Part shown: piece after piece, positions 1 through 64,000 of the stretch
How the letters are laid out: every line of letters starts with the position of its first letter
Numbering within the stretch: position 1 is the first letter of the stretch
Source of the DNA: a virus
Length of the DNA: 64,000 nt
Reading direction: 5' to 3' (one strand)
IMG/VR virus record: IMGVR_UViG_3300017917_003612
Location: 14,549-78,548 of that record
The notes under the pieces: generated by a model
Told to the model about the DNA's origin: nothing
The model's input: the letters and a program-made list of their open reading frames with translations, nothing else
Database searches by the model: none
Position numbers and translations under genes: made by a program

Positions 1-243
1 GATACGACCATCGTTGTATTCAATGTTGATTATACGTTCTAAAGGTATCTCTCTTATACGTACTGGGCTGTCAAAATCTGTCACAATTCTAACAAAATTT
101 GGAGGGGTAAATTTGGTTGCTTTTTCAACAACACCAGTAATTGTTGTTTTACTAACTATTGCACTTCCTATAACATAACTAGGAAACTCAAAAGTAATAG
201 CAACTTTGCAACCTGCGTCTGGAATAGAGAATTGTGTATTCAT
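1..243 (-). CDS. Hypothetical protein, runs off window (MNTQFSIPDAG...)
   Basis: Open frame from ATG 243 to the window edge; ATG is 6 nt after a TATAAT box. Confidence 0.6.
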   Translation of the reverse strand, partial: MNTQFSIPDAGCKVAITFEFPSYVIGSAIVSKTTITGVVEKATKFTPPNFVRIVTDFDSPVRIREIPLERIINIEYNDGRI

Positions 244-249
244 GCTCTA

Positions 250-278
250 ATTATAACAAAGAGCTGAATTTTGGTCAA
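250..278 (-). promoter_or_regulatory. Sigma70-type early promoter, probably leaderless
   Basis: TTGACC-17 nt-TATAAT-6 nt-ATG. Confidence 0.75.
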
Positions 279-302
279 CCTTAAAAACTTGCTAGTTTAT
301 TA

Positions 303-620
303 TTATGCTTCGGCTGTGTATCTTTTACGCCAATAATCCCATTCTGGTAATATGCCATTTGTATCGGTATATTCTCTAGTTATACCATTTTTAAGAACTA
401 ACGTAAAACCCACACGTGCCGTAATGTTGGAATTGAGTATTGACGAATATACCGTTTCATACAACGGATCAATTCTGTCAATGAATGAATTCCATAAAGC
501 ATCATTTCTTTGCTTAGATTCTTGAAAGTTTAAAAACTCATCTGGTGTAAGGGTTGTTTCTGCCCATTGGTCTATATTTTTTTTGGTTTCGTCGGCATAA
601 TACACGATTTTATCTGTCAT
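303..620 (-). CDS. Hypothetical protein, likely paralog of 636..986
   Basis: 105 aa; shares W-x3-TL-x3-E and (W/F)DYW-x2-R with its neighbour. Confidence 0.65.
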   Translation of the reverse strand: MTDKIVYYADETKKNIDQWAETTLTPDEFLNFQESKQRNDALWNSFIDRIDPLYETVYSSILNSNITARVGFTLVLKNGITREYTDTNGILPEWDYWRKRYTAEA

Positions 621-635
621 TATTTTATTCCTAGT

Positions 636-986
636 TTAGATAGGCACTCTTGGATTAAAAGTAACGTTTGGATCTGATCTCATTCTATTTTCCCAGTAAT
701 CAAACTTTTCATGATTGACAAAATCAGGGGGTGTTTCTGATTCATACCCAACAATAATAAGTATTTTACCACCATGAGCAGTAGTTATAGTTTCTTCAAT
801 GGGTGTTACTTTGAGTGTATTGTTGTCAATAAACGGTTGTAGATAGTTTTCTATTTCAATGAAATCTGATTTCAACTGTTCTAATTCCACAGCCGGCAGG
901 GTATGCAACCCCCATTCAAACACGGTAACCATATGATGCTGACCGTCTATTTTTAGAACAGATTTAAGTTGTTTAAATTTAGCCAT
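636..986 (-). CDS. Hypothetical protein, likely paralog of 303..620
   Basis: 116 aa; ATAAATA box upstream near 1005-1011. Confidence 0.65.
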   Translation of the reverse strand: MAKFKQLKSVLKIDGQHHMVTVFEWGLHTLPAVELEQLKSDFIEIENYLQPFIDNNTLKVTPIEETITTAHGGKILIIVGYESETPPDFVNHEKFDYWENRMRSDPNVTFNPRVPI

Positions 987-1015
987 AAAACTCTCAATTT
1001 TAAATATTTATTTAA

Positions 1016-1200
1016 CTTCCAGCCACTTCTGTTACCGAGCAGGCTGGGTCCATCTCTGAGTCTTAGTTTAGCTTAGGCAGCTAAACGAACCTCAAACAGC
1101 TCATCATTGGCTGCATTTAGAGTTTTGCTTCTTTTACGTTGATCGCCTAACGTGCTGTCCACTCGCCTACTCTTGACCCTGTCGAAACCATGTCTGGCCC
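1016..1200 (-). ncRNA. ssrA: tmRNA coding piece of a permuted two-piece gene; 3' end approximate
   Basis: Starts GGGCCAG-ACAUGGUUUCGAC (typical tmRNA 5' end); contains tag frame AANDELFEVRLAA*; pairs with CUGGUCC-ACCA at 1433-1423. Confidence 0.92.
1073..1114 (-). other. tmRNA tag reading frame AANDELFEVRLAA*
   Basis: UAAAU precedes the GCA resume codon; AND near the start and LAA-stop at the end are typical of proteobacterial tags. Confidence 0.88.
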
Positions 1201-1212
1201 ATCATAAAGAGA

Positions 1213-1407
1213 TTATTTTTGATCTTTACTGTTACTAGATGGTTGTTGTTTCAAATGCTCTACAGATACGCACCTAGCAGTCATATTGGGCCTATTCTGT
1301 ATCAATATACTGGCAGCTTCCCAACATTCCTCAAATCTGTCAAAGGTTTTCCACTCACTTTCGTGCAAAACACCTGATATAACAACAGTTACAAAAAGTA
1401 CATACAA
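1213..1407 (-). CDS. 64-aa two-Cys protein inside the tmRNA intervening segment
   Basis: TTG start 8 nt after AGGAG; hydrophobic N-terminus and C...CV pattern shared with four other ORFs here. Confidence 0.7.
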   Translation of the reverse strand: MYVLFVTVVISGVLHESEWKTFDRFEECWEAASILIQNRPNMTARCVSVEHLKQQPSSNSKDQK

Positions 1408-1422
1408 ACCATAATCTCCTTA

Positions 1423-1486
1423 TGGTGGACCAGGCGGGAGTCGAACCCGCGTCCAGAACCCTTTTTGGGTTGCTTCATACAGCAAT
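1423..1486 (-). ncRNA. ssrA: tmRNA acceptor piece (T-arm, 3' acceptor strand, encoded ACCA); 5' end approximate
   Basis: GGAC-GCGGG-UUCGACU-CCCGC-CUGGUCC-A-CCA; forms a 7-bp stem with G3.U70 against 1200-1194. Confidence 0.92.
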
Positions 1487-1505
1487 TATTGCTTCATACA
1501 GCAAT
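1470..1505. repeat. 17-bp direct repeat TTGCTTCATACAGCAAT x2
   Basis: Exact copies at 1470-1486 and 1489-1505. Confidence 0.9.
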
Positions 1506-1507
1506 AT

Positions 1508-3097
1508 TTACTCAACTACAAATAAATCATTATTGACAATTTGAGCTTTGTTTTTATTTATAATTATATTTTTTGATTTGTCTTTAGTGGGCAGCAATGA
1601 TTCTTTAATATCTTTATTTGCATAACTAGTAACAAGTGCCAGTTCTTTTACAATATCTAGTTGATCCAACCACTCTTTCATAAAAGTTTTTGGAATGCAG
1701 AAGTAAAATCTTCGTCTAATTTTTTTCTGCTGCTTGTACCAAGATGATTCAGAAACATATTTTATGTAACTAAACACCAATTCCACAGGCACGTCTTTGC
1801 CAGCATTTTCGTACCAATAATTTTTGAATGTATCGTGTAGGTTATCTGCTATGTTTTGAGCGGGCACCGTCCTGCAACATCCTGGGCTGCTGTTTCGTGT
1901 AATATCAAATTCACAGAAGCCAAAATAATCAGTGCTTCCGTCCGATGGATTTGAAGTAAAGTAAAAACTTGGTCTAGGATTGGGATTTAATTCATAAACA
2001 AAACTACATTTTTTGATACTGTTATGTCTAAAATAAAATCTTGTTTCTTTGCGTTGTTGAATAATATGATAGTTATCTATGTTATCAAAAATGCCAATAT
2101 CAACTTTAGATTTTACCTCGTTTATATAATCAACTATCTGTTGAAGTTTTGCATCAACTTTAACAACATCTTTGTTTGATAAAACTTTTAAGTGAAATTT
2201 ACCGTTGTATTGCAAATCTTCTCTCAATGATGCTACAGTTGTGTTTGTAGAAAAAATTTTAACCAATCTTGTTTTAAAATGTTCTCGAGATTCTCCTGCA
2301 ACACTCAATAAAAAACTTTCAGCAGGCACGCTTCCTAGAAATGTTTTCTTAAAAATTTCTTGAAAAGGAATATCTGGATTTTTTATTTGTAAAACGGAAT
2401 CAACATTTTCATCAATACCGTTATGTTTGATGATGTAATTGTTTTCGTCGCCACCACGGATCATACTTAAAACTATAAGTCCTTGGGCAACATTATCAAA
2501 TTTTAATGGATCTACATCAAATACAGACACTATTGTAAAATATTTTTTTAGGAATTTTTTAAACTGCAAATAAAATTTGGAGTCGTTTGTAATTAAACTT
2601 TTAGGAATCACATAATGTATACCACCCTGGTAATCATTTGTTATCATTATATCAGCAGTTTTGATTATAAAAAACACTGCTTCTTCTCTTATGCCAGTGA
2701 CTCCATATTTGTGAGCTAATTTTTTGACATAATTTTTATGTGTGGTCAAACTGTACGCCGGACTACGAAATGGAACATTTCCAATGAAGCTGACTTTCTT
2801 GGTATCAAAATTCAGTTCAGTGTTGATGTCGTAAAAATTTTTATGATAAAGTGAAAGATTAGGAAATCTTTCAACTCCTTTTTGAAACCACTCTTCATCT
2901 AGTTCAACTCCAACAATGTTGGCATTGGGATACTGTTCAATCATTGGACCAATAAATCCACATCCACCAAAACTGGGCTCTACTACAATATCAGAGTCAA
3001 CTGACAGTTTATCTAAAATCTCTTTAACCAAGTCCTCGGGAGTAAAAAATTGTCCCAACTGATACTTTTTGGATTGTATGTTTTTTTCTTCTAGCAT
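1508..3097 (-). CDS. Amino (N6-A/N4-C) DNA methyltransferase, gamma-class-like
   Basis: LGQFFTP, EPSFGGCGF (motif I), GVELD, IGNVPF (NPPY-like motif IV). Confidence 0.8.
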   Translation of the reverse strand: MLEEKNIQSKKYQLGQFFTPEDLVKEILDKLSVDSDIVVEPSFGGCGFIGPMIEQYPNANIVGVELDEEWFQKGVERFPNLSLYHKNFYDINTELNFDTKKVSFIGNVPFRSPAYSLTTHKNYVKKLAHKYGVTGIREEAVFFIIKTADIMITNDYQGGIHYVIPKSLITNDSKFYLQFKKFLKKYFTIVSVFDVDPLKFDNVAQGLIVLSMIRGGDENNYIIKHNGIDENVDSVLQIKNPDIPFQEIFKKTFLGSVPAESFLLSVAGESREHFKTRLVKIFSTNTTVASLREDLQYNGKFHLKVLSNKDVVKVDAKLQQIVDYINEVKSKVDIGIFDNIDNYHIIQQRKETRFYFRHNSIKKCSFVYELNPNPRPSFYFTSNPSDGSTDYFGFCEFDITRNSSPGCCRTVPAQNIADNLHDTFKNYWYENAGKDVPVELVFSYIKYVSESSWYKQQKKIRRRFYFCIPKTFMKEWLDQLDIVKELALVTSYANKDIKESLLPTKDKSKNIIINKNKAQIVNNDLFVVE

Positions 3098-3101
3098 TAG
3101 A

Positions 3102-3109
3102 TATTTATA
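3102..3109 (-). promoter_or_regulatory. T4-type late promoter TATAAATA
   Basis: Exact TATAAATA 4 nt before the MTase ATG. Confidence 0.6.
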
Positions 3110-3111
3110 AG

Positions 3112-3819
3112 TTAAAAAACAAGATTTTCATATTTTGTCAAATCATACTTGTTTAGATCAGTGAGAAACGGAGTTCCTACAGTTACATCTAACAAAAACA
3201 GTTCGTGAAAGCGTGGTTTAATATCAACTTGGCCTTCTGTTGTATGATTTTTGTGCTGTATGCCCATTGGTATTTTTCCAGGTTCTACATTATTTTTGCC
3301 TGGCGTACGACTCAAAAGATGATACGGAACCCAATAATGCACAGCACCATTTCCATACAGTGCAGAAAACAAACCGTAATTGGCACAATCGGGTTTGACT
3401 TGTTGCCATGTACCTTTCTTGGCAACTTGAAGCACGTTTTTTACAAACGGTATATTAGTTGCCCGCTCGGCCCAAGTAAGAGCATATCCTCTTTTGTCAA
3501 TTTGCTTTTTGCTGTCTGGGGTCATCACTGTAAAAAATTTTATTTCAACAAGATCACCATGAAGCTTGCTGGCAATACTATTATCTAGTACAGCGTCATG
3601 GTTGGCATTACGTTTGGGTAACAGTTGTGGACAACTTGCACGAAATTCGTTCTCCCAGTCATCGCCACGATGTTTAGAAATACCTTCTTTGAACCATTTC
3701 TGCATATTTTCAGGAAACCCATAAGTATCAGTCCATCGGGCAACTGCCACTTGGTTCTGAAAGTCTCGGAACGTTTGGGTATCCATGGCTACAATATCGG
3801 CTGTGGTAAATGTTTTCAC
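3112..3819 (-). CDS. Putative PD-(D/E)XK restriction endonuclease; likely GTG start at 3819
   Basis: HDAVLD...VEIK motif; adjacent to the MTase; GGAG 7 nt upstream; GTGA overlap with the upstream ORF. Confidence 0.55.
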   Translation of the reverse strand: MKTFTTADIVAMDTQTFRDFQNQVAVARWTDTYGFPENMQKWFKEGISKHRGDDWENEFRASCPQLLPKRNANHDAVLDNSIASKLHGDLVEIKFFTVMTPDSKKQIDKRGYALTWAERATNIPFVKNVLQVAKKGTWQQVKPDCANYGLFSALYGNGAVHYWVPYHLLSRTPGKNNVEPGKIPMGIQHKNHTTEGQVDIKPRFHELFLLDVTVGTPFLTDLNKYDLTKYENLVF

Positions 3820-3992
3820 TGGCAATCTCCAAAATCTGCAGAATCCATTTGCTCTTGCCAATAGGCGCGAGCTTCTGCCTCGTGGTCGAAAGATTCCAAC
3901 ACATTCATACCACCAAGCGGATGCGGAAACCACACGTGCCACTCACCCGTGTCTTGATCGTGCGTACAATACAGTTCAATTGGTTCAGGCAT
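3816..3992 (-). CDS. 58-aa hypothetical protein (MPEPIELYCTHDQ...), not in ORF track
   Basis: Manual translation; first ORF after the 4024-4052 promoter; coupled to the next gene. Confidence 0.6.
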   Translation of the reverse strand: MPEPIELYCTHDQDTGEWHVWFPHPLGGMNVLESFDHEAEARAYWQEQMDSADFGDCQ

Positions 3993-4023
3993 AATTTAAT
4001 TCTGTTATGTAAATGTAGTGTTC

Positions 4024-4052
4024 AGTATAACAAAATTGGTAAGTTTTGTCAA
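4024..4052 (-). promoter_or_regulatory. Sigma70-type early promoter
   Basis: TTGACA-17 nt-TATACT. Confidence 0.8.
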
Positions 4053-4082
4053 CTTGATAAATCGAAAAGCTAGAATAAAATG

Positions 4083-4208
4083 TTAGGTATCATTGTCTTC
4101 TTTTATCCATTCGTAGTATATCAACCACAATGCCACTGATATACTACCAACAAGCAACACACCCAACAAAAATCCGATGATAAAATAGAGGTAATTTATT
4201 TCATCCAT
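4083..4208 (-). CDS. 41-aa single-TM protein
   Basis: MDEINYLYFIIGFLLGVLLVG...; TAAATA 4 nt upstream. Confidence 0.5.
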   Translation of the reverse strand: MDEINYLYFIIGFLLGVLLVGSISVALWLIYYEWIKEDNDT

Positions 4209-4220
4209 GCCCTATTTAGC

Positions 4221-4246
4221 AAAAAAGCCCGCCAAAGCGGGCCTTT
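4221..4246 (-). terminator. Rho-independent terminator
   Basis: GGCCCGC-TTTG-GCGGGCT followed by a T run. Confidence 0.85.
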
Positions 4247-4262
4247 CTGTCACCATACAACT

Positions 4263-4586
4263 TTAGGCAGGTTGCTTGTTGCTAGCGCGGGCCTTGATAG
4301 CGTCCATGCTGGGCTTGGCACTTTTGACTTTGACAACCGGTGCTGCATTGTACTTGGCGTCGGCTGCATCAATAGCAGCAGCAAACTCGGGATTCTTGTA
4401 CAGATCCGTTGTTTTAAGATGCGTGACCAGCTCGCCCTTGGTCATTGCACGAGGCAGTTCGACCAAGTTGATGTCGGTGTCAGTCTTGGCAAGGATCTTG
4501 ACACGAGTCATGTCGCCAGCGAAACGAACCTTGTACTGGCCTTTAGTTTTAGAAACACCACCTACCATAAAAGTTTTGTCAGTCAT
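4263..4586 (-). CDS. Hypothetical basic protein
   Basis: 107 aa; GGAG SD; followed by a terminator. Confidence 0.75.
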   Translation of the reverse strand: MTDKTFMVGGVSKTKGQYKVRFAGDMTRVKILAKTDTDINLVELPRAMTKGELVTHLKTTDLYKNPEFAAAIDAADAKYNAAPVVKVKSAKPSMDAIKARASNKQPA

Positions 4587-4702
4587 TTGTTACTCTCCAC
4601 AAGTAAAGTTGAAAATTTAGATTACTGTTTGTAACCATACTACTATTGTACTGCCTTTCGAACTACAGGTCAACCTGTTTTTGGTCGGCAGTTTAACCAA
4701 AA

Positions 4703-4831
4703 TCATTTACTCAATTCAGTTGCGGTTTCTTTGGTTTTGACCACAGCCTTGTCCAGCATATGTGCAATCCCACTAAAGCCAACAGTGGCCACAATGATAC
4801 CAAAAACGGTTCCGTAAATAAAGGTTCTCAT
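4703..4831 (-). CDS. 42-aa single-TM protein
   Basis: Manual translation MRTFIYGTVFGIIVATVGFSG...; AAGGAG SD; ATGA overlap. Confidence 0.55.
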   Translation of the reverse strand: MRTFIYGTVFGIIVATVGFSGIAHMLDKAVVKTKETATELSK

Positions 4832-4995
4832 TCTGCGTTCTCCTTGGGCGGTTTAGCTGGGCGGGCAATCATGTGCAATCGATTGGCACAATCTCTAATG
4901 TCATCACTGAGCAATCCGCGTCCGATCTTCTGTTCAATCATGCGGGCAATGTTGTGAAGTGTAATCACTGCATCAGCCATTTGATCGTCTTGCAT
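4828..4995 (-). CDS. 55-aa hypothetical protein
   Basis: Manual translation; GGAG SD; follows a TTGACT-17-TATAAT promoter. Confidence 0.55.
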   Translation of the reverse strand: MQDDQMADAVITLHNIARMIEQKIGRGLLSDDIRDCANRLHMIARPAKPPKENAE

Positions 4996-5018
4996 ACTGT
5001 TCTCCGATTATAACAAAT

Positions 5019-5243
5019 TCATTCTTTTGAGTCAACCGTTTCAGCGGTTTTAACTACGGGTCGCTTCTTGTTGTACTTCAAACACCACATGCACCGGGTG
5101 CTTTCTACTCCGTAGAAGTAGTGATTTACATCATAATGTCGTTGGTCACATACCGAGCAAACAAATTGCTGCATGTCAGGACCATCTGGTCCATCAGCAG
5201 CTATTGTTTGAAGCGGACCAAGTTCACTTGTGACTGGTTGCAT
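5019..5243 (-). CDS. Small zinc-finger-like protein
   Basis: CSVC...CMWC. Confidence 0.6.
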   Translation of the reverse strand: MQPVTSELGPLQTIAADGPDGPDMQQFVCSVCDQRHYDVNHYFYGVESTRCMWCLKYNKKRPVVKTAETVDSKE

Positions 5244-5407
5244 TAGTTGTAACCAACTTCAAAGTTTTCGGGTTCCAACATATCAGCCTCAAGCACAGCG
5301 TCTTGATAGCTAGTGGCATTCAACATGATGGTTTGTCCATTAAAATACGATGCCATGTATCCACCTGAAGATGGGTCGTAATCAATACTAATAAGAAAAT
5401 TACTCAT
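5243..5407 (-). CDS. Hypothetical protein
   Basis: MSNFLISID start with AAGGAG; coupled to the next ORF. Confidence 0.6.
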   Translation of the reverse strand: MSNFLISIDYDPSSGGYMASYFNGQTIMLNATSYQDAVLEADMLEPENFEVGYN

Positions 5408-5563
5408 CCATAGTCTCCTTGTCATTGTAAAAAAATGCTGCACCAAGTTGAGTCTCTAACACATCAGCTCTAGTAGGATAATCTACTACTAGAATCTGTG
5501 CCAGTTGCTGCAGGCTTTGATTGGATAGCAGAGCTAATTCGTTTGCAATAACTTCAAGTCGGT

Positions 5564-5740
5564 TCATAGTTCGTCCACGTTGATGTCAGTAATATCTTTG
5601 GGTTTGGTTTGAGGACGACCCCAGGCGCTTGCACCTGCATCGGGTGAACTTTTACCAGTAGGAATTTGTTGAATCTCGCCGCCGTTGGCAAGAAATTCTG
5701 CAACAGCTCGTTCGTATTCTGCTTTGGCTTCTTTAGTCAA
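5564..5740 (-). CDS. SutA-like RNA-polymerase-binding small protein (58 aa, TTG start)
   Basis: Manual translation: ERAVAEFLANGGEIQQIPTGKS resembles the SutA EFLxxGGKVQxI motif; GGAG SD. Confidence 0.55.
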   Translation of the reverse strand: MTKEAKAEYERAVAEFLANGGEIQQIPTGKSSPDAGASAWGRPQTKPKDITDINVDEL

Positions 5741-5935
5741 TTATACACTCCCATAATATTCTGCATCCAGATCGGCTGCAATGTCTGCATAAGTATACAC
5801 ATCATCATCAATTTGGTCAAGTATAGCCAACACCTGCGGAACACTAAGTCCCACACGATCTGCTATCTCGGGCAAAGGTACGCCATCAAAATCCAGTTCA
5901 CAAATTTCCAGTTCCAAGTTCTTAAAGTATCCCAT
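5741..5935 (-). CDS. Small HTH protein
   Basis: GVPLPEIADRVGLSVPQV. Confidence 0.6.
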   Translation of the reverse strand: MGYFKNLELEICELDFDGVPLPEIADRVGLSVPQVLAILDQIDDDVYTYADIAADLDAEYYGSV

Positions 5936-5937
5936 AA

Positions 5938-6189
5938 TCAACCCCAATCCTTTCTATCTCCAGATTTTTCGTTTTCCTCGTAACCGGCCAGGTATTCTTC
6001 ACGTTCGGCATCTGTAAGTTTAGTTATCTTTTGACCATGCCCAGTACCATTGGGCCACCAGTGCGGACTAGGACCACGACCATAATAACTATCTGCCGAG
6101 CCACGATCATACAAACTACCATGACGGGCCCGATCAAATTGCGGAAGATCTTTGAGTATATCAAACACTCGTTGTTTTTCTGCTTGCAT
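5938..6189 (-). CDS. Hypothetical phage protein
   Basis: 83 aa; AAGGAG SD; HGSLYDRGSADSYY. Confidence 0.7.
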   Translation of the reverse strand: MQAEKQRVFDILKDLPQFDRARHGSLYDRGSADSYYGRGPSPHWWPNGTGHGQKITKLTDAEREEYLAGYEENEKSGDRKDWG

Positions 6190-6203
6190 GTTATTCTCCT
6201 TGA

Positions 6204-6473
6204 TTAGGCTTTAGGAGCCACTGTACGAATATTGGTACTTACACAACGGATTGGATTGATGTACCCAAGTCGCTTGGCAATCTTACGTGCCTCATCCACA
6301 ATTGGTAGAATAGATTCACGGCGACCCAGCATGTGATAACCCACATAGCGTTTGGTGGTTTCATCTACACCCATGCCGGCGGGCACGTCTGTATAGGTGC
6401 TCACCACACAGCCATTTTTTTGTGCAATGGCTTGATTGATTACGGCACGAATCTGTTTGGTATTTGCTAACAT
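6204..6473 (-). CDS. Hypothetical protein
   Basis: 89 aa; follows a promoter/leader cassette. Confidence 0.7.
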   Translation of the reverse strand: MLANTKQIRAVINQAIAQKNGCVVSTYTDVPAGMGVDETTKRYVGYHMLGRRESILPIVDEARKIAKRLGYINPIRCVSTNIRTVAPKA

Positions 6474-6505
6474 GTTTTTGGCTCCTTATCAGTTACTGTA
6501 CCATT

Positions 6506-6534
6506 ATTATAACAAAATGGGTATTTTTGAGCAA
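6506..6534 (-). promoter_or_regulatory. Early promoter of the cassette family
   Basis: TTGCTC-17-TATAAT then GTAACTGATAAGGAG leader. Confidence 0.65.
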
Positions 6535-6537
6535 CCA

Positions 6538-6867
6538 TTATTTTTTGGGGATGCGATAAATGATGCCCTGGGCTGTTGTTCTTTTAACAACACCCGCAGC
6601 GGCCCATTCAGTTTCCATCAGCGCAAGATTTTTGCGGTCTACTATAGCAGGACGATCCAGCTTGATGGCAATAAAGCGATCGCGGTAGTTGACATGAAAG
6701 GCTCTAGCCGAATACATCATTTCCAACACCAGTTTCATGCGCTCGGCAGCAACCTTCTGCCGTTCGGTATAGTGAGTGCTAGCAGCATACGAGCGTTGAG
6801 CTGCATCACGAGCAGCGGCATAAGCAAAATAACCGGCGTTTTTAGATTCTAGTTCGCGTTCTTGCAT
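6538..6867 (-). CDS. Hypothetical protein
   Basis: 109 aa; AAGGAG SD. Confidence 0.7.
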   Translation of the reverse strand: MQERELESKNAGYFAYAAARDAAQRSYAASTHYTERQKVAAERMKLVLEMMYSARAFHVNYRDRFIAIKLDRPAIVDRKNLALMETEWAAAGVVKRTTAQGIIYRIPKK

Positions 6868-6899
6868 TTTGGCTACTCCTTATTAAATACTATACCAAT

Positions 6900-6957
6900 A
6901 TTATAGCAAAATGGGCCTTTTTGGTCTACCAAAATAAAATGTTGTTTTTTTGCAACA
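6900..6957 (-). promoter_or_regulatory. TAGACC-type early promoter with upstream palindrome
   Basis: TAGACC-17-TATAAT; TGTTGT-N6-GCAACA at 6940-6957. Confidence 0.7.
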
Positions 6958-6984
6958 AAAAGTTGCTAATTCAGCAACAGTTGC

Positions 6985-7386
6985 TTAGTTAGCAACCAAG
7001 CCTAGTTTACGCAATTCTACTGCAAAAGTGGGTCTGATATTAGGGTCTACTTCAAGTATTTCAGAACCGGCCATGTCCAATCTATCAGCAATGTCTTTGG
7101 CTTCTTTTAGCCCAAGCCGTCTGCGATCGTAGGTGCGTATGCATTTGATTACAGCAATTTTGTCTGACATCTTGCTCACAAACGGATTCTTGACATGTAT
7201 CTTGTCTCTACGATAGTTGCCGGTCAGCATGGCCATAAACACCTCACCTTTAAGTTCAGGATCGATGGTATCTGCGATTGTGGTCCACAGTTCCATGCCC
7301 TTGTCTGCACCATAGATGTCGGCAATGGTCTGCATGAATCCAATGCCGGCACCCACTAGGTCTTCTCGATGTTTTTCAGGTAGCAT
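6985..7386 (-). CDS. Protein with ribosomal bL12 (L7/L12) C-terminal-like domain
   Basis: KIAVIKCIR...LGLKEAKDIAD matches bL12 KVAVIKAVR...LGLKEAKDLVE. Confidence 0.7.
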   Translation of the reverse strand: MLPEKHREDLVGAGIGFMQTIADIYGADKGMELWTTIADTIDPELKGEVFMAMLTGNYRRDKIHVKNPFVSKMSDKIAVIKCIRTYDRRRLGLKEAKDIADRLDMAGSEILEVDPNIRPTFAVELRKLGLVAN

Positions 7387-7658
7387 TACTTGGGTATATT
7401 ATAATCTCTATCGTATTGAGATGTTACGCTCCAGTGTGCTTCTGGTCCTGGATATTTTATATTACTCTCTACTGGCAAGCCAAATCGTTTTAGAATATTT
7501 TTACGATCCGCTTGCGAACCACAGCATTGAGCACATTCCTGCACAATCAATTCGCACAGGCGCAGGATGGCTTCGTGGTCATACGTGTCCATTTGATCCC
7601 AACATCCTTGTGCGGTGATACCGGCTTCATACATCAAGTTGTCAAAATGTTCGTTCAT
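7386..7658 (-). CDS. Hypothetical protein, LIVxEC family
   Basis: ELIVQEC...ILKRFG. Confidence 0.7.
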   Translation of the reverse strand: MNEHFDNLMYEAGITAQGCWDQMDTYDHEAILRLCELIVQECAQCCGSQADRKNILKRFGLPVESNIKYPGPEAHWSVTSQYDRDYNIPK

Positions 7659-7819
7659 AATTTTTTCTTTACACAAAAGGTTTGAATTTCAGGTTGCCGT
7701 TGTTGAACAAATTCGGCCTGCTTGAGGCAGGCTGCTTGACCTACAGTCTCCAAGTAGGGATCATATAGTATTCGATTGGGACCAAGCACTGTTATAACCA
7801 CAAGGATCCAAATATCCAT
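7655..7819 (-). CDS. 54-aa two-Cys small protein, not in ORF track
   Basis: Manual translation MDIWILVVITVLG...AACLKQ...TFCVKKKL; TAATG and ATGA overlaps at its ends. Confidence 0.65.
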   Translation of the reverse strand: MDIWILVVITVLGPNRILYDPYLETVGQAACLKQAEFVQQRQPEIQTFCVKKKL

Positions 7820-8379
7820 TAGTTTTTGTAATACAAATCAACGCGACGATTCTGCGCCCAGGCAGCTTCATTGGATCCTACTGCTCGAGGTTTTTCACTG
7901 CCATACGAATAAGCTTCTACTTGATTTTGTCTGGCGCCGTAAAATATCAACAACATTCGTACTGCATTGGCTCTGCGTTGACCCAATGCCAGATTGTACT
8001 CGGCGCCACCTCGTTCGTCTGTGTGTCCTTCAACGAAAACCAATTGATCAGGATTTTTTAAAAGAAATTCTGCATGCTGTTTGATTACGGGTACAAAATT
8101 ATCTTTCACTGTGTATTCGTCGAGATCAAAATACACACTGCTATTTTCAAACAAAGTATTTGGATCTACATTGTCTATTTTCTTGCGTGTTATTTGTGCG
8201 TCAGGATTGGCCACTTGGTCTACTATCACTGTTGCAGCATCAGTGGTGTTAGACTTGGTTGTAGTTCTATTGCTTTTGTTTTCAACTGGTGGCTGATCTT
8301 TTGAGTTGGCAGTATCTTGCAAACTGGTCATAGAACAGGCCGCAAGAGATAAAACTATGGTATATGGCAAAATTTTCAT
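7819..8379 (-). CDS. pal: Peptidoglycan-associated lipoprotein Pal-like (OmpA C-terminal domain)
   Basis: Lipobox LAAC; SVYFDLD, VEGHTDERGGAEYNLALGQRRANAV, SYGSEKP, QNRRV. Confidence 0.9.
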   Translation of the reverse strand: MKILPYTIVLSLAACSMTSLQDTANSKDQPPVENKSNRTTTKSNTTDAATVIVDQVANPDAQITRKKIDNVDPNTLFENSSVYFDLDEYTVKDNFVPVIKQHAEFLLKNPDQLVFVEGHTDERGGAEYNLALGQRRANAVRMLLIFYGARQNQVEAYSYGSEKPRAVGSNEAAWAQNRRVDLYYKN

Positions 8380-8636
8380 TCTTCAACTCCAAAATGTTCT
8401 TTGATATTATCAATACACTCATCGGCACCAACAATATCAACTTGATCGCAAAGTCGGATACATTCCCGAACAATCAACTCGGCGAATTTACGACCAGTTC
8501 CGCGCCAGATATCGCTATGATACACATTAAAATTAGCCTCAGCGGCCAATTGTTCAAAAGGGTCAGTGGGGTCTTTGACCAGCACACTCCGATATGCTTG
8601 ATCAAATTCTGGAAAGTCGCTAGTGGGTTTTGTCAC
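8376..8636 (-). CDS. Hypothetical protein, LIVxEC family
   Basis: FAELIVREC...IKEHFGVE. Confidence 0.7.
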   Translation of the reverse strand: MTKPTSDFPEFDQAYRSVLVKDPTDPFEQLAAEANFNVYHSDIWRGTGRKFAELIVRECIRLCDQVDIVGADECIDNIKEHFGVEE

Positions 8637-8818
8637 TGTGAGCTATATCCTACCAAGGCAATTGAAAAGTAAAGACCAAAGAGAAAACATAGTACCGCGA
8701 CACCATACAACCGAACAGGATTAGGTCTATGTTCCGCACGATTGGTCAGTATAGCACTAGTCAGCATGCCACTCATAAAGAAATGAAATGATACAAATAT
8801 AATATAAAAGGCAGTCAT
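8633..8818 (-). CDS. Small 2-TM membrane protein
   Basis: Two hydrophobic segments; coupled overlaps. Confidence 0.6.
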   Translation of the reverse strand: MTAFYIIFVSFHFFMSGMLTSAILTNRAEHRPNPVRLYGVAVLCFLFGLYFSIALVGYSSQ

Positions 8819-9021
8819 TATCTTGAAAGAATCCTAGCAAGTTCACCGTGGAGTTCTGCTACTTCATCGTTGGGTACATAAAAGTCTGTGAGTGGATCCC
8901 AATACGAGCCTTCACGTGCATCGTAGTATAGCACACGACCTGTGGCAAAGTAAAATGGTCCTTCAAGGCCTTTACGTGGTTGCCAACGATTATTGCGTTC
9001 TCCAATTATAGCATAAGCCAT
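8818..9021 (-). CDS. Hypothetical phage protein
   Basis: GLEGPF...VLYYD...YWDP; AGGAGG SD. Confidence 0.7.
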   Translation of the reverse strand: MAYAIIGERNNRWQPRKGLEGPFYFATGRVLYYDAREGSYWDPLTDFYVPNDEVAELHGELARILSR

Positions 9022-9030
9022 AATACCCTC

Positions 9031-9243
9031 CTAAGGTTTTTCTGTGGGAATCATTTTCATAAAACTCTGCATCATGTTCTGTGCCCGTACCATACTTTCT
9101 TCTTGCGATTCTTGTCTGACGCATCCGGCTTTGATTTCTTGCCGCTGAAATTCTCTAGCGGCAGATTGACAGTCAGATAGATTGTTATAAGAACCAAAAT
9201 TTTGGGCTCCTGTAGCCGTGATGAGCAATAGTGTATAAATCAT
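9031..9243 (-). CDS. Small two-Cys protein
   Basis: MIYTLLLIT...YNNLSDC...AGCV. Confidence 0.65.
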   Translation of the reverse strand: MIYTLLLITATGAQNFGSYNNLSDCQSAAREFQRQEIKAGCVRQESQEESMVRAQNMMQSFMKMIPTEKP

Positions 9244-9473
9244 GATTCAAATCCAAAGTGTTGTTCAATTGCTAACTTGTGTACATGAGCGGGTTTGGCG
9301 TAAAAGAAACCCGCTGGTATTCTTTCTTGTTCATGTAATACTGTAACACATTCTGCGATTATCAGTCTACCTAAAATCGCATTGTACTGTTCAATCCAGG
9401 CATCTACACCCAAGCCCGCAGGCACTTGGGTCTTGGCCTGCGCGGCCAACTTTTGAATAAGGTCAGACATCAA
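9240..9473 (-). CDS. Hypothetical protein, LIVxEC family
   Basis: RLIIAEC...IEQHFGFE. Confidence 0.65.
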   Translation of the reverse strand: MMSDLIQKLAAQAKTQVPAGLGVDAWIEQYNAILGRLIIAECVTVLHEQERIPAGFFYAKPAHVHKLAIEQHFGFES

Positions 9474-9811
9474 TCCAACCTTGATCCAGCATAAGCTTCA
9501 AATCCATGCTTACGGAACACATCCGCAGCAGCCCTGGCACCAGTTTCCAGTGTATCAATATTCTGTACCGGATACCCTGCCGGGTTCCAAAGTTGGAATG
9601 TGCGGGTGTAGTCTTGACGCACACCTGCAGCTTTTAACATACGGCCCAGGCGACTATTGCCTTTGACCTTGTAAATATTGGTCCATGCAAAGCCACACGC
9701 ATATTGATCCACGCCGCCCAGCTTGACACGGAAGAATTCATCCGCAGCCGCATAGGCAGCATCACGGGCTTCACGCACAATAGCGTCAATTTGATCTTGG
9801 GTAAAGTCCAT
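9470..9811 (-). CDS. Hypothetical phage protein
   Basis: 113 aa; ACGFAW...SRLD; AGGAG SD. Confidence 0.75.
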   Translation of the reverse strand: MDFTQDQIDAIVREARDAAYAAADEFFRVKLGGVDQYACGFAWTNIYKVKGNSRLGRMLKAAGVRQDYTRTFQLWNPAGYPVQNIDTLETGARAAADVFRKHGFEAYAGSRLD

Positions 9812-10029
9812 TATATCGCTCCTGCTGCTTCTGCAGCCAATTTTTTAATTGCACGACCTGCAGCCTCACGACTGTTAGTAAATGCGTAATCATCGCTTAG
9901 ACTGTTGAAGCCGTGATATAGTTCCCATTCGCCGTTCACTAGCCATTCAACCTTGACATCGTAGGCGGTATCAAACGGTGAGCCATCGTGTACAATACGT
10001 ACCCGACCAAAATCATGTGCTACTCTCAT
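9811..10029 (-). CDS. Hypothetical protein
   Basis: 72 aa; AAGGAGG SD; coupled overlaps. Confidence 0.65.
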   Translation of the reverse strand: MRVAHDFGRVRIVHDGSPFDTAYDVKVEWLVNGEWELYHGFNSLSDDYAFTNSREAAGRAIKKLAAEAAGAI

Positions 10030-10173
10030 GCTGCCTCCTTGAGTGCTTGGCGAACATCACGATAACCTACCTGCATTTCGCAGGCGATATAATCTACAGT
10101 CTCCGGCGAACGGCCTTTTGGATCACCCAAAAGTTCGGCCAATGCTTTCACCTGTTCGTTAAAGTTTTTCATA

Positions 10174-10470
10174 TTAGGCGCTCCAAAAAGTTTCGCTTGA
10201 AGGTGAGCAGAAGTATGGAGTGTCATATCGCTCTTGAAACTCTTTACCAGTCACCAAATTCTTGCGAGTTGTATAAGTTTCGTACACATGGGCAACGAAG
10301 CCTTCAGTACGGAAGCTTTCGGCTACATTCCAAACGGTACTGTAATTACAATTCAAATCAACAACCTTGACAAAACGCAGGCCTTTCTTGTTGCGACCAA
10401 AACGCTCGTCTTTGCGTATACGCTTGTCGGCCTTGTAAACTTCAACGGTGTATGCGGTAGTTTTGCTCAT
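10174..10470 (-). CDS. Hypothetical phage protein
   Basis: C-terminal TPYFCSPSSETFWS; follows a cassette promoter. Confidence 0.75.
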   Translation of the reverse strand: MSKTTAYTVEVYKADKRIRKDERFGRNKKGLRFVKVVDLNCNYSTVWNVAESFRTEGFVAHVYETYTTRKNLVTGKEFQERYDTPYFCSPSSETFWSA

Positions 10471-10561
10471 TTGTTACGCTCCTTATTAGTTACTGTACAC
10501 ATAGTATAGCAAAATGGGCTATTATGGTCTACCAAAATAAAATGTTGCTTATTCAGCAATA
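10466..10561 (-). promoter_or_regulatory. Promoter-leader cassette; 29 nt identical to 58862-58890
   Basis: TAGACC-17-TATACT; AGTAACTAATAAGGAGCGTAACAAATGAG; palindrome at 10543-10561. Confidence 0.8.
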
Positions 10562-10833
10562 CTTAGCATACTAGCAGGCACGTTCCAGGTAGTTAAACCT
10601 TGGCGTACCTTGATGTTTTTAATTGCAATTTTAACAACATTGCCCTGGTGTGTACACCCAGTCTTGGGATGTGTAAATTTAACAACATCGCCCAGCCTGA
10701 GCGATTGTTTAGTTTCTTTTACAATTTGCCCACGACGATACTTGATTGCACTGGCAATTGACGCCAGTTGCTCATTTGTAAACGAACCAAACATAATTGC
10801 TGAATTTACATCCTGGATAGAAAGTTGCGACAT
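10549..10833 (-). CDS. Hypothetical protein with SH3/KOW-like C-terminus
   Basis: LRLGDVVKF...GNVVKIAIKNIKV...WNVPASML. Confidence 0.7.
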   Translation of the reverse strand: MSQLSIQDVNSAIMFGSFTNEQLASIASAIKYRRGQIVKETKQSLRLGDVVKFTHPKTGCTHQGNVVKIAIKNIKVRQGLTTWNVPASMLSIAE

Positions 10834-10863
10834 TGCTAACTCCTAATTAGTTACAGTAGCTAG

Positions 10864-10892
10864 AGTATAGCAAAATGGCTAAATTAGGTCAA
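10864..10892 (-). promoter_or_regulatory. Early promoter
   Basis: TTGACC-17-TATACT then GTAACTAATTAGGAG. Confidence 0.7.
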
Positions 10893-10899
10893 TGGTTGC

Positions 10900-12396
10900 T
10901 TAAATGTTAAGTTTTTTAAGTTTGTATGTTGAAATTATTTTTCGTCTAAATTGTTCAACTTTGTTACGCTCACCTTGGGTGTAAGGTGTTGCAAAACCTT
11001 TATCTAATGTTCGTCCTTCATATATATAATCATCTAATGTAAGATTGCCTGGATTGTTGCAAGGAAACTTTTTTGGAATAAACTCGTTGACCAATCTATC
11101 TACCTGTTCATAATTAAGAAAATCATTCTCCCAATTTACCAAAGTTGGTTTGTATAATTTGTTAGAACGTCTGTAACCATATTTTGTATAATCTCTACCA
11201 AAATCAGACATGGAATTGTCTAATCCGTGTGAAATGTCGTTTTGATCAGGAATGCTCAGAGAAAACCAAACATGGTGTTGATCACTCCAATTTTGCTTTA
11301 ACCATGTCAGACTTTGATTGATAGTTTGCAAAGTTTCATAAGGTAGCCCTGCAATCATTGAAATAGTTCCTCTGTATCTGCGGTTGTTTGTTTTGAGAAA
11401 ATATTCTTTTATTTCAATCAAACCTTCTTTTAATTTTTGGCTGTCTATGCCTTTGCCTATAGTTTTTGCACTTTGGTGATTAAAACTTTCAATGCCATAA
11501 TAGTGCCCTCCAAAATTCATTCTAGCTAGATGAATTCTATCTTCGGGACGATTTAATAATAAATCGGCTCGTATAAAACCGGAAAAAAAAGGTTGAAAAG
11601 ACAATTGTTCAACAACATCACCATACTTTGCTATTTTTTCAAAACTATCATTAAAAGTTTCATCCACTACATAGTAGTTTTGTATACCAAATTTGTCATA
11701 GTTGTAATTTATGCTTCGTTTAAAGTCTTCTACGTCTTGTGTGTAATCTCCTTGTACGCCCAAAACTGGATAATAACAAAATTTACATTTAAAAATACAA
11801 CCTCTACTTAGCTCAATGTGTCCCCATTCCTCAGGTAAAATAAAATCCCTATCTTCAAAATCAATTGACATTTTGGGCTGAGGAAATGATTTGTCTGTTA
11901 CATTGGCCGAAATAACCTTTTTACCAATATGTTTTAAATCAAACTGTAATTTGTGTTTTGACCCATTGCCTGTGACAAACTTTAACAAGTGAACAATAGC
12001 CGACTCGCCGTACCCGGTAATATGATAATCTATATTTTTTGAATTTACATTGGGATAAGTTCCTCCTCCCCAAATAGTAACAACGTTTGGCCACTTGGAT
12101 TTGAACCAATTTAAAAAGTGATCTATATTCAAAGGCCATGATTGAAATATACAACTGAATGCAATAAATTTAGTTTTATTACTAACTCGTTGTAGACTTA
12201 TTTCTTTTAGTTCTTCGTAAGTAAATTCTGCCGCAAAATCAACTACTTCAACATCCCAATCCAATGATCGTAAATGATTGGCAATACGATGACCGCCGGC
12301 TCGTCGTCGGTGGTATTTGTTGTCTTGATCCGGTGTGCTAGGATAAGAATTGTGTTGATAGACCTGGAATATAATTCCATGGAAAGAGTTTGACAT
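10900..12396 (-). CDS. Radical SAM protein with B12-binding-like N-terminus
   Basis: SRGCIFKCKFC (CxxxCxxC), DETFN, GIES, IAGLPYET. Confidence 0.85.
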   Translation of the reverse strand: MSNSFHGIIFQVYQHNSYPSTPDQDNKYHRRRAGGHRIANHLRSLDWDVEVVDFAAEFTYEELKEISLQRVSNKTKFIAFSCIFQSWPLNIDHFLNWFKSKWPNVVTIWGGGTYPNVNSKNIDYHITGYGESAIVHLLKFVTGNGSKHKLQFDLKHIGKKVISANVTDKSFPQPKMSIDFEDRDFILPEEWGHIELSRGCIFKCKFCYYPVLGVQGDYTQDVEDFKRSINYNYDKFGIQNYYVVDETFNDSFEKIAKYGDVVEQLSFQPFFSGFIRADLLLNRPEDRIHLARMNFGGHYYGIESFNHQSAKTIGKGIDSQKLKEGLIEIKEYFLKTNNRRYRGTISMIAGLPYETLQTINQSLTWLKQNWSDQHHVWFSLSIPDQNDISHGLDNSMSDFGRDYTKYGYRRSNKLYKPTLVNWENDFLNYEQVDRLVNEFIPKKFPCNNPGNLTLDDYIYEGRTLDKGFATPYTQGERNKVEQFRRKIISTYKLKKLNI

Positions 12397-12408
12397 TTTT
12401 TTTAGATT

Positions 12409-12774
12409 TTATACTGCAATTTTGCGCTGAGATCCGCGTCGCATCTCACCGCGCATGATTGTTGTTGCTACCAATATACCTTCACTTTTTATAAAAGGCA
12501 CAGTTACATCGGTTTCAAGATCAACCACTTGAATACTACTACCATCGGCCAAGTCTAGTAGAACATTTTTCTTTTTTAAAAGCAGCTTGGAGAAAAAATT
12601 TGCAACTTCTTGTAAACTTATAATTGGCGTATTTCTAGGATTAGAAATTTGATCAACAAAATGTGTAGTAATTTTTAAAGGTATACCTTCGGGCCGAAAT
12701 CTACTGTTTAACGCATCACTATAATGACGAGCCAATTGAGTATTGTTTTCCACAATAAAATTACCGGCTCGCAT
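12409..12774 (-). CDS. Putative virion-internal protein, possibly BECR-like RNase fold
   Basis: MRAGNFIVE N-terminus; THFVDQ...RN...VATTIMR. Confidence 0.55.
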   Translation of the reverse strand: MRAGNFIVENNTQLARHYSDALNSRFRPEGIPLKITTHFVDQISNPRNTPIISLQEVANFFSKLLLKKKNVLLDLADGSSIQVVDLETDVTVPFIKSEGILVATTIMRGEMRRGSQRKIAV

Positions 12775-12777
12775 TTC

Positions 12778-14772
12778 TTATGTTTTAATAATAAAGTAAA
12801 CTGATAGATACGGAGGCATGTTGGCATCAGTTCCTGAAGAACCGGTTGTACTAATACCTACGCTAATACCGGTGGTCGCGGTTGATGTAGCCAGTCCGGA
12901 TGTTCCTGTGCTTCTTGCGCCACTAAAATCAGCACCAGCAAATGTAGTTCCAGTTTGGTGACTGTGCCCTGGATCTGTTACAGTTGCAGTGTGCGTGTGA
13001 CTGACCACAACAGCATCTTTGCTACCACCAGTAGCACCTAATGCATATAATCCGCCAGCGCCTACTGGTAATCTGTTGGTATAATTAGGCAAATTAAATG
13101 TACTTGTGTTATCACCGACACCAAATGTAGTTCCAATTACGGCAAATAACGCAGCGTATGTGGTACGACTGACTGCGGTTCCATTACATAACAAATAACC
13201 TGTTGGCGCACTTAAAGTTGGCCACATCATCAAACTGCCAGTTGGTATACTATTGTTTTGAACAAATGCAGTGGTTGCCACTGCTGTATTAGAAGTTCCT
13301 GCTGGTAAAGTTGGTGTAACAATAGTGCCACCCACATGCAAATTACCACCAACACCTGCACCGCCTGCAATTGTCAATGCACCTGTTGTTGTAGAAGTGG
13401 CAGAGGTTGCAGCAGCAATTGAACTGTTGCCACCCAGTAACAAGTTGGCGGCTATTATTGCGTTTCCAACAATGCTAGCATTACCACCAATGTCCGCAGA
13501 GGTTCCTACACTTAAACTACCAGACAATGACGAAGATGCGGCATGAATTGTTCTAAATCGCATTCCGGTGCTACCAATATTTGAACTAATATTGGCAGTA
13601 GGAATAATGTCTGCACCAAGATAAATTTGTGCAATGTTGCTGTTGGTAGCAAAAATGTTTGCTGCTGTAACATTGCCTACCAAAAGATTTTCCGAAAATA
13701 TATTGCTCCAACGATTAGAAGTATTGCCTAATGTATAGCTTACATTGGCAATAGGAGTTATATTGCCTGAAAAATTAGCTACACCGGTTACTGATCCAGA
13801 CAATATGTCCACATAATTTTTAGTAGCCAGAGCAAGTGCAGGAGATGATGCAATTGGATTTGCATATGCTTCTGGTAACCCAGTTTGAAAATTTCCCCTC
13901 AAGAACGGAGTTTGTACACCGCCTGTTCGTAGACTCAAAACAAAATCACGGTTGTTGGTTTGATTTCGTAGCGTAACAACACCGCTGCTAACTGAACCCA
14001 CAAAATCACTGGCTGCACCAAATGTCAATCCTGAATCATTTGTCAAAGACAAGGAACCATTTAAAGTGCCCGAAACGTCATTGCGTAGGAAATTTGATCC
14101 GGCTATAGCTACGCCACTGACATATAAACTATTGGATACTTCTGAGTTTCCCCAAAAAGCCTGCCCTAAGGTACTGTTAAGATTTAGGCCTTTTCTAATG
14201 GTTGCAAAACCCGGAACGTCCGACACAAACGGACTATCTTTGCTCCATATGCCTACCAAAATATCATCTATAAAAAATTTAATAACAACAAATGTTGTAC
14301 TAGGTGGAGCATCTGTTACTGTGTCTGGAATAGCGCCCGAATTACCGGTGGCTGTTCTGCTTAAAGGCCCAATCAATCTCCATGTAGTGCCAGTATAAAT
14401 TTTTAATTGACCGTTTACTGTATCATACCACTGTTCGCCTGTGTAAGCGTTTGTAGGCGTACTAGCACTGAGAGTCATACCTGCTACAGTTTTCCAAATA
14501 GCATTGGCCGTGCCCTTAGTAGACGCGATGTTTACATTCAACAGTTTTGTAGTGCTGTTAAACCATAATTGACCAGGCAGCGGAGCAGTAGGCGCAGTAG
14601 CAAGGGCGAAATTTTCCATCAATCTGACCACATTTTGATTGATGAATAATCCGTAACCTTTATAGTTCTTGCCAACCAATGTCAGACTCGAGTTTGCACT
14701 GTCAGTGGTGTTATCTAGTAATCCACCGGTGATTAGCTCTGTTCCGTTGCTTAATGTAATATTATATGCCAT
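12778..14772 (-). CDS. Tail fibre/baseplate protein with C-terminal tail collar domain
   Basis: G/T/S/N-rich; IPTGSLMMW...PTGYLLCNG...YAALFAVIGTTFG...FNLP; ATAAATA upstream. Confidence 0.85.
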   Translation of the reverse strand: MAYNITLSNGTELITGGLLDNTTDSANSSLTLVGKNYKGYGLFINQNVVRLMENFALATAPTAPLPGQLWFNSTTKLLNVNIASTKGTANAIWKTVAGMTLSASTPTNAYTGEQWYDTVNGQLKIYTGTTWRLIGPLSRTATGNSGAIPDTVTDAPPSTTFVVIKFFIDDILVGIWSKDSPFVSDVPGFATIRKGLNLNSTLGQAFWGNSEVSNSLYVSGVAIAGSNFLRNDVSGTLNGSLSLTNDSGLTFGAASDFVGSVSSGVVTLRNQTNNRDFVLSLRTGGVQTPFLRGNFQTGLPEAYANPIASSPALALATKNYVDILSGSVTGVANFSGNITPIANVSYTLGNTSNRWSNIFSENLLVGNVTAANIFATNSNIAQIYLGADIIPTANISSNIGSTGMRFRTIHAASSSLSGSLSVGTSADIGGNASIVGNAIIAANLLLGGNSSIAAATSATSTTTGALTIAGGAGVGGNLHVGGTIVTPTLPAGTSNTAVATTAFVQNNSIPTGSLMMWPTLSAPTGYLLCNGTAVSRTTYAALFAVIGTTFGVGDNTSTFNLPNYTNRLPVGAGGLYALGATGGSKDAVVVSHTHTATVTDPGHSHQTGTTFAGADFSGARSTGTSGLATSTATTGISVGISTTGSSGTDANMPPYLSVYFIIKT

Positions 14773-14823
14773 TTTTTATTCTCACTACCCTTATTTATGC
14801 TGTTTTTACGGGTCTTGGCTATG

Positions 14824-15840
14824 TTATTTTTTGCGCCCACTTTTCATATTTGCACACCAGTGGTACATCTTACCTTTTTCGCCACCTGACCGTTTGGCTC
14901 GGGCTCTCAAACTGCTCACGCTACCTGCACAACTGGCACCAGCACGTTTTACACGACCCGGACGACTCTTTCCTTTTACTCGACCGTCAGCAAAATTTTC
15001 TGTTACAGGTTGATCTAAAAATTGTTGTACTGCTTGTAGATGATCACTGCCGGCCACATACACACCCTGCTTTCTTGTGGCTAAAAACTTGTCGCGTAGA
15101 TCATTTACAGACTTTGCTACACGGCCTGCACGATATGGATATTCTTCCCAGTTGTTGGGAAACATTAATTGCTCGCCCAATGTAAAAAACTTTTTAACAT
15201 TACGTTCTGTAGCAGGCGCTTGACTCATAGCAACAAAATCATATGGACCTTCACTGACAGATTGTAAAAACTTCGCCAAAGTTTCAGCATCGAACTGTCG
15301 GTCTGGGAAATAGTTGGTGCTAGGCTGTGTGCTTAAAATTCTATCAAAAATTGTAGAATCAGGGTCAGACCCAATCTTGCCTTCCACGGTGTCGTTTTCT
15401 TTTATATTGCTAAACAACACATACAGAAACGGGGCAGGATATCCTTTGATAGCAGGTGATAGCAAATCATCGTCCCAACTACCTTCATAATCGTCGATAA
15501 TACCTTTGGTAAGTTTTTGGTCCATACCGTTGCCTTCGTACCAGGCACCGTGACGTTCGGCAATGGCTCGTACTCGTTCAGCGTCCGAGTCTGACAGTTG
15601 TAACCGCTTGCCGTGTTGTTGACCCACAATTGCCACATCGTTGCCTATGTAGATCACATCACTGTGTTTGGCTTCTGTAACACTTTCACCCCCGCCACCA
15701 TCGCCACCGCTGCTGTCGCCAGACTCGCCACCGTAGGCACCGCTGCCATAATAACCGTAGCCAGGATACCAGTAACCGCCAAAATATCTATTTTTGCGTT
15801 TTTTCTTTTTGCGTTCGGTTACAAACTCTGCGGCTCTCAT
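14824..15840 (-). CDS. Putative capsid-targeted polyprotein with TIKI/EreA/ChaN-like domain and basic C-terminal module
   Basis: MRAAEFVTE; internal VTE linkers; VGQQHG, YEG, RD, AGSDHL. Confidence 0.6.
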   Translation of the reverse strand: MRAAEFVTERKKKKRKNRYFGGYWYPGYGYYGSGAYGGESGDSSGGDGGGGESVTEAKHSDVIYIGNDVAIVGQQHGKRLQLSDSDAERVRAIAERHGAWYEGNGMDQKLTKGIIDDYEGSWDDDLLSPAIKGYPAPFLYVLFSNIKENDTVEGKIGSDPDSTIFDRILSTQPSTNYFPDRQFDAETLAKFLQSVSEGPYDFVAMSQAPATERNVKKFFTLGEQLMFPNNWEEYPYRAGRVAKSVNDLRDKFLATRKQGVYVAGSDHLQAVQQFLDQPVTENFADGRVKGKSRPGRVKRAGASCAGSVSSLRARAKRSGGEKGKMYHWCANMKSGRKK

Positions 15841-15862
15841 TACATTCTCACTTGCATATAAA

Positions 15863-16780
15863 CTATGTTACTTCTTGCTCTTGAGGTTTTTTGAATACAC
15901 TATATATTTTTTGTATTCCAATTCCTTTTATTCCATTTGCATGTAATACATTTGCTACAAATGTTCCACAATTTTCAGCTCCTACTGAGTTAGTTGTAGG
16001 AACTGATACTGGTTTTGATAATGACACAATTTTTATGTTTTGTTTTGGAAACTCTGGGTCATCTGTAACTGCGTTGGTGACATATACATCATTGCCTTTA
16101 TGCCCACTCATTTGTATTTGTTTTCCGTCTTGAGTTATAAATCCAACATGGTCATAACTCCATCCTTTAGGTGTTTTATTACTGCGGGCAAAGAATATTT
16201 TGTCTGACAAATAGTTGCCAATTTCTTCCATTATTTTTTGTGGATTCAATTGATGCATTAGATTTCCCGCACCGGTTGGCACTGGTCCCCCGGACCCAAC
16301 AAATCCCCCCCGCACCGGTACACTTGAACTACCCCGGGCTGCTGGAGGAGAAATTTTAGCTACATCAGACGACGAAGCAAACACCACAGGTAATTTTGCT
16401 GTTTTCCATAACGGGTTATCTCTATCCATTCTTTTTTGTAATAAACCTAACGCAGAAATTCTATGAGCACCATCATCAAGTTTTCCGTCTACAGCTACAA
16501 TAGGTGGCAAAGTTTTTAATGACTCAGGATTGTCCTTTAAAAACTTTGCATATTCTACCGCTTTGGGAGTCACATTCCAACTAAAATCTTTTTTATCGTA
16601 ATCTCTAATTACATCTTTGTGATATGGTATTCCCTGTATACTTTTATGAATTTGTTTTAAAGTTAAATTTTGTTGATTTAGATTAGCATCAGGATTTAAT
16701 TGGGCAGCTTTACCAGAACTTGGCCCGGGTTGTGGTACTGATAAATCGTCAGCCTCTAGTATAAATTCGTATGCTCTCAT
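15863..16780 (-). CDS. Putative capsid-targeted protein: ParB/Srx-like plus permuted papain-like domain
   Basis: MRAYEFILE; PPIVAVDG..DGAHR; YDHVGF...NCGTFVANVL. Confidence 0.65.
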   Translation of the reverse strand: MRAYEFILEADDLSVPQPGPSSGKAAQLNPDANLNQQNLTLKQIHKSIQGIPYHKDVIRDYDKKDFSWNVTPKAVEYAKFLKDNPESLKTLPPIVAVDGKLDDGAHRISALGLLQKRMDRDNPLWKTAKLPVVFASSSDVAKISPPAARGSSSVPVRGGFVGSGGPVPTGAGNLMHQLNPQKIMEEIGNYLSDKIFFARSNKTPKGWSYDHVGFITQDGKQIQMSGHKGNDVYVTNAVTDDPEFPKQNIKIVSLSKPVSVPTTNSVGAENCGTFVANVLHANGIKGIGIQKIYSVFKKPQEQEVT

Positions 16781-18249
16781 AGATTCCTTTCCCAAATCAC
16801 AAAGGGATCATTTACTACTATTGTGCCGTCGGGTCTGGCCATATAATTGCCACTATGCAAGTCAACTGTAAAATTGTGCCGACGAGCAAATCTTTCAACT
16901 TCATACACAGTTTTTAATAAACCATCAGCTCGTTCAGGTCCGCCTAACAGATCAATAACTTCCTTTATATCTTCAAAGTACTGTGGATTGTAATCTGGTG
17001 CATAATAATCTTCTGCACTGGCAAATTCTGCATAGGCTTTAATTTTCTTGTATGCTGATTCAAAATTACCTCGACCTATTTGTTTAGTGACCTGATCAAT
17101 TTGTCCAACCAAGGTTCCAACTGTTTTAGGTAATTCTTGTAGTGTTTCCATTCGGGCTTGAATATAGTTTTTACCTTGAAATTTAAAACTTTCAAATGCA
17201 CTAAAACGAGGCAAGTGCGGATTGTCTTTGTTCTTGTTGCAGTAGTCGATCCAGTTGATAAACATACGCTGGTCAGGGCTGAATCCTTCTACACCTTTAC
17301 GATATCCAAACACAATATAAACTTGTCCATTGGGTTCAAGATATGCTTGTTTGTCTATTCCGCCGCCCAAGTATTTGTAACCTTTTTTGGCTAGAGCTTG
17401 GCTGATACCAACATGTATTGAGCCAGCCATTTCGTCAAGTGCTTCTTCAAATTGTGCAGAGTATCCAACATTGAACTGTGGTTTAGCTCCAGGAAAATTG
17501 GGCTGATTGACGCCGGCACTGAATCCTTTTCGTTGATATTGTGCCCCAACTCCTGTTACACCAAAATCCTTTTGTCCGCTAGCACTCAATGAAATAGAAC
17601 TGTCTTTGTCAACTGGTATATTGTAAGATCCTGATACAGATCCTCGGTCACCTATGTTTACACTGGCAGGACCATATCCAAGATTGATACCTCGTTGAGC
17701 TTCATAATCTCTCATGCCTCCGGGCATATCAGCTGATATGCCTAAATTCAGCCCTGTGTTTAAATTGCTGTACTGAGCACGTTGTAATCTTTTTTCTGGA
17801 TCCACGCTGGTTTGTGCTGTCCAATTGACTGGTTTTTCTTTTGGCATCGGCAAGTCAGGCAATTCGTCATCGTTTATAACCTGTCTGCTGACCATTTCTT
17901 CTAGGTGTGCAATTGCTTCGTCAGCTCTAATTGCTTTTGCGTAATCTTCTGGGCTGTCTATATCGTGCAAGCTAAAGCCCAGGCGCTTGAGCAACGGAAT
18001 CATTTTGTGTTCTTCTTCTTCACTGCCAAACGCAAACACAGTGTGCGGCACACCTTTGTTAAATGTTCTAGGATCTGCATCGTCTAAGTCACTCACTGCC
18101 ATGCCCAGCTTGTACCAGTCGTACACATCGCTCACATTGACCAAGGTAGTACCTTTGGGAAAACTCAACGGTGTGCCCGGATCACTTTTGAGGTACTGAT
18201 CTTCATCGTAATCGGGGTTATCTTCTAGTATAAATTCTCTTGCTCTCAT
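16777..18249 (-). CDS. Putative capsid-targeted polyprotein with C-terminal protein-kinase-like domain
   Basis: MRAREFILE; YLGGG, HLPRF, METL, DLHSGNYM...VVNDP. Confidence 0.7.
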   Translation of the reverse strand: MRAREFILEDNPDYDEDQYLKSDPGTPLSFPKGTTLVNVSDVYDWYKLGMAVSDLDDADPRTFNKGVPHTVFAFGSEEEEHKMIPLLKRLGFSLHDIDSPEDYAKAIRADEAIAHLEEMVSRQVINDDELPDLPMPKEKPVNWTAQTSVDPEKRLQRAQYSNLNTGLNLGISADMPGGMRDYEAQRGINLGYGPASVNIGDRGSVSGSYNIPVDKDSSISLSASGQKDFGVTGVGAQYQRKGFSAGVNQPNFPGAKPQFNVGYSAQFEEALDEMAGSIHVGISQALAKKGYKYLGGGIDKQAYLEPNGQVYIVFGYRKGVEGFSPDQRMFINWIDYCNKNKDNPHLPRFSAFESFKFQGKNYIQARMETLQELPKTVGTLVGQIDQVTKQIGRGNFESAYKKIKAYAEFASAEDYYAPDYNPQYFEDIKEVIDLLGGPERADGLLKTVYEVERFARRHNFTVDLHSGNYMARPDGTIVVNDPFVIWERNL

Positions 18250-20747
18250 CGTGCTGGTACCACCATAAATTCACCACTACCTAGTAGGCCTTGACCGCGC
18301 AGCCAATTTGCAGCATATTGATTGGCTTCGCCTTGATTGCTACGATGAACAAAACTATAAACTTCACGGTCGTTTTGATCTAACACTAGCCAACGGGTAT
18401 TTCCGGGTGGCAGGCTTTCTGTACCACGGGCAGCAGAACTCGCAGGATCTGCTTCTATCCTGTTTATTGTCCATCCGGCACGCTCCAGTCGATTTCTCAC
18501 AGCAGCCATGGCAGCATCAGCATTTGCTGCCGGAACCGTCATAGTATTGTTTCTCACTTCATCACCATAGGTCACCGTATAATCAACTCTATATTCTGTT
18601 TGCTCTCGTTGTTGAACTTCACCTTGATTGCGTGGCAAATCGTCTCTTGCTCGCATGAGTGGTCTAACATATACGGGATCGTCATATCCTGTCTGCTGTT
18701 GCCATCTTGCTGCGTGTCTTTCAGCATCTGCTACTGCGTTTCCGATACCGCTGATTACAGACACAACCTCATCGGTGTTTCTACTCACTACTTCCCAGTG
18801 CCCGGTAAATTCTTGATCACGGCTGGGTGTTTGCTGAACAGGTGGTTCACGCCAAATTGGCTGGGGCTCGCCCAATCTCGCTCTCAAGTTATATGCAGTT
18901 TCCTGACCGTCATATGTGCGATCGTGTGCGGCCACAATATCATCGAAGGCTGCATTGGCAAACTGATCAGGGAATCTTTGTACCGCAATGGTTCGAGCCT
19001 GGAATTCACTCATGGCTCGCACCCACACACCTCGTGGACTGTTTTCTACTTTGACATAGTAGAACTTTGGACTCATTTGATTCATGTCATCCGTGGTAGC
19101 GGCTCGTAAGGGTTGTACTTTCCATCCGTGTTCTTGTGCCCATTCTTCCATACTACTACTACCAATGTTTAATCGCCATTTTTTAATTGCTTCCACAACA
19201 GCGTCCAACTCGGTCTTACCTAACACTTCCGTACCTTGGCTTTGATAAGGACTGGTACGATCGCCTGTGACCCGCCATACCAACAATATATCCTTGGCAC
19301 CCTGTGTGAGTTTATCAACTTTTCTCTTGCCCTGTATCTGTCTTACAAATGCTTTCAAGGCACTTTGTGGTAATTCACCGGCGGCATATTTTGCAAAGTA
19401 TTGAATGGTATCGTCTTCCTTGCCTTGTGTGAGTGTTTTGTACAATTTCTTGTAGTATTCTTGTTTGAACTCCGCAGGCTTGGTAGCAACATCTAATGCC
19501 ACTACTGCTCGCAACATTGTGTTTTTAACTGCAGAGAGATCATCACCCAGCCAGTCACCACCCGGACCACGAAACTCTATCCAGTCGCCTCTATTGTTGA
19601 TACTACTATATTTTTGTGTTTGACCTGTGTGTAAAACTTTGCTGGCTATGTCACTTAGTCCACTCTGAAACTGACGCATCATTTCGGTCACACGCTCAGG
19701 TTCGGTGCGGGCAATGATTTTAATACTTTTCAAAATACTCTTACAATAGGTATTACCTTCACGACCAAATTGTTCTAGGATATAGTTATCGCCCAGGAAC
19801 ATGGCCAGTTTAACAAAGTCTAGATTTTGTTGACCGGGTACACTCACATTCATGTGCAGGCCAGTGCTGTCGTTAGTGTAAGCACCCACTCTACCGGCCC
19901 ATTTAGCCACTTTGTCGATGTCCGACAACATTTCGTCCACAGTTAGTGGAGGGCTTACAAACTCTAGTCCACCATCACCTGGGTCGCCATGCAAGCTTGA
20001 ATCCGGCTCTACCACATAGTGTCCAGGTCGTCTAGTGGCACCGTGATAACTGCTACTGGCATTTACCGGACGACCTATGGCTTGACTGAAGTCATCGGCA
20101 ACATCATTGATACTGACACCGCTACCGCCGTAGTAATCATCTGGTTGGGTCCAGTATGGCCATTCTAGGCTGTGTTCATTGGCGAAATCACTCATCATGG
20201 TGATGCCATTATCTTCTAGCCATTCTTCAAACTTTGAGTCAAGATTTTCGTTGTATTCATCTCTCAATTGATCGCGTATGTTGTCTTCGTTTTCGTCAAT
20301 GAAATTTTGTAAAGCTGCAATATACTCTTCCTCAGTTTCGTAATCGTCTCTGTCGACATTGTCGCCTGCTATTTCTGTTACACGATCTTGTCCTGCCTCC
20401 GAAGCCATGTATTGTTCTTGATCTTCGTCGGTCCACGCAAGGAAGTTCTCATTAAGTTCATCAATGGCTCTTTGTATGCTACGAGTGCTATTGCTAACTT
20501 CGCCGCCGCGGAAAAAGCTCATTATGTCATTGGTCCAGCCTCGGCCAGTAGGAAAACTTTCATCAGCATCGTAATCCGGTTCTGATTCAAATTCATTTTC
20601 TTCTTCACCCTGGGCATTGGGCACAATCAGTTCAAATTCCATGCCAACTCTGGCGTCAATGTTCTTGGCCATTTTGCTCAAGTTGGTTGGGCTCATTTTG
20701 AGCTCGAACAATTCATCTTCGGTTAGTTCAAATTCGCGAAATCTCAT
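18246..20747 (-). CDS. Putative amidoligase (COOH-NH2 ligase type 2) with acidic insert and C-terminal repeats
   Basis: GMEFE, DSSL...GLEFVSPPL, STGLHMNVS, KYSSIN, IEFR. Confidence 0.8.
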   Translation of the reverse strand: MRFREFELTEDELFELKMSPTNLSKMAKNIDARVGMEFELIVPNAQGEEENEFESEPDYDADESFPTGRGWTNDIMSFFRGGEVSNSTRSIQRAIDELNENFLAWTDEDQEQYMASEAGQDRVTEIAGDNVDRDDYETEEEYIAALQNFIDENEDNIRDQLRDEYNENLDSKFEEWLEDNGITMMSDFANEHSLEWPYWTQPDDYYGGSGVSINDVADDFSQAIGRPVNASSSYHGATRRPGHYVVEPDSSLHGDPGDGGLEFVSPPLTVDEMLSDIDKVAKWAGRVGAYTNDSTGLHMNVSVPGQQNLDFVKLAMFLGDNYILEQFGREGNTYCKSILKSIKIIARTEPERVTEMMRQFQSGLSDIASKVLHTGQTQKYSSINNRGDWIEFRGPGGDWLGDDLSAVKNTMLRAVVALDVATKPAEFKQEYYKKLYKTLTQGKEDDTIQYFAKYAAGELPQSALKAFVRQIQGKRKVDKLTQGAKDILLVWRVTGDRTSPYQSQGTEVLGKTELDAVVEAIKKWRLNIGSSSMEEWAQEHGWKVQPLRAATTDDMNQMSPKFYYVKVENSPRGVWVRAMSEFQARTIAVQRFPDQFANAAFDDIVAAHDRTYDGQETAYNLRARLGEPQPIWREPPVQQTPSRDQEFTGHWEVVSRNTDEVVSVISGIGNAVADAERHAARWQQQTGYDDPVYVRPLMRARDDLPRNQGEVQQREQTEYRVDYTVTYGDEVRNNTMTVPAANADAAMAAVRNRLERAGWTINRIEADPASSAARGTESLPPGNTRWLVLDQNDREVYSFVHRSNQGEANQYAANWLRGQGLLGSGEFMVVPAR

Positions 20748-21133
20748 TCTATTATTTCCGGATTGGCCTTGCCATACAATTTCATAAGGTAGCCTGCTAC
20801 TGCATCGGCCTCTTGTTCAACGGGCGAGCCAGGATAGCTTTGGTCACCGTTTACTCTACCATCTTCGTACTGCTTTCTGTGAGTAAGTTCGTGAGCTACA
20901 GTACGCATTATATCAATTAGATTTCTGTTGCCGGTATAAATCCACATCGTGTCTTCGGCATCGTCGTAATAACCGGTTCTGTGTTGGTCTGGACCTTCCT
21001 TGGCATCTTGGAAACGAATCTTAGGCAATGCTTCTTGAATGTCCAATCGATCAACACACCATGCCACAAAGTCGCGCAGTTGTGCTTCGTGATCACGAAA
21101 GGTGCTTTCTGTAATAAATTCTTGTGCTCTCAT
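20744..21133 (-). CDS. Zincin-like metallopeptidase
   Basis: MRAQEFITE; TVAHELTH...EQEA (HEXXH plus E). Confidence 0.75.
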   Translation of the reverse strand: MRAQEFITESTFRDHEAQLRDFVAWCVDRLDIQEALPKIRFQDAKEGPDQHRTGYYDDAEDTMWIYTGNRNLIDIMRTVAHELTHRKQYEDGRVNGDQSYPGSPVEQEADAVAGYLMKLYGKANPEIIE

Positions 21134-21657
21134 TTTTTTCTAGATCTCGCTTCTCGTTCGGCCCTCATTAGATTAGGCACATAATCAAATTCCGAACCCA
21201 ACATGGGATTGTTCAGCTGATATGCTGCGGCTAGATCGTCAGGCACTCCATGCATGCCACCAGTATAACCGCCGCCCGCGCCTTTCAAAGACTGTGGTGC
21301 GATTTTAGGTGTTGTGGCAGCGGGAGTTTTTAGTGCATCTGCGCTTTGACTTCTATATTCAGATGGTGTCAATTTACGACCTGCTCTATCGTCTGCTCTA
21401 ATCCAGTCGCCTATACCAGCAAAATTTTGGTTGAGGCGAGCTTCACGCTCGGCACTTCTTTGTTGCGCGATTGCTCTATCAATTGCATCGTTTTCGGCCT
21501 TTATAGCGGCTGTAATTCTTTTATGTTTCTCACTGCCAGGTTCACCAATGGTGGCTCTTTTAACATCCCTTTTCGGCTGCTGCTGAGACAGTTTATCCCA
21601 ATCTAAGCCTAAAAAGCTATTTTCACCAGCTTCGGTTATAAATTCTCTAGCTCGCAT
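21130..21657 (-). CDS. Putative capsid-targeted hypothetical protein
   Basis: Probable start MRAREFITE at 21657. Confidence 0.7.
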   Translation of the reverse strand: MRAREFITEAGENSFLGLDWDKLSQQQPKRDVKRATIGEPGSEKHKRITAAIKAENDAIDRAIAQQRSAEREARLNQNFAGIGDWIRADDRAGRKLTPSEYRSQSADALKTPAATTPKIAPQSLKGAGGGYTGGMHGVPDDLAAAYQLNNPMLGSEFDYVPNLMRAEREARSRKK

Positions 21658-22297
21658 CTTGTTTATCCTGTGAGCCAGCAATCATTTTACCATAGTCCCG
21701 GCTCTGTATATTTTGCGGTGTGTGCTCGCGCTGTCCTTTGACAATTTCAAATGCTCTACGCAGACCTTTGGCTACCACGTCCAATCCATCTTCATCTGCT
21801 TGATATTTGATACCAATACCACCACTTTGTTCCCATTCTGTCAGCACACTGTTTCTATCATCAACTAAAATATTGGGTGTTCCATCTGCTTGTTTGGCAT
21901 ACTTGCCCTTGCGGCCGGTAATACGGATCACTCTAGGCTGCGGGTTTAAGTTTTCTGCTATCCAGGCTCGCTTCATGGCTTCTGAGTTTTGATTATCACC
22001 GCGTAAGGGACTTGAACAGATATTGTAGTATCCAAACACTTCCACAACCATAGCCACCAATCTATCTGCTGACGGAAATTTTGGTAATCTGTAAAAGAAA
22101 TCAGTGCCACGCATCTGTGCAATTACAGGCTCGCGCAGTTCTGCAGGAATACTGCGGTAGTCTGCTCGGCCACTTTTAACGTCAGCGGGCACTCCGGCCA
22201 ATTTGGCATATTCTGAGAAGAAATCTGCTAGTACGCCGTCCATGTCTAGGAATATTTCAGGACGGCCAGGGGGTTTTTCTAGTTCGTATAAGCGCAT
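21647..22297 (-). CDS. 5'(3')-deoxyribonucleotidase-like HAD hydrolase (NT5C family)
   Basis: FLDMDGVLADF, CSSP, K, ILVDD; ATG 4 nt after ATAAATA. Confidence 0.85.
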   Translation of the reverse strand: MRLYELEKPPGRPEIFLDMDGVLADFFSEYAKLAGVPADVKSGRADYRSIPAELREPVIAQMRGTDFFYRLPKFPSADRLVAMVVEVFGYYNICSSPLRGDNQNSEAMKRAWIAENLNPQPRVIRITGRKGKYAKQADGTPNILVDDRNSVLTEWEQSGGIGIKYQADEDGLDVVAKGLRRAFEIVKGQREHTPQNIQSRDYGKMIAGSQDKQDAS

Positions 22298-22301
22298 TTT
22301 G

Positions 22302-22308
22302 TATTTAT
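22302..22308 (-). promoter_or_regulatory. Late-type promoter ATAAATA heading the cargo operon
   Basis: ATAAATA-caaa-ATG. Confidence 0.55.
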
Positions 22309-22311
22309 TGA

Positions 22312-23169
22312 TTAAGAAAAATGGACTGCTTTTACAAATTGTCTTGTTTGCAATAATTCTAATATTTCTAAGTCTGTGCATAAATCAGCTACTGGAATAC
22401 CCCCTATGCTTTTGGACAAATATTCCCAAGTATAGCCAAGAGATTTAAAAAACTGTTGGTGGGTGTTGTAATAAGCTTGCAACTGGTTTTTTAAGTTACT
22501 GTTTTCATCATTCCAAAATTTGATTACAAAATCTGCCGAGTAGTGTTTAAATGGTTGAAATGCAGCAGGCTCTATATATGTATCATGGTCTAGCATTAAA
22601 TCGAACAGTGTTTTACCAATCTCAACATAGTTTAAATACACTGACCCATACGTGATTTTAGAGTCAAAATATTGATAATCACTTTCTTGTAGGATTTCAG
22701 TCTTAGGAAGCCCAAAATACGTAACCACGTGTCTAGGGTGTGCTCCTCTTGCAATACTTTCACATTTATGAATCAAAATATTTAGATCACATAAATTTTG
22801 TCGAAAATCCTTATTGTTGTTAGAAACATTTAATAATCCATGCTCCTTCTCAAATATATGATGCAATCTATTTAAAGTGTCTTGATCTTCAACTGAATCT
22901 AAATCATAATCAATATTGATCCATTTGTTCAATTTTTTTATTGTTAGATTTATTTCTGTCAAAGCACTATTTTTTTGATTATCAATTGTCCCAAAGCCGT
23001 AAAATCTATCAGGATTATCAATTGGATAATGTAGCTTTTGTGCTAGTAAAACTCTTTGTATCCATTTTTTTGCTATTGGAGTATTCCGTAAATTATAGTC
23101 TATAATGATTCCATCGCTTGTATTAGTTGGATTTACATAGGTTATATGTAGTTTTTTGTAGTTCAACAT
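22312..23169 (-). CDS. Hypothetical protein (AT-rich)
   Basis: 285 aa; LNRLHHIFE...LIHKCE. Confidence 0.7.
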   Translation of the reverse strand: MLNYKKLHITYVNPTNTSDGIIIDYNLRNTPIAKKWIQRVLLAQKLHYPIDNPDRFYGFGTIDNQKNSALTEINLTIKKLNKWINIDYDLDSVEDQDTLNRLHHIFEKEHGLLNVSNNNKDFRQNLCDLNILIHKCESIARGAHPRHVVTYFGLPKTEILQESDYQYFDSKITYGSVYLNYVEIGKTLFDLMLDHDTYIEPAAFQPFKHYSADFVIKFWNDENSNLKNQLQAYYNTHQQFFKSLGYTWEYLSKSIGGIPVADLCTDLEILELLQTRQFVKAVHFS

Positions 23170-23190
23170 CCTGTTTTAAAATTTAGTCAT

Positions 23191-23234
23191 AAAAAAACTC
23201 CTACTACAAGATATTTAACTTTTGTAGTAGGAGT
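23191..23234 (-). terminator. Rho-independent terminator
   Basis: 13-bp stem ACTCCTACTACAA/TTGTAGTAGGAGT followed by a T run. Confidence 0.8.
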
Positions 23235-23251
23235 AGTTGTGTTTGCTAATT

Positions 23252-23809
23252 TTACTGTTTGCTCAAATCTTCAAATGCTTTGTCTGATCTTTCCACAGCA
23301 TTTTTGCTAGCACGGAGTTGATCTTTACGTTTCATGATAGCGTTAGCTTCACCTGTTGGTAATGCCAACAGTACATAAGACCTAAACCTGCCATTTTCTG
23401 CTACACGTACAGTTTCTACTATCTCGGCACCGGATATGTCAACTCGTCGACACATACTACGAATGGCCACTTCACTGTTTTCTGCGCTAGCAGATTCTGT
23501 GTCATTCATGTACATTTTGCTAGATTTATCTACCTCACCACCTGCTGCCATACATATCGAGCTAAGAGCAATAGTCTTGGCCTTCATGTCTGCCATTGCA
23601 AAATCTCTGCTTACAGCCGAGCCATTAGCATAAACAGCATTCTTGCTTTCGGGCAGTTTGCTCATCCATTTAGGAGCTCGATCAATTGCACGTTCAGCGG
23701 CCTTGTCCTGGCGTTCGCGCTCGGCATCTGCTCGTTTGTCATAAACATTGGTTGTGCCGCATGCAACAAGAACCGTTGCAACAGTCAACATCAAAAACAA
23801 TTTTTTCAT
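23252..23809 (-). CDS. LPP20-like lipoprotein; probable start MKKLFLML
   Basis: Lipobox LVAC; APKWM, YANGSAVS..FAMA..KA. Confidence 0.7.
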   Translation of the reverse strand: MKKLFLMLTVATVLVACGTTNVYDKRADAERERQDKAAERAIDRAPKWMSKLPESKNAVYANGSAVSRDFAMADMKAKTIALSSICMAAGGEVDKSSKMYMNDTESASAENSEVAIRSMCRRVDISGAEIVETVRVAENGRFRSYVLLALPTGEANAIMKRKDQLRASKNAVERSDKAFEDLSKQ

Positions 23810-23817
23810 ATCTAACC

Positions 23818-23937
23818 TCATTTTGATTGAATCCAATCTCCAACACGACTCAGATCTCGCCCGGCACCTGAAATCGCGCCACCTAAAGTACCACAACCCG
23901 TTAGGGTAAACAACAGAAAAACAAGTAAAGTTTTCAT
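23818..23937 (-). CDS. Entericidin-like 39-aa lipoprotein, not in ORF track
   Basis: MKTLLVFLLFTLTGCGTLGGAISGAGRDLSRVGDWIQSK; ATG 6 nt after TATAAT. Confidence 0.7.
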   Translation of the reverse strand: MKTLLVFLLFTLTGCGTLGGAISGAGRDLSRVGDWIQSK

Positions 23938-23943
23938 AATTCA

Positions 23944-23972
23944 ATTATAATAAAATGATCAAAATTTGTCAA
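23944..23972 (-). promoter_or_regulatory. Consensus sigma70 promoter, probably leaderless
   Basis: TTGACA-17-TATAAT. Confidence 0.8.
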
Positions 23973-24564
23973 CCACTGTCCACTCATTTCTTATTACACA
24001 TCCCATTATTTCCCATTGCATTAGAGTGTTGTTTTTTGGATTTACATCCGATTCTAAAAAATATCTACATATGGTTCCTTTGTGTTCAAACGGTGCAGGT
24101 TCTGCAGGATGAGGCTTTAGTTCACTTACTTGAAAAGTATCATTCTTTTTGAGTCCTTTGCGCAATTGCGGCGTTTGAAAATCGTTACAATACAGGGTCT
24201 GGCTAGACTGCACTGCTATGCCTTGTATTTTTTCTAAAATTTTAGTGCGTCCAACTTGCATGGCCTGACTGCAGATTTGATCAGTACTGTCCGTAATAAA
24301 CCCTTGACTTTCACCTCTGGCGTCATACCATTTGTTATTGATGTTGGCTTTAAACAAAATTGTACAGATCTGCTGATTGTTTTGTGTTTTGACAAATTTT
24401 TGATAATCAGCTATTTCGCGAATTTCCGTTTTAGTCTGATTGGTTAAAACAGATTCTTGATAACATTCTGCTACAGCCAAACCAGGAAATCCAAAAATTA
24501 GTGCGAATTTAAACGCTGCTCTCGTTCTAGCAAGTATTTTTGCTCTGAATCTGTGATTGGACAT
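23959..24564 (-). CDS. Secreted Cys-containing hypothetical protein
   Basis: Signal-like ...GLAVA-EC; six Cys. Confidence 0.65.
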   Translation of the reverse strand: MSNHRFRAKILARTRAAFKFALIFGFPGLAVAECYQESVLTNQTKTEIREIADYQKFVKTQNNQQICTILFKANINNKWYDARGESQGFITDSTDQICSQAMQVGRTKILEKIQGIAVQSSQTLYCNDFQTPQLRKGLKKNDTFQVSELKPHPAEPAPFEHKGTICRYFLESDVNPKNNTLMQWEIMGCVIRNEWTVVDKF

Positions 24565-24869
24565 TGTTGCCTTATCTCCCTTTGTGCATGTTTGATCATA
24601 GCTTCATGTTTGAAATTCAATGTATCTGTGCTGTCTTGTGTAGTTCCATTGTAGGCATTTGAAAGAATACCAACTACACTGGTCATTTGAAAAGCCACTT
24701 TTAAGCGATCCCATTGACTGTATTTCTGGCTTTCCAAAAATTTATACTGTTCTTCTCGACGACTACAATCTACTTTAAATGTGCTCAGTTCAGTAAAATT
24801 CATCCTGGAAGGTGCAGTTGTGCATGCCCATTGCCCTAGACACCCAATAATTATTATCAGTTTTTTCAT
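24498..24869 (-). CDS. Putative lipoprotein
   Basis: MKKLIIIIGCLGQWAC. Confidence 0.6.
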   Translation of the reverse strand: MKKLIIIIGCLGQWACTTAPSRMNFTELSTFKVDCSRREEQYKFLESQKYSQWDRLKVAFQMTSVVGILSNAYNGTTQDSTDTLNFKHEAMIKHAQREIRQQCPITDSEQKYLLEREQRLNSH

Positions 24870-25078
24870 TTGCAATCTTTTTGAAGTTTCCAGTATGCTC
24901 TACGTAAATTTCTACGAGTCTCTATGTCATTGTCAGACAAAAGAGACTCTGATCGAGCTATTAAAGATTCTTGATGTTTTTTATTATAACAATCTGAAAA
25001 CCATAAATTGGTTTCCGGTGTGTGTCTAGTGGCACACGCCGATACAAATATTGTTAAAACTAAAACAAATCTTTTCAT
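24866..25078 (-). CDS. Putative lipoprotein
   Basis: Lipobox in MKRFVLVLTIFVSAC. Confidence 0.65.
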   Translation of the reverse strand: MKRFVLVLTIFVSACATRHTPETNLWFSDCYNKKHQESLIARSESLLSDNDIETRRNLRRAYWKLQKDCK

Positions 25079-25239
25079 TTTGTTTTGTTGGGCAAAACAA
25101 CAGATTTAAAAATAGATAAAGCAGTGTTTTCATTGCAGCCGGCATTTCTTGCAATATATCTAACTGCATCGCGTGTGTTTAATTGCAGAATAAAAACAGC
25201 TTCGTCGGCAAATCGTTGTGCTTTGGTCATAATATCTCC

Positions 25240-25614
25240 TTACCAAGATGAGTTGTAAAAAACTTTTAAACCTGAAAAAATTTCTGCTCGTGCTCGACGG
25301 ACAAATTCTAAATCTTGTTCACGATAATAATCATCGCTATTACTACCAAAGAAAAAACCAGAAGTAGATGGGAGCCAGCCATTTTTTACATCCTCCTCGA
25401 GTTGATCTAGGTCTTCCCATGTTAACTCAAGTTCAACACCATTAAACATAGGATCGTCTGAGCTAGAAAGCGGAAAGCCTTTTTGGTGCCATAACTGTTC
25501 CATCCAACCGTGTAGATTAGGATGTTTACGCCAGTAGGCAATTTCTCGTTGTGCGCCAGTGCCCCACTCTTCATTTGCTTTTGCAGCAGCATAAGCGTAC
25601 ATATCTAAACCCAT
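25240..25614 (-). CDS. Hypothetical phage protein
   Basis: MGLDMY...YWRKHPNLHGWM...GFFFG...YNSSW. Confidence 0.8.
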   Translation of the reverse strand: MGLDMYAYAAAKANEEWGTGAQREIAYWRKHPNLHGWMEQLWHQKGFPLSSSDDPMFNGVELELTWEDLDQLEEDVKNGWLPSTSGFFFGSNSDDYYREQDLEFVRRARAEIFSGLKVFYNSSW

Positions 25615-25656
25615 TTGTGTCTCCAAAAATTACAAAGTAGAACTATTATATCTAAT

Positions 25657-26034
25657 TTAGGAATTAGAGTCAATGGGCTTTTTTGGTTTTAATTTCACTA
25701 CCGTGAGTTTGGTGTTTTTATTGATAGGAGGTGGATCGTTTAATTTCTCTCCAAATTCTCGTCCCACATAGTATTCACATAATCTATGCCTGCACATGGT
25801 GGGAATATCTTCGAAGCCAGGTTCTAATAGAAACTGATAAGGACTTCGTCCCCAGGTGCTATTTTTAATAAATGTGTAATAACTTCTGCGGTGTTCTTTA
25901 TTTGAAGGATTAAAAACCGTAGCAGGTCTACAGTTGAGAAGTAGTTTATTCACGATTTTAATAAAAAAGTTAGTAAGGATTATATAGTAACACAAAGAAA
26001 AAGCCCTGTCAAGCAGGGCTTTAGAGTGTTGCAT
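25657..26034 (-). CDS. Hypothetical protein; start uncertain
   Basis: RPATVFNPSNKEHR...WGRSP..FLLE. Confidence 0.6.
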   Translation of the reverse strand: MQHSKALLDRAFSLCYYIILTNFFIKIVNKLLLNCRPATVFNPSNKEHRRSYYTFIKNSTWGRSPYQFLLEPGFEDIPTMCRHRLCEYYVGREFGEKLNDPPPINKNTKLTVVKLKPKKPIDSNS

Positions 26035-26048
26035 TTCTACAACAAAGT

Positions 26049-26267
26049 TTACTTTTTAGCAACAGTTTGCTTGGGAATAAAGCTAGTTGCTGATTCAGCA
26101 ACAGTCTTTGCCATGTCGGTACCAACTGCGGCTACGGTTTTGGTCCAATTGGCCTGAGCGTCAATTAGGGTTTCAAATCCACTGCGAATTTCTTCGTTTG
26201 GAATATGAGCAAAAACTGCTTTGGTCTGTTTTGCTGCGTTATCAACTAGTGTATCGATGTTATACAT
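26049..26267 (-). CDS. Small helical protein, possibly phasin-like
   Basis: Amphipathic Ala-rich 72 aa; AAGGAG SD. Confidence 0.55.
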   Translation of the reverse strand: MYNIDTLVDNAAKQTKAVFAHIPNEEIRSGFETLIDAQANWTKTVAAVGTDMAKTVAESATSFIPKQTVAKK

Positions 26268-26407
26268 GTGAATCTCCTTGTAAGTAAAGTATCTGTATTA
26301 TATTATAATTTATGCGGCAGTGCAACATAGAATATGCTCATATAATGATTTTGTTTGTTCTTTTTTTATCACTAAATATTTTACATATTTTTCAAGGAGA
26401 TTTCAAA

Positions 26408-26701
26408 ATGGAATTAGTAATTCTACTAGTAGCTGTGATTGGTGTACTTGGTTGGTTTCTATGGCGTGACCGCAAATTTGATGAAGCTGGGTCACACCCA
26501 TTAGATGGTGCCACCAAATCGTCGGTTTTAGATGTCAATCACGATGGACGAGTTGATCTTAAAGACGCAGTAGCAGCAGCCGAGGTAGTTGTTGAAAAAA
26601 CAAAGAAGACAGCCGCAAAAACCAAAGCAGTTGCCAAAGCCACTGCTGCCAAAGTCAAAACTTCTGCAAAGAAAACTGCTGCAAAGAAACCTAAAAAGTA
26701 A
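26408..26701 (+). CDS. Membrane-anchored protein with EF-hand-like loop and Lys/Ala-rich tail
   Basis: N-terminal TM; DVNHDGRVDLKD; KKTAAK repeats; AAGGAG SD. Confidence 0.75.
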   Translation: MELVILLVAVIGVLGWFLWRDRKFDEAGSHPLDGATKSSVLDVNHDGRVDLKDAVAAAEVVVEKTKKTAAKTKAVAKATAAKVKTSAKKTAAKKPKK

Positions 26702-26704
26702 TAA

Positions 26705-27793
26705 ATGTATTATCCTAACGTCGGAGTCTATTGCGACTCCGACTCCATTCGTTATCATTTTTCTCAATTCAAACAACTAAATCCACTTAGAGATTGTGCC
26801 GGTTATGACAATCTTGATGAATTTTGGCAGGCGTCGTGTTCAATCAAAATAGCAGGCCTGCATGTTCCATATCCGTTTAACAATGAATTTAGAAATAAAG
26901 TTTTGGCAATCAGTGCCAGATGCGATCATGTTTTTGTAGTTGCCACTGAAGTACATCCCGAAATAGTTTCTTTTATTCAATCGACTGATCTTGCAAACAT
27001 CACATATTATATCTGCGGTTTTGTAAATTTTGAACTACAGCATGCCCAAATGAAACCTTTTATGGATTGGTTCGAAACCAGCACATATTTTTATAGGCAC
27101 TGGTTACCAGAAATACTAACTAGACTGCGTCCCTACGAAACAAAATACCGAGCATTTGATATTTTGTTGGGTAGAAAAAAATTGCACAGAGATGAGCTAT
27201 ATAAACACATCAAAGAAAAACCCTGTTTAGGAATTGTTACTTATTTTGATAGCCACACTAGTCAACTAGGAAATGATCCCGACAAATGGATTTGGGAGCA
27301 TACTGGAGTAAAAATTATCAATCAACCAGATTGGACTGTTGATCGAGTGAACTATTATGGACATGTTATGAGCCTGAGTCAAATTATTCCTGTGAATGTT
27401 TATAATCAAACAGCCTACAGTGTTGTTGCTGAAACTTGTTTTCATGACAGCTTTGCATTCTTTACTGAAAAAACAAGCAAACCAATAATAGCAAAAAGAT
27501 TGTTTGTTATGTTTGCTGGTCGTGACTATTTGGCCAATCTACGTCGTTTGGGATTCAAAACATTCAATGGTATCATAGATGAAAGTTATGATTCAGAATC
27601 TGACGCAGTGATTAGATGGCGTTGTGCGTGGGAACAGATGGTATGGTTGGCAGATCAACCACAGGAACAAATACTACAACAAGTACAACCAATTGTAGAA
27701 CATAACTTTTCAGTTATGATGCGAACTAATTGGGCGGAAAACTTCAGACTTGAATTAGAGAACGATATTTTAACGATTTTGAACAAAAATTAG
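26705..27793 (+). CDS. Glycosyltransferase-like protein, TEK..KPI family
   Basis: VVAET...FFTEKTSKPI...GFKTF..IIDESYD. Confidence 0.65.
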   Translation: MYYPNVGVYCDSDSIRYHFSQFKQLNPLRDCAGYDNLDEFWQASCSIKIAGLHVPYPFNNEFRNKVLAISARCDHVFVVATEVHPEIVSFIQSTDLANITYYICGFVNFELQHAQMKPFMDWFETSTYFYRHWLPEILTRLRPYETKYRAFDILLGRKKLHRDELYKHIKEKPCLGIVTYFDSHTSQLGNDPDKWIWEHTGVKIINQPDWTVDRVNYYGHVMSLSQIIPVNVYNQTAYSVVAETCFHDSFAFFTEKTSKPIIAKRLFVMFAGRDYLANLRRLGFKTFNGIIDESYDSESDAVIRWRCAWEQMVWLADQPQEQILQQVQPIVEHNFSVMMRTNWAENFRLELENDILTILNKN

Positions 27794-27800
27794 ATACAAA

Positions 27801-28922
27801 ATGTCATTTGCCGAAAACACAATTGCAGTATATCATCTTATTGAACAAGGTTTTACAAATCATTGTTATAATAATATACATTGCATTAAAAATTATAAAT
27901 CTAAAGTTTTTTACGATCAAGAATACAATGATTTTTTGTCGTGCAGCACCAAATTTAAGTTTGCCTTTTTTGAAATAACTTATCTTGCGAACCCGCCGCG
28001 ATCTGACAAATGGTTAGAGATATTTCACAATGTTTACCCAATAGTTGATAAATGTTTTATTTTTGTTGGAGATTTAGAGCCAAATGCAATTGCCCGTATA
28101 CAGTCGCTTGATTTACCAAATGTTGTTTTTTTCATGCCCGGCGAAATCAACAACTACTCAATGAAAGTGGCCAAAAAATATTTTTGGAACAATTACATGT
28201 CTGAAGTAATAAATCTTTATTTAAAATTATTTCCAAACGATCTAACCAACAAATTAAATTTGCCTGTAGAAAATAAAAAGAATTTTGACATTTTATTAGG
28301 GCAAAAAAAAGAAAACAAAAATTTAATTTATAATATTTTAAAAGAAAAAGATCTTTTCCAATGCAATTATGTTACATATTTTCAAGCATGGGAAGACAAT
28401 ATCAAATTGTTTGATAATTTGACTTTTCATGACACAGACATAAATTATTCACAAGGAAGTGGAATGGTTGACTACAAAGGTCATAACATTCATTTATCAT
28501 CTGTTATTCCAACGGAAGTGTATAATATTACCAATTACACTTTGATTGTTGAGACTTATTGCTCAAACGATTTTACTTTTTTTACAGAAAAAATCATCAA
28601 ACCAATTTTAGCTAAAAGATTGTTCGTAGTTTGTGCTGGTCAAAACTATCTGACAAATTTAAAAAATTTAGGATTCAAAACTTTTGATGGTATTATTGAC
28701 GAAAGTTATGATAGTGAGCCAGATCTTTCAAAAAGATTTTTACTTGCATTGGAACAACTTGAAAAATTGTGTACACGCGATTTTGAAGAAATAATGTTAC
28801 TGGCAAACAATATTTTGGAACACAATGCAGCAATTGCTGAATCTCTATGTGGCTGTTACATTTATGATCTTGCTAGAGAAATTAGTAAGATTGTAAATGT
28901 TGTTGATACAACTGCTGACTAG
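27801..28922 (+). CDS. Glycosyltransferase-like protein, paralog
   Basis: IVET...FFTEKIIKPI...GFKTFDGIIDESYD. Confidence 0.65.
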   Translation: MSFAENTIAVYHLIEQGFTNHCYNNIHCIKNYKSKVFYDQEYNDFLSCSTKFKFAFFEITYLANPPRSDKWLEIFHNVYPIVDKCFIFVGDLEPNAIARIQSLDLPNVVFFMPGEINNYSMKVAKKYFWNNYMSEVINLYLKLFPNDLTNKLNLPVENKKNFDILLGQKKENKNLIYNILKEKDLFQCNYVTYFQAWEDNIKLFDNLTFHDTDINYSQGSGMVDYKGHNIHLSSVIPTEVYNITNYTLIVETYCSNDFTFFTEKIIKPILAKRLFVVCAGQNYLTNLKNLGFKTFDGIIDESYDSEPDLSKRFLLALEQLEKLCTRDFEEIMLLANNILEHNAAIAESLCGCYIYDLAREISKIVNVVDTTAD

Positions 28923-29901
28923 CCAAATTTTTGCCTTTAGCTTCAACCATAATATCTGCCCATGTGCCGTGCTCTAATGCCCATTTGTTGCAAGCCTGAT
29001 TCCAAGCAAAGTCCGAATGTGCTCGCAGTTTTTGTTTCTTGTAACCAGCTGCTAGAAGACTTTCAAGGTCAGGCCGTATATTAGGGTCATGACCCACCAA
29101 CACGTCTTCCCTACTAGTACTAAAATGAACAACAGGGCGAACACCACGCCAACTGTCGCAAATCCTCTTGATACGATCGTCTCTATAGTCAATGTATTCT
29201 CCAGTTGCAATCCAATGATGATGGAGGTCTAATACCAAGGCACAATCGTTGACCAGTTCGAGGCTGGCGTCAAGTCCCCAGGACATTTCGTCGTTTTCGA
29301 TGGTGATGCAATTTCTTGCTTCGGGGCTGAGACGCTGGAGTGCAGCTTGGATACCGGCTGGACCGCGTTTACCCGAGATGTGGACATTGATTTTAAAGTC
29401 CTGGAACGTTGAGCCATAGCCCATCCATCTAGCCATATCTGCATGATATTCAAACTCCTCAATACTTCTATTTACGATGTTGTCATTCTCACTAGCCAAC
29501 ACACAGAACTGCCCAGGATGAAAACTGAGTCTAACATCCAGGCGTCGTGCAGTTTCGCCAATCGGTGCAAAGATTTTTTCCAAATGACGTTGCACATCTG
29601 CTTGCTGCCACCAAGATTGCCAGTCTTTTTCTGTATAACCTTGCAGCATTTCCGAACCAAGTCGAACCATTCTACGTTCAGGCGGCAACGTAGCTACACG
29701 TTCAATCATCTTGACTGCGGCAGCAGCGTTATGATTCATGATATCCCACTGACGCTGTTCGGCTTCTCCAGGATGTTCACGCAACCAGCGCATAGTGGTA
29801 CTACGGCCGTTGAGATCACGATCCTTTGCATTGACTTTCATACCCCCACATTCGCTAGGATCATTTAACCACTTGCAGGCAAAGCCTATTCGTCCGATCA
29901 T
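28882..29901 (-). CDS. uvsE: UV damage endonuclease
   Basis: IGFACK, RLSFHPGQF, NVH, IENDE, DLHHHW, RAHSD, MVEAK. Confidence 0.9.
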   Translation of the reverse strand: MIGRIGFACKWLNDPSECGGMKVNAKDRDLNGRSTTMRWLREHPGEAEQRQWDIMNHNAAAAVKMIERVATLPPERRMVRLGSEMLQGYTEKDWQSWWQQADVQRHLEKIFAPIGETARRLDVRLSFHPGQFCVLASENDNIVNRSIEEFEYHADMARWMGYGSTFQDFKINVHISGKRGPAGIQAALQRLSPEARNCITIENDEMSWGLDASLELVNDCALVLDLHHHWIATGEYIDYRDDRIKRICDSWRGVRPVVHFSTSREDVLVGHDPNIRPDLESLLAAGYKKQKLRAHSDFAWNQACNKWALEHGTWADIMVEAKGKNLASQQLYQQHLQSY

Positions 29902-30146
29902 GTGTTCCTTATAACATACATTGTTAGTCCTGCACCTTGCTCAACCACCACACTATCTTTAGGATATTTACGGTAGGTCGCGATGTATTCGCCGGTTCTG
30001 CAATTTACTCGTTTCTTTATTACAGCTTCGATTATAATCATCTTATTGCTTAGTTTGGCCACTTTACCAATCATCAACTTATTTGATTGCGGAAATGCAA
30101 CAAAGTCGTTGACACAAATATCTTTACCCAAAGCGTCTGTGTGCAT
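29898..30146 (-). CDS. Hypothetical SH3-like protein
   Basis: Probable start MHTDALGK; DFVAF...IGKVAK. Confidence 0.6.
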   Translation of the reverse strand: MHTDALGKDICVNDFVAFPQSNKLMIGKVAKLSNKMIIIEAVIKKRVNCRTGEYIATYRKYPKDSVVVEQGAGLTMYVIRNT

Positions 30147-30197
30147 AAGAAATTTATTTAAAAATGATATTATAACTGCACTTTGATATAAAGTCAA

Positions 30198-30461
30198 TCA
30201 TGCGAATCTCAGTGCAAATTCAGTAGCTACTTGTTCGTTTCTAAAAACAAAAACAGTATCAGAATCTTCTAACTTATCGCTATCTCCTAAACTGTATTGA
30301 TTATAATACAGCCAATCATCGCCATTGAGCCAGTGTTGAATTTCACCTTCTCTGCCACCATATCTCACTGACCCTGTGCCAGCATTTGCTTTTAGCCATG
30401 ATTCAATTTCATCATGTTTTTGTGTCATGTTACGGTATGGAATTTTAATAGTACTAGGCAT
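30198..30461 (-). CDS. Small protein, FxFxNE/FxLxW family
   Basis: VFVFRNEQVATEFALRF. Confidence 0.7.
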   Translation of the reverse strand: MPSTIKIPYRNMTQKHDEIESWLKANAGTGSVRYGGREGEIQHWLNGDDWLYYNQYSLGDSDKLEDSDTVFVFRNEQVATEFALRFA

Positions 30462-30658
30462 TATCCTCCCCACCTTAGTAGAAATAAGGTAGCATCTGCT
30501 TGATTTTGAAAAGCAAAATACAAACCATTATTACGCCAGGTGCCTCTATCAAAGTTATCTATGCAGTAGGCTTCCAATCTACAAGCCTGTTCCCACGCAT
30601 CAGGTTCAGGAAGCATACGATATTGATATGGCCAATATCTTTTGTTATAGGTTTGCAT
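30461..30658 (-). CDS. Small protein, FxFxNE/FxLxW family
   Basis: FAFQNQADATLFLLRW. Confidence 0.7.
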   Translation of the reverse strand: MQTYNKRYWPYQYRMLPEPDAWEQACRLEAYCIDNFDRGTWRNNGLYFAFQNQADATLFLLRWGG

Positions 30659-31089
30659 TATGGATAATAATCCTCGTAAGGGACTACTACCCAGCCTAGT
30701 TGCTTGAAGTCTTCGCGTATTTCTTCTGTAATTATGCTTTCCGGTACAAATTTTGCTATCATGGCCATGTTTGCTAGTTGTTCTTCTGACAATTCCATAG
30801 TTAAACCATCTTCATTGTAGAGACCGGTATCTCTAATACCTGAACAATACCAATCCATGTAGTCACCTTCACACCGAATATCTGCTACAATACCACCGGC
30901 ATAACGCCAAGTGCATGACCATGTTTCATCTTTGAGTACGGACATGAGTTCGAGTTTTTGAAAGGCATTGTTGCAGAGTGCAGCATATAAATTTTGAGCA
31001 TAACTTTCACTGGCTCGAACTTTTTCTACGAACCATCGTGCGTCTTTCATGTCGCGTTCAAAATTATATTCCATTATTGTCCTTGCCAT
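30658..31089 (-). CDS. Hypothetical phage protein
   Basis: YAQNLYAALCNN...WSCTWRYAGGIVAD...GDYMDWYCSG. Confidence 0.8.
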   Translation of the reverse strand: MARTIMEYNFERDMKDARWFVEKVRASESYAQNLYAALCNNAFQKLELMSVLKDETWSCTWRYAGGIVADIRCEGDYMDWYCSGIRDTGLYNEDGLTMELSEEQLANMAMIAKFVPESIITEEIREDFKQLGWVVVPYEDYYP

Positions 31090-31292
31090 CGCAATTGAAA
31101 CAACATGGCTTCATGTTCATTTAGAAATTCAAATTCGTATCTTATCCACCATTCTGGCTCATTATCCAGCCACGACCATGCCGTAGTTGCATCATTTTCG
31201 TACACCATCCATCCAACAAAACTTGGACAATTATTTCTAGCCCAATCTGTAGTAAATGTTTCATTGATGTCATACAAAGTAATTATTGCCAT
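31074..31292 (-). CDS. Small protein, FxFxNE/FxLxW family
   Basis: WARNNCP...FEFLNEHEAMLFQLRW. Confidence 0.7.
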   Translation of the reverse strand: MAIITLYDINETFTTDWARNNCPSFVGWMVYENDATTAWSWLDNEPEWWIRYEFEFLNEHEAMLFQLRWQGQ

Positions 31293-31519
31293 TTTAATAA
31301 AAAATTACTAGCATCAGATTCGTTTTCAATTACTACTACCATGCCTTGCTGATGTTTTCTGCCCTTTGGCAAACATTGATCCATCCAAGTATATATCTCA
31401 GTTTCATTGTCCGCCCACCAACGATAATCAGCAATTATAATGTAATGATGTGGCATTTCATCATCAAAAGGTCCTGTGTGAATAAACCTGCCTTTTTCTT
31501 TAGGAAATACTACGCTCAC
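31283..31519 (-). CDS. Small protein, FxFxNE/FxLxW family
   Basis: WMDQCLP...IENESDASNFLLKW. Confidence 0.7.
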   Translation of the reverse strand: MSVVFPKEKGRFIHTGPFDDEMPHHYIIIADYRWWADNETEIYTWMDQCLPKGRKHQQGMVVVIENESDASNFLLKWQ

Positions 31520-31704
31520 TGTTTTTGATTCTCTTTAGGTGGTTTGACTGAGCAAATAGCAACAAATCCTTTGTTGTCCCAATCTCGTCGTGCATCCATA
31601 CATTCTACATAATTTGGGTAGACTTTACTGTATACGAATTTTATCTTTGGAGGTGGGTCCGTCCATAGTTGTACAATAAGTATCCAAGGCATCAAATCTA
31701 ACAT
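31516..31704 (-). CDS. Small two-Cys protein
   Basis: MPWILIVQLW...YPNYVEC...AICSV. Confidence 0.6.
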   Translation of the reverse strand: MLDLMPWILIVQLWTDPPPKIKFVYSKVYPNYVECMDARRDWDNKGFVAICSVKPPKENQKQ

Positions 31705-31705
31705 G

Positions 31706-31957
31706 TCATGTCCTTAAAATTTCAAAAGTCCATTTGGCACTATCTGGATCTATATCAAACCATAATTGATCGTTTTTGTCTAGCCAAACAGTGAGCCCTT
31801 TGTTGGTAAAATACTCTACTGCGGTTTGTTTGAATTGTTTGTCATTGTACTCTTTACCTTTTTTTGCTGCCATTTGAATACTGTGAAGTTCGTCTATATA
31901 ATATTTTAATATATGATCATGAAACCATTCGGGTGCGTCTCTAAAACGAAATTGCAT
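31706..31957 (-). CDS. Hypothetical protein
   Basis: 83-aa ORF within the operon. Confidence 0.6.
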   Translation of the reverse strand: MQFRFRDAPEWFHDHILKYYIDELHSIQMAAKKGKEYNDKQFKQTAVEYFTNKGLTVWLDKNDQLWFDIDPDSAKWTFEILRT

Positions 31958-31958
31958 A

Positions 31959-32180
31959 CTATCCCCACTTTAGCAAAAACATCAATAACTCTGCTTCGTT
32001 GCGAAATTTAAATGTATCAAAACTTGTTCTCCGGCCACATCTATTGTGCATGCACCATTCCTGTATCGGCTCAAGATTGTGTTCTCTTAATCCTGTTTGG
32101 GTGACAGGTCCGTGATCGTATGCAATTCTGGCAATTACGATCAAAGGATATGCTGCATCTCTCTCCCAAACTATCTTCAT
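31959..32180 (-). CDS. Small protein, FxFxNE/FxLxW family
   Basis: EWCMHNRC...FKFRNEAELLMFLLKW. Confidence 0.7.
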   Translation of the reverse strand: MKIVWERDAAYPLIVIARIAYDHGPVTQTGLREHNLEPIQEWCMHNRCGRRTSFDTFKFRNEAELLMFLLKWG

Positions 32181-32527
32181 GTGATTCGAACACGATTCAT
32201 TGCTGCACGGTCGCTATACAGTCGATGGCCACGTGATCTAAACAATTCTGCTGCTGTTTGAGGGTCTGTTTCGAACATCTGCTCAATATCTTCTTTACTT
32301 ATACTCATATCACAGTCAACGGCATATAATTCATAATGACGCTGTTGATTGCATCTAGCACGAAGTAGCATGTTTTGTATCATCTGATTGAGCGGATTAC
32401 GAGCAGGCTCTTGATTATTTAATATCCTAAATGTGTTTTCGCTATCCCACTGTTCGTATTGGGTAATAGGAACCACACTTTCTAGGCCTTCTTCGCACCA
32501 GTAAACCAAATAAGCATTGGTGGTCAT
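32177..32527 (-). CDS. Hypothetical phage protein
   Basis: WCEEGLE...LRARCNQQRHYELY. Confidence 0.75.
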   Translation of the reverse strand: MTTNAYLVYWCEEGLESVVPITQYEQWDSENTFRILNNQEPARNPLNQMIQNMLLRARCNQQRHYELYAVDCDMSISKEDIEQMFETDPQTAAELFRSRGHRLYSDRAAMNRVRIT

Positions 32528-32751
32528 AGATATTTTATTTGGAAAAAAGTTGCCCTAGCTGGATCTTTAAAGTCTAATCTAATATCATCAAGCCAGCCGG
32601 TTTCATGAAACCATTCTCTGTGGTTACGACTTGTAAAACCCAATTCTCTTTCTACCCTGGCTCGAATCAAAAAGAATGTATCCCCGTATTCTTGAGTTAT
32701 ACGAGTCCTGATATCTTGCCAATGCTTTTTATCTAAAACTAAGGTAGTCAT
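32524..32751 (-). CDS. Small protein, divergent FxFxNE family member
   Basis: LDFKDPARATFFQIKY; ATG 5 nt after TATAAT. Confidence 0.65.
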   Translation of the reverse strand: MTTLVLDKKHWQDIRTRITQEYGDTFFLIRARVERELGFTSRNHREWFHETGWLDDIRLDFKDPARATFFQIKYL

Positions 32752-32756
32752 ACTGC

Positions 32757-32785
32757 ATTATAGCAGTATATTTAGATTAGGTCAA
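32757..32785 (-). promoter_or_regulatory. Early promoter, probably leaderless
   Basis: TTGACC-17-TATAAT. Confidence 0.75.
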
Positions 32786-33225
32786 GGTTTGTACAACCAA
32801 CCCAAATTCTCAATTTGATGTATCCAGGTGAAAATAGGTGTAGTAAACGGTAATTCCCATCTACCGTTCCAGCCCAAATACGTTGCTGATTTAATAACTG
32901 GATTCTTGTCTGGGTAATCTTGTGGGTAGTCCGGATAAAAGTATCCTGCCCATTTGAATCTATCCAGTGTAATTGATTCAAATGTAACTGATTGAATTTC
33001 TATTGCCATATCTAAATTTTTATCTAAAATACATTCGTTATAATTTTTATTATTAAAATTTACCCAAAATTTGTGTTCGCCTGGGGTCAAACAAAGCGAC
33101 AATCTAAGTTTAATTGAATTGCTAACCGGAACAGTATTGATTAAATTTTCGTCAACACCATAAGAAATTTCTGGCACTGTTTTCCACCAGTGCGGCGTTA
33201 TCTCAATATCAAACACTGTATCCAT
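32782..33225 (-). CDS. Hypothetical protein, last gene of the modification operon
   Basis: YLGWNGRWELPFTTPIFTWI. Confidence 0.7.
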   Translation of the reverse strand: MDTVFDIEITPHWWKTVPEISYGVDENLINTVPVSNSIKLRLSLCLTPGEHKFWVNFNNKNYNECILDKNLDMAIEIQSVTFESITLDRFKWAGYFYPDYPQDYPDKNPVIKSATYLGWNGRWELPFTTPIFTWIHQIENLGWLYKP

Positions 33226-34507
33226 AATTTTTAAAAAAGTTACTATATTCTGGATAGAAATCTAATGCATTCAATTTGAACAATTTGTCCCAACGCATCA
33301 GCCAAAAAATCAATTCTTTTCTCAATTTATCGATATTATTAGATTCTGGTTGTTCTAACATTGTAATTACTGTGTCACATTCTTTAACCAATTGTTGTTC
33401 AAGCCTCGAAACATCGCGTCCAATTGTTAAAGTTTTCATGTCAGACGTACTTTGTAAAATTTCCTCTTTTAATTTGATATATTTTTTTACCAAACTCATT
33501 CTGATATCCATTGGTAACACTTTTATTGCCAAGTATTCCGGATCACTTAGAGGAATGCTTTGGATGCTTATTTTGTTTCTGAGTGCGAATAGAATATATT
33601 GATCATAATTGTTTACGTTTAACAGTTGCGGTACACTACGCAACACAATGTTAAATGTAGTTGTTCTGTATTTTAACAAAGTGTCAATATTTTGTAATGT
33701 TTTCTTTGTGTCTACTCCCTGTCTAATATAATGATTGTTGTTATATATACTTTCTAAACTGATTTCAATGTCAACAGATTTGAAAAATTGCATTTTTTTA
33801 ATCAATTCTTCATCAATGATTGTTCCATTGGAGACAAAACTTAAACTTAAATCAGAATAGCCATTGCTTACTAACCAATCAACAAACTCATAAAATCTTT
33901 TATTTACTAAAGGCTCACCGCCCATTATGTGTATCCTATGTAATTTAGGAATACTTTGTATATTTTTTAATAATTTTTTATAGAGTATATCAGAATTAGT
34001 CCAGTTGTTCTTTTTAGCATATGAGATACCCCATTTTTTGTAACTTTGTGCTATTTTACTGCTTGCATCAGGACTGCACATCTTACAGGCCAAATTGCAT
34101 TCATTTCCAAAATCTATGTGTAAATCAATTGGTAAACAATCTGTTGTACCAATCGCTGCAGATTCAGAAAATTTTTTATTCCAGGGGCTCTGTTGAAAAC
34201 TTTTGTCAAACGCTTGTTTAGTGAAAATCGCCACTTTAAAATTTTCCCGTATTCTGCGACTTTCGTGCCCATGTTGCTCTTCTATATAACATCTTTGGCA
34301 TTCAGGTAATTTCTCGTTGCCTAGAATACGTAATCTAAAATTACGCATGGCAGCACTGTTATACCATGTAATCAAATTGGTGTTTTGAATATTTTCAACA
34401 GGCCCTGTGGGTTTTGATATTTCGCTACAACAAGCACCATATGTTCCGTCCCAATAAAGATGAGAATTGTACCAAGGCACGGCACAAAATATATCTTTAT
34501 TTGCCAT
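33209..34507 (-). CDS. Radical SAM protein with N-terminal twitch/SPASM-like domain
   Basis: FCAVPW...ACC...CQRC; CNLACKMC; GGEPL. Confidence 0.85.
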   Translation of the reverse strand: MANKDIFCAVPWYNSHLYWDGTYGACCSEISKPTGPVENIQNTNLITWYNSAAMRNFRLRILGNEKLPECQRCYIEEQHGHESRRIRENFKVAIFTKQAFDKSFQQSPWNKKFSESAAIGTTDCLPIDLHIDFGNECNLACKMCSPDASSKIAQSYKKWGISYAKKNNWTNSDILYKKLLKNIQSIPKLHRIHIMGGEPLVNKRFYEFVDWLVSNGYSDLSLSFVSNGTIIDEELIKKMQFFKSVDIEISLESIYNNNHYIRQGVDTKKTLQNIDTLLKYRTTTFNIVLRSVPQLLNVNNYDQYILFALRNKISIQSIPLSDPEYLAIKVLPMDIRMSLVKKYIKLKEEILQSTSDMKTLTIGRDVSRLEQQLVKECDTVITMLEQPESNNIDKLRKELIFWLMRWDKLFKLNALDFYPEYSNFFKNYGYSV

Positions 34508-35772
34508 TAGTCAATAATGCCAAAGTTAGCCCAATTAGCTCCGCCTAAGCATATCCAACCTACCGGTCCTCCAGGATTAGGATTTGTATTCCAAACAATA
34601 TGACATCTTTCACTTACAAAATTAGGAGGGGAACTGGCAGCAGTAAATTTCATTGATCCAATATTCAAGTTGTCAATTTGAGTAGACCCATCTTCCGATA
34701 AAACAATATTATCTTTTCCGTTAGAAGTGATAATCAATTTCTGTTGTCTAGGTGTGCCCAACAATCCAACATCTCTGGATTTTTTCTTTGCGATTATTTC
34801 AATTTCGTCATCCCACACACTCAATGCTGCACTTGGTTCAATAGTATTGATACCAACACGTTTTGGAGTAATATATAAGGTTTGGGCCAATAAGCTTTCG
34901 CCGCTGACTTTCAGTTCTTTTAATTCGCCCAATGTTTGCAAATTGCTGTTTATAATTGCAGAGCCCAACGAATTAGATCTTGCAATTTCGGAACCATCCA
35001 ATGTTATTTTGCTAAGATCCAGTCCCTCTTGTTTGATTTTATCAAAAATTAAACTACTATATCTATTAAAGAGAGTATTATCTAATGTGTTTAGGGTGCT
35101 ATGTGTAGTAGTAGAAACTAATTTTTTAAAAAATTCAGTTTCTTCTGGGACAGATCCGTTTACAATAAAATTGCCATTGATGGTCATTGATCCTTCGACT
35201 GTTAAATCTTTGGTCAAAAGATTGTTTTCAATGACAGTGCTTTCGTCAAGTATTGTCAATGCTACCTTTGATGCACGATCATCTATTCCGGTACTACTAA
35301 AATTTTCAATTATACCGCCACTGATATTGTCGCCGGAAATTTTTAGATCTAATAATTTGAGTGCTGCAGGATCAATGCTATTGGGCGGAAAAACAAATTC
35401 TGAAATTCTATCTGCAATTATTGTGGATACCGAATCAGTTATGGCTTTTTGAAAATCTACACTGGATAAACTTGTTTGGACCTGATTTTCAACTAACAGT
35501 TGAGTTTTTTCTTTTGCTAATTCAATAGTTTCATTTATTTTTCCTACTATTCTATTTTCTAATCGTTTTGGGTCAACTGTGTACTCACTGACTCTTTTTT
35601 CAAAAGCTAAACCTGCTGCTTCTTTGATGTGAGTCTCGTAATCGTACGAAACCAATCGATTATTGATAGCAGCAGAAATAGCAGAATCTACTCTAATCAA
35701 AACATTAGATGTAATATCTGCTACAAGTCCTTCTACTATTTGTGCTAAATGTGTGTTAAGATCCATTATCAA
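34507..35772 (-). CDS. Probable virion structural/fibre-like protein
   Basis: Helical N-terminus; RVGINTIEP; C-terminal WNTNP..GGPVGWIC...W..FG. Confidence 0.55.
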   Translation of the reverse strand: MIMDLNTHLAQIVEGLVADITSNVLIRVDSAISAAINNRLVSYDYETHIKEAAGLAFEKRVSEYTVDPKRLENRIVGKINETIELAKEKTQLLVENQVQTSLSSVDFQKAITDSVSTIIADRISEFVFPPNSIDPAALKLLDLKISGDNISGGIIENFSSTGIDDRASKVALTILDESTVIENNLLTKDLTVEGSMTINGNFIVNGSVPEETEFFKKLVSTTTHSTLNTLDNTLFNRYSSLIFDKIKQEGLDLSKITLDGSEIARSNSLGSAIINSNLQTLGELKELKVSGESLLAQTLYITPKRVGINTIEPSAALSVWDDEIEIIAKKKSRDVGLLGTPRQQKLIITSNGKDNIVLSEDGSTQIDNLNIGSMKFTAASSPPNFVSERCHIVWNTNPNPGGPVGWICLGGANWANFGIID

Positions 35773-36493
35773 ATCGAATACTAATTACGTGCTCGTAATT
35801 TTTTTTGATTAAACTTTTATACATAAGATTTTTATGTACATTAAAACCTACTGCACCTGCGTTGTAACTAAATTTTGCCAACTGTTTAAAAAACATGGCT
35901 CTTCTATTATAGGGGCCATTTGCTATCAATTGATTATTACTTATTTGATATACATGAGTTTGCCAATTATTTCTATCATTTAAATTGTGATCGTGGAACT
36001 CTAAAAATATGTTGCTTGATTGATTGTTTTTAATCAGGGCAGGAACTGAAAATTCTCTATCCTTGAATTCCTGATTTTTATAATCTCTACAAGTAGTTAT
36101 CACATATTCTACAGCCAGGTCACAAATTTGTTGTACTTTATCTATTTGTTCGTTTTCATTTTTGGTAAAAGTAAAATACTCGTCAAATGCAATTACACTA
36201 TCAAATTTTTTCTTATGCAAATGCAATTGATCAAAAGGTATGTAATTAAACTTAATTCCCGATTGTTTTAAATGATTTTGTGTTTCAGTTGTTATTTCGG
36301 TTATAAAAATATTCTTGGTGGTGTCAACAAACACAGCAGGGTTAAATCCCACATATAATACACTGTTTGGCCTAAAATTATGAAAAACAGAAATTTCGTC
36401 AATTATTTCCTTTTTTCTTTTTAATACCTCCGATGATTTGTTGTGTAACAAAAAAGCATTCAATAAACAACTAGTATAACTATCAAAGCCCAT
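35756..36493 (-). CDS. Methyltransferase-fold protein with degenerate motif I
   Basis: SVLYVGF...KKFDSVIA. Confidence 0.45.
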   Translation of the reverse strand: MGFDSYTSCLLNAFLLHNKSSEVLKRKKEIIDEISVFHNFRPNSVLYVGFNPAVFVDTTKNIFITEITTETQNHLKQSGIKFNYIPFDQLHLHKKKFDSVIAFDEYFTFTKNENEQIDKVQQICDLAVEYVITTCRDYKNQEFKDREFSVPALIKNNQSSNIFLEFHDHNLNDRNNWQTHVYQISNNQLIANGPYNRRAMFFKQLAKFSYNAGAVGFNVHKNLMYKSLIKKNYEHVISIRFDNGS

Positions 36494-36528
36494 AATAACC
36501 TTTATTATTTTTGTAAATTACAAGTTAT

Positions 36529-37446
36529 TTATTGAGTTTGACGTATTAAATCCAGTGTAACACAATGAAATCCTCCACCTAATGTACGACTATGACGCAA
36601 TTCCAATGGAATAACTGTAAAATTATAAAGTTTTAAAATATCCATTATATTCTTTTGTTTTTTGTCTACAATTACAGTTTTAGGATTCACAACCAATAAG
36701 TTAAGGGCTATCCATTTACTAGCGTATGGATACTGATAAAAATCTTGTGCCACTACATCATTGATCCATATAATTTCCCAATCATTGAACACCCGTGGCA
36801 AATTATTCATATGAACCCTACTGGCATTTACCATTACTAATCCTTCGCGCAATGGCACAATAGTGCTATCAATATGCACTCCGGAATAAAAATTGCAAAC
36901 TTCAATACGAACATCAGGAAACTTATTTTGTAGCCAACGAGCTGCTTGTAAATTTCCACTTTCACTTTCTAAGTATAACATGGTATCATTGAGACGCAAA
37001 ACATTAGCAGCATCCAATATCATGCCTTGATCTCTTGGCATACGATATACAGTGTCCGCTCTATAAATTATATCATCTAATGCTTCTATTTCCATGTCTC
37101 TACAAGGGTACATCATAGAAGGGTCTACAATTGTATTGCCGTGTATTAGCAATCGGTCTCTTGGACAGTAATTATACATGCCCCCGCGCTCCTGAAAGTT
37201 AATTGCTTTTGGTCTGTGAACAGTGACCCCAAGATTGTTGAGAGTGTCTGAAAGGATATCTAGGTCCTCGTTGGCTTCGTCGATGATCCAATCAGGCACA
37301 GGTCCGCTGGGAACTGGCGTTTCTTGCCAGGTAGTTTTTTTGCTTTCTTTGGCGAACACCGGATCGTCGCTGGGCCAGTTAGCAAAGTCTGCTCGACCCA
37401 CAACTACTTCTTGTAAAGGATCCCACTCATTGTAACTGTGTATCAT
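36529..37446 (-). CDS. Amidinotransferase (glycine/inosamine-phosphate type)
   Basis: SYNEWDPLQEVVVG, YCPRD, DAAN, HIDST, LGGGFHC. Confidence 0.9.
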   Translation of the reverse strand: MIHSYNEWDPLQEVVVGRADFANWPSDDPVFAKESKKTTWQETPVPSGPVPDWIIDEANEDLDILSDTLNNLGVTVHRPKAINFQERGGMYNYCPRDRLLIHGNTIVDPSMMYPCRDMEIEALDDIIYRADTVYRMPRDQGMILDAANVLRLNDTMLYLESESGNLQAARWLQNKFPDVRIEVCNFYSGVHIDSTIVPLREGLVMVNASRVHMNNLPRVFNDWEIIWINDVVAQDFYQYPYASKWIALNLLVVNPKTVIVDKKQKNIMDILKLYNFTVIPLELRHSRTLGGGFHCVTLDLIRQTQ

Positions 37447-37958
37447 ACATGCCCGGTAATTTGAAGAGTATATCGAGGCTCGAATCCTAGATTAAATGCA
37501 CTGTGCGGAGCGTCCCAGGGCCATACCAGCGTAAATCCTGCTTTCCAATCTGCGTATCCTATCCCTTGACATTCGGCAAAATGTCCAGGTTTACGGTCTT
37601 CAAGAAAAATAACTGCACGACGAATAGTATTTTCATGTCCTTTTAAATTGTAAAGTTCTATGTATTTTCGATATGTATCCACATGTTCAGGTAAACTGCT
37701 GCCTGTATCCATACGGTAATAACTGGTTCCTATGTCTTTCCAATGTTCGTAGGTTTGAAAAAAATCTATAAATCGCTGGTTCCAAGTTGGCTGTGGTCTA
37801 CGCATGTCGCACATGTATCCTCCAAACGGTCCCTTGAACCCAGCATCCTCCCATTTTATTTGAGTAAGTGGATCGTTAAATTTTTCTTTGACATATTCAA
37901 GATTTTTATACTCATCATCCCAAAATTGAGCTATATTAAACGATTCGTGTATTGCCAT
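37443..37958 (-). CDS. 2OG-Fe(II)-type dioxygenase
   Basis: PEHVD...PHSA...PRYTLQITG (HxD...H...R). Confidence 0.75.
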   Translation of the reverse strand: MAIHESFNIAQFWDDEYKNLEYVKEKFNDPLTQIKWEDAGFKGPFGGYMCDMRRPQPTWNQRFIDFFQTYEHWKDIGTSYYRMDTGSSLPEHVDTYRKYIELYNLKGHENTIRRAVIFLEDRKPGHFAECQGIGYADWKAGFTLVWPWDAPHSAFNLGFEPRYTLQITGHV

Positions 37959-39165
37959 AATGTATTACTTCATAATTAGTATTTGTTTTAGGATACTTTC
38001 GCCATGGATCAACAATTACACTGCCATCGTCTATGTTGCAATAAAATTCTTGTTGATAATTATTGCCCGTATATCCATAAGTGATTTGTCGATTGTGTGC
38101 TAAAAAAGCAATTACTGGCACGTTTTCAAAAGGTGGTGTATCACCAGTAAGTGGATCAATATAAAAAAACTTGGCCTGTATTTCTTCCAAATAGTGTCCT
38201 ATTAGCAAACTGTAACTTCCGTCACAATAATCTACATCAGGTTTATATGCTTTCCCCATGATGAAAATTGGTAGATTTTTTTCAATCTGCACACGTTTTA
38301 AAAATCTAGCTAAGTTTTTTGCCTGTTGTTCTCGAGCATGCATCACTGTATCAAAAATGTCATAACCTAGATTTAGATTTTCTGCCAACCAACGCAATGC
38401 AATATTGTCTCTAGGATGACACGGACCTGCATCGCCCATACCTGCCCGCATGTATTTAGAACTCATAATACGAATAGTGCTATTGGCCAATGCATCTGTT
38501 ACCACGTCAACATTGATATTTCCATTCTTCATTGCAACATCTTGGATCATATTGACCAATCCAATTTTGGTACTAATAAATGTATTGTAAAATATTTTTA
38601 TAGACTCTGCTTCATCCCATGTTCCAACCACATATCTTGGATTGTTTCTCATAAGCGGCTTATAAAAATCTATCAAGAGCTTTGCATCCCCTGTTTGACT
38701 GCCGTCTTCGGTTCCTATTATGACCATTTCTGGATTTATCATATCCCAACTTACTGAACCCATTGCTATCAAATAAGGATTATAGATAAATCGTGGCACA
38801 GTGATAAAACTTCTGAGCTCTCTTCTGATAGTCCCTGGAAGCACTGTTGATATCAGAACTACCAATTGATCAGGACTAGCCCATGCATCAATTTGTTTTA
38901 GTACGTCTTTTACAATTGTGTAATCAAAATCTTTATTTAGTAAATGAGTTATGGGTTTAGATCCATCATAGTCAGGATCATGTGGTGTTTGTACTGCTAC
39001 AAAAACAATATCTTTGCCTACTACTGCACCACGTAAGTTATCTGAAATTTTAATTTTGTTGCTTTGTTTTGGGTAAATATCATATCCAGTGATATGATAT
39101 TTGGATGACATTGATTCTGCACATTCCATTCCTAATTTTCCCAAACCTATAAATCCTATATTCAA
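37936..39165 (-). CDS. UDP-glucose/GDP-mannose dehydrogenase family
   Basis: IGLGKLG, AVQTP, STVLPG, EAESIK..YN, GDAGPCHPRD. Confidence 0.9.
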   Translation of the reverse strand: MNIGFIGLGKLGMECAESMSSKYHITGYDIYPKQSNKIKISDNLRGAVVGKDIVFVAVQTPHDPDYDGSKPITHLLNKDFDYTIVKDVLKQIDAWASPDQLVVLISTVLPGTIRRELRSFITVPRFIYNPYLIAMGSVSWDMINPEMVIIGTEDGSQTGDAKLLIDFYKPLMRNNPRYVVGTWDEAESIKIFYNTFISTKIGLVNMIQDVAMKNGNINVDVVTDALANSTIRIMSSKYMRAGMGDAGPCHPRDNIALRWLAENLNLGYDIFDTVMHAREQQAKNLARFLKRVQIEKNLPIFIMGKAYKPDVDYCDGSYSLLIGHYLEEIQAKFFYIDPLTGDTPPFENVPVIAFLAHNRQITYGYTGNNYQQEFYCNIDDGSVIVDPWRKYPKTNTNYEVIHYGNTRIV

Positions 39166-39167
39166 TT

Positions 39168-40391
39168 ATGCTCTCCTTGGATCATTTTTATCACATTATT
39201 ACAAAAAATTTATTAGAACCTATCTATGCAGACAGCTATTACTTTCAAAAATTTGGATCAATTGACTTTGGTAATCTTGCTTGTTTAAATAATGCGCGAT
39301 ATAAAACACCTTACGATGCTCCTGTAGTTTCATCAGTGCTATTTTACGACCAGGAACCATTATATCAAAAAAACTTTTCGCAACTTTATGAGTATCCATC
39401 ACAACTGTGTTCTTGGCAAGATTTGCATTTACGTAACCTTAGAGATGGAATTTCTAGATTTTATTGGTTCGAGTCCAGATTTTACTTACTGGCCAATTCC
39501 GAGCATAGTCAAGAAAAAAATAGTTTATTAAAAGATATAGAATATTACGACTGGTATTATTTTTTCCATGGATTTGCAGCTCTACATTGGTACAATAATA
39601 TAAAGTATTTGCCGCCAATTGATAACTTCACAAAACTATTTATTACTTTTAATAATCTTCATACAGGAAAAAGAAGCTATAGATTAAGTTTGATTTCAAG
39701 ATTGATTGAGAAGAAACTGGACACTATTGGACATATCTCGTTAAATGCCACAGACCAAAGTATATACAATGAATTATTTGACACCAATTCATCTGTAAGT
39801 AAAGAATCTAAAAAAATAATATTCAAAGAACTTTATAAAAAAGATAAGAAATACAGAATTGATTTAGAAAACATAGATGGATTCTTGAGTGCGAATGACA
39901 ATTTGGATACTTTATCACTAGGTATGTGGCATTTAGTTACAGAAACAATTTTTTATGATGAAAAACTGCATCTGACAGAAAAAATTTTTAAACCAATTGT
40001 TGCAAGAAGACCTTTTTTGTTGGTTGGTGCATTTAAAAATTTAGATTATTTAAGAAGTTATGGATTCAAAACTTTTGACCGATGGATAAACGAAAGCTAT
40101 GACAACGAAAACGATCCTGATCTACGCATGATCAAAATAGTTAAAGAAATTGAAAAGTTGTCAAATTTGTCGTTATATGATCTGAGAAAAATGTACAAAG
40201 AAATGTCTGGTGTACTAGAACATAACTTTACTTGGTTTTACACTGGCTTTAAAGATAAAATCATTGATGAACTTGTTGATAATTTTCAAGCATGTATAAT
40301 CAAACACAATGCAGGAAAAGATTCTAGTTTTGCTGGTCATTTAAATCATTCTATAGATTTTTCGAAAATCAAGAAACAATTTAAACTATAA
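39168..40391 (+). CDS. Glycosyltransferase-like protein, paralog
   Basis: VTET...HLTEKIFKPI...YGFKTF..INESYD. Confidence 0.65.
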   Translation: MLSLDHFYHIITKNLLEPIYADSYYFQKFGSIDFGNLACLNNARYKTPYDAPVVSSVLFYDQEPLYQKNFSQLYEYPSQLCSWQDLHLRNLRDGISRFYWFESRFYLLANSEHSQEKNSLLKDIEYYDWYYFFHGFAALHWYNNIKYLPPIDNFTKLFITFNNLHTGKRSYRLSLISRLIEKKLDTIGHISLNATDQSIYNELFDTNSSVSKESKKIIFKELYKKDKKYRIDLENIDGFLSANDNLDTLSLGMWHLVTETIFYDEKLHLTEKIFKPIVARRPFLLVGAFKNLDYLRSYGFKTFDRWINESYDNENDPDLRMIKIVKEIEKLSNLSLYDLRKMYKEMSGVLEHNFTWFYTGFKDKIIDELVDNFQACIIKHNAGKDSSFAGHLNHSIDFSKIKKQFKL

Positions 40392-41132
40392 ATCTTTTCC
40401 TGTAACACTTGATAACACCAGTTGTTCCATGTCATGGATACGTGTCCTTGTTGTTTTGCTGTTTAACACAACAAATAATTTTTTTTGATTATCAATCATG
40501 ACACTCATTACCAAACATCCACCACTAAGTCGTACATAACCGGTCTTGCTTACAATTACATTATATTTTGCCACCAAAGGATTGGTATTTGACAACTTCC
40601 ATCTGTTACGTTTTTTGATCAGTTGTATTAAAGTTTGAGAACTTGCATTTGTTATCACGGGATATTTTTCTGCAGTTTGTAATAATTTAATCAAATCAAC
40701 AGCATTGCTTACGTTCCTGTTATCGAGCCCTGTGCTATCAAAAAATTTGGTGTTATTCATGCCCAACAGTAAAGCTTTATAATTCATATCTGCAATGCAA
40801 GAATGATAACCTTTACGATAATTTTTACACAACATATCTGCAGCAGTATTATCTGAATGTATGATAGCCAAATCAAGTAACTGTCGTCTAGTGACTTTCA
40901 TACCTTTAAATTTACGCATTGTAAAAGTTTCTTCAAGATTTTCGTTGTTGTCCAACACTACAATTGCAGTCATCAATTTGGTGATACTGGCAATAGGTTG
41001 TACAATCTCTGCGTTTTCTTGTTGAATAATGTTGCCGTTACCGTCTGCTATAAGCCAACTTTTTGCTAATATTTTGGCATTTGCAGAATTATTAAAAAAG
41101 AATGCTACAATAATAAAAAATATTTTTTTCAT
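40386..41132 (-). CDS. Peptidase S11 D-Ala-D-Ala endo/carboxypeptidase (PBP7-like)
   Basis: Signal peptide; SITK (SxxK), SDN, KTG. Confidence 0.9.
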   Translation of the reverse strand: MKKIFFIIVAFFFNNSANAKILAKSWLIADGNGNIIQQENAEIVQPIASITKLMTAIVVLDNNENLEETFTMRKFKGMKVTRRQLLDLAIIHSDNTAADMLCKNYRKGYHSCIADMNYKALLLGMNNTKFFDSTGLDNRNVSNAVDLIKLLQTAEKYPVITNASSQTLIQLIKKRNRWKLSNTNPLVAKYNVIVSKTGYVRLSGGCLVMSVMIDNQKKLFVVLNSKTTRTRIHDMEQLVLSSVTGKDL

Positions 41133-41159
41133 TAGATATTTATTTTGAAATTTTTATTG

Positions 41160-42716
41160 TTAGCAAACGTAATTTATGATATTAAACAATCGTTTGGAAA
41201 TTAAATCATTTATTTTACTATTATGGTCAAGCAAATTATTTGCTATTGATTTATTAAATTCTTTATCAGATAGTTGAGCATGAGTATATCCATATGACCT
41301 CAGTTCGGGGTATTCTACAAAGTCAACAGGAAATTGTTCATTATATTGTCTTATAATATCATCTCTAACCAACTCACTGACTTTTTTAAATGTTACACCT
41401 TGATTGTTGATCCATCCCTCAGAGCCCCATTGCAGTTGATATTTTTCGTAATCATCGCTCATAAGATTTTGCTTTAAAACAAACTTTTTATGACTGGGCG
41501 GTGTAACCCATAACGGAGCGTATCTGTAAGAATGAACCAAATCAGTGGTTTGCAACCATGTCATGGTGTCAATCAAATGTTCATACGGTTCATGCGGCAA
41601 CCCTGCAATCATTAGCGCATTTACAATGACTTCATCCTTCCAAACAGATTTTAAATGTTGTAAAGTTTCAATTATTCTTTTTTTGCCAAGCCCCTTACCG
41701 ACTTTTTTACCTGCTAGATCATGCAAAGTTTCTATACCAAAACTACCCAATCTGCATCCTGATTCTTTCAACCATTCTGCTGTGTCAGGATTTGACCAAA
41801 TTAAATCTAATCTAAGATAGCTTGCCCATTCAATTTTAAAAGGAAGTTTGTTCCAGACTTCATCGTACAAAGATTTTATTTTATATTCACTGTCGTTATA
41901 CAAATCATCTAATAGAATGTATTTGGTTACTCCATATTTTTCATAATTACTTAAAATTTCGTCTCGTAAAGTTTTTGTAAATTTGGTTGTATCTTCTTTG
42001 CCCTTGTGTTCGTATGTGCAATACGCACATCTAAAAGCGCAACCGCGACTTATTTCTAAACCCAACCATTCATCAGGGTCCACAAAATCAGAATCGTGAT
42101 ATTGTATAATACTTGATTTAAAATCTTTTTGACCTTCGACTAATTTAAGTGGCACTGATCCTTGTAATTTCAAACTGTTAGTCAGATGTAACACGTAGTC
42201 TTCGGTATTACCTGGAATAATATAAACATTTTTATTTTTACAATTTAGACCACCGTTTTGAATATGTGTGACCCAGGTACCACCAACCAACAACGGAGTA
42301 TCTTTAAGGTGTGCTGCAATAGCATCAACTTCGCTTGAACCCCAAGCAAGTTCGGCGCCAGCAGAAAGATCAATAAAATGATTTGAATTTAAAACATCCA
42401 AATCTAAAAAAGTATCTTTATGTGATCTCCAAAGGTCCCTATATTCAACTACAGATGAAGACCTTACTGTTAAAAAAGTCGTGCTGATTCCGACCCAGAG
42501 TAATTCATGAGCACTTGCGTCAATAAGTTTTTTAACAGCAGAAAAGGTAAGACGTAAACAATTTGGAACCACTAATACAGAAAAACCCTGTGCTCGCAGC
42601 ACACTGGCTATTTTGTAAGCTCCCGCCGCTCTGGTATATCTTTCAAATTGCACACCCGAACCGTGAATGAGATGTGTTGCTGGAGATTTATCTGTAAAAA
42701 GAATTATATTTGCCAT
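41160..42716 (-). CDS. Radical SAM protein with B12-binding-like N-terminus; paralog of 10900..12396
   Basis: SRGCAFRCAYC, GIET, IAGLPHE. Confidence 0.85.
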   Translation of the reverse strand: MANIILFTDKSPATHLIHGSGVQFERYTRAAGAYKIASVLRAQGFSVLVVPNCLRLTFSAVKKLIDASAHELLWVGISTTFLTVRSSSVVEYRDLWRSHKDTFLDLDVLNSNHFIDLSAGAELAWGSSEVDAIAAHLKDTPLLVGGTWVTHIQNGGLNCKNKNVYIIPGNTEDYVLHLTNSLKLQGSVPLKLVEGQKDFKSSIIQYHDSDFVDPDEWLGLEISRGCAFRCAYCTYEHKGKEDTTKFTKTLRDEILSNYEKYGVTKYILLDDLYNDSEYKIKSLYDEVWNKLPFKIEWASYLRLDLIWSNPDTAEWLKESGCRLGSFGIETLHDLAGKKVGKGLGKKRIIETLQHLKSVWKDEVIVNALMIAGLPHEPYEHLIDTMTWLQTTDLVHSYRYAPLWVTPPSHKKFVLKQNLMSDDYEKYQLQWGSEGWINNQGVTFKKVSELVRDDIIRQYNEQFPVDFVEYPELRSYGYTHAQLSDKEFNKSIANNLLDHNSKINDLISKRLFNIINYVC

Positions 42717-42901
42717 TAAAGGTGTTTGATTTTATAATTTTAGAACTGAAATGATATTAGATTTACTACACGTCAAATTTGGCTAACAGTTTTTCAATAA
42801 CAGAAAATCTAGGCACAGCTAAAATTCTCTGTTGGTCATGATTGCAATCAGGACCTGTTTGAGATCACTTTAAATTATTTTAGATGATTTATCACTGTTT
42901 G

Positions 42902-43057
42902 TCAATCGTCTTGTAATTCTTCAATTAGGGTCTCCATAATTAAAAATACTATAGAGGATAGGCATAATCCCACAACATCGGCTGTGTGTATACTCCAAAA
43001 CACCAAACAGAAAAAAAAGATTCTAAAGCCAATTGATAATATTTCAGCTGTATTCAT
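42902..43057 (-). CDS. 51-aa membrane protein
   Basis: Manual translation; two hydrophobic stretches. Confidence 0.4.
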   Translation of the reverse strand: MNTAEILSIGFRIFFFCLVFWSIHTADVVGLCLSSIVFLIMETLIEELQDD

Positions 43058-43175
43058 TGATAACATTTACCACCTCTTCTATATTTAAGTTTAAAGTTTT
43101 TGCTATTGCAACAATTGTGTACCCTTGTCTATATAGATCAAGCACTAACCTAATAACTCCACTGTTTTTTGCCAT
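43044..43175 (-). CDS. 43-aa HTH microprotein
   Basis: LYRQGYTIVAIAKTLNLNIEEV. Confidence 0.55.
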   Translation of the reverse strand: MAKNSGVIRLVLDLYRQGYTIVAIAKTLNLNIEEVVNVINEYS

Positions 43176-43326
43176 GTTTTAAATTATATTTCTTTATAAA
43201 CGCTTCGACTAACGTTTCAGGGTATCTTAGTCTTGAACATATTTCCTCAATTGTGTAACCATGGTCCTGGTACATTCGAGTGACAAGAGCCAGATTTAAT
43301 CTTGTAGTAGTTTGATATTTACTCAT
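43150..43326 (-). CDS. 58-aa HTH microprotein
   Basis: MYQDHGYTIEEICSRLRYPETLV; TAATG overlap. Confidence 0.55.
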   Translation of the reverse strand: MSKYQTTTRLNLALVTRMYQDHGYTIEEICSRLRYPETLVEAFIKKYNLKHGKKQWSY

Positions 43327-44096
43327 TATTTTGGTTCACAATCTACCCATTTTAAATTATTGTAATGTTCGTATGGCCACTGTCCTTTTGGTATCAAACA
43401 AGTTCCTAACTCGGGACGGTTGGTTTTACGTATTTCTACCACACTCCACACCAGTGCAAGCAAATAAAGTATCGCCACTGTGGTCAAACTCCATGCGGTA
43501 ATTCTTTTTTTTATGGCCTTGATACGTCTAGCGTTTCTTTCGGCAGCAATTTTATCTCGTTCTCGCTTGAGTCTAATAGCTACACTTTGCTCTTGTTGAA
43601 TACGCTTCATCATGGCTTCAGTTCTTGTATACAAATCTCCCAGTTCTGGTGGACACTGATAAACCATGATTTCACGCAATTCTGTTTGCATGGCTTCCAA
43701 TCTGCTGAGCATGAGAACACGTTGTAGTGCTCGTTTACCTATGCTGTCTTTGCCGGTATAGACATCGAATGCGTGTTTTTCTTCTTCTTCAAATATGGCT
43801 TTACAATAGGCATAATTTTCAAAGTAAGTACCTAGTTCTTCACCTATTTGAGTAAAAATATCGTCAGGTTGCTTTTTGCTCAGTTCAATGATTCGATTTT
43901 TTTCTTCTATAAACTGATTTTTTTCAGCTACAGTAGGTTTTCGGTCTTTGAACTTTTCACCAAATTGGGCATCAAGGTCCGCAATGATACCTTTGACGTC
44001 ACCAGCTGCACTCTGTATTTCCTTGTATAGAGCACAACCTTTTTTGACAGCCTGTACAGCACCATTTGCGAGGGCAAAGAGAGTTAACGGATCCAT
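43326..44096 (-). CDS. Helical protein with C-terminal TM
   Basis: MDPLTLFALA; coiled coil; TM; terminal Cys pair. Confidence 0.75.
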   Translation of the reverse strand: MDPLTLFALANGAVQAVKKGCALYKEIQSAAGDVKGIIADLDAQFGEKFKDRKPTVAEKNQFIEEKNRIIELSKKQPDDIFTQIGEELGTYFENYAYCKAIFEEEEKHAFDVYTGKDSIGKRALQRVLMLSRLEAMQTELREIMVYQCPPELGDLYTRTEAMMKRIQQEQSVAIRLKRERDKIAAERNARRIKAIKKRITAWSLTTVAILYLLALVWSVVEIRKTNRPELGTCLIPKGQWPYEHYNNLKWVDCEPK

Positions 44097-44252
44097 AACA
44101 GCAATCCATGAAATGCCACCATTGTTTTATTGCAGATAAAGCCCCACACGGCTTTGGCTCCTTTTATTATTTTTATATTTGAAGAACCAAAAATAATTGA
44201 CTTACAGATATTTACATAAAAGAATCAAAAAATCTCAACGGGATTTAATGAA

Positions 44253-44327
44253 TTACATTCTGTGTGGCGGGGTTACTGGTGTAGGCGACGGTGGATTTCT
44301 TGGGGGTTTGTGGGCAAACCAGCTCAT
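44253..44327 (-). CDS. 24-aa proline-rich micropeptide MSWFAHKPPRNPPSPTPVTPPHRM
   Basis: AAAGGAG 6 nt before ATG in an otherwise empty intergenic region. Confidence 0.55.
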   Translation of the reverse strand: MSWFAHKPPRNPPSPTPVTPPHRM

Positions 44328-44372
44328 AGCAATCTCCTTTTATCAGTCACAAAAAAACCTGGAAAATCCAGG

Positions 44373-44714
44373 TTATTTGTAAATTATTCTTATACCTAAT
44401 CCTGTACTTTGTTTTAACGGACTTTCGTCGGGTATGTAAATTCGTTTACCTACTCCTACCATGCAATATTCATCAGTGTTTAAGTCATGCACGAACCAGC
44501 TGGTAGTTTCAGTTTCAAAATTGGCATAAACTAGATTTACTGTTTGTTCATTTGGTGCTTGCGTTGCCATTACCAATTTTTCACCGTATTTTTCCATGGT
44601 AGCTTCTACATCTTCAAAACTGCCACACATGATCTGCATTTTTCTAGATCTGGGTTCGGCTATAGCTGCCGAGGCTAATGTGGCCAGTAAGATGGCAGCT
44701 AATATTATCTTCAT
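44373..44714 (-). CDS. Secreted hypothetical protein
   Basis: Signal peptide ...AIA-EP; two Cys. Confidence 0.7.
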   Translation of the reverse strand: MKIILAAILLATLASAAIAEPRSRKMQIMCGSFEDVEATMEKYGEKLVMATQAPNEQTVNLVYANFETETTSWFVHDLNTDEYCMVGVGKRIYIPDESPLKQSTGLGIRIIYK

Positions 44715-44724
44715 ATTGTATATA

Positions 44725-45390
44725 TCATTTGTTAGCAAGCGGATTATCTAGTGCTTTTTTGATTTTGTCATCCAATTCGCGGCGCAAATTCTTTATCTCT
44801 TGCTCGTTTTCTTTTTGCATTTGTCGAACTGCTGCGTCAACATTTTTTTGAAGTTCTTTTGTACTGTTATCAACTGCACGTTGCAGATCTTTGTTTTGTG
44901 TAGTTGTATCTTTTTCTAACTGTCTAGTGATTTTATCAACTTCTTGCTTGGTTTCTCGTACATCTTTACGTGCATCCTGAACTGCTTTGTCAGTTTCACG
45001 CTGAGCAACTTTGCTATCACGCTCTACACTTTCCACCACATTCTCTAATCTACGGATATCACTTTTGAGATCATTTTTTATGTCCTGGCTGTACTCTACA
45101 GTTTTGTTAGTACTAGTTTCAAGCACTTCCAACTTCTTGTATATTTCACCTAGATCAGGTGTTACGTAGTTGGCAATTTTGTCCTTCATGTCCATGTAGT
45201 CTTTGTATACTTCAAATGCTCCATAAAGTCCGCCTAAAACAGTGCTGACCACAGTGGCAGCTATCATTAGTTTAGCAGGAGTAAATGCATATCCTCCTAT
45301 ACTAATTACAGTGTTTTCGCTAAGGTACTTTTCTTTAGCCGCTTCAAGTTCTTCAACTTTTTCGTCAATATTTTTATTTTTGTTTGACAT
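44725..45390 (-). CDS. Single-TM coiled-coil protein
   Basis: TM, long heptad region, KALDNPL end. Confidence 0.75.
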   Translation of the reverse strand: MSNKNKNIDEKVEELEAAKEKYLSENTVISIGGYAFTPAKLMIAATVVSTVLGGLYGAFEVYKDYMDMKDKIANYVTPDLGEIYKKLEVLETSTNKTVEYSQDIKNDLKSDIRRLENVVESVERDSKVAQRETDKAVQDARKDVRETKQEVDKITRQLEKDTTTQNKDLQRAVDNSTKELQKNVDAAVRQMQKENEQEIKNLRRELDDKIKKALDNPLANK

Positions 45391-45391
45391 T

Positions 45392-46843
45392 CTACTTTCC
45401 TAGATTATATTGTGAATCAATCATTTGCTGGTGAACATTATCACTGCCACCAAACAGTCTTCTTGCTGCCACGGTATCTATATTTTTCTGATTAGAGTAT
45501 ACTTCATATGGTTTATAGTATTGACCGTCAGGCAGTGCTTTATTATATGTATCAAAACCTGGTGTAAACCCCATGGCTTGAATAACCACATTCTGAACTT
45601 CTATTTGTACGGCCATATCAGTAGCTTTACCCATGGTATTTGCCAAATCTTTACCACGAGCCACTGCTTCTGCTTTTGCTTTTTCACGCTGTTTCTCTGC
45701 CAGGACTTCTCTTGTGGTTTTCGTTTTGGTACTAGCACCAGGTTCCTGTGTGCCAGTTTTCGCTTCAGTTTTTTTGTCTTGCGTTGCATCCGATGTTGCA
45801 GGATTTGATGCTACAGGTGACGTTAGTTTAACTGGCGCAGCAGGATTGGTTTGAGCGTTGGCTGTTGTTGCCGAAGTGGTAATTGTTTTGTTGACAATGG
45901 GATCAGAAACCATAGGCACAACTTGTGCAACAGGATCAGTTTGGGCCACAACTATGGTTTCCGTTTCTTTTTTGCCAAATATATTTTTCTTGGCATATGC
46001 TTCTGTATAGTTTGGGCATTCTTTACTGTATAATCCATCAATTTGACATTGCTGATTAAAATATGCTTGCGTATAACCTGCGCAAGTAGTCGAATACAGT
46101 GGATTAAACGAACACTGCTGATTTAGATAGGCAACCGCATATCCAGGGCAGGCAGGCGAAAAGAGAGCATTCAATGAACATTGTTGAGTTTGATAGGCGG
46201 CCTGATATCCAGGACAACTAGGACTAGACAACGGATTAGATACACACGGATCAAATTCGTAGTTCATTGACAATGATGGATTTCTTACTTGGGGGCCGTA
46301 GTAACCAGCCCAAAATCTATCATCTTTTCCTGTAAAGCTTAAACTAAAACTGGCAATATTTACTCCCAATATGCTGTTAGCAAATGTTTCTGTACCAGTT
46401 ACCGTTTCCCAATTAGCTCCAGTTTGCCCCAACGACCATGTTTTATTATGTAAAGACAATCCATTTGTACCTGCGAAATTTACTGCTGCTGATAATGTCC
46501 CTCTTGTAAATCCTTGATTTATATATTCCCATGCGTAATTATAACCAATGATATTTAAACCACTGTTTTGTAATGCTTGGCCTAATGCATAGGTATAAGC
46601 AACTGTACCTTGAGAATATCCAAACATAAATGTACCAGTAGTTGTGTTATAGCCAGGTACATTACCACCACTTGTTCCTCCTCCGGTTGATGGCGTTACA
46701 ACAAAACCATTCCATATATAACTTTCGCCAGGCGGCGCGGGATTAACAGTTGTGTAAATCAAGTTTGTGGTGGTGTCGTAAGCATATGACAACCGAGATA
46801 CTAATGCTACTAGGCAAGTTATAATCAACAGAAACTTTTTCAT
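45392..46843 (-). CDS. Secreted protein with four 22-aa Cys repeats
   Basis: Signal peptide; C..NPL.SP.CPGY..AY..QQ x4. Confidence 0.8.
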   Translation of the reverse strand: MKKFLLIITCLVALVSRLSYAYDTTTNLIYTTVNPAPPGESYIWNGFVVTPSTGGGTSGGNVPGYNTTTGTFMFGYSQGTVAYTYALGQALQNSGLNIIGYNYAWEYINQGFTRGTLSAAVNFAGTNGLSLHNKTWSLGQTGANWETVTGTETFANSILGVNIASFSLSFTGKDDRFWAGYYGPQVRNPSLSMNYEFDPCVSNPLSSPSCPGYQAAYQTQQCSLNALFSPACPGYAVAYLNQQCSFNPLYSTTCAGYTQAYFNQQCQIDGLYSKECPNYTEAYAKKNIFGKKETETIVVAQTDPVAQVVPMVSDPIVNKTITTSATTANAQTNPAAPVKLTSPVASNPATSDATQDKKTEAKTGTQEPGASTKTKTTREVLAEKQREKAKAEAVARGKDLANTMGKATDMAVQIEVQNVVIQAMGFTPGFDTYNKALPDGQYYKPYEVYSNQKNIDTVAARRLFGGSDNVHQQMIDSQYNLGK

Positions 46844-47301
46844 TAGTCCTTACTCTTGACTTTTTGCGGAACACGACCGGGGTTGGCTTGCCAAATTTCT
46901 CTTGCTTCTTCACCAATTTTACCGTCTACAGGGCAAGGTGTACCGGCATTCATCATTGCAGTGAACACACGCTCGTCTTGACACAATGTGGCTACTGCTG
47001 CCACTTTCATGCCCATATCAAATAGGGTTTTAGATAGTTTTAGGCGTTCGCAGTTTTTATCTACAAAAGTAGATCCAATAGCAATACCTAAAATTTGTGT
47101 TTGTGCAGCACCACTAACACCCACTGCACATAAGTCACTGTTCATACTTGTGATACCTGGTGCAACTGCGGTTGGTGGAGGGGATTTAATTGTTGTTGTA
47201 GATTCCGTTACACTTCTACTAGTAGAATCTGTAACAATGGGATCAGCAGCATAAACAGTCGTAAAGCACAACAATGTTGCTACTGTCAGTAGCTTTTTCA
47301 T
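46843..47301 (-). CDS. Secreted Cys-containing protein
   Basis: Signal peptide; SPPPTAVAP, DLC, NCERLK, MMNAGTPCP. Confidence 0.8.
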   Translation of the reverse strand: MKKLLTVATLLCFTTVYAADPIVTDSTSRSVTESTTTIKSPPPTAVAPGITSMNSDLCAVGVSGAAQTQILGIAIGSTFVDKNCERLKLSKTLFDMGMKVAAVATLCQDERVFTAMMNAGTPCPVDGKIGEEAREIWQANPGRVPQKVKSKD

Positions 47302-47396
47302 ATTCTCTCCCGGGCATCTTGGCCTCTTGTAAGAGCATAATTGAATTAGTGTAGTAGAAAATGGCTCTTATTTGTATTTAAGAGCAATTAAAAAAT

Positions 47397-47708
47397 TTAA
47401 TCTGCTTGGTTAAATCGCCCGCAAACTATGTCATAAAATTCATCAAGTTCGCCGCCCCATTTACCTTTTAAGTATGGTCGTAAATCAAAACAAAGTTTAG
47501 CATTTTTATCTTTGTTTGCTTGTACAAATGTATCATGCAGTTTTTTCCAATGGTCTAGTTTTACAATTTCTTCTATTGGAATTTTGTCCCCAGGGACCAC
47601 ACAAAAAGTTTCTAGTAACTTGCCTTCAACATCAAATGTTTCTAATTCTAGCACAGTGTATTTTTCACGAAGCTCTTCGGCTACTTGTCTTGAAAAAATA
47701 ATATCCAT
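47397..47708 (-). CDS. Hypothetical phage protein
   Basis: KYTVLELET...GKWGGELDEFY. Confidence 0.75.
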   Translation of the reverse strand: MDIIFSRQVAEELREKYTVLELETFDVEGKLLETFCVVPGDKIPIEEIVKLDHWKKLHDTFVQANKDKNAKLCFDLRPYLKGKWGGELDEFYDIVCGRFNQAD

Positions 47709-48265
47709 TATTTGTTTACACTTTCGTATGTTCTTTTTTTAATACCCACATCTTTATATATCTGTTGCACAGCCCGAGCTTGATAATAACAATCAATTAG
47801 TGCATTATGAGCACCGTGTCTTCCCTTTTCTCTAGGGTCACCATGTACACTAAACAGTGTACGACTATCCCTAATTTGCCAAAACTGCCACGGAGTTGGA
47901 CGACCAACTTGTCTATATAAATCTTCAAGAATTACAATATCAAAAGCAGGGCCTTGGCACCAAATATTATCAGCACCAACCAGAAAACGATTTAGTTGGT
48001 CCAACATTTTGTTGATGCTGATTCGACCACTAGTACCCAAGGCTTCTTCTCTTACATCTTCAGGTTGAGTACCCCACCATGACACTGTCTCATCTTGCAC
48101 ATGCCGACCCATGCCCAATTGTTCATCTACATCAGGTTTTAGATATAGCCCTTGCCCTTGATCCACGTCTCCGTCCCAAGGACTGAATTTGACTGCTCCT
48201 AGAGTAAGAATTACACTCCAAGGTCTGGTGCTCAGTGTTTCAATGTCAAGCATGACATCCATCAT
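47708..48265 (-). CDS. DEDDh 3'-5' exonuclease
   Basis: MLDIETL, WCQGPAFD, RDSRT, HNALIDC. Confidence 0.88.
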   Translation of the reverse strand: MMDVMLDIETLSTRPWSVILTLGAVKFSPWDGDVDQGQGLYLKPDVDEQLGMGRHVQDETVSWWGTQPEDVREEALGTSGRISINKMLDQLNRFLVGADNIWCQGPAFDIVILEDLYRQVGRPTPWQFWQIRDSRTLFSVHGDPREKGRHGAHNALIDCYYQARAVQQIYKDVGIKKRTYESVNK

Positions 48266-48738
48266 TGACTCCTAAGTGCTTTGTCTGCCTCTGCTGCTGC
48301 TACTCTGCGACGAAGGCTACTCGAACTGAATGAATGATCTCTTTCATTGAACACCAATTCAATTTTTCTTGCATATCCTTCTTCCATACCAGTAAAATCT
48401 TTCTCTGCATACTCAATACCTAGTATACGCACATCAATGGGCAATGTCAAAATAATGTCAATCAAATCTTGTTCAGTTTGGTACACAACCACTTCATCCA
48501 CATAGCGACATGCTGCCAGTTGAATCTGCCTTTCCACAATACTTTGAACTGGTTGGTTCTTTGTATCCGGACGGTCAATTGTTGGATCCGTTTGAAGCCC
48601 GGCGATAAGATAATCACAGTGATTCTTAGCCTCTGCCAGCATCGCCACATGCCCTGCGTGAAATAGGTCAAAAGTGGAAAAGGTGATTCCAATCTTAAGT
48701 CCCTTGTCCTTAAGTTCTCGAATTTTATTAAATATCAT
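48262..48738 (-). CDS. Cytidylyltransferase (TagD-like)
   Basis: FDLFHAGH (HxGH), ER..QL..CRYVDEV, RDHSFSSS. Confidence 0.88.
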   Translation of the reverse strand: MIFNKIRELKDKGLKIGITFSTFDLFHAGHVAMLAEAKNHCDYLIAGLQTDPTIDRPDTKNQPVQSIVERQIQLAACRYVDEVVVYQTEQDLIDIILTLPIDVRILGIEYAEKDFTGMEEGYARKIELVFNERDHSFSSSSLRRRVAAAEADKALRSQ

Positions 48739-49049
48739 TAGGTAGCTGGTTCTAGTTTTACATTTAGTGGAAAACCATTGTTGCGAGCCAACAATGTTGC
48801 TTCTACGCCTTTTTGCTCGGCAATTTCATAGGGTAGTGTGCTAACCACACTACTTCCCTCTTCGTGGATTTTCATTGTTATTTGATAAGCAGTTTCTTCA
48901 CTGTGATGAAAAATTGTTTTGAGTGTTTCAACAACAAACTCCATAGTAGTAATATTATCATTTAAGTAGATAACATTAAACAAACTAGGTGGTTGTATAT
49001 TTGTTTTAACCTGAATTTTAGGTTTTACTACAATGTCTGTTTTGCTCAT
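48738..49049 (-). CDS. clpS: Clp protease adaptor ClpS
   Basis: VIYLNDNITTMEFVV...IHEEG...EIAEQK...FPL. Confidence 0.9.
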   Translation of the reverse strand: MSKTDIVVKPKIQVKTNIQPPSLFNVIYLNDNITTMEFVVETLKTIFHHSEETAYQITMKIHEEGSSVVSTLPYEIAEQKGVEATLLARNNGFPLNVKLEPAT

Positions 49050-49062
49050 AGTCTTGTAGATT

Positions 49063-49090
49063 AAAAAGTAGGGGGAGAAGACCCCCTACT
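49063..49090 (-). terminator. Terminator after hsp20
   Basis: AGTAGGGGG-loop-CCCCCTACT followed by Ts. Confidence 0.75.
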
Positions 49091-49111
49091 GTTATTATAT
49101 TACTTATTACA

Positions 49112-49549
49112 TTATTTTGCAAATGTAATTGCTATCTTTTTGGGTTTTTGTTCCTCAGGAACAATATGTTCCAAACTGATTGCTAGAATACCATTTATTA
49201 CTGTGGCACCTTTAACTTCTACATTATCGGCCAAAGTAAAATGACGAGTAAAGGTACGAGCACTAATACCTCGGTGCAGATATTCGTAATCCTCCTTTTG
49301 CTTTTGTTCTCCCTTGATTGTGAGGACGTTTTCTTTGTATTCGATGTCTAGTTCATCCTCAGTAAAACCAGCAACTGCAAGTTGGATAGCATAATGATTT
49401 TCGTCTATCTTTACTATGTTATGCGGCGGATAGTTATCTGCTTTGCTGTTTGCAAAAGTGCGCCCTAGCTCATTGAACAGTCTATCAAATCCAACTGCAT
49501 GGCGATGTAGTGTAGGTAAATCAAAAGTGCTTATTGTGTATGTTGTCAT
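49112..49549 (-). CDS. hsp20: Small heat-shock protein (IbpA-like)
   Basis: VGFDRLF, NYPPHNI, AVAGF, YLHRGIS.R.F...F.LA, NGIL. Confidence 0.95.
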   Translation of the reverse strand: MTTYTISTFDLPTLHRHAVGFDRLFNELGRTFANSKADNYPPHNIVKIDENHYAIQLAVAGFTEDELDIEYKENVLTIKGEQKQKEDYEYLHRGISARTFTRHFTLADNVEVKGATVINGILAISLEHIVPEEQKPKKIAITFAK

Positions 49550-49617
49550 AATATTTTCTCCTTTCTGTAAGCAAGTTATGACGTATATGAGTGTAGACCC
49601 CACTAGGGCATCTACAC
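49550..49617 (-). promoter_or_regulatory. ROSE-like RNA thermometer before hsp20
   Basis: CUUGCUU can pair with AAGGAG leaving a bulged G; upstream hairpin at 49591-49617. Confidence 0.65.
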
Positions 49618-49627
49618 CGCATATTCT

Positions 49628-51514
49628 TTACTTCTTTTCAGTAAAATCAGCATCAACTACATTATCGTCTGTTGATTTTACAGTTTCTTGAGCTTGAGTT
49701 GTTTGCTGTTTTGCCTCTTCAATTATTTTCGTTGCAGCAATTAGATCAGACAAACGAGTGATAATTACTTCTTTATCTGTTTCGGTAATTGCCTTTTCTA
49801 GTTCAGCGATAGAATCATTTATCTTAGTCATTTGATCCTGAGAGAGTTTGCCTTCCACTTCTTTTAGATCAGTTTTAACCTTATGGATCACCGAATCCGC
49901 TTGGTTACGAGTTTCGATCAATTCGCGTTGCTTTTTATCGGCATCGGCGTTGGCTTCAGCATCACGAATCATTTGGTCAATTTGTTCTTTACTTAAACCA
50001 GAATCAGATTTAATAGTAATCCGATTTTCTTTGCCAGTCTTTTTATCTTGGGCACTTACTTTAAGAATACCGTTGGCATCAACATCTAATACAACTTCAA
50101 TCTGTGGCATGCCTCTTGGTGCAGGATCAATACCTTCTAAATTAAATTCGCCTAGTAATTTATTGTGCTGTACTAATTCACGCTCGCCTTGATAGACTTT
50201 GATAGTAACTGCAGGCTGATTATCTTCAGCTGTAGAGAACACCTGACTATTCTTAGTTGGTATTGTGGTATTCTTTTGTATTAGTTTGGTCATCACGCCG
50301 CCCATGGTTTCAATACCTAGGCTTAGTGGGGTCACATCAAGTAGTAGAACGTCTTTTCGATCACCACCTAGAACTGCACCTTGTACTGCCGCTCCTACTG
50401 CAACTGCTTCATCTGGATTGACATCACGACGTGGCGCCCGTCCAAACAACTGTTCAACTGCTTCTTGTACCTTGGGCATACGTGTTTGTCCACCAACAAG
50501 GATAACCTCATCAATGTCGCTGGCTGTGATCCCTGCGTCGCGCATAGCAACTTTACAAGGCTCAATTGAACGTTGAATTAGATCTTCAACTAGACTTTCA
50601 AATTTGGCTCTAGTAATCTTGAGATTTAGATGTTTAGGGCCTGTAGCATCGGCAGTGATGTAAGGCAAATTGACATCTGATTGGTTATTGTTTGATAATT
50701 CAATCTTGGTTCGTTCTGCTGCTTCTTTTAGGCGTTGTAGTGCCATAACATCTTTAGAAAGATCAACGCCGCTTTCTTTCTTGAATTCAGTGATTAGATA
50801 ATCCATTAATCTTTGATCAAAGTCTTCGCCCCCAAGGAATGTGTCCCCATTGGTGCTAAGTACTTCGAATTGTTTGTCACCATCCACATTAGCGATGTCG
50901 ATAATAGATATATCAAAGGTACCACCACCAAGATCATAAACAGCAATCTTACGATCAGCTTTTTCATTTTTGTCTACTCCGTAAGCCAGTGCCGCTGCGG
51001 TGGGCTCATTGATTATACGCAGAACTTCGAGGCCTGCAATTGTGCCGGCGTCTTTGGTAGCTTGTCTTTGACTATCATTAAAATACGCAGGCACAGTAAT
51101 AACTGCTTGCGTTACTTCGTGTCCAAGATAATCTTCGGCAGTTTTTTTCATCTTGCGAAGAACTTCTGCTGAGATTTGCGGAGGTGCTAGTTCTTGGTCA
51201 TTTGCACTTACCCAAGCATCACCATTAGCACTTTCCATAATAGTATAGGGCATTAGGTTGATGTCTTTTTGAACTGCCTGCTCTTTGAACTTGCGACCAA
51301 TCAAGCGTTTAGCAGCATAGATAGTATTTCGTGGATTAGTTACAGCTTGGCGTTTAGCACTAGCTCCAACAAGAATTTCGTCTGAGGTATATGCAACGAT
51401 ACTAGGTGTAGTTCTAGCACCTTCTGAATTTTCAATTACTTTGGGGGTTCCGTTTTCGACAACTGCTACGCAGCTATTAGTGGTACCAAGATCAATACCA
51501 ATGATTGTGCTCAT
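49628..51514 (-). CDS. dnaK: Chaperone DnaK (Hsp70)
   Basis: [33 protein letters not shown]-like linker, DADFTE tail. Confidence 0.97.
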
Positions 51515-51573
51515 ATTTTCTCCTTTAGTAAGCAAGTAAATTTCAGGCCCTTATGGCGCCTGCAATTATTTAT
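51515..51573 (-). promoter_or_regulatory. ROSE-like leader and ATAAATA promoter before dnaK
   Basis: ACUUGCUUACUAAAGGAGAAAAU-AUG; hairpin 51544-51562; ATAAATA at 51573-51567. Confidence 0.6.
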
Positions 51574-51610
51574 CACGTAAATATAATATATTATTATTCA
51601 AGGAAAAGCA

Positions 51611-52585
51611 ATGGATTTTGAGCAAAATATTGTACATCAAGTTTTAGGATTGTCAGCAAGCAAAAAAATTTTTTATAAAAATGATCCATTGTACGAGGAC
51701 ACAGTGCTTGATATACCCAAAGATGCAGAATTAGTTATATTAAATCATTGTTATGCCAATAATCATACTTTACAACAATATAATCTATTGAAAGATAAAG
51801 TTCTAAATAAAGATTTTGCTTTGCTTACCAGCAATTATTGGTATTATAAAAACAAGCACGAAAACATAATTTATTTTCCATATTACTATTTTCACTTTTT
51901 GACATTGCCTTTACAAAAATTTGATATTCAAAATACCAGACCATATTCATTGATGTGTTTTAATTTAAATCCTTGGCTACATAGAACTGTCAATTTACTA
52001 GCAATGAGTAAGAAAAAATGGTTTAACGATTGTAAATTGAGTTTTCACTGGGGTTATAACTTGCCTCACTACAACACAACCAACATAATTACCGATACTT
52101 TGACTCGACTTAGTGATGAACAACGACTTGAATTATCTCAATTCAATTTGCCAATCATAATTGAAGATGATTGGGATTGTAACGGAAATTTTTATGTTCC
52201 CAATACCAGCCATTTCTATAGCAGCACCTATATAAACTATGTTACAGAAAATTCTTGTCATCAAGAATTTATCACAGAAAAAACGTGGAAACCTATTTTT
52301 TCTGGGCAACTATTTTACGTGTTAGGATCCTTAAATATCATAGAGCACCTTAGAGATTTAGGCCTAGACGTGTTTGATGACATATTCAATCATAGCTATG
52401 ATTATGAAAACGATATACCAACTAAAATTGATTTGATACTGGCCGATTTAGACCGTGTAATGGAAATGGATCTAGACCGTGTATGGCAAGAAACATCTTT
52501 ACGTAGAAAAAGGAATCTTGATCTAGTTTACAGTCAAGATTTTAAAAACATGCTAGCAAATGATCTTATTAAAAAAGTTTCTTAG
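51611..52585 (+). CDS. Glycosyltransferase-like protein, paralog
   Basis: VTEN...FITEKTWKPI...FDDIFNHSYD. Confidence 0.65.
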   Translation: MDFEQNIVHQVLGLSASKKIFYKNDPLYEDTVLDIPKDAELVILNHCYANNHTLQQYNLLKDKVLNKDFALLTSNYWYYKNKHENIIYFPYYYFHFLTLPLQKFDIQNTRPYSLMCFNLNPWLHRTVNLLAMSKKKWFNDCKLSFHWGYNLPHYNTTNIITDTLTRLSDEQRLELSQFNLPIIIEDDWDCNGNFYVPNTSHFYSSTYINYVTENSCHQEFITEKTWKPIFSGQLFYVLGSLNIIEHLRDLGLDVFDDIFNHSYDYENDIPTKIDLILADLDRVMEMDLDRVWQETSLRRKRNLDLVYSQDFKNMLANDLIKKVS

Positions 52586-52802
52586 GTAGTTGCTCGTCGG
52601 CCAGTTTTTTCTTCCAACGACGTTTGGCTGCTGCCTTGGCTTTTTTCCTACGAGTAGTGGGTTTTTCGTAAGTTTCTCGTTCACGCAAATCTTGCAGTAG
52701 CCCTGATTCAGCCACTTTCTTTTTGAATTTCCGCAAGGCTTTTTCTACATTGTCGTTAGTTACAATGACCAAATTACCATTAACTTTAAGCTTTTCGTTC
52801 AT
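52569..52802 (-). CDS. rpsU: Ribosomal protein bS21
   Basis: NVEKALRKFKKKV..SGLL...RERETYEKPTTRRK...AAKRR. Confidence 0.92.
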   Translation of the reverse strand: MNEKLKVNGNLVIVTNDNVEKALRKFKKKVAESGLLQDLRERETYEKPTTRRKKAKAAAKRRWKKKLADEQLPKKLF

Positions 52803-52806
52803 AGAT

Positions 52807-53157
52807 CTATTTATCAGTTTTTATTTGTGTTGCAAAATAGTGTAACGGATCATCTATTTTTTGCTGATTTTCAATATAGTTTTTTGGGCCATAATAATAA
52901 GTTTTGCTCAACAAACATAAATCTTGATAATCGTCGGTTCTTGTGTTTATAATAACAGCATGACTTGCATTTACCGCTTGCGACAACCAAGTGAAATTAT
53001 TCATGTTTGGTGTGTAAACGTAAACATTGAATGCTGATTTGCTAAATTGGCAAAATCTTATTACAGCGTCTACTTCTTGCTGTTCTGGATCAACTAATGT
53101 AACTGAATGCAATCCGTTGTTTACAATATCCGGCGGAGTTATTAAATTACTATCCAC
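52807..53157 (-). CDS. Hypothetical phage protein
   Basis: LITPPD...NVYVY...WL. Confidence 0.7.
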   Translation of the reverse strand: MDSNLITPPDIVNNGLHSVTLVDPEQQEVDAVIRFCQFSKSAFNVYVYTPNMNNFTWLSQAVNASHAVIINTRTDDYQDLCLLSKTYYYGPKNYIENQQKIDDPLHYFATQIKTDK

Positions 53158-54817
53158 GTTTTTGTTTTAAAATTTCTTCAATTTGATGTTCTACTTGTTC
53201 TTGTTCGGCTTCACTTAGATCTTCAATTTCGTATTCGCCAGCTTCTAGCTTTTCTATCAAATGTTGGATGTATGCTTGATTATAAGTATAACTGTCTGTA
53301 GTGTTTTTGTCTACTTCAATCCATTTTTGTCCGTTCCATTTAAACAGCCGGTCAGGTAAATAGTCGGTTCTAATAAACATGTCACCTTTCATTGGACTGT
53401 CTGGAAAACGTTCTCCAAAACCACACTGACTGGCTTCGTCTAACTTTTCATTATCTGCTTGTATTGCCATACTAGGATACAGTTTATTAAATGCATCTAA
53501 ATTATAAACTTTACCTTTATAGCGTACGGCGTAATCTGCACCACGACGTATCGGTGTATTAAATTCATCTACAGGAGGTGGCGGCTCTACTGTTTGTTCC
53601 TCAGCCGCAGCCATCGTCGGAACAATTTTTTCTTCCTCTACAGATGATTTGATTTGAGCAATTTGATCTTCAGTTAAAGCACCGTCGTCTTGGGGATATG
53701 CGGCCTGACTGAGTTCTACTAAATCTGATGCCATTTCTTTGTTTTCGTCTATAACACGCTGTGCCCACATCTCTTCATTTTCCAAAACAGGAATATCAAG
53801 ATCTGGTTCTGGTCTTTCTATTTTGGCTGCTTCGGTATTTGCTTGTTCGGCACGATGTTGTTCATCTAGCATGTCTGCTGCCTGTGCAGCTAGCTTTGCT
53901 CGTTCAAAAAATTCATCCGCTTCGCGATCTGGATTTGATTGTTTGCCTACTCCGTTCAACGCTGCAATCTCTTCTTCAGTCCATAGTCGTTGTTCTACAC
54001 CTGGTGGATTGGGATTGATGTTCTGTGCTGCTTCATCATCATGCACCCAACCACCTTTACCTTGTCTTGCCCATTCAAACTGTTTGTTGGCAGCAAGTAT
54101 CAGCGTCAGGGCAAGCGGATCAAAAACAATAACAATAAGAATAATAACCCAGCGTACAGCCCGCTCAAGAATATTTTGATCGGGATTGTCGCCGTATATA
54201 AGAGCAGCAATATATTTGATAGGTCCAACTTCGGCTTCTACCTTTCTAGCTTCGGCGGCAAGTGGTGCTCGCTCTTGTTGTAATTGTTGAATTGTTTTTT
54301 GACTCTTTATGATTTCGGCCTGTAGTGCAGCTCGCTCTTTGGCCTGTTGTTTACGAATAACAACTGCTCGTTCTGTGCCTCGTTCCGAGTCTGTTCTGCC
54401 AAGCATTTGATCCACTTGTGCATTCATTTGCTCAAGTGCCTTCTTGGCCTGCGCGATATTTTCTCGTTCAGTAGCAATCTTTTCATCGTAAATGGCAACC
54501 TTGCTTGTGGCATCGCCGGTCACTAGACTTTGGTCTGAGTGTGCTTTGGATAAGAAACCAAAGATACCCATACTGGTAAGTAACATGAGAAACACAATGG
54601 CCGGAATCAGATAGGTCTTGAACACCCAGCCGGCTCTGTGCCAATTGTTGTGTAACCAAACTGTGGCAACCAATTTACCAGCTTCAAGTGCTCCGCCCAT
54701 TATAATAACAGGAACAACTGCGGCACTAAAGATAGCAGTAAGACCTTCAACTGAATACCATGCTGCAATAGCAGAAATGGTAACAGCCACCAACATGATT
54801 AGTGATCCAAATAACAT
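53150..54817 (-). CDS. Multi-TM coiled-coil protein with acidic C-terminal region
   Basis: N-terminal TMs, TSMGIFGFLSKAH, EVGPIKYIA, VFDPLA. Confidence 0.8.
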   Translation of the reverse strand: MLFGSLIMLVAVTISAIAAWYSVEGLTAIFSAAVVPVIIMGGALEAGKLVATVWLHNNWHRAGWVFKTYLIPAIVFLMLLTSMGIFGFLSKAHSDQSLVTGDATSKVAIYDEKIATERENIAQAKKALEQMNAQVDQMLGRTDSERGTERAVVIRKQQAKERAALQAEIIKSQKTIQQLQQERAPLAAEARKVEAEVGPIKYIAALIYGDNPDQNILERAVRWVIILIVIVFDPLALTLILAANKQFEWARQGKGGWVHDDEAAQNINPNPPGVEQRLWTEEEIAALNGVGKQSNPDREADEFFERAKLAAQAADMLDEQHRAEQANTEAAKIERPEPDLDIPVLENEEMWAQRVIDENKEMASDLVELSQAAYPQDDGALTEDQIAQIKSSVEEEKIVPTMAAAEEQTVEPPPPVDEFNTPIRRGADYAVRYKGKVYNLDAFNKLYPSMAIQADNEKLDEASQCGFGERFPDSPMKGDMFIRTDYLPDRLFKWNGQKWIEVDKNTTDSYTYNQAYIQHLIEKLEAGEYEIEDLSEAEQEQVEHQIEEILKQKRG

Positions 54818-54877
54818 AGAGTGTATTTATAGAATTGTATGACTAGTATACTATACTAAGAGAAGTTGGTCAACGAT

Positions 54878-56230
54878 TTAGGTTATTTCTTCCCAGTTCA
54901 TAGAAGCAAATATATCCAGATTATTGCCAGTAGATTTAACACACAAAGTAAATTCAACAGCATTAGCTGTAAATGGGTTGCGTTCTAATTGATAAAAGAA
55001 AGGCACAGGTGCCAAAGATGGAGTAACACTAGTTTGATTTGAAGCAGCTATGTATCCGGTTTCTACGTTGCCTTGAAACTGTGGCCCAGTGAATGAAATA
55101 CTGGTGCCTGACAAATTGTACTGCACCGAACTGTTCACTCCAAAGTCAGTCCAAGTACCACCGGCGGTAACACCACCTACCACAATGAAATATTGAAAGT
55201 TACTGGCTGCGGTTACTGCGATGCTGAAATTTTTTGGTGTTACAATAGCATTCAATCTGTCCGGTCTTAATCTAATGCTCATCACAGGATAAAGCACATT
55301 TGGTGTAGACAACTGATACGGCGAACTCAATTGATGGCCCACGCTGTGTGGTCTGCCAAATATTTCGTAGCCGCCTTCGCTCACAATACTTGTACAAATC
55401 TGTTTGAGAGTGGAATTGCTCTGTGTAGGTCCGGTGTTTACAATTTCGCTACGCACCGGCAAACAGGCTGTGGTCATGTAAGTGGTGTTTATGAGATTGG
55501 CATGATCAAAACTGTGACAATGAATAAATTCACCATCAATGATGAAGCCAATTCTTACTGTGCCAACACCCAACCATTCAACATCGGCCCACATGATCTG
55601 TGCTTTGCTGATATCTATGACTTTGGTTGATGTGCCGGTACCATTCAATGGATCCACATTCCAATTGGCCTGCGTGACTTTATCTTCAGATATTGTGCCT
55701 GAGCTGTTGGATCTTATTACCCAACTCAAAGTGGAATCAGCCAGTTCTAAAAATATTCCGTTTTGTGCATCAAAGTAACCATTGCGCTGAGTAAGATTAG
55801 CTTGTGCCGGAGCAAACACAAAACTACGCATGATCTGTAAACTTTTGGCCGGTTGATAAGCAAACACTCGATTGCTTTCTCTTGTGACCGAGTCTCCGCT
55901 ACTTGTGCCTACACGCATTTCTACCAATGCTGCATTGGCATTGAAAACCACCGAACCGCCGCCAACTATGTTGTTACTGCTTTTGGCATAGTCAATATAA
56001 TATCTATGAAAATTGTCATGTAAAGTATAGGGCGAGCTTATTCTCAATCTACCAAATGCATCGTTGGCCGTTACCGCTGCCCCGGAAGTAGTTCTAATAA
56101 CCGGTTGTCCTAACTGGTTGTACTCCATGGCTCGATGGAGATCTAATAGGTTAGTTTCTTGTGGATGATCGTAGTTGGTAGTGTTTAGTCTGCGGTCACC
56201 TCTACCAGGCGATGGTGCTTTATATACCAT
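54878..56230 (-). CDS. Probable structural protein, beta-rich
   Basis: DAFGRLRIS, YQPAKS, EWLGVG, terminal WEE. Confidence 0.65.
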   Translation of the reverse strand: MVYKAPSPGRGDRRLNTTNYDHPQETNLLDLHRAMEYNQLGQPVIRTTSGAAVTANDAFGRLRISSPYTLHDNFHRYYIDYAKSSNNIVGGGSVVFNANAALVEMRVGTSSGDSVTRESNRVFAYQPAKSLQIMRSFVFAPAQANLTQRNGYFDAQNGIFLELADSTLSWVIRSNSSGTISEDKVTQANWNVDPLNGTGTSTKVIDISKAQIMWADVEWLGVGTVRIGFIIDGEFIHCHSFDHANLINTTYMTTACLPVRSEIVNTGPTQSNSTLKQICTSIVSEGGYEIFGRPHSVGHQLSSPYQLSTPNVLYPVMSIRLRPDRLNAIVTPKNFSIAVTAASNFQYFIVVGGVTAGGTWTDFGVNSSVQYNLSGTSISFTGPQFQGNVETGYIAASNQTSVTPSLAPVPFFYQLERNPFTANAVEFTLCVKSTGNNLDIFASMNWEEIT

Positions 56231-56233
56231 AAA

Positions 56234-56656
56234 TTATACCCAAGGCCTACCCAATATCAATCCGTTGGGCTGTGGATTGTCTACCACGTTGTTGCCACTG
56301 TACTGTGTAGGTAATTCTGTAATATCATAAGTTGATCTTGGATTACCGTCTGCTGCTCGATCCAGTTCACTCAAATCAAGTTTGGCCACTTGCTTGAGCT
56401 GTTTGGTGGCCAATCGATCAATTACATTGGCAGTTCTCAAAGTAACATTTGTATTGATACCATAAGATGCCAAAGTGGCACTTTCGTTGGTCAGCACTGC
56501 ATTGTTGTATACCAATTTGTACCAACTGCTATCCCAATTGGCTGTGGCATTTATTGTGGCTTTGACCTGTGTCACTGTGTTGGTAGTGTCCACGTTGTAT
56601 GAATTGTATACCGCTGTGTTTAATAGGCTTTGTACGGAAATGGTAATAGCGGCCAT
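56234..56656 (-). CDS. Ubiquitin-like (beta-grasp) domain fused to a small C-terminal domain
   Basis: Residues 4-76 align by eye to ubiquitin: TVTQVKATI, KLVY, TLASYGI, TL. Confidence 0.7.
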   Translation of the reverse strand: MAAITISVQSLLNTAVYNSYNVDTTNTVTQVKATINATANWDSSWYKLVYNNAVLTNESATLASYGINTNVTLRTANVIDRLATKQLKQVAKLDLSELDRAADGNPRSTYDITELPTQYSGNNVVDNPQPNGLILGRPWV

Positions 56657-56658
56657 GA

Positions 56659-56961
56659 TTACATCCTTGCTTGCCAGCCCGGGTACATACTGGGCGCATT
56701 GGTTCTAATGTCTGCGGGATTTTTGCTGTGATGTACATCATCGCCAGCTGGAAATGCTGCTGTCACAGGCGCAACTATTTCTGTGGGTGTATTGGCATAT
56801 TCTGCGGTATCACAATCCAAGATACCTGCTAGACGCTGCATGTCGGCCATTTCTTGTTCGGGTGTAACATCAACAGCTACAGCTATAACAGGCTCGGGTT
56901 CGGGTGCGTCAGCTTGGTCAATTACGTCTAGTACGCCGCGGATAATATCGGTGATCTTCAT
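56659..56961 (-). CDS. Hypothetical acidic protein
   Basis: TAAATA 5 nt upstream; YANTP, SKNPADIR. Confidence 0.7.
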   Translation of the reverse strand: MKITDIIRGVLDVIDQADAPEPEPVIAVAVDVTPEQEMADMQRLAGILDCDTAEYANTPTEIVAPVTAAFPAGDDVHHSKNPADIRTNAPSMYPGWQARM

Positions 56962-56975
56962 ACGAATATTTAGTC

Positions 56976-57000
56976 AAAAAAAGCCCGCACTAGGCGGGCC
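56976..57000 (-). terminator. Rho-independent terminator
   Basis: GGCCCGC-CTAGT-GCGGGCT followed by a T run. Confidence 0.85.
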
Positions 57001-57027
57001 AAATACTTCATAAGGAGCACTACAAAA

Positions 57028-57315
57028 CTACTGCACTACATAATTTTCCATTTCAAAATATGTATTACCACGCTCAATACTGGCTTCAATTACGTCATCC
57101 CAGTCGCCTGCTGCTTCATTACCAAAACGGTTCTCAGCTGCAATTTCTATAGCGTTAACTAGTATGAGTAAAGCTTCCCGATATTCGTTGTTTTCAATTT
57201 CGCTAATACTTTCGCGCATGTAATCAACCAGGGCTTCCATTTGCTCCATATTTAAATCTGTAATAGCCACACGGTCAGCAAGAATATCGTCTACCAAGTT
57301 TTCCACAGTCATCAC
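57028..57315 (-). CDS. Hypothetical acidic protein
   Basis: 95 aa; AGGAG SD. Confidence 0.65.
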   Translation of the reverse strand: MMTVENLVDDILADRVAITDLNMEQMEALVDYMRESISEIENNEYREALLILVNAIEIAAENRFGNEAAGDWDDVIEASIERGNTYFEMENYVVQ

Positions 57316-57500
57316 AGGCTCCTGATGTAATCGATCACTTCACGAGCTTCTGGAAAACCTTGACCTTCTTTTATAGCAACTGCATATTCAATCATTTGTA
57401 TTTGCATTTCATGTAGTTCGGCGCACACTACATCAATAATCTGTCGTTTACGATTGAAACTGTACTTGGTCGAACGATAATATTGATTGCTATAATCCAT
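57312..57500 (-). CDS. Hypothetical protein
   Basis: 62 aa; AAGGAG SD. Confidence 0.6.
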   Translation of the reverse strand: MDYSNQYYRSTKYSFNRKRQIIDVVCAELHEMQIQMIEYAVAIKEGQGFPEAREVIDYIRSL

Positions 57501-57510
57501 CTTAATCTCC

Positions 57511-57717
57511 TTAGTCAGGTGCTACACCTGGGTCAACAGTTTTACCTTCATAATGTGCTTGGGTTACGCAAATTGTTTCCAGACGAAAACGCTTGAGACC
57601 GTCGAAGCGAGCTGCTTGACATTGTTTCTTAGAAGCATAAGGTCCTACTGCAACTTTTTCTACAAACTGTCCACTAGTGGTATAAATCATTACTACAAGA
57701 ATCCAACTGGTGCTCAC
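57511..57717 (-). CDS. Small two-Cys protein
   Basis: WILVVMIY...PYASKKQC...TICV; AGGAGG SD. Confidence 0.65.
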   Translation of the reverse strand: MSTSWILVVMIYTTSGQFVEKVAVGPYASKKQCQAARFDGLKRFRLETICVTQAHYEGKTVDPGVAPD

Positions 57718-57862
57718 ACTGCCTCCTGTTTGCGATGTTTAGGCTGCCGCTTGAATTTTTGTTTGTTCTCTACTGTGCGACTGCGAAACGGTGAACCATT
57801 CTCAAACAAAACACGATGTGCTCGAGTTTTTTGATAAGGTACTTTAAGTATCTTTTTCATGA

Positions 57863-58252
57863 TTAGATATTTACTGCTTCTTTGTGTACTGTGAATCGAT
57901 ACAGTGCATTGCACTCTAAAATAAACTGTTCGCCTACATCCATGCTCACATAATTGGTACCTTGCATACCCATTTCGCTATAGCTTACATCAAGGATGGC
58001 GTCCGGGCTAAATCCTATAATATTTTCCATACAAGTCAGGAAACTGTGCTTCCACATCATGTCGGTGTAGATTAGGCCATCTGTGTCCACATCCCATTCT
58101 TTGGGATCAAAGTAGGCACGAAGTTCACCAAAGTCACCCTCGTCACTAACATAGGCCAAACGCACACGATTGATTGGTACAGTTTTAACAGTCTTAGACC
58201 AGTAGCCCTTGCCATCAGTAAGGGTCATAAAATTTACCAGACGATCAAACAT
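57863..58252 (-). CDS. Hypothetical phage protein
   Basis: TDGKGYWS...GELRAYF...GLIYTD...YSEMGMQG. Confidence 0.75.
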   Translation of the reverse strand: MFDRLVNFMTLTDGKGYWSKTVKTVPINRVRLAYVSDEGDFGELRAYFDPKEWDVDTDGLIYTDMMWKHSFLTCMENIIGFSPDAILDVSYSEMGMQGTNYVSMDVGEQFILECNALYRFTVHKEAVNI

Positions 58253-58402
58253 TATTTTGCCTCCAACTCTTGGATTTGTTTGTAAAGTGCCCAACGCTGT
58301 TGGTCAATCTTTGCATTGGTTTCTTCATCAAAGCAACCAGCCTGCTCATCCAAGTGTATAAGCTCTTCGTACAGAACATCAATCAAATTTTGGTCGCCCA
58401 TA

Positions 58403-58591
58403 TTATTCTCCTGTCATTTCCAAATGGCGCTTCAAAAACTCTTTACGGTGCTCTTCACGAATCTTTACAGGATCCAACGGCTCGGGTTCGTTGAATATTT
58501 GCTCTCTAGCAACCCTGGGACTGATTACACCAACAATCATAACCAGCAGGCCTAGAAATATCATACCCAGTCTATCTGTAATCGGCTTCAT
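58403..58591 (-). CDS. Small TM protein
   Basis: Single hydrophobic segment. Confidence 0.55.
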   Translation of the reverse strand: MKPITDRLGMIFLGLLVMIVGVISPRVAREQIFNEPEPLDPVKIREEHRKEFLKRHLEMTGE

Positions 58592-58593
58592 AA

Positions 58594-58866
58594 TTATTTC
58601 CGATCCATAATGTAAGTGAACAAAACCCACTTGGCACGGTTCAGCTGTTGACGAGCATCTTCGGCTCGCATAAAGTCGACTTCACCGTATTCGGTACTGA
58701 CCATTTCCTGTGCATCACTCATCATAGACGCAACAACCATGGCAGGACCGCTGAACCGGAAAGTGGAACTGGACTCTACTGCTTCACGCATCTGCGCTTC
58801 GGTGCAACCGTACATTGAAACTTGGCGGATTTCTTGCGTAGTAAGACCTTCGAATGCTGTTCTCAT
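58594..58866 (-). CDS. Hypothetical phage protein
   Basis: MYGC...SMMSDAQE...ARQQLNRAKW. Confidence 0.75.
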   Translation of the reverse strand: MRTAFEGLTTQEIRQVSMYGCTEAQMREAVESSSTFRFSGPAMVVASMMSDAQEMVSTEYGEVDFMRAEDARQQLNRAKWVLFTYIMDRK

Positions 58867-58955
58867 TTGTTACGCTCCTTATTAGTTACTATACCTATAT
58901 TATACAGAAATGGACCTTTTTGGTCTACCAAAATTGTGTTGCTATTTTAGCAATG
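58862..58955 (-). promoter_or_regulatory. Promoter-leader cassette, copy of 10466-10561
   Basis: TAGACC-17-TATAAT; 29-nt identical leader; palindrome at 58937-58955. Confidence 0.8.
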
Positions 58956-59020
58956 ATCGTTGTCGTCATTGTGGGCAAGATAAGCCCAAAAAATTATTAA
59001 CAAAATAACAACAAACCAAA

Positions 59021-59248
59021 TCATAACAATTTAACAACCAATCCAATTGTATAAATTGCAAGTAGTGTTGCATTTATAACAATAAGGCTCCACTCTTTCC
59101 ATTTTATTGCTACAATGAGCCACAAAAAGGCTCCCACATTTAGCAGAGCTGGTCCAAGTGGATAAATGTTTACAGAAGTACAAATGGCTCCCACAATTGT
59201 TACAAAAGTTGCAAGCCATTTAAGATAAAATGTAATGTCCTTTTTCAT
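59021..59248 (-). CDS. Small 3-TM membrane protein
   Basis: Three hydrophobic helices; ATG 6 nt after TAGACC-17-TATACT. Confidence 0.7.
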   Translation of the reverse strand: MKKDITFYLKWLATFVTIVGAICTSVNIYPLGPALLNVGAFLWLIVAIKWKEWSLIVINATLLAIYTIGLVVKLL

Positions 59249-59286
59249 GCTGTTAGTATAGCAAAAAGGATCTTTTTGGTCTACCG

Positions 59287-59508
59287 TTAGTGAATTGTTA
59301 AATCTTCGTTAAACTGCGAAAGATCAATGACCCCCAAAATTTTCATTATCTTTGCAATATTTTTTGGCGGTTTGTCAGGACATATTTCTGGAATGAAAGC
59401 ATATTTCAAATTACCGTCGGAGTCGAAGATAAATCCATAATCTTCTTCTCCGATGTCTTGGTAATCTTCTGCAACTTCTTGTATTTCAATTTCGGCTCGT
59501 TTGGTCAT
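59287..59508 (-). CDS. Hypothetical protein
   Basis: EDYGFIFDSDGNLK; AGGAGG SD. Confidence 0.7.
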   Translation of the reverse strand: MTKRAEIEIQEVAEDYQDIGEEDYGFIFDSDGNLKYAFIPEICPDKPPKNIAKIMKILGVIDLSQFNEDLTIH

Positions 59509-59539
59509 CGTAGCCTCCTGTTCTAAAAGTATTTATTGT

Positions 59540-59881
59540 TTACTTAAACAGGATGAGTGCCATTAGAACAGCTTGTACAACAAAACCAATACCAATTGTT
59601 ACAATATTAAGTAGATCTTTTAAGATAACTGCTCTACCAAATAATAATACTAATCCCAACCACATAAACAACACAACATCTACACTAGGTGTAGTGTCAG
59701 TCAGTCCTGTTAGCAAGGCCAATAGTGTAGGAATAGTAGCAGCATGTAAGGCGATAGCCGCTAGCCATCCCATAGTTTCTGCCGAAATTTTACTGAAGTG
59801 GGTAGAGAAAAACTCTACCACACTTGATTTGATACGATCAAAATCAATTTTGCTTGAATCAGTTTTAGTTGAATTTTCCAT
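59540..59881 (-). CDS. 3-TM membrane protein, PQ-loop/SemiSWEET-like
   Basis: GWLAAIAL..ATIPTL plus two further TMs. Confidence 0.55.
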   Translation of the reverse strand: MENSTKTDSSKIDFDRIKSSVVEFFSTHFSKISAETMGWLAAIALHAATIPTLLALLTGLTDTTPSVDVVLFMWLGLVLLFGRAVILKDLLNIVTIGIGFVVQAVLMALILFK

Positions 59882-59933
59882 TGTGGATTTTAATTTAGAG
59901 GTTGATGATAAAAGTGGCATTTACATATCCTGC

Positions 59934-60488
59934 TCAACTACCATAAAATATATGGCGCCCAATTTTGGCAATGGGTTTTTTACCCCACCCCGGTTGAACA
60001 TAGTCAGCATGATAATACATTGCATTTTTGAGACTGGGTAGTCTAAAATTTTCCAGTAACACTTTCTTGGCTGCTTCTTCACTTTCGCGATACAAAGGTT
60101 GGTAGATTGGACGTACTCTGTGAGTGCCATCGCAATACCACGAAAACTGACAAACAACTTTTGAATAGATTACATTCTTCTGATATACTACTGCACAGAC
60201 GTCATTGGGAAACTGTCCGCTGGCTGCGCGATTGAGTGTGACTTGAGCTACAGCAACTTTGCCTTCAAATGGTTCGCTGGCAGCTTCCCAATAAATGTTC
60301 TGCGTTAAGCATCGTAACTGGCGAGATCTTTCTTCTCCTGTTACCGGATGCACGGCAGCCATCTCAGCCTTCTCGGCCTTGAGTGATTCAAATTTGTTTT
60401 TGGTGACCTCTACCAAGGCGTATGTGGCTAACCACATACCAAAAACGATTGATACAAATTTTGCTACGTTAGGCAAATATTGTCTCAT
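59934..60488 (-). CDS. SleB-like cell wall hydrolase
   Basis: CLTQNIYWEA..EP..GKVAVAQVTLNR, CQFSW, YYHADYV, IGRHIFY. Confidence 0.92.
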   Translation of the reverse strand: MRQYLPNVAKFVSIVFGMWLATYALVEVTKNKFESLKAEKAEMAAVHPVTGEERSRQLRCLTQNIYWEAASEPFEGKVAVAQVTLNRAASGQFPNDVCAVVYQKNVIYSKVVCQFSWYCDGTHRVRPIYQPLYRESEEAAKKVLLENFRLPSLKNAMYYHADYVQPGWGKKPIAKIGRHIFYGS

Positions 60489-60630
60489 CTATTTTTCCCT
60501 CCTTCTTAAGGTTGTAGTTTTATATAACTTCATAATTTTTGAGAAAACAACTGCTTTAACCCCATAATAATGGTACATTATAACAATATTTCTGATTTTT
60601 TACAAGTTATATGGGTAGTTTATGAGCATT

Positions 60631-60894
60631 CTACCCTGCAATTACATTTGAACTTCCAGATGCTGTGTCTCCACATGAAGCTGCGTCACCGGCTCTAACA
60701 ACGCCAATTCCGTTGGCAAAAACTGTTTTACTTCCGACTACCATTGTTGGTGAAGCATGTGGTTCATCACCGTGATTGGCCACTGCATCACCAATGACAC
60801 TAACAGCCGCATTGTTTACAATCACAGATGAAACCCCTGGGCCAAGAATCTTTCCGCCAGCACTGTCAACATTTACTCTGCTGATTCCGGGCAT
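60631..60894 (-). CDS. PAAR-family spike tip protein (T4 gp5.4-like)
   Basis: GD...H...H...GSKTVFANG..VVRAGD..SCG..SGSSNV. Confidence 0.88.
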   Translation of the reverse strand: MPGISRVNVDSAGGKILGPGVSSVIVNNAAVSVIGDAVANHGDEPHASPTMVVGSKTVFANGIGVVRAGDAASCGDTASGSSNVIAG

Positions 60895-61205
60895 TAGGTT
60901 ATTATACTTCCTCTAGTTACCGGCTCTATACCGGTGGTAGTTTTGATATAATGTTTTTGCATTTGGTCAATACTTGGTGCATGCATCAAAACATGTTCTT
61001 TGACTAGCACAACATTTACATCCGCGTCAGCAGTGAATAAACTTTGAATCAATCCAATACCTTGTGGTCCGGGCATTACTGTGCATGGTTTTGATACTTC
61101 AAAGCCGTTAGGACCAGCATCAACAATTCGCGCTACAATTTCGTCGCCGGTAATCAATTTAAAACTGACAATGTCGCCTGCTTGATAACCTTTAGTAACT
61201 AACAT
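60894..61205 (-). CDS. Hypothetical phage protein (Sm-like)
   Basis: GDIVSFKLITGDEIVAR...YIKTTTGI. Confidence 0.75.
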   Translation of the reverse strand: MLVTKGYQAGDIVSFKLITGDEIVARIVDAGPNGFEVSKPCTVMPGPQGIGLIQSLFTADADVNVVLVKEHVLMHAPSIDQMQKHYIKTTTGIEPVTRGSIIT

Positions 61206-61206
61206 T

Positions 61207-61449
61207 TTAACCTTTCAATGATTGGAAAAATTCTTTTGGCTTGGAGTTTAGTCCGTTGAATCCACCAGGAATAAGTTCGTATCCGTGAAATATTTGCGGA
61301 ACACTTTTTAGTCCTTTATCTAACAACATCTGCCGCGATTCTGCATCGTTCTCGATATTAACTTCTGTGTACGGCACACCACGATTTTCTAATAATGCTT
61401 TTGCCCTATCGCAAAACGGGCAATTATTTTTTGAATATACAGTTACCAT
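61207..61449 (-). CDS. Glutaredoxin
   Basis: YSKNNCPFC...SVPQIF...GGF. Confidence 0.92.
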   Translation of the reverse strand: MVTVYSKNNCPFCDRAKALLENRGVPYTEVNIENDAESRQMLLDKGLKSVPQIFHGYELIPGGFNGLNSKPKEFFQSLKG

Positions 61450-61456
61450 AATTTTC

Positions 61457-62584
61457 CTATAAACTAAATCCCTTAAATGTATTGTTATCAACATCTTGTT
61501 TTGTACCGCCAATTACATAACTACTAATTTCTGTTTCCTGCGGAGCCACTTGCACCTCAGCACCAGCTATCCATTTTGCTGTCCATGGTAAAGGATTGCT
61601 ACCGGGCTTGATACCGCAATTCAAACCAACCGCTGTCATACGTTTACAGGTCAACCAGTCTACATATTGACTTAAAAGTTGCTCGTTTAGTCCAATCATG
61701 CTTCCGTCTTTAAACAAATAATGTGCCCAGGATTTTTCCTGTGCTGCTGCTGCCAAAAACATCTGTTCACATTCTGCACGAGTTTCTTCTTTAATAGAAG
61801 CATAATCAGGATCATCCTGTGGTAGCAATTTTAGTAGGGTTTGCGTGGACCCTAAATGTACGTTTTCGTCTCGTGCGATCAATTTAATGATCTTGGCATT
61901 GCCTTCCATCTTTTTCAATTCTGCAAACGCCCAACTACATGCAAAACTAACATAAAAACGTATGCCTTCTAGTGCATTGACTGAATTTAAACATAACCAC
62001 AGTTTTTTCTTTAAGTCGTACATATCAATAACAACTTCTTTACCATTCACAGTGTGTTGGCCTACTCCGAGTAAATTATAGTATTGTACTGTTTCTATCA
62101 AAGCATCGTAGTAACGACTAATATCTTTAGCACAATTTACAATCTCTTCAATGTCGGTCAGTTCATCAAACACTACACTAGGATCAGAATAAACATTGCG
62201 AATAATGTGAGTGTAACTACGACTATGAATAGTCTCGTTAAACGCCCAAGTCTGAATCCAAGTTTCCAGCTCAGGAATAGTAGCAATGGGCAGGAAAGCA
62301 AGGTTAGGACTACGGCCTTGAACACTGTCAAGAAGTATTTGTCGCTTAAGATTACTTGTAAAAATATGTTGTTCATGTTCTGTGAGTTCTTTGAAGTCTT
62401 TGCTGTCTCGAAGCACATCTACTTCTTCTGGCCGCCAAAAGAAGCCTAACTGTTTGTCTGTTAGTTTATCAAATTGTCTATACTTCAGTGTGTCGTAACG
62501 TTGTATTGGTTGTGCACCAGAAGGGTCTAAAAATGCCAACGATTCAGTATGCTTGTTCTTGTTACTGATATTAAAGACGCTCAT
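61457..62584 (-). CDS. nrdB: Ribonucleotide reductase class Ia beta subunit
   Basis: [43 protein letters not shown]. Confidence 0.97.
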
Positions 62585-63021
62585 TATTTTTCCTGTACAT
62601 AAGTTTTTTCAAATATATCTTTCTTTACTACGCCGTAGTCTCCAGAACCATGTCTTACAATATAATCTTCACCGGCCCGATAATTTAGTGTTTCGCCCCA
62701 GCTTGTGGCTACGCTGCCGTCGTGATCTGCCAACTTAGCCAGCTTGATGATCTTTTTAGGATAGCACACTCCATTGCCAGCATCATCTTTTAGTTCGCGA
62801 AACTTTTCTGGAGGTATTGGATATTGTTCACCTTTGGGACCAGTGAGTATATAGTATCCCTTTTTATAGTTCACCGGACCTTCTAGTGTTTGAATAACTC
62901 CGTCGTCTTGTGCTATTTCATACCGTTCAGCGTTAGGCTGTTTGTAAGTTTTAAAAGCACCTTGACTGAACCATTCGTCTGTGATAGCTTGGTCTTCAAA
63001 TAAATTGATATATTTTCTCAT
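62584..63021 (-). CDS. Hypothetical two-repeat (PGDYG-like) protein between nrdA and nrdB
   Basis: TLEG..YILTG.KGEQYP and [16 protein letters not shown]; [10 protein letters not shown]-terminus. Confidence 0.65.
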
Positions 63022-63030
63022 GACCATATT

Positions 63031-64000
63031 TTAAATTACACAACTATCACAGTCTTCTTGGTCAACAACTTCTGTTTCTTCAACAGATTTAGATTCTACT
63101 AACTTGTCAATATTGATTTCACCTTGACCATCAAATGTGTTGAAATAGTACAATTGCTTTAATCCATACTTGTAACACATGAGAAGATGTTGCAGCATTT
63201 CACTCATTGGGATCTTTTCATCTTCATAGTATTGTGGATTGTAAGAAGTATTTACACTTATGCCTTGATCAATGTATTTTTGTAATACTGCACATAGCTT
63301 CAAATAACCTTCGGGACTTATTTGATCCCAAAGTAGTTCATATTTGTTCTTTAAACGGCGATATTCAGGTACAACTTGACGTAATGCACCGTGTTTGCTT
63401 TGTTTGACTGATACATAACTGCGTGGGGGTTCAATTCCATTAGTTGCATTACTAATCTGCGCAGATGTTTCTGCTGGCATTAGTGCCATCAGTGTAGCAT
63501 TTCGCTGGCCAGTTCTTTGGATTTGTTCACGCAGTGATTGCCAAGGCATACGCTCTTGGTAGGTCACTAATTCATCCACGTCTCGTTTTCTAGTATCAAT
63601 GGGTAATACACCCTTTGCACTTTTTAGGTCTTGCCAGCGAGTACAGGGTCCTTGTTCTTCTGCGAGATCTGCAGAAGCCTTGATCAAATAGTATGACCAG
63701 GCTTCTGCGTACTCGTCAACTAGAGCTAATGCTCGGGAGTCACTATAACTAACATCATTCTTAGCTAGGAAGTAGGCAAAATTGATAATACCAACCCCAA
63801 TTGGCCTAAATTCTTTAGTAGCTAATTGTGCTGCAAGAATTGGATAATTTTGATAACTCAATAATGCATCCAATCCTCTTACCGCCAACCGACACATCTT
63901 CTCGAAGTCATGTGGGCTTTTTACATTGCCCCAATTGATCGCTGATAGAGTACACAGGGCGATCCTACCATCCTCGTCGTTGACATCTCGTAACGGCACA
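63031..64000 (-). CDS. nrdA: Ribonucleotide reductase class Ia alpha subunit, 3' part
   Basis: CTLSAIN, LMPAETS, TNGIEP, KQLYY, terminal CDSC. Confidence 0.97.
   Translation of the reverse strand, partial: VPLRDVNDEDGRIALCTLSAINWGNVKSPHDFEKMCRLAVRGLDALLSYQNYPILAAQLATKEFRPIGVGIINFAYFLAKNDVSYSDSRALALVDEYAEAWSYYLIKASADLAEEQGPCTRWQDLKSAKGVLPIDTRKRDVDELVTYQERMPWQSLREQIQRTGQRNATLMALMPAETSAQISNATNGIEPPRSYVSVKQSKHGALRQVVPEYRRLKNKYELLWDQISPEGYLKLCAVLQKYIDQGISVNTSYNPQYYEDEKIPMSEMLQHLLMCYKYGLKQLYYFNTFDGQGEINIDKLVESKSVEETEVVDQEDCDSCVI

Follow-up and report, generated by a model that had tools for sequence, protein, structure and literature searches.

The window, the whole 64,000-nt stretch of viral DNA analysed here, codes on its minus strand for a permuted, two-piece tmRNA, the landmarks of which are collected in Table 1. 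First, the Rfam model of permuted tmRNAs (RF04321, tmRNA_permuted) matches 1073–1484(−) over its full extent (model positions 1–213), with 129.9 bits compared to a gathering score of 47, and the gene displays the order that characterizes this class: an acceptor piece featuring the T-arm and an encoded CCA, followed by the coding piece. Second, the two pieces form between them an acceptor stem of 7 bp (1433–1427 with 1200–1194), in which the G3:U70 pair is kept as G1198–U1429. Third, the tag frame, recovered both by ARAGORN and by reading of the sequence, specifies AANDELFEVRLAA followed by a stop codon and has the hydrophobic ..LAA end expected of the class. By these features, the locus is a functional-looking phage-encoded two-piece tmRNA gene. 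The first-pass annotation of this DNA had recognized it as a permuted tmRNA with a 222-nt spacer between the CCA and the 5′ G, and ARAGORN, RF04321 and the sequence agree with that assignment.

The window is drawn from an IMG/VR virus record of 78.5 kb that is estimated to be just 22% complete, and its source is therefore probably a very large phage; tail-fibre and virion-protein families are found in the window. The tandem duplication at the 5′ edge of the acceptor piece (1470–1507) may be a trace left by the rearrangement that brought an ORF into the spacer.

Table 1. Positions of the tmRNA gene, its spacer, the nested ORF and the closing stem in the window
Feature	Position	Strand	Details	Basis
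Permuted (two-piece) tmRNA gene, outer limits	982–1515	−		ARAGORN
Acceptor piece	1423–1484	−		Sequence reading, RF04321 match
T-arm of acceptor piece	1450–1434	−		Sequence reading
Acceptor 3′ strand	1433–1427	−		Sequence reading
Discriminator; CCA	1426; 1425–1423	−	Discriminator is A1426	Sequence reading
Intervening segment (spacer)	1422–1201	−	222 nt; absent from mature two-piece tmRNA	
Coding piece	1016–1200	−		Sequence reading, ARAGORN, Rfam
Acceptor 5′ strand	1200–1194	−	Mature 5′ G is 1200	
Tag reading frame	1114–1073	−	AANDELFEVRLAA and stop	Sequence reading, ARAGORN
64-aa ORF in spacer	1213–1407	−	TTG start; stop UAA at 1215–1213	
Closing stem, 5′ strand	1411–1426	−	ACCA and spacer nt 1–12; holds the SD AGGAG	
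Closing stem, 3′ strand	1201–1216	−	Holds the stop UAA and the conserved UGAU facing ACCA	
Tandem 19-nt duplication, 5′ edge of acceptor piece	1470–1488 and 1489–1507	−	17 identical positions; one copy in the nearest relative, L120	

The spacer ORF and its protein family

The ORF on the tmRNA strand takes up 88% of the spacer (when the spacer interior is shuffled, such coverage arises by chance in 0.2% of cases), and it is preceded by an SD, AGGAG, at 1420–1416. The first-pass annotation had proposed just such a 64-aa frame, nearly filling the spacer and starting at TTG 1407 with AGGAG 8 nt 5′ of it, and the sequence bears this out. A search among 5.8 billion proteins recovered five homologues with 64–78% identity, and a profile search against 1.8 billion cluster representatives returned 22 matches at E ≤ 1e-3, two of which, both long and repetitive proteins, are probably spurious. 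The fetched loci contain 21 distinct family proteins. They constitute a small family of 53–72 aa, with an invariant core of the form E..C.E.A ... A.C (E-E-C ... A-R-C) and variable tails; the TTG of the spacer ORF aligns with the ATG of the homologues. In viral contigs, an alignment-based search found the family, whereas the spacer ORF used as a single sequence had no match, and neither did the homologues P0001 and P0002. Isolate phage genomes yielded no match to the spacer ORF and a 64-nt partial match only to the tmRNA gene.

A metagenomic relative, L117, has the same layout as the window locus: its spacer measures 220 nt, its 5′ stem strand starts with the same TAAGGAGA, and it features a TTG at the equivalent position and a stop codon equally far from the mature 5′ G. 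Scanning for TAAGGAGA preceded by CCA turned up largely unrelated sequences and no additional spacer of the window type. An upstream ORF of seven codons, from ATG 1412, was dismissed, as it is missing in L117 and has an SD spacing of just 3 nt.

Comparison of the window and L117 spacer ORFs gave a pS of 0.71, a pN of 0.17 and an omega (dN/dS) of 0.089, as against 1.3 and 1.6 in the two shifted frames; this estimate for the spacer context is from a single pair, the family copies found in spacers being two in number (window and L117). The first-pass annotation had staked its reading on purifying selection acting on the ORF, and this is what the pair displays. The same two loci agree at every nucleotide of the tRNA-like domain and of both junctions (about 1458 to 1415 among them) while the synonymous sites are near saturation. 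Since omega is low in the ORF frame and the RNA flanks are identical, the protein and the RNA parts are separately constrained, and neither is a relic. Thus, as judged by its pattern of substitution, the spacer ORF is a real, selected protein-coding gene.

We then considered where the 21 distinct members are placed with respect to the tmRNA. Only two of them, those of the window and L117, are located in a spacer, whereas 13 are same-strand genes located 5′ of the tmRNA. In nine of these 13, the stop codon is 41–104 nt before the CCA end, and the gene therefore abuts, nearly abuts or overlaps the acceptor piece of about 62 nt. The stretch from the stop codon to the acceptor piece has no room for a promoter in L134; in L120, it contains a promoter-like TTGACA-17-TAAACT. 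For six of the 21 members, motif search found no tmRNA, and ARAGORN does call one in L131. On a tree of the mature parts, the window tmRNA groups with L002/L120, L054 and L100 (SH-aLRT 98). Its nearest relative, L002/L120, has the family gene upstream and a spacer of 81 nt, and L100 has the same TAAGGAGATT stem as the window with a different ORF. L117 is placed apart from the window on this tree, and an AU test does not reject a clade of the two (p = 0.195). Both spacer copies start with TTG, as against ATG in 14 of the 19 other distinct members. In both, the C-terminus is also extended by about 10 poorly conserved residues, which are disordered in the structure model; the C-terminal tails of homologues P0001–P0005 are long, like those of the spacer copies. 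As the family is usually found upstream of the acceptor piece and here resides in the spacer, we infer from these placements that it has moved between the leader and the spacer of the tmRNA.

An AlphaFold model, built with the family alignment, has a β-β-α-β fold with a pLDDT of 86.5. The hydrophobic N-terminus is modelled as a β-hairpin and not as a membrane helix, and the model thus lends no support to a single-pass membrane protein. Of the two invariant cysteines, one is situated in the modelled helix and the other in the last strand, which suggests a disulfide or a metal site. A structure search found no match in the PDB; in BFVD, it found many uncharacterised phage proteins of 50–65 aa. 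No Pfam family was recovered at E ≤ 1, and hence no match to DUF1482 (PF07358), a family of small phage and prophage proteins; the only links to it are a feature match in Atlas (0.84) and a DUF1482-named BFVD model at rank 47 with E = 0.09. PHROG 3766 gave a marginal match (E = 0.01).

The protein had also been thought to resemble four other small two-Cys ORFs of the window, a suggestion that did not survive closer comparison. Of all 1338 stop-to-stop frames in the window, the family HMM (--max) picks out one weak candidate, 9031–9243(−), with E = 3.4e-4; this 70-aa ORF has a hydrophobic N-terminus and two cysteines, and BLASTP produced no alignment between it and the spacer ORF. The ORFs taken for relatives were probably the minus-strand frames 7386–7676, 8376–8636 and 9240–9473, which have an 'ELIV.EC'-type motif in common and resemble one another weakly in pairs (E = 5e-4 and 6e-3). 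By their sequences, these seem to make up a local group of paralogues that has no relationship to the spacer ORF. Elsewhere in the window, 7819–8379(−) codes for a 186-aa protein whose N-terminus resembles that of a lipoprotein and which contains a peptidoglycan-binding domain of the OmpA family (Pfam PF00691, E = 1.3e-15). A 490-aa protein encoded by 16777–18249(−) has a weak match (E = 4e-7) to the PHROG of the T7 gp0.7-like protein kinase, which is described as modulating RNase III and RNase E; this kinase-like protein may be relevant to RNA processing in the phage.

The closing stem as a processing helix and the spacer as a slot

When paired by hand, the two strands of the closing stem (1426–1411 and 1216–1201) match at 15 of 16 positions, with one G·U (G1419–U1208) and one mismatch (C1425–A1202). 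The stem is also present in the MFE folds of both the spacer (z = −3.3) and the whole gene (z = −3.4). Hand pairing and folds alike thus uphold the first-pass description of a 15-of-16 pairing that prolongs the acceptor stem and covers the SD together with the stop codon. The closing helix extends the acceptor stem and joins the two tmRNA pieces, although an acceptor stem of such length could hinder RNase P instead of helping it.

An 18-nt motif at the 5′ end of the coding piece served to collect 115 viral contigs, nearly all of which have a permuted tmRNA, with spacers ranging from 30 to 226 nt. All 46 distinct spacers possess the stem: their first 10–11 nt pair with the nucleotides preceding a terminal UGAU, which is itself conserved opposite ACCA in each of the 46. 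Across stem positions 2–11, 92% of the cells are paired, compared to 70% with shuffled partners (none of 2000 shuffles reaches the observed value), and up to six pair types occur per stem position in this set. The window and L117 stems differ by one compensatory change, UA to CG. Covariation in homologous phage loci had been proposed as a check on the stem, and its absence from relatives as a reason to abandon it; the comparison came out in favor of a conserved helix on both counts. By this covariation, the closing stem is a general conserved element of the phage pre-tmRNA family and is not peculiar to the window locus.

The relationship of the stem to the genes that it encloses is informative in two respects. 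First, the stem is likewise found in the 36 spacers without an ORF, and therefore it has not evolved to lock this particular SD. Second, its 5′ strand contains SD-like purines, such as GGAG and GGAA, in seven of the 10 ORF-bearing spacers and in none of the 36 ORF-less ones (Fisher p = 2e-6). This distribution indicates that the ribosome-binding site is written into a pre-existing processing helix wherever a gene sits in the loop. The stop codon, where the spacer has one, lies in the 3′ strand of the helix or immediately next to it. The earlier idea of an SD locked in the processing stem thus stands to the extent that the SD is predicted to be paired in the finished RNA, but not in the sense of a stem made for that lock.

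A selected long hairpin of the spacer interior was considered and rejected. The coding sequence alone has a z of just −0.97, upstream-located copies of the family fall in the same range (+0.9 to −3.0), and hence the low z of the spacer stems from the closing helix. The L117 spacer has a fold z of −4.4, and the consensus fold of the window and L117 retains the closing stem only.

At least eight unrelated sense ORFs are found in phage tmRNA spacers of 88 nt or more; those unrelated to the window ORF are from L100/L072, L113, L091, L074, L009, L021 and L102. Spacer ORFs start 6–13 nt into the spacer, or 39 nt in the case of L102, and their ends vary. The stop lies 12 nt before the mature 5′ G in the window, L117, L009 and L021, and is the TGA of the ..ATGAT that directly precedes GGG in L113, L091 and L102. 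The ORFs of L100, L072 and L074 are without a stop in the spacer and run on into the tmRNA, where they cover the first 78–84 nt of the mature coding piece. In these three, a message lacking a stop codon would result from cleavage by RNase P. L100 and L072 have 25 identical N-terminal residues with nearly all synonymous sites changed (pS 0.99, pN 0.017), and a class of hydrophobic peptides of 24 aa is represented in spacers by four or five sequence variants. The ten ORF-bearing genes are scattered on the tree of the mature tmRNA part, where 10 state changes are needed, a number that is an upper bound because many branches are poorly resolved. Thus, as gauged from related phage loci, the spacer is an expression slot entered by different small genes. 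That related phage tmRNA genes differ in the ORF enclosed by this spacer agrees with the 'cargo slot' of the first-pass annotation, and we consider it very probable that a real gene is nested here in such a slot.

Two further observations concern these collections. In L102, the 226-nt spacer (L102:1612–1837) opens with three tandem RBS-like 14-nt units (TAAGGAAATATCCA-like) followed by a 61-aa ORF, which ends at a TGA facing the CCA. The 18-nt motif of the 5′ piece, which in viral contigs belongs almost exclusively to permuted tmRNAs, is found in bacterial genomes (loci L255–L374) with 84 one-piece tmRNAs and 1 doubtful permuted one among the 120 matches listed.

A possible coupling of translation and tmRNA maturation on one precursor

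We used partition-function folding to follow the SD along the transcript. The predicted probability that AGGAG is unpaired stands at 0.81 for all nascent 3′ ends between 1395 and 1217, drops to 0.00 when transcription reaches 1201 and is likewise 0.00 in the complete RNA. In the excised spacer, the SD is predicted to be closed likewise, with the probability rising to 0.98 when 12 nt are taken off the 3′ end. We propose that translation would take place from the nascent or unprocessed precursor: the SD would stay free until the 3′ stem strand has been made, over roughly 200 nt of transcription, and ribosomes would load co-transcriptionally, with helix closure to follow. Formation of the stem would shut the SD and silence the message while the tRNA-like domain folds, and the closed helix would present this domain to RNase P (at G1200) and to 3′ trimming back to the CCA, a processing that would release the two tmRNA pieces. 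Each transcript would accordingly yield a short burst of protein and would then be converted to tmRNA. Resting as it does on predicted folds, this kinetic coupling of translation to tmRNA maturation is put forward tentatively, as a possible mechanism. The first-pass annotation had gone further and taken the excised spacer itself as an mRNA or cargo slot whose translation is tied to maturation; what folding predicts is an SD accessible in the nascent RNA and paired in the finished one. The statement as a whole, comprising the nested gene, the slot and the coupling, is the best explanation of the locus and the one towards which we lean slightly. The weak TTG conserved in both spacer copies fits a gene riding on a very strongly expressed stable-RNA transcript. 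The stopless spacer ORFs of L100 and L074 are at odds with a simple 'terminate, then fold' scheme. A still broader proposition strikes us as rather doubtful. It would combine a general exchangeable slot in which the stem acts as a timer, translation only during the spacer's own transcription, irreversible passage from precursor to tmRNA, genes hopping between leader and spacer, and stopless variants that make non-stop substrates of their own tmRNA.

A somewhat unlikely alternative is that gene and tmRNA merely coexist: the ORF would be one cistron of a long polycistronic transcript that includes the methyltransferase-like gene, the tmRNA and the ORF 986–636 onward, all on the minus strand, and the stem would be a processing helix without a regulatory role. 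Some transcripts would be translated and others processed, with the ribosome-binding site placed in the stem for want of other room. The organization of the region is suggestive of such a transcript, with tightly packed same-strand genes (1508–3097 upstream and 636–986 about 30 nt past the tmRNA) and no terminator-like site within 600–1800. Relatives of the L134 type, in which the gene abuts the acceptor piece, would have mRNA and tmRNA co-transcribed anyway, and the occurrence of the stem in 36 of 36 ORF-less spacers agrees with a helix serving processing. Further, a scan of the minus strand around the gene revealed no sigma-70-like promoter, and the ORF might therefore be read from a long, never-processed polycistronic mRNA. 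Three points are difficult to reconcile with coexistence alone: the SD and the stop codon occupy the same stem positions in unrelated cargo (stop at −12 in the window, L009 and L021), TTG is kept in both spacer copies as against the ATG of most distinct non-spacer copies, and the finished RNA is predicted to be SD-closed, making some effect on translation hard to avoid.

The sigma-70 scan gave two weak matches on the plus strand, fewer than in shuffles. A T4-late-promoter-like TATAAATA occurs at 1562–1555(−), but with 3 copies in the window compared to 6 expected, this motif shows no enrichment. Its sites, 1555–1562, 3102–3109 and 54824–54831, are all on the minus strand, i.e., the coding strand; two are just 5′ of gene starts, and one is about 70 nt 5′ of the tmRNA.

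In hok-type mRNAs and in the processing stems flanking rRNAs, the two ends of an RNA segment pair with each other, which hides the SD and sets the sites of processing. By analogy, the excised spacer could be a stable, silent hairpin in which 3′ nibbling after RNase P cleavage opens the SD and switches translation on; further trimming would remove the stop codon and create a non-stop message to be handled by the tmRNA itself. The predicted opening of the SD upon loss of 12 nt (from 0.00 to 0.98), the position of the stop codon 13–15 nt from the spacer 3′ end and the relatives without a stop codon inside the spacer (L100, L072 and L074) are in line with this scheme. We nevertheless regard it as improbable: for all its hydrophobic N-terminus, the product is predicted by AlphaFold to be a small β-β-α-β protein and not a membrane-helix toxin, no toxin family was matched in Pfam or PHROGs, and 3′ trimming to the CCA is expected to destroy the spacer. 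The likeness to hok-type fold-back inhibition is thus one of logic only, the product as modelled here not being toxin-like.

Finally, it is very improbable that the ORF is incidental to a structured non-coding RNA, or to a decaying insertion in a dead tmRNA gene: although the spacer folds as one long hairpin with low z in both the window and L117, and ORFs of 42–52 aa also exist on the opposite strand, the low omega is confined to the ORF frame, the codon-position pattern contradicts this reading, the coding sequence alone folds within the range of the upstream copies, the consensus fold consists of the closing stem alone, and the tRNA-like domain and junctions are identical in L117 in the face of nearly saturated synonymous sites.

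Relation to known tmRNA genes and implications

Permuted tmRNA genes are known from Caulobacter and other Alphaproteobacteria, some Betaproteobacteria and Cyanobacteria (Keiler 2000 and Sharkady and Williams 2004, as summarized in PMC9004378; RF04321, PMC11915505). The window gene resembles these in the order of acceptor piece, intervening sequence and coding piece, in the tRNA-like domain with a G:U at acceptor position 3 and an encoded CCA, in the tag frame ending in LAA and in the absence of the intervening sequence from the mature RNA. It differs from them in that the 222-nt intervening sequence encodes a selected protein, with the ribosome-binding site and the stop codon lying in the closing helix. 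The literature that we searched describes the intervening sequence as discarded only.

Among phages, two-piece tmRNAs have been reported from aquatic myophages, namely the OM43 phage Melnitz and pelagimyophages, and account for 53 of 133 unique phage tmRNAs, with 50 of the 53 coming from aquatic phages; the same paper also places a glutamine riboswitch in the ssrA 3′ domain (PMC9004378). Like the window, such phages possess their own permuted ssrA among protein genes. Unlike the window, no spacer protein gene is reported for them in PMC9004378. The cargo listed for tmRNA intervening sequences comprises a tRNA-Ala gene and a repetitive element, without a protein gene, and group I introns with homing-endonuclease genes occur in the tmRNA T-loop (PMC11915505). 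The window spacer is comparable to both in that foreign sequence is accommodated in a stable-RNA gene, within a portion that the mature RNA lacks. It is set apart from the endonuclease-bearing introns in two ways: the cargo is an ordinary small protein gene without a mobility enzyme, and removal is by tRNA-type end processing instead of self-splicing. The literature searched contains no description of a protein gene nested in the spacer of a phage two-piece tmRNA.

Precursors of stable RNAs are regarded as non-coding and their spacers as waste; here, a spacer whose excision is required for tmRNA function carries a selected gene. Small phage genes of a kind that gene callers usually mask beneath the RNA annotation are thereby brought to light. 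The locus also offers a natural system for studying competition between translation and RNA processing on one molecule, and the presence of the gene upstream in some phages and inside in others provides a natural comparison for the effect of the spacer position on expression. The layout of stem, ribosome-binding site and stop codon is compact enough for a trial as a synthetic 'one-burst' device for co-transcriptional expression.

What the first reader, a model, noticed from the sequence alone, without database searches (positions are those of the whole stretch)
12409..22308. Operon of putative capsid-packaged effectors sharing an MRAxEF(I/V)xE N-terminal tag
Seen: consecutive, otherwise unrelated genes start MRLYELE (22297), MRAREFITE (21657), MRAQEFITE (21133), MRFREFELTE (20747), MRAREFILE (18249), MRAYEFILE (16780) and MRAAEFVTE (15840). 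MRAGNFIVE (12774) and MRKYINLFE (63021) are similar. Four junctions are ATGA overlaps and an ATAAATA box heads the run. Known: T4 internal proteins use a ~10-aa capsid-targeting sequence (MKTYQEFIAE) removed by the prohead protease after (I/L)xE. Inference: a modular loading system that packages nucleotidase, metallopeptidase, amidoligase, kinase, ParB/papain-like and TIKI-like enzymes for injection with the DNA.
Basis: partly seen in the sequence, partly recalled or inferred. Interest (0 to 1): 0.85.

Follow-up and report, generated by a model that had tools for sequence, protein, structure and literature searches.

The report
Capsid-loading tag on phage cargo enzymes
An uncultured giant T4-like phage puts the same nine-residue "load me into the head" peptide, ending in a head-protease cutting site, on a row of unrelated enzymes, so it probably packs them into the capsid, cuts them free and injects them with its DNA, although no cutting or packaging has been measured for this phage.

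Summary
Strict MRAx(E/N)F(I/V)xE occurs six times in the six-frame translation of the 78.5-kb contig (1e-4 expected). All six open consecutive minus-strand genes; two more carry variants. Without the tag the eight proteins are unrelated.

The window is about 22% of a ~350-kb T4-superfamily jumbo phage. All nine related contigs fetched carry runs of tagged genes with different cargo. A single-codon-pattern scan of IMG/VR hit its 120-stretch limit. All six large or related tag-bearing records that could be tested encode a T4 gp21-type (Peptidase_S77) prohead protease.

Cargo is modular. The same module starts either after the tag's last Glu or after an internal (V/L/I/M)xE. One module has P1=E in 108/108 contexts and hydrophobic P3 in 101/108. 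Close relatives gain or lose modules exactly there. The amidoligase homologue in cultured Atu_ph07 is a virion protein.

Best reading: a T4-type capsid-targeting sequence with protease-jointed cargo.

Not supported:
- the "TIKI-like" label;
- MRKYINLFE as a tag.

The zincin label is weak, and packaging, cleavage and injection are untested.

This scan has noted the same theme before on other DNA (AI notes, not evidence).

The parts
22302..22309 (-). AATAAATA box, T4-late-promoter-like, with 4 nt between the box and the first ATG of the run
   Evidence: (A/C)ATAAATACAAA-ATG is conserved in L001-L003 although the upstream flanks differ, and L001 has a terminator-like hairpin just before it. ATAAATA-N4-ATG occurs 3 times in the window against 0.58 expected.
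21647..22297 (-). 216-aa HAD-type 5'(3')-deoxyribonucleotidase with a degenerate tag MRLYELE (22277-22297)
   Evidence: phrog_2643, E 1.1e-18. The DMDGV motif is visible. The N-terminus is conserved as MRLYELEQ / MRLFEIEQ in relatives. A canonically tagged NT5C exists elsewhere.
21130..21657 (-). 175-aa basic protein (pI 9.5) of unknown function; tag MRAREFITE at 21631-21657
   Evidence: No Pfam or PHROG match. No homologue among the fetched loci.
20744..21133 (-). 129-aa HExxH protein, possibly a small zincin; tag MRAQEFITE at 21107-21133
   Evidence: VAHELTH motif. Weak DUF3920 (18 bits, cut-off 27) and DUF6782 matches. Orthologues with the tag occur in L001 and L003.
18246..20747 (-). 833-aa amidoligase protein; 10-residue tag variant MRFREFELTE at 20718-20747; Amidoligase_2 domain at 19671-20120
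   Evidence: PF12224, 38 bits against a cut-off of 22. Relatives start MRYREFELTE / MRAREFELTE. The homologue AUZ94978 (CDS196) is in the Atu_ph07 virion proteome.
16777..18249 (-). 490-aa two-part cargo: tag MRAREFILE (18223-18249), N-terminal part of unknown function, junction LDE273 (17431-17433), then a kinase-like module (16780-17430)
   Evidence: phrog_15752 (T7 gp0.7-type kinase), E 4.4e-7, on residues 282-483. In L002 the same module is a separate gene, MRAADFTTE|MAGSIH, whereas here it reads ...EALDE|MAGSIH.
15863..16780 (-). 305-aa two-domain cargo: tag MRAYEFILE (16754-16780), ParB/Srx-fold domain (about 16352-16693), disordered linker, junction IME185 (16226-16228), then an NlpC/P60-type papain-like module (15866-16225)
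   Evidence: AF2 model. VIA Z 6.0 to sulfiredoxin, 5.4 and 5.1 to ParB-like proteins; Z 6.3, 5.7 and 5.0 to NlpC/P60-type peptidases. Foldseek top rows are Srx/ParB. Motifs DGAHR, DHVGF and NCGTF are present. The C-terminal module recurs at 80-92% identity in many other architectures. The L001 orthologue lacks it.
14824..15840 (-). 338-aa three-module cargo: tag MRAAEFVTE (15814-15840) plus a basic Gly/Tyr-rich stretch, junction VTE56 (15673-15675), a 225-aa conserved domain of unknown fold family (14998-15672), junction VTE281, then a basic C-terminal NFADG module (14827-14997, pI 11.6)
   Evidence: The stretch boundaries of 1,663 homologues fall at about 57-58, 278 and 277-338. The L001 orthologue lacks exactly the middle module. 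The AF2 model of the middle domain has pLDDT 94.
12778..14772 (-). 664-aa tail-collar fibre protein, untagged, lying inside the run
   Evidence: PF07484 Collar, E 2.9e-21, and many PHROG tail-fibre families. It is syntenic in L001 and L003.
12409..12774 (-). 121-aa basic protein of unknown function; tag variant MRAGNFIVE at 12748-12774
   Evidence: Orthologues start MRVGEFLNE (L001) and MRLTEFLIE (L003). It matches only PHROGs of unknown function.

Best explanation
The shared peptide MRAxEF(I/V/L)xE is this phage lineage's version of the T4 capsid-targeting sequence (CTS).

Proposed mechanism:
1. The run of genes is transcribed late, probably from a T4-late-type ATAAATA box.
2. The N-terminal tag brings each product into the scaffolding core of the assembling prohead.
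3. Once the shell closes, the gp21-type (Peptidase_S77) prohead protease cuts after the tag's last Glu (P3 = I/V/L, P1 = E). It also cuts at the same kind of (V/L/I/M)xE site between modules of multi-module cargo.
4. This frees separate enzymes and small basic peptides inside the head.
5. They leave with the DNA at the next infection and act on the new host before any phage gene is expressed.

Shown here:
- the tag, its non-random distribution and its conservation at peptide level;
- its attachment to unrelated, exchangeable modules;
- the equivalence of the tag end and internal junctions;
- the presence of the protease in tag-bearing genomes;
- the presence of one cargo homologue in the virion of a cultured relative.

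Inferred: binding to the core, cleavage, ejection, and what each enzyme does in the host.
For: (1) Six strict tags against 1e-4 expected, all at ORF starts in one run. Codons vary. The cargo proteins are otherwise unrelated.

(2) The tag resembles the T4 CTS MKTYQEFIAE (bioRxiv 10.1101/2021.01.19.427310) in length, position and the E-F-I-x-E end. T4 head proteases cut C-terminal to Glu (PMC5694885). Stand-alone homologues of one cargo domain start MKSFKQYITE / MKTFLQFLNE, which bridges the two tags.

(3) All 9 related contigs carry runs of tagged genes with different cargo sets. An IMG/VR scan for one codon version of the tag reached its 120-stretch limit, and all 80 listed loci hold a real tagged ORF. 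That gives 215 distinct tagged proteins in 46 single-linkage families.

(4) Peptidase_S77 is found in relative G003, next to portal, core, scaffold and major capsid genes. It is also found in 5 of 5 large tag-bearing records of 245-524 kb. In the complete 338-kb G008, about 9 tagged ORFs lie at 5 separate places, as expected for a trans-acting address.

(5) Junction grammar. The kinase, ParB-like, Cys-rich and NFADG modules each begin either right after a tag or after an internal PhixE. NFADG has P1 = E in 108 of 108 contexts and P3 = V/L/I/M in 101 of 108, with P2 variable. HSP boundaries in the window's proteins fall at such sites. The L001 orthologues lack whole modules exactly at the junctions.

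(6) A cargo census finds ADP-ribosyltransferase (as in T4 Alt), GNAT, kinase of polyvalent proteins, ParB and peptidases. This is the domain set of proteins known or predicted to be injected (PMC5512222).

(7) The Atu_ph07 homologue of the amidoligase (E 2e-23) is encoded two genes from the portal gene. It was detected in purified virions with 14 peptides and 30% coverage.

(8) The tag is disordered in the AF2 model, as expected for a removable leader.
Against: There is no proteomic, structural or genetic data for this phage or any tag-bearing relative.

The window's own contig holds no head genes or protease, because it is a 22% fragment. The protease link therefore rests on relatives.

The cultured relatives Atu_ph07 and RsoM2USA lack the tag.

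Some tags lack the Glu at position 9 (MRAKEFVKK..., MRAREFVPR...), so cleavage cannot be universal.

Two tagged proteins in relatives carry a Tat export signal right after the tag. That fits packaging only if they are exported after injection.

The invariant Glu before NFADG could belong to the module rather than to a cut site.

The nucleotidase carries only a degenerate tag.
Confidence: 0.66

Rival explanations
1. The tagged proteins are loaded into the prohead and cut, but they are assembly or head-internal components rather than injected effectors. They could be core or scaffold parts, DNA-charge-neutralising peptides, or enzymes that act on capsid or DNA inside the particle.
For: T4 core proteins gp22, gp67 and gp68 are also cut at Glu sites and mostly expelled (PMC5694885). 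Several products are small and very basic: the NFADG module has pI 11.6, and the ~125-aa family ends in KGYKRK. An untagged tail-fibre gene sits inside the run.
Against: The cargo is dominated by enzymes typical of host takeover and of injected polyvalent proteins: kinase, ADP-ribosyltransferase, GNAT, ParB-type and peptidases. Cargo sets turn over quickly between close relatives, which is unusual for essential structural parts.
Confidence: 0.17
2. The tag is an N-terminal signal for something other than the capsid, such as export, a chaperone (for example the phage DnaK) or regulated degradation. The Glu junctions would then be cut by another protease, for example the small HExxH protein of the cluster.
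For: Two tagged proteins in relatives continue directly into a Tat signal. The window encodes a DnaK homologue and a tagged HExxH protein. MPTase domains are proposed to process polyvalent proteins (PMC5512222).
Against: The tag is acidic and hydrophilic, and only 2 of 90 cargoes carry any export signal. The (V/L/I/M)xE junction rule matches S77-type head proteases, not zincins. The protease was present in every large tag-bearing record tested. A cargo homologue is physically in a virion.
Confidence: 0.09
3. The shared N-terminus has no targeting role. It is either a recombination scar or cassette boundary reused when genes are swapped, or a translation-start optimum for tightly coupled genes.
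For: Four genes start in ATGA overlaps, which force an A-starting second codon. Modules are clearly shuffled by recombination.
Against: Synonymous codons vary while the peptide is kept. Position 4 is free. Tags with CGA or CGC Arg codons occur without ATGA overlaps. SD-like motifs are equally frequent before tagged (28%) and untagged (32%) genes. The tag is kept at dispersed loci in a complete genome and across 46 protein families.
Confidence: 0.06

Closest known systems
Phage T4 capsid-targeting sequence on internal proteins IPI, IPII, IPIII and on Alt, removed by prohead protease gp21 (Mullaney & Black 1996; PMC3012670; PMC5694885)
   Same: A leader of about 10 residues, M-(K/R)-x-x-(x)-E-F-I-x-E, shared by otherwise unrelated proteins and ending in a hydrophobic-x-Glu protease site. 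The phage lineage belongs to the T4 superfamily and has an S77 protease. The cargo set varies between relatives. Cargo elsewhere in the clade includes an ADP-ribosyltransferase like Alt, and small basic proteins like the IPs.
   Different: The consensus is distinct (MRAxEFIxE, 9 residues). Here it sits mostly on enzymes arranged in one operon. Cargo is often a chain of modules joined by the same kind of cut site and shuffled module by module, which is not described for T4. Nothing has been tested experimentally.
Propeptide-bearing ejection and inner-body proteins of giant phages phiKZ, 201phi2-1 and SPN3US, cut at (S/A/G)-x-E by an S77-type protease (PMC5694885, PMC10052503)
   Same: They are jumbo phages. 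Many head-internal proteins are processed after Glu by a gp21 homologue, multiple cut sites occur within one protein, and paralogues share N-termini.
   Different: Those propeptides are long (often over 100 residues) and are not one short universal tag. Their P3 preference is small residues rather than V/L/I. They belong to a different phage group.
Polyvalent proteins of phages and conjugative elements (Iyer et al. 2017, PMC5512222)
   Same: The domain vocabulary is the same (ParB-like, papain-like and zincin peptidases, kinase, ART, GNAT, lysozymes). They are predicted to be delivered with the DNA, and unrelated activities are combined in one polypeptide.
   Different: Here the domains are mostly separate genes or short chains. 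Each chain is headed by a short address tag and jointed at head-protease sites, rather than being one giant fusion anchored by MuF-type domains.
Phage P1 Dar system: the N-terminal 30 residues of DarB direct proteins into the capsid (PMC9024508)
   Same: An N-terminal packaging signal is sufficient to load an anti-defence enzyme into the head.
   Different: The phage and the signal are unrelated, the signal is longer, loading depends on other Dar proteins, and no shared tag spans many cargoes.

Membership tests
T4-type capsid-targeting-sequence (CTS) cargo system | One short N-terminal peptide shared by otherwise unrelated proteins | tested here: met
   Six strict and two variant tags against 1e-4 expected. 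No similarity remains without the tag. There are 215 tagged proteins in 46 families across IMG/VR loci.
T4-type capsid-targeting-sequence (CTS) cargo system | The tag ends in the prohead-protease site (hydrophobic P3, Glu P1) | tested here: met
   The tags end I/V/L-x-E at residues 7-9. Among 195 homologues retrieved through their cargo, E9 is present in 42% and I/L/V7 in 59%. This is sequence evidence only.
T4-type capsid-targeting-sequence (CTS) cargo system | The phage encodes a gp21-type (Peptidase_S77) prohead protease with a T4-type head module | tested here: inconclusive
   It is absent from the window's own 78.5-kb contig, which is a 22% fragment. It is present in relative G003 with portal, core, scaffold and MCP genes, and in 5 of 5 large tag-bearing records.
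T4-type capsid-targeting-sequence (CTS) cargo system | The tagged proteins are physically inside the capsid | not testable with these tools
   Only indirect evidence exists: Atu_ph07 CDS196, a homologue of the 833-aa cargo, was detected in virions with 14 peptides. That homologue lacks this tag.
T4-type capsid-targeting-sequence (CTS) cargo system | The tag is removed by the protease during head maturation | not testable with these tools
   This is inferred from the equivalence of the tag end and internal junctions and from module indels at junctions.
Polyvalent proteins (Iyer et al. 2017) | Two to fifteen domains of disparate activity in one polypeptide, drawn from the characteristic domain set | tested here: inconclusive
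   The window's proteins have 1-3 modules. Homologous modules occur in proteins of up to 1,852 aa. The domain set overlaps. The tag-plus-junction grammar is not part of that definition.
Amidoligase_2 (PF12224) | Match above Pfam's curated cut-off | tested here: met
   38 bits against a cut-off of 22, E 2.3e-9, residues 210-359 of the 833-aa protein.
HAD-type 5'(3')-deoxyribonucleotidase (NT5C) | Family profile match plus HAD motif I (DxDG) | tested here: met
   phrog_2643, E 1.1e-18. FLDMDGV is visible in the sequence. Pfam NT5C itself did not report this protein.
T7 gp0.7-type / polyvalent-protein kinase | Profile match to a kinase family | tested here: inconclusive
   phrog_15752, E 4.4e-7, on residues 282-483. 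There is no Pfam hit and no PDB sequence hit.
ParB/sulfiredoxin fold | The fold, plus the DGxHR-type motif | tested here: met
   The model of residues 30-143 has pLDDT of about 90. VIA gives Z 6.0 (6ky4, rmsd 4.2, 80 aligned), 5.4 and 5.1, followed by a run of ParB-family rows. Foldseek's top rows are Srx/ParB with probability up to 0.91. The DGAHR motif is present. The Z values are moderate.
NlpC/P60-type (H-box/NC) papain-like peptidases | The fold, plus a His ... Asn-Cys catalytic motif | tested here: met
   VIA gives Z 6.3 (3kw0, rmsd 3.3, 103 aligned), 5.7 (YiiX) and 5.0 (TseH), followed by PPPDE, PLAAT4 and Aichivirus 2A. DHVGF and NCGTF are present. The Z values are moderate and the model pLDDT is 55-89.
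TIKI/TraB/erythromycin-esterase-like | Shared fold with solved members | tested here: inconclusive
   With a pLDDT-94 model, Foldseek against PDB found nothing at E <= 0.001. The best VIA-wide Z was 4.3, to unrelated folds. In BFVD a TraB-family row appears only at E 0.11 and TM 0.21.

The most novel reading that the evidence does not exclude
A large, so far uncultured clade of T4-superfamily jumbo phages uses a plug-in grammar for capsid cargo: the address tag MRAxEFIxE plus (V/L/I/M)xE joints. The prohead protease then doubles as a polyprotein maturase, and modules are swapped between phages exactly at its cut sites.

If so, the tag is a sequence-only flag for hundreds of families of proteins injected with the DNA, which are candidate first-minute anti-defence and takeover factors. 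Some of them would be re-exported to the periplasm by the host Tat system after injection.
Probability: 0.5. Interest if true: 0.75.

Novelty: new variant of a known kind. Interest (0 to 1): 0.62.

Why it matters
Proteins that enter the cell with the phage DNA act before any phage gene is read. They are therefore prime candidates for counter-defence and host takeover, yet they are hard to find without virion proteomics of a cultured phage.

If this tag is a capsid address, such proteins can be listed from sequence alone in thousands of uncultured jumbo-phage contigs. They include enzymes such as amidoligase, kinase, ADP-ribosyltransferase, GNAT, deaminase and ParB-like proteins, and a very abundant family of small basic proteins.

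It would also extend the T4 CTS principle in three ways:
- from a few small internal proteins to operons of enzymes and chains of modules;
- to a second job for the head protease, cutting cargo chains apart;
- to module exchange at the cut sites as an evolutionary mechanism.

Finally, it would offer new tags for protein delivery by phage particles.

Tried and rejected
- Megablast of the region against cultured phages found no match.
- Peptidase_S77 and Gp23 searches in the window's own contig found none. The contig is a 22% fragment, so this is uninformative.
- A tag pattern search in the full Atu_ph07 and RsoM2USA records found no match, so no cultured carrier of this tag is known.
- tblastn of the abundant ~125-aa tagged family against cultured phages found none.
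- A full-text search for six tag strings found no paper.
- Fold searches for the 225-aa domain did not support the TIKI/TraB idea.
- PDB sequence searches with the 305-aa and 490-aa proteins found none.
- The ESM Atlas look-up of the 305-aa protein gave only weak ParB_N hints.
- A translation-signal explanation was rejected, because SD-like motifs are equally common before tagged and untagged genes.
- MRKYINLFE as a tag was rejected. The protein is a PGDYG-domain protein and does not fit the motif.
- TATAAATA and AATAAATA counts as such are not enriched in the window. Only the geometry directly before start codons is enriched.

Full report
WHAT THE WINDOW IS. The window is bases 14549-78548 of a single 78,548-base IMG/VR virus contig (GC 38.8%) that CheckV rates 22% complete, which implies a phage of roughly 350 kb. 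It carries ribonucleotide reductase, a DnaK homologue, several radical-SAM genes, virion structural genes and a two-piece tmRNA. No cultured phage is close at DNA level. The most similar cultured phages at protein level are the T4-superfamily jumbo phages Atu_ph07 and RsoM2USA.

THE OBSERVATION. On the minus strand, consecutive genes start as follows:
- MRLYELE (22297)
- MRAREFITE (21657)
- MRAQEFITE (21133)
- MRFREFELTE (20747)
- MRAREFILE (18249)
- MRAYEFILE (16780)
- MRAAEFVTE (15840)
- an untagged tail-collar fibre gene (12778-14772)
- MRAGNFIVE (12774)

The strict pattern MRA.[EN]F[IV].E occurs six times in the six-frame translation of the whole contig against 1e-4 expected, and nowhere outside this run. 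Synonymous codons differ between copies and position 4 is free, so the peptide is what is conserved, not the RNA. Without the first ten residues no two of the eight proteins are significantly alike (best E 0.068). The four ATGA overlaps and the ATAAATA box are present as described. MRKYINLFE at 63021 is not a member. It does not fit the motif and belongs to a PGDYG-domain protein between the reductase genes.

THE TAG IS A LINEAGE-WIDE FEATURE. Nine IMG/VR contigs that encode a relative of the 833-aa protein (53-83% identity) all have runs of genes starting M-R-A-x-(E/D)-F-x-x-E. The cargo sets differ from the window's and from each other. Each of the 80 listed loci holds a genuine ORF starting with the tag, and many of these contigs are 177-524 kb long. 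Pooled, there are 215 distinct tagged proteins in 46 single-linkage families. The largest family has 112 members. These are basic proteins of about 125 aa, often in tandem pairs, and the family has more than 1,000 90%-identity clusters in metagenomes with no annotation. Among 195 homologues retrieved through their cargo part, 43-51% have R2, A3, E5, F6 and E9. No paper in the library contains the tag strings. The cultured phages Atu_ph07 and RsoM2USA lack the tag.

LINK TO A T4-TYPE HEAD AND PROTEASE. The window's own fragment has no head module. Relative G003 (166 kb, same tagged cluster) encodes, in T4 order, a portal, a small 72-aa protein, a core protein, a Peptidase_S77 (gp21-type) protease (91 bits), a scaffold-like protein and a gp23-type capsid protein. 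Five of five large tag-bearing records (245-524 kb; three are at least 99% complete) also encode Peptidase_S77. In the complete 338-kb genome G008, about nine tagged ORFs lie at five separate places. In G003 they lie only in the cluster. A dispersed address shared by unrelated proteins is what a trans-acting targeting signal predicts. In T4 the CTS is MKTYQEFIAE and is cut off once, while the cargo stays in the head. [quoted passage not shown] T4-family and giant-phage head proteases cut C-terminal to Glu. The present tag shares the length, the position and the E-F-I-x-E end. Stand-alone homologues of one cargo domain begin MKSFKQYITE, MKTFLQFLNE and MNTFKQYLEE, which are intermediate between the two consensus sequences.

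CARGO IS BUILT FROM MODULES JOINED AT THE SAME KIND OF SITE. Homologues of the 305-aa protein mostly share only its C-terminal 120 residues, at 80-92% identity. That module sits inside many different architectures (with GNAT, deaminase, GH19, DUF6321 and others), with modules separated by a recurring (Q)GVAE|G linker. The same module begins either directly after a tag or after an internal hydrophobic-x-Glu:
- Kinase module: ...EALDE|MAGSIH here, against MRAADFTTE|MAGSIH as a separate gene in L002.
- ParB-like module: MRAYEFILE|ADDLSVPQPGPSS, against GVAEE|VPQPGPSS.
- Cys-rich module: MKASEFITE|KWSQKYK, against GVAEG|WSQKYK.
- Basic NFADG module: MRAREFITE|NFADG, against ...PVTE|NFADG.

For NFADG, 108 distinct upstream contexts give P1 = E in 108, P3 = V/L/I/M in 101, and a variable P2. 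Homology boundaries within the window's proteins fall at such sites: residues 56 and 281 of the 338-aa protein, 273 of the 490-aa protein and 185 of the 305-aa protein. In the closest relative L001, the orthologue of the 338-aa protein lacks exactly the 225-residue middle module and keeps a single ESV(T/D)E|NFADG joint. The orthologue of the 305-aa protein is identical for about 126 residues and then lacks the peptidase module. The tag's last Glu therefore behaves as one instance of a general joint, as expected if both are cut by the same Glu-specific head protease.

WHAT THE CARGO IS.
- Confirmed: a HAD-type deoxyribonucleotidase (phrog_2643, 1e-18) and an Amidoligase_2 domain above Pfam's cut-off.
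- Moderately supported: a T7 gp0.7-type kinase module (4.4e-7).
- Moderately supported: a ParB/sulfiredoxin-fold domain (Z 6.0, 5.4, 5.1) followed by an NlpC/P60-type papain-like domain (Z 6.3, 5.7, 5.0), with DGAHR and His/Asn-Cys motifs.
- Weak: the 129-aa HExxH protein as a zincin.
- Not supported: the TIKI-like label. The 225-residue domain folds confidently (pLDDT 94) but matches no solved structure and only an uncharacterised protein of an uncultured phage in BFVD. It is a widespread domain of unknown function, with 1,663 representatives.

A Pfam census of 90 tagged proteins from the wider set adds ADP-ribosyltransferase, GNAT, GH19, SLT, LysM, a kinase of polyvalent proteins, DUF6321, DUF6934 and two Tat signals. 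This is largely the vocabulary of proteins known or predicted to be injected with phage DNA (T4 Alt, polyvalent proteins).

EXPERIMENTAL ANCHOR. In Atu_ph07, the homologue of the 833-aa amidoligase protein (E 2e-23) is AUZ94978. It is encoded two genes from the portal gene. By gene order and mass it is CDS196, 57.94 kDa. In the published virion proteome, CDS196 was detected with 14 unique peptides and 30% coverage. Its N-terminus (MRWQDISSKKLTE|LKM), that of RsoM2USA (MKLIQKLSE|LKM) and the window's (MRFREFELTEDELFE|LKM) each place an L-x-E directly before the conserved start of the domain.

ALTERNATIVES.
- Translation-start explanation: unlikely. Codons vary, and SD-like motifs are equally frequent before tagged (28%) and untagged (32%) genes.
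- Export or chaperone signal: this does not fit an acidic leader, and only two of 90 cargoes carry an export signal. Those two Tat-bearing proteins are nevertheless unexplained.
- Loaded but not injected: the proteins could serve assembly or charge neutralisation. This cannot be excluded and may hold for the small basic modules.

VERDICT. The most likely explanation is a T4-type capsid-targeting tag, combined with head-protease-jointed modular cargo, in an uncultured clade of T4-superfamily jumbo phages (confidence about 0.66 for loading plus cleavage, and lower for injection and effector roles). Relative to the literature this is a new variant of a known kind. The principle is that of T4. The tag consensus, the enzyme-rich operon, the module chains and the exchange at cut sites are not described in the papers searched. 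Earlier AI notes of this scan report the same theme in other genomes. They are leads, not evidence, and I did not test them.

Noticed in passing
window 3095-3108, 22295-22308, 41130-41143 (minus strand): ATAAATA-N4-ATG occurs three times against 0.58 expected. A T4-late-promoter-like box this close to the start codon would give leaderless or nearly leaderless late mRNAs. TATAAATA at 54824-54831 sits 6 nt before another start.
   Followed up: partly
L009:19016-19657 and L161:17068-17961 (G008 297068): Two tagged proteins in relatives run straight from the tag into a twin-arginine export signal (MRSYEFISEIDRRGFLGALGAG, MRISEIIVEAPTDVSRRGFLKGLA). Pfam TAT_signal matched 2 of the 90 cargoes. They may be injected proteins that the host then exports, or a hint that not every tagged protein is packaged.
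   Followed up: partly
L025:797-1168 and L025:1168-1542 (and many other loci): A very abundant family of basic proteins of about 125 aa carries the tag. They are usually tandem paralogue pairs ending ...PFKGYKRK. The family has more than 1,000 90%-identity clusters in metagenomes, no Pfam family and no cultured-phage match. They are possible counterparts of the small basic T4 internal proteins.
   Followed up: partly
window 23252-26034 (minus strand): A row of small lipoprotein-like genes (lipobox Cys; one weak LPP20 match) sits just upstream of the tagged run. It is syntenic with the run in L001, L002 and L003.
   Followed up: no
L005:7994-12805 and L009:5932-10800, L009:13855-18606: In more distant relatives the amidoligase region lies inside giant proteins of about 1,600 aa that start MHIDELENYNL / MNINELDSYDL / MKFNEIDPLYE. 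These are different short acidic leaders at the head of the same cargo cluster.
   Followed up: no
L013:13449-13667 (G003) and L010:2950-3183 (Atu_ph07 CDS199): A conserved protein of 72-78 aa lies next to the portal gene and starts M(V/K)LTE|L. The Atu_ph07 copy was detected in the virion. It may be a gp67-like core peptide with the same cut-site grammar.
   Followed up: no
window 49628-51535: A full-length DnaK/Hsp70 homologue, about 65% identical to DnaK sequences annotated in Acinetobacter and Salmonella records (phrog_22485, E 1.8e-277).
   Followed up: no
window 62584-63027: A PGDYG-domain protein is encoded between the two ribonucleotide reductase genes. This is the MRKYINLFE protein of the finding, and it is not tagged.
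   Followed up: yes
window 10900-12396: A radical-SAM protein with a weak B12-binding domain match lies directly downstream of the last tagged gene. It is one of several radical-SAM genes in the window (33209-34507, 41160-42716).
   Followed up: no

What the first reader, a model, noticed from the sequence alone, without database searches (positions are those of the whole stretch)
14824..18249. Cargo genes look like polyproteins with Glu-ending cleavage linkers between domains
Seen: domain boundaries coincide with copies of the tag's ending: ESVTE/AKH and QPVTE/NFADG (14824 ORF), KIMEE/IGN between the ParB-like and papain-like parts (15863 ORF, which itself ends EQEVT), and HLEE/MVS and ALDE/MAGS before the kinase (16777 ORF). 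The 15863 and 21130 ORFs also share a KIxP...GG..G...QLN segment. Inference: the prohead protease releases several independent effectors from each precursor, and domains are exchanged at these linkers.
Basis: inference. Interest (0 to 1): 0.75.

Follow-up and report, generated by a model that had tools for sequence, protein, structure and literature searches.

The report
Cut-here joints in phage cargo polyproteins
Three neighbouring genes of an uncultured T4-like jumbo phage are chains of exchangeable protein modules joined at the short motif that the T4-type head protease cuts, so they are most likely loaded into the capsid and cut into separate proteins, but no cut has been measured.

Summary
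All five named Glu-ending motifs are in the sequence: A E56 and E281, B E185, C E118 and E273. Their presence alone is chance level. [LIVM]xE occurs about once per 58 residues, in cargo and non-cargo ORFs alike. What is not chance is where they sit.

- **Cassette boundaries.** A close relative (L081) has protein A without residues 57-281 and protein C without residues 119-273. The remainder is rejoined at the same motifs.
- **Module joints across many contexts.** Before the NFADG end module, P1 is E in 86/86 and 132/132 distinct contexts, and P3 is V/I/L/M(F) in about 88%. Before the kinase it is 49/49 for both. Before B's papain-like domain the joint is almost always GVAE.
- **Register with the tag.** Of 399 internal positions that align with the tag-terminal Glu of a stand-alone homolog, 198 carry [LIVMF]xE exactly there. 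Neighbouring offsets give 0-6.5%.
- **Protease.** Related complete 320-355 kb genomes encode a T4 gp21-type protease.
- **Accessibility.** In the AlphaFold model of C the candidate sites lie in low-confidence interdomain segments.

Domain exchange at the joints is shown. Cleavage is a strong inference only. The B/F shared segment and the "ParB-like" label are not supported.

No paper describing this was found. Other agents of this scan noted the same phenomenon on many other genomes.

The parts
15814..15840 (-). Protein A, residues 1-9: N-terminal tag MRAAEFVTE, ending in V-x-E
   Evidence: The same tag type heads B, C, D, E and F.
15673..15813 (-). Protein A, residues 10-56: basic plus Gly/Tyr-rich module (RKKKKRK...YGYYG...GGGGESVTE). 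Joint 1 is V54-T55-E56 (15673-15681).
   Evidence: This recurring module is preceded by [LIV]xE in 9/11 contexts. In L081 it is joined directly to the NFADG module at ...ESVDE/NFADG.
14998..15672 (-). Protein A, residues 57-281: 225-aa cassette of unknown function with a TraB/TIKI-like lead. It ends with joint 2, V279-T280-E281 (14998-15006).
   Evidence: Absent from the 112-aa L081 ortholog. Present in L001 behind a 5'-nucleotidase module. Flanked by GTT ACA GAA and GTA ACA GAA. ESM Atlas lead to TraB/PrgY/GumN scores only 0.83.
14827..14997 (-). Protein A, residues 282-338: NFADG basic C-terminal module (C...HWC pattern)
   Evidence: More than 594 viral loci. 1,416 clusters at 50% identity, and C-terminal in 132 of 140 examined. 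The joint before it has P1 = E in 86/86 and 132/132 contexts.
16754..16780 (-). Protein B, residues 1-9: tag MRAYEFILE. The real start is the ATG at 16780, not the TTG at 16795.
   Evidence: The L081 ortholog starts at the same Met.
16355..16753 (-).
   Evidence: 98.6% identical over residues 1-142 to the L081 ortholog, then diverges. Found inside larger mosaics in L002, L071 and L038, between GVAE-type joints. No Pfam hit at E<=1.
16226..16354 (-). Protein B, residues 143-185: Gly/Pro-rich spacer ending in the joint I183-M184-E185 (16226-16234)
   Evidence: Homologs have (Q)GVAE at the equivalent place, and P0019 lacks the spacer.
15866..16225 (-). Protein B, residues 186-305: permuted papain-like (C92/LRAT/NlpC-P60-like) domain
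   Evidence: 75-91% identical in 59 clusters with different partners such as GNAT, deaminase and chitinase. ESM Atlas structure matches give TM 0.55-0.65. In homologs it is followed by another QGVAE; here the protein ends ...EQEVT.
18223..18249 (-). Protein C, residues 1-9: tag MRAREFILE
17896..18222 (-). Protein C, residues 10-118: N-domain (VSDVYDWYKLGM...FGSEEEEH) ending in the joint L116-E117-E118 (17896-17904)
   Evidence: Found alone or in other mosaics in about 40 loci, with matches ending at 98-128. AF2 gives pLDDT below 50 for residues 105-139.
17431..17895 (-). Protein C, residues 119-273: beta-rich 155-aa cassette ending in the joint L271-D272-E273 (17431-17439)
   Evidence: Absent from the L081 ortholog (...HLEE/MVNE/MAGEIHGG). 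Present in about 14 other kinase proteins. Flanked by the repeat GAA ATG G. AF2 predicts strands over 143-263 at pLDDT 51-75, and residues 251-277 fall below 50.
16780..17430 (-). Protein C, residues 274-490: protein-kinase-like domain
   Evidence: phrog_15752 (T7 gp0.7-type kinase) at 4.4e-7. AF2 pLDDT 80-95. Foldseek hits FN3K, APH(2'') and Ser/Thr kinases with probability 0.9-0.99. The joint before it has P1 = E, P3 = L/I/V and P1' = M in 49/49 contexts.
18246..22297 (-). Rest of the tagged array, outside the finding: D (18246-20747, amidoligase), E (20744-21133, minimal zincin HExxH), F (21130-21657) and G (21647-22297, 5'-nucleotidase). G through B are chained by overlapping stop/start codons, ATGA from F/E to C/B.
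   Evidence: In other phages G+E (L020), E+D (L080, L038) and other-domain+E (L082) are single polypeptides joined at [LIV]xE.

Best explanation
A, B and C are capsid-cargo polyproteins of a T4-like jumbo phage.

- Each starts with a 9-residue T4-like capsid-targeting tag (MRAxEF[IV]xE).
- Each is built of 2-3 independent modules joined by short, probably flexible segments that end in [V/I/L/M]-x-Glu. This is the motif cut by the T4 gp21-type prohead protease.

Proposed sequence of events (inferred):
1. The tag brings the whole precursor into the scaffolding core.
2. On prohead maturation the protease cuts after the tag and after each joint.
3. A then yields a basic Gly/Tyr peptide, a 225-aa enzyme-like domain and a 57-aa basic NFADG peptide.
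4. B yields an N-domain with spacer and a papain-like hydrolase.
5. C yields a small N-domain, a beta-rich domain and a protein kinase.
6. The pieces stay in the head and enter the cell with the DNA.

Shown: the joints are the places where modules are inserted, deleted, swapped and split into separate tagged genes. Each module therefore travels together with its own cut site.
For: **Cassette indels in a close relative.** L081 carries the same array, with genes 70-98% identical. Its A ortholog is tag + Gly/Tyr module + NFADG module, joined at ESVDE/NFADG. Its C ortholog joins HLEE/MVNE/MAGEIHGG.

**Joint logos over many unrelated upstream contexts.**
- NFADG: P1 = E in 86/86 and 132/132; P3 hydrophobic in 75/86 and 116/132; P2 and P4 variable.
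- Kinase: P1 and P3 in 49/49.
- Cys module: 27/28.
- Papain-like domain: GVAE in most of 53.

**Tag and joint are equivalent.**
- Window E is cut at FITE/STFRD, while L082 has the same module internally at NLTE/STFRD.
- D's tag is kept internally as ...REFALLE/DEF... in L038.
- The zincin alignment shows [LIV]xE in the tag's column in most internal copies.
- Overall, 198 of 399 internal positions are in exact register, against 0-6.5% at other offsets.

**Breakpoints.** Enriched 2.1-fold at [LIVM]xE, but 0.75-1.2 at [LIVM]xD, xK and xQ. Right-hand breakpoints peak exactly at the Glu.

**Protease.** Peptidase_S77 is present in 4 of 5 related large contigs, including all 3 that are at least 90% complete, within a T4-like head module. 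G001 shares a 72%-identical DnaK with the window.

**T4 precedent.** gp21 cuts after L/I-X-E with few other determinants. The 10-residue CTS loads foreign proteins. Asp at P1 blocks the cut (PMC9026906).

**AF2 of C.** E9, E118 and E273 lie in segments with pLDDT below 50. The [LIV]xE sites at 372, 430 and 450 lie inside the confident kinase fold.
Against: - There are no proteomic or biochemical data for this phage or any relative. No cultured phage in 50,697 GenBank records carries these modules.
- The window's own contig, 22% of a genome, lacks the protease gene, as do five other fragments that carry such arrays.
- The invariant Glu and hydrophobic P3 before a given module could be part of that module's fold.
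- T4 gp21 does not cut every L/I-x-E.
- The AF2 model of B was unusable (pLDDT 45), so B's site is supported by homolog position only.
- B's site is I-M-E followed by E, an atypical form of the family's GVAE.
Confidence: 0.65

Rival explanations
1. The joints are real module boundaries and recombination points, but they are not cut. On this reading the proteins act as intact multi-domain 'polyvalent' proteins, and the [LIV]xE motifs are relics of former N-terminal tags left when neighbouring tagged genes fused.
For: - Internal copies of almost the whole tag exist, for example ...LRREFALLE/DEFLGE... in L038 and ...WELALME/TEILGE... in L080.
- The genes of the array are chained by ATGA overlaps, and the same modules occur fused or separate.
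- Polyvalent proteins delivered uncut are known, for example N4 vRNAP (PMC5512222).
Against: - A relic would decay. Instead P1 = Glu is invariant in 86, 132 and 49 independent contexts, while the rest of the tag is lost (GVAE, VxE) and P2 and P4 vary freely.
- Asp, the conservative substitute that blocks T4 processing, is never seen at P1 in the NFADG or kinase joint sets (0 of 86, 132 and 49 contexts).
- A protease with so few determinants would be expected to cut exposed copies of its site once the precursor is inside the prohead (PMC9026906).
Confidence: 0.17
2. The joints are cut, but by an enzyme of the cargo array itself rather than by the prohead protease. The candidates are the minimal zincin (gene E, HExxH...E) and the strongly conserved papain-like domain of B. 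Cutting could happen before packaging or after injection, as proposed for the MPTase of polyvalent proteins.
For: - The zincin module has invariant H81, E82, H85 and E106 and recurs in many arrays and polyproteins.
- It has weak Pfam hits to metallopeptidase families, including MPTase-PolyVal.
- Iyer et al. 2017 propose such processing.
- B's papain-like domain is 75-91% identical across 59 clusters and is flanked by GVAE on both sides.
Against: - The same motif ends the N-terminal tag, which in T4 is removed by gp21.
- Cleavage after Glu with a hydrophobic P3 is the documented gp21 rule.
- No specificity is known for the zincin.
- The papain-like fold (C92/LRAT/NlpC-P60) is typical of cell-wall or lipid hydrolases.
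Confidence: 0.13
3. Chance: [LIV]xE is a common tripeptide and happens to lie near the boundaries.
For: The density is 1.7% per residue, equal in cargo and background ORFs. A and C hold 7 sites each, most of them inside domains.
Against: - There is exact register with tag ends, 50% against about 3%.
- P1 and P3 are conserved at hundreds of joints.
- Control motifs are not enriched.
Confidence: 0.02

Closest known systems
Phage T4 internal proteins IPI, IPII, IPIII and Alt: capsid targeting sequence (CTS) plus gp21 processing (Mullaney and Black 1996; reviewed in PMC9026906 and PMC3012670)
   Same: - A short N-terminal tag ends in a hydrophobic-x-Glu protease site.
- The cargo behind the same tag is diverse and fast-evolving.
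- A T4-type S77 protease and head module are present in the clade.
- Cargo includes enzymes and small basic proteins.
   Different: - T4 cargo proteins carry one mature part behind the tag; Alt also loses a C-terminal piece.
- Here one tag is followed by 2-3 modules, and by many more in relatives (up to 1,791 aa). Each module is bounded by its own copy of the cut motif.
- Modules shuffle at these joints.
- No sequence homology to T4 IPs was found.
Polyvalent proteins of phages and conjugative elements (Iyer, Burroughs, Anand, de Souza, Aravind 2017, PMC5512222)
   Same: - Many unrelated effector-type domains are strung in one polypeptide next to virion genes.
- The domain repertoire overlaps (zincin, lysozyme, GNAT, NTase, ParB-like).
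- That paper also proposes processing into functional units.
   Different: - There, processing is ascribed to an in-chain MPTase, and no N-terminal T4-type tag or repeated Glu-ending joint is described. The paper has no occurrence of 'linker' and one of 'prohead'.
- Here the punctuation matches the prohead protease motif, and the system sits in T4-like jumbo phages.
Head and ejection proteins of giant phages phiKZ, 201phi2-1 and SPN3US, cut by gp21-related proteases (PMC5694885, PMC10052503)
   Same: - Many internal head proteins are cut after Glu by a T4-related protease.
- Some long propeptides hold several candidate sites.
   Different: - The motif there is S/A-x-E or A-x-E, with a small P3, and mostly removes propeptides.
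- Here P3 is V/L/I/M, as in T4, and the pieces between cuts are folded, independently mobile domains.
T4 scaffold/core proteins gp22, gp67 and gp68, cut into several fragments by gp21
   Same: One polypeptide is cut at several L/I-x-E sites inside the prohead.
   Different: Those fragments are disposable scaffold debris or small acidic peptides, not enzymes.

Membership tests
T4-type CTS cargo (internal proteins processed by gp21) | N-terminal tag of about 10 residues ending in L/I-x-E | tested here: met
   MRAAEFVTE, MRAYEFILE and MRAREFILE. The gp21 rule L/I-X-E and the roles of CTS residues 8 and 10 come from PMC9026906. Val at P3 is a slight widening.
T4-type CTS cargo (internal proteins processed by gp21) | The phage encodes a gp21-family (Peptidase_S77) prohead protease | tested here: inconclusive
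   Not in the window's 78.5-kb contig, which is 22% complete. Present in 4 of 5 related large contigs that carry the same modules, including the complete 355-kb G001. G001 shares a 72%-identical DnaK with the window.
T4-type CTS cargo (internal proteins processed by gp21) | Protein is found in the capsid, tag removed, and injected | not testable with these tools
   No cultured relative and no proteome.
T4-type CTS cargo (internal proteins processed by gp21) | Sequence homology to IPI/IPII/IPIII/Alt | tested here: not met
   tblastn of B, C and the NFADG module against 50,697 phage records found no match. Homology is not expected in this family, whose cargo is non-homologous by nature.
Polyvalent proteins (Iyer et al. 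2017) | Two or more unrelated effector-type domains in one phage polypeptide, in a late/virion gene context | tested here: met
   A has 3 modules, B has 2 and C has 3. The array abuts a tail-fibre gene with a Collar domain.
Polyvalent proteins (Iyer et al. 2017) | Zincin-like MPTase domain in the chain as the processing enzyme | tested here: inconclusive
   A, B and C have none. Gene E is a separate minimal zincin. The MPTase-PolyVal Pfam model hits only 3 of 29 homologs, with best E 0.011.
phiKZ/SPN3US-type processed head proteins | Cleavage motif S/A/G-x-E (small P3) | tested here: not met
   P3 is V/L/I/M(F) in 75/86, 116/132 and 49/49 joints.
Protein-kinase-like fold (C residues 274-490) | Profile and fold similarity to kinases | tested here: met
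   phrog_15752 at 4.4e-7. Foldseek probability 0.9-0.99 to FN3K, APH(2'') and Ser/Thr kinases. Catalytic residues were not examined.
Permuted papain-like C92/LRAT/NlpC-P60 (B residues 186-305) | Fold similarity, with His before Cys | tested here: inconclusive
   ESM Atlas model matches give TM 0.55-0.65. No Pfam hit. My own AF2 model failed.
ParB/Srx-like nuclease (B residues 10-142) | Pfam or profile match | tested here: not met
   No family at E<=1 for B or three homologs. Only a DGAHR motif is seen.

The most novel reading that the evidence does not exclude
T4-like jumbo phages of natural waters may use a general protein grammar of one address tag plus any number of modules, each ending in its own [V/L/I]xE cut site. 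The head protease would then work like the polyprotein protease of an RNA virus. More than a thousand different cargo chains are built this way: the NFADG end module alone caps 1,416 clusters at 50% identity. New enzymes would be plugged into the capsid-delivered arsenal by inserting a 'module plus cut site' cassette at any joint.
Probability: 0.5. Interest if true: 0.8.

Novelty: new variant of a known kind. Interest (0 to 1): 0.68.

Why it matters
**If the joints are cut:**
- The T4 capsid-targeting system would be a combinatorial loading platform, not just a way to pack a few small anti-restriction proteins.
- One tag would deliver fixed-ratio sets of enzymes into the cell with the DNA. Here these are kinase, hydrolase, zincin, nucleotidase and amidoligase domains, plus small basic peptides.
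- It would explain how jumbo phages diversify their injected arsenal so quickly.
- It would give a rule for predicting mature virion proteins from sequence.
- It would suggest natural multi-cargo designs for T4-based protein delivery vectors.

**It is directly testable** with one protease and three substrates.

Tried and rejected
- **AF2 of full-length B** with 38 sequences gave pLDDT 45. The homologs are too similar to each other, so the model was unusable for site accessibility or fold search.
- **Overall density.** [LIVM]xE is not higher in cargo than in background (0.0171 vs 0.0169). Only position matters.
- **'Cargo proteins tend to end exactly at [LIVMF]xE'.** This is not general: 4/162 tagged against 23/1620 background. 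All four cases are the zincin module, including window gene E, which ends ...EIIE.
- **B/F shared Gly-rich segment** is not significant.
- **Pfam and PHROG** give nothing for A, for B, for the B N-domain or for the C middle domain, even at E<=1.
- **PDB sequence search** with the zincin profile gave nothing meaningful.
- **megablast and tblastn** of the array, B, C and the NFADG module against GenBank phages gave no match. Only D has distant homologs, in Atu_ph07 and RsoM2USA.
- **Literature searches** for the module motifs and for CTS, polyprotein and jumbo-phage combinations found no description of this arrangement.
- **Internal translation start at the kinase joint.** Met is invariant at P1' there. 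I considered this unlikely on sequence alone, because GAA GAA ATG leaves almost no Shine-Dalgarno spacing. It was not tested.
Full report
**Context.** The window is the last 64 kb of a 78.5-kb IMG/VR contig, estimated at 22% of a genome of about 350 kb. It carries a phage DnaK, virion proteins and a tail fibre with a Collar domain. Upstream of the tail-fibre gene on the minus strand lies a run of genes whose products begin with MRAxEF[IV]xE-type peptides:
- A: 14824-15840
- B: 15863-16780
- C: 16777-18249
- D: 18246-20747
- E: 20744-21133
- F: 21130-21657
- G: 21647-22297

G starts MRLYELE and D starts MRFREFELTE. From F/E to C/B the genes are chained by ATGA stop/start overlaps, and G/F overlap by 11 nt. 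The finding concerns A, B and C.

**Observation.** As a tripeptide, [LIVM]xE is common. It occurs at 1.7% of positions in cargo-like and in unrelated ORFs alike, and A and C have seven copies each. The sequence alone therefore proves nothing. The question is whether the named copies sit at real module boundaries.

**Boundaries from relatives: proteins A and C.** A scan of IMG/VR with A found more than 594 loci, nearly all matching only residues about 279-338. A scan with C found about 40 loci matching only residues about 10-120, and a few matching only 270-490.

The contig behind L081/L017 carries the same array. Its G is 93% identical, E 80%, D 83%, and B 98.6% over residues 1-142. There the A ortholog is 112 aa: tag, Gly/Tyr module and NFADG module, joined as ...GGESVDE/NFADG. 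The C ortholog is 333 aa, with ...HLEE/MVNE/MAGEIHGG.

Window A therefore holds a 225-aa cassette exactly between E56 and N282, and window C holds a 155-aa cassette between about E118 and M274. At the DNA level the cassettes are bracketed by short repeats that encode the joint: GTT ACA GAA ... GTA ACA GAA in A, and GAA ATG G ... GAA ATG G in C. A's cassette recurs in L001 behind a 5'-nucleotidase module and again ends ...GMAE/NFADG.

**Boundaries from relatives: protein B.** Residues 186-305 are 75-91% identical in 59 protein clusters. Their other parts differ: GNAT, deaminase, GH19 chitinase, ParB-like N-domain, Cys module and NFADG module. In nearly all of them (Q)GVAE stands 8-10 residues before the conserved KIFFARSN, where B has KIME. 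A second QGVAE usually follows the domain, where B simply ends ...EQEVT.

**The joint motif is general.**
- Before the NFADG module, in 86 distinct contexts from viral loci, P1 is Glu in 86 and P3 is V/I/L/M in 75, while P2 and P4 vary.
- In an independent set of 132 contexts from representatives of 1,416 clusters, P1 is Glu in 132 and P3 is V/L/I/M/F in 116.
- Before the kinase, in 49 contexts, P1 is Glu in 49, P3 is L/I/V in 49 and P1' is Met in 49.
- Before the small Cys module the pattern is [LIVF]xE-x-W in 27 of 28.
- BLAST homology breakpoints among 523 cargo-like ORFs fall within 4 residues of [LIVM]xE 2.1 times more often than expected. For [LIVM]xD, xK and xQ the ratio is 0.75-1.2. 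Right-hand breakpoints peak exactly at the Glu. These counts are not independent events, so no probability is attached.

**Joints equal tag ends.** The same module can be a separate tagged gene in one phage and an internal part of a chain in another.
- Window E starts MRAQEFITE/STFRD..., while L082 has ...NLTE/STFRD... 330 residues into a larger protein.
- G+E are fused in L020, and E+D in L080 and L038. In L038, D's tag survives internally as ...REFALLE/DEF....
- In the alignment of 29 zincin modules, most internal copies carry [LIV]xE in the column of the tag's Glu.
- Across all data, 399 distinct internal positions align with the tag-terminal Glu of a homologous stand-alone protein. Of these, 198 carry [LIVMF]xE exactly there, against 0-6.5% at offsets of 1 to 10.

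**Which enzyme.** T4 gp21 cuts after L/I-X-E with few other determinants. The 10-residue CTS of IPIII suffices to load foreign proteins, its residues 8 and 10 govern processing, and Asp at position 10 blocks it (PMC9026906; PMC5694885).

Four of five large related contigs that carry these modules encode a Peptidase_S77 protein. These include a complete 355-kb genome with terminal repeats. The gene lies in a T4-like block of portal, small protein, acidic protein, protease, scaffold and major capsid protein. The capsid protein has ...KYLAE/SATAG about 37 residues before the conserved GVQPM. That this corresponds to the gp23 maturation site is my recollection of T4, not a test. The protease is 60% identical to that of Sinorhizobium phage Phosso and 52% to that of PA5oct. 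The window's own fragment lacks the gene, as do five other fragments.

**Accessibility.** An AlphaFold2 model of C was built with 90 sequences and has mean pLDDT 66.7.
- The kinase domain (280-484) is confident, at pLDDT 80-95.
- The N-domain and the beta-rich middle domain are moderately confident.
- Segments 8-29, 105-139 and 251-277 have pLDDT below 50. They contain E9, E118 and E273.
- The [LIV]xE copies at 372, 430 and 450 lie inside the kinase fold.

Foldseek places the C-terminal domain among protein-kinase-like folds, in line with phrog_15752. The model of B failed.

**What the pieces are.**
- A 10-56 is a basic, Gly/Tyr-rich low-complexity module.
- A 57-281 has only a weak lead to TraB/PrgY/GumN-TIKI proteins, in agreement with another first-reader note.
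- A 282-338 is a basic 57-aa end module with a C...HWC pattern. It caps proteins of 78 to 1,791 aa.
- B 186-305 resembles permuted papain-like hydrolases.
- The 'ParB-like' label for B 10-142 rests on a DGAHR motif only.

**Rivals.**
1. The joints might be uncut relics of gene fusion. The invariance of Glu, never Asp in the NFADG and kinase joint sets, where the rest of the tag has vanished argues for selection on the cut site.
2. The array's own zincin (E; invariant H81, E82, H85, E106; weak metallopeptidase hits) or B's Cys-hydrolase might do the cutting, as Iyer et al. proposed for MPTase domains. The identity of the joint with the tag end and with the gp21 rule makes the prohead protease the simpler answer.
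3. Chance is excluded.

**Novelty.** T4's CTS cargo and 'polyvalent proteins' are both known. I found no paper describing CTS-tagged chains of modules punctuated by prohead-protease sites. None of 50,697 GenBank phage records carries modules B, C or NFADG. Notes of this scan show that other agents reached the same reading on many other uncultured T4-like phages. Those are unchecked AI notes, not independent evidence. I class the finding as a new variant of a known kind.

**Verdict.** Exchange of domains at the joints is shown. Cleavage by the head protease is the best-supported mechanism (0.65), but it is unmeasured.

Noticed in passing
window 14827-14997 (-); P0181-P0330: The 57-aa NFADG basic module (C...HWC pattern) is 80-93% identical in 1,416 clusters at 50% identity. 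It sits at the very C-terminus in 132 of 140 examined proteins, which range from 78 to 1,791 aa. It may be a small DNA-binding head peptide or a second address element.
   Followed up: partly
window 15866-16225 (-); P0002-P0053: B's papain-like domain is unusually conserved (75-91% identity) across 59 clusters, while its partner domains differ completely. It is flanked by QGVAE on both sides in most of them.
   Followed up: partly
window 17428-17439 (-); P0061-P0180: The residue after the kinase joint is Met in 49 of 49 contexts ([LIV][DE]E/MAGEIHGG). It could be a vestigial start codon, an internal start or a P1' preference.
   Followed up: no
window 20744-21133 (-): Gene E is a 129-aa minimal zincin (HExxH...E, five invariant residues across 29 homologs). 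It ends exactly at ...EIIE, the point where homologs continue into the next module. It recurs in many cargo arrays.
   Followed up: partly
window 16777-21657 (-): Genes F/E, E/D, D/C and C/B overlap by ATGA, and G/F overlap by 11 nt. This suggests translational coupling along the whole cargo array. Only B to A has a 22-nt gap.
   Followed up: no
window 12409-12774 (-): The 121-aa gene downstream of the tail fibre starts MRAGNFIVE, a tag with Asn in place of Glu at position 5. It is conserved in L081, where it starts MRVGEFLNE.
   Followed up: no
L127 5617-7119 (Agrobacterium phage Atu_ph07 gp196): The only cultured-phage homologs of the amidoligase D are in Atu_ph07 and RsoM2USA. In Atu_ph07 the gene lies two genes from the portal gene, on the opposite strand, and starts MRWQDISSKKLTE/LKM, which resembles window D's MRFREFELTE/DELFE/LKM.
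   Followed up: partly
L001 955-12000 (+): Another uncultured phage has a run of at least 12 consecutive genes starting MK(I/L)xELLE or MRAxEF. This shows a second dialect of the tag in one array.
   Followed up: no
window 17431-17895 (-): C's middle cassette is predicted as an all-beta domain of about 10 strands, with no Pfam, PHROG or clear PDB match. Its function is unknown.
   Followed up: partly
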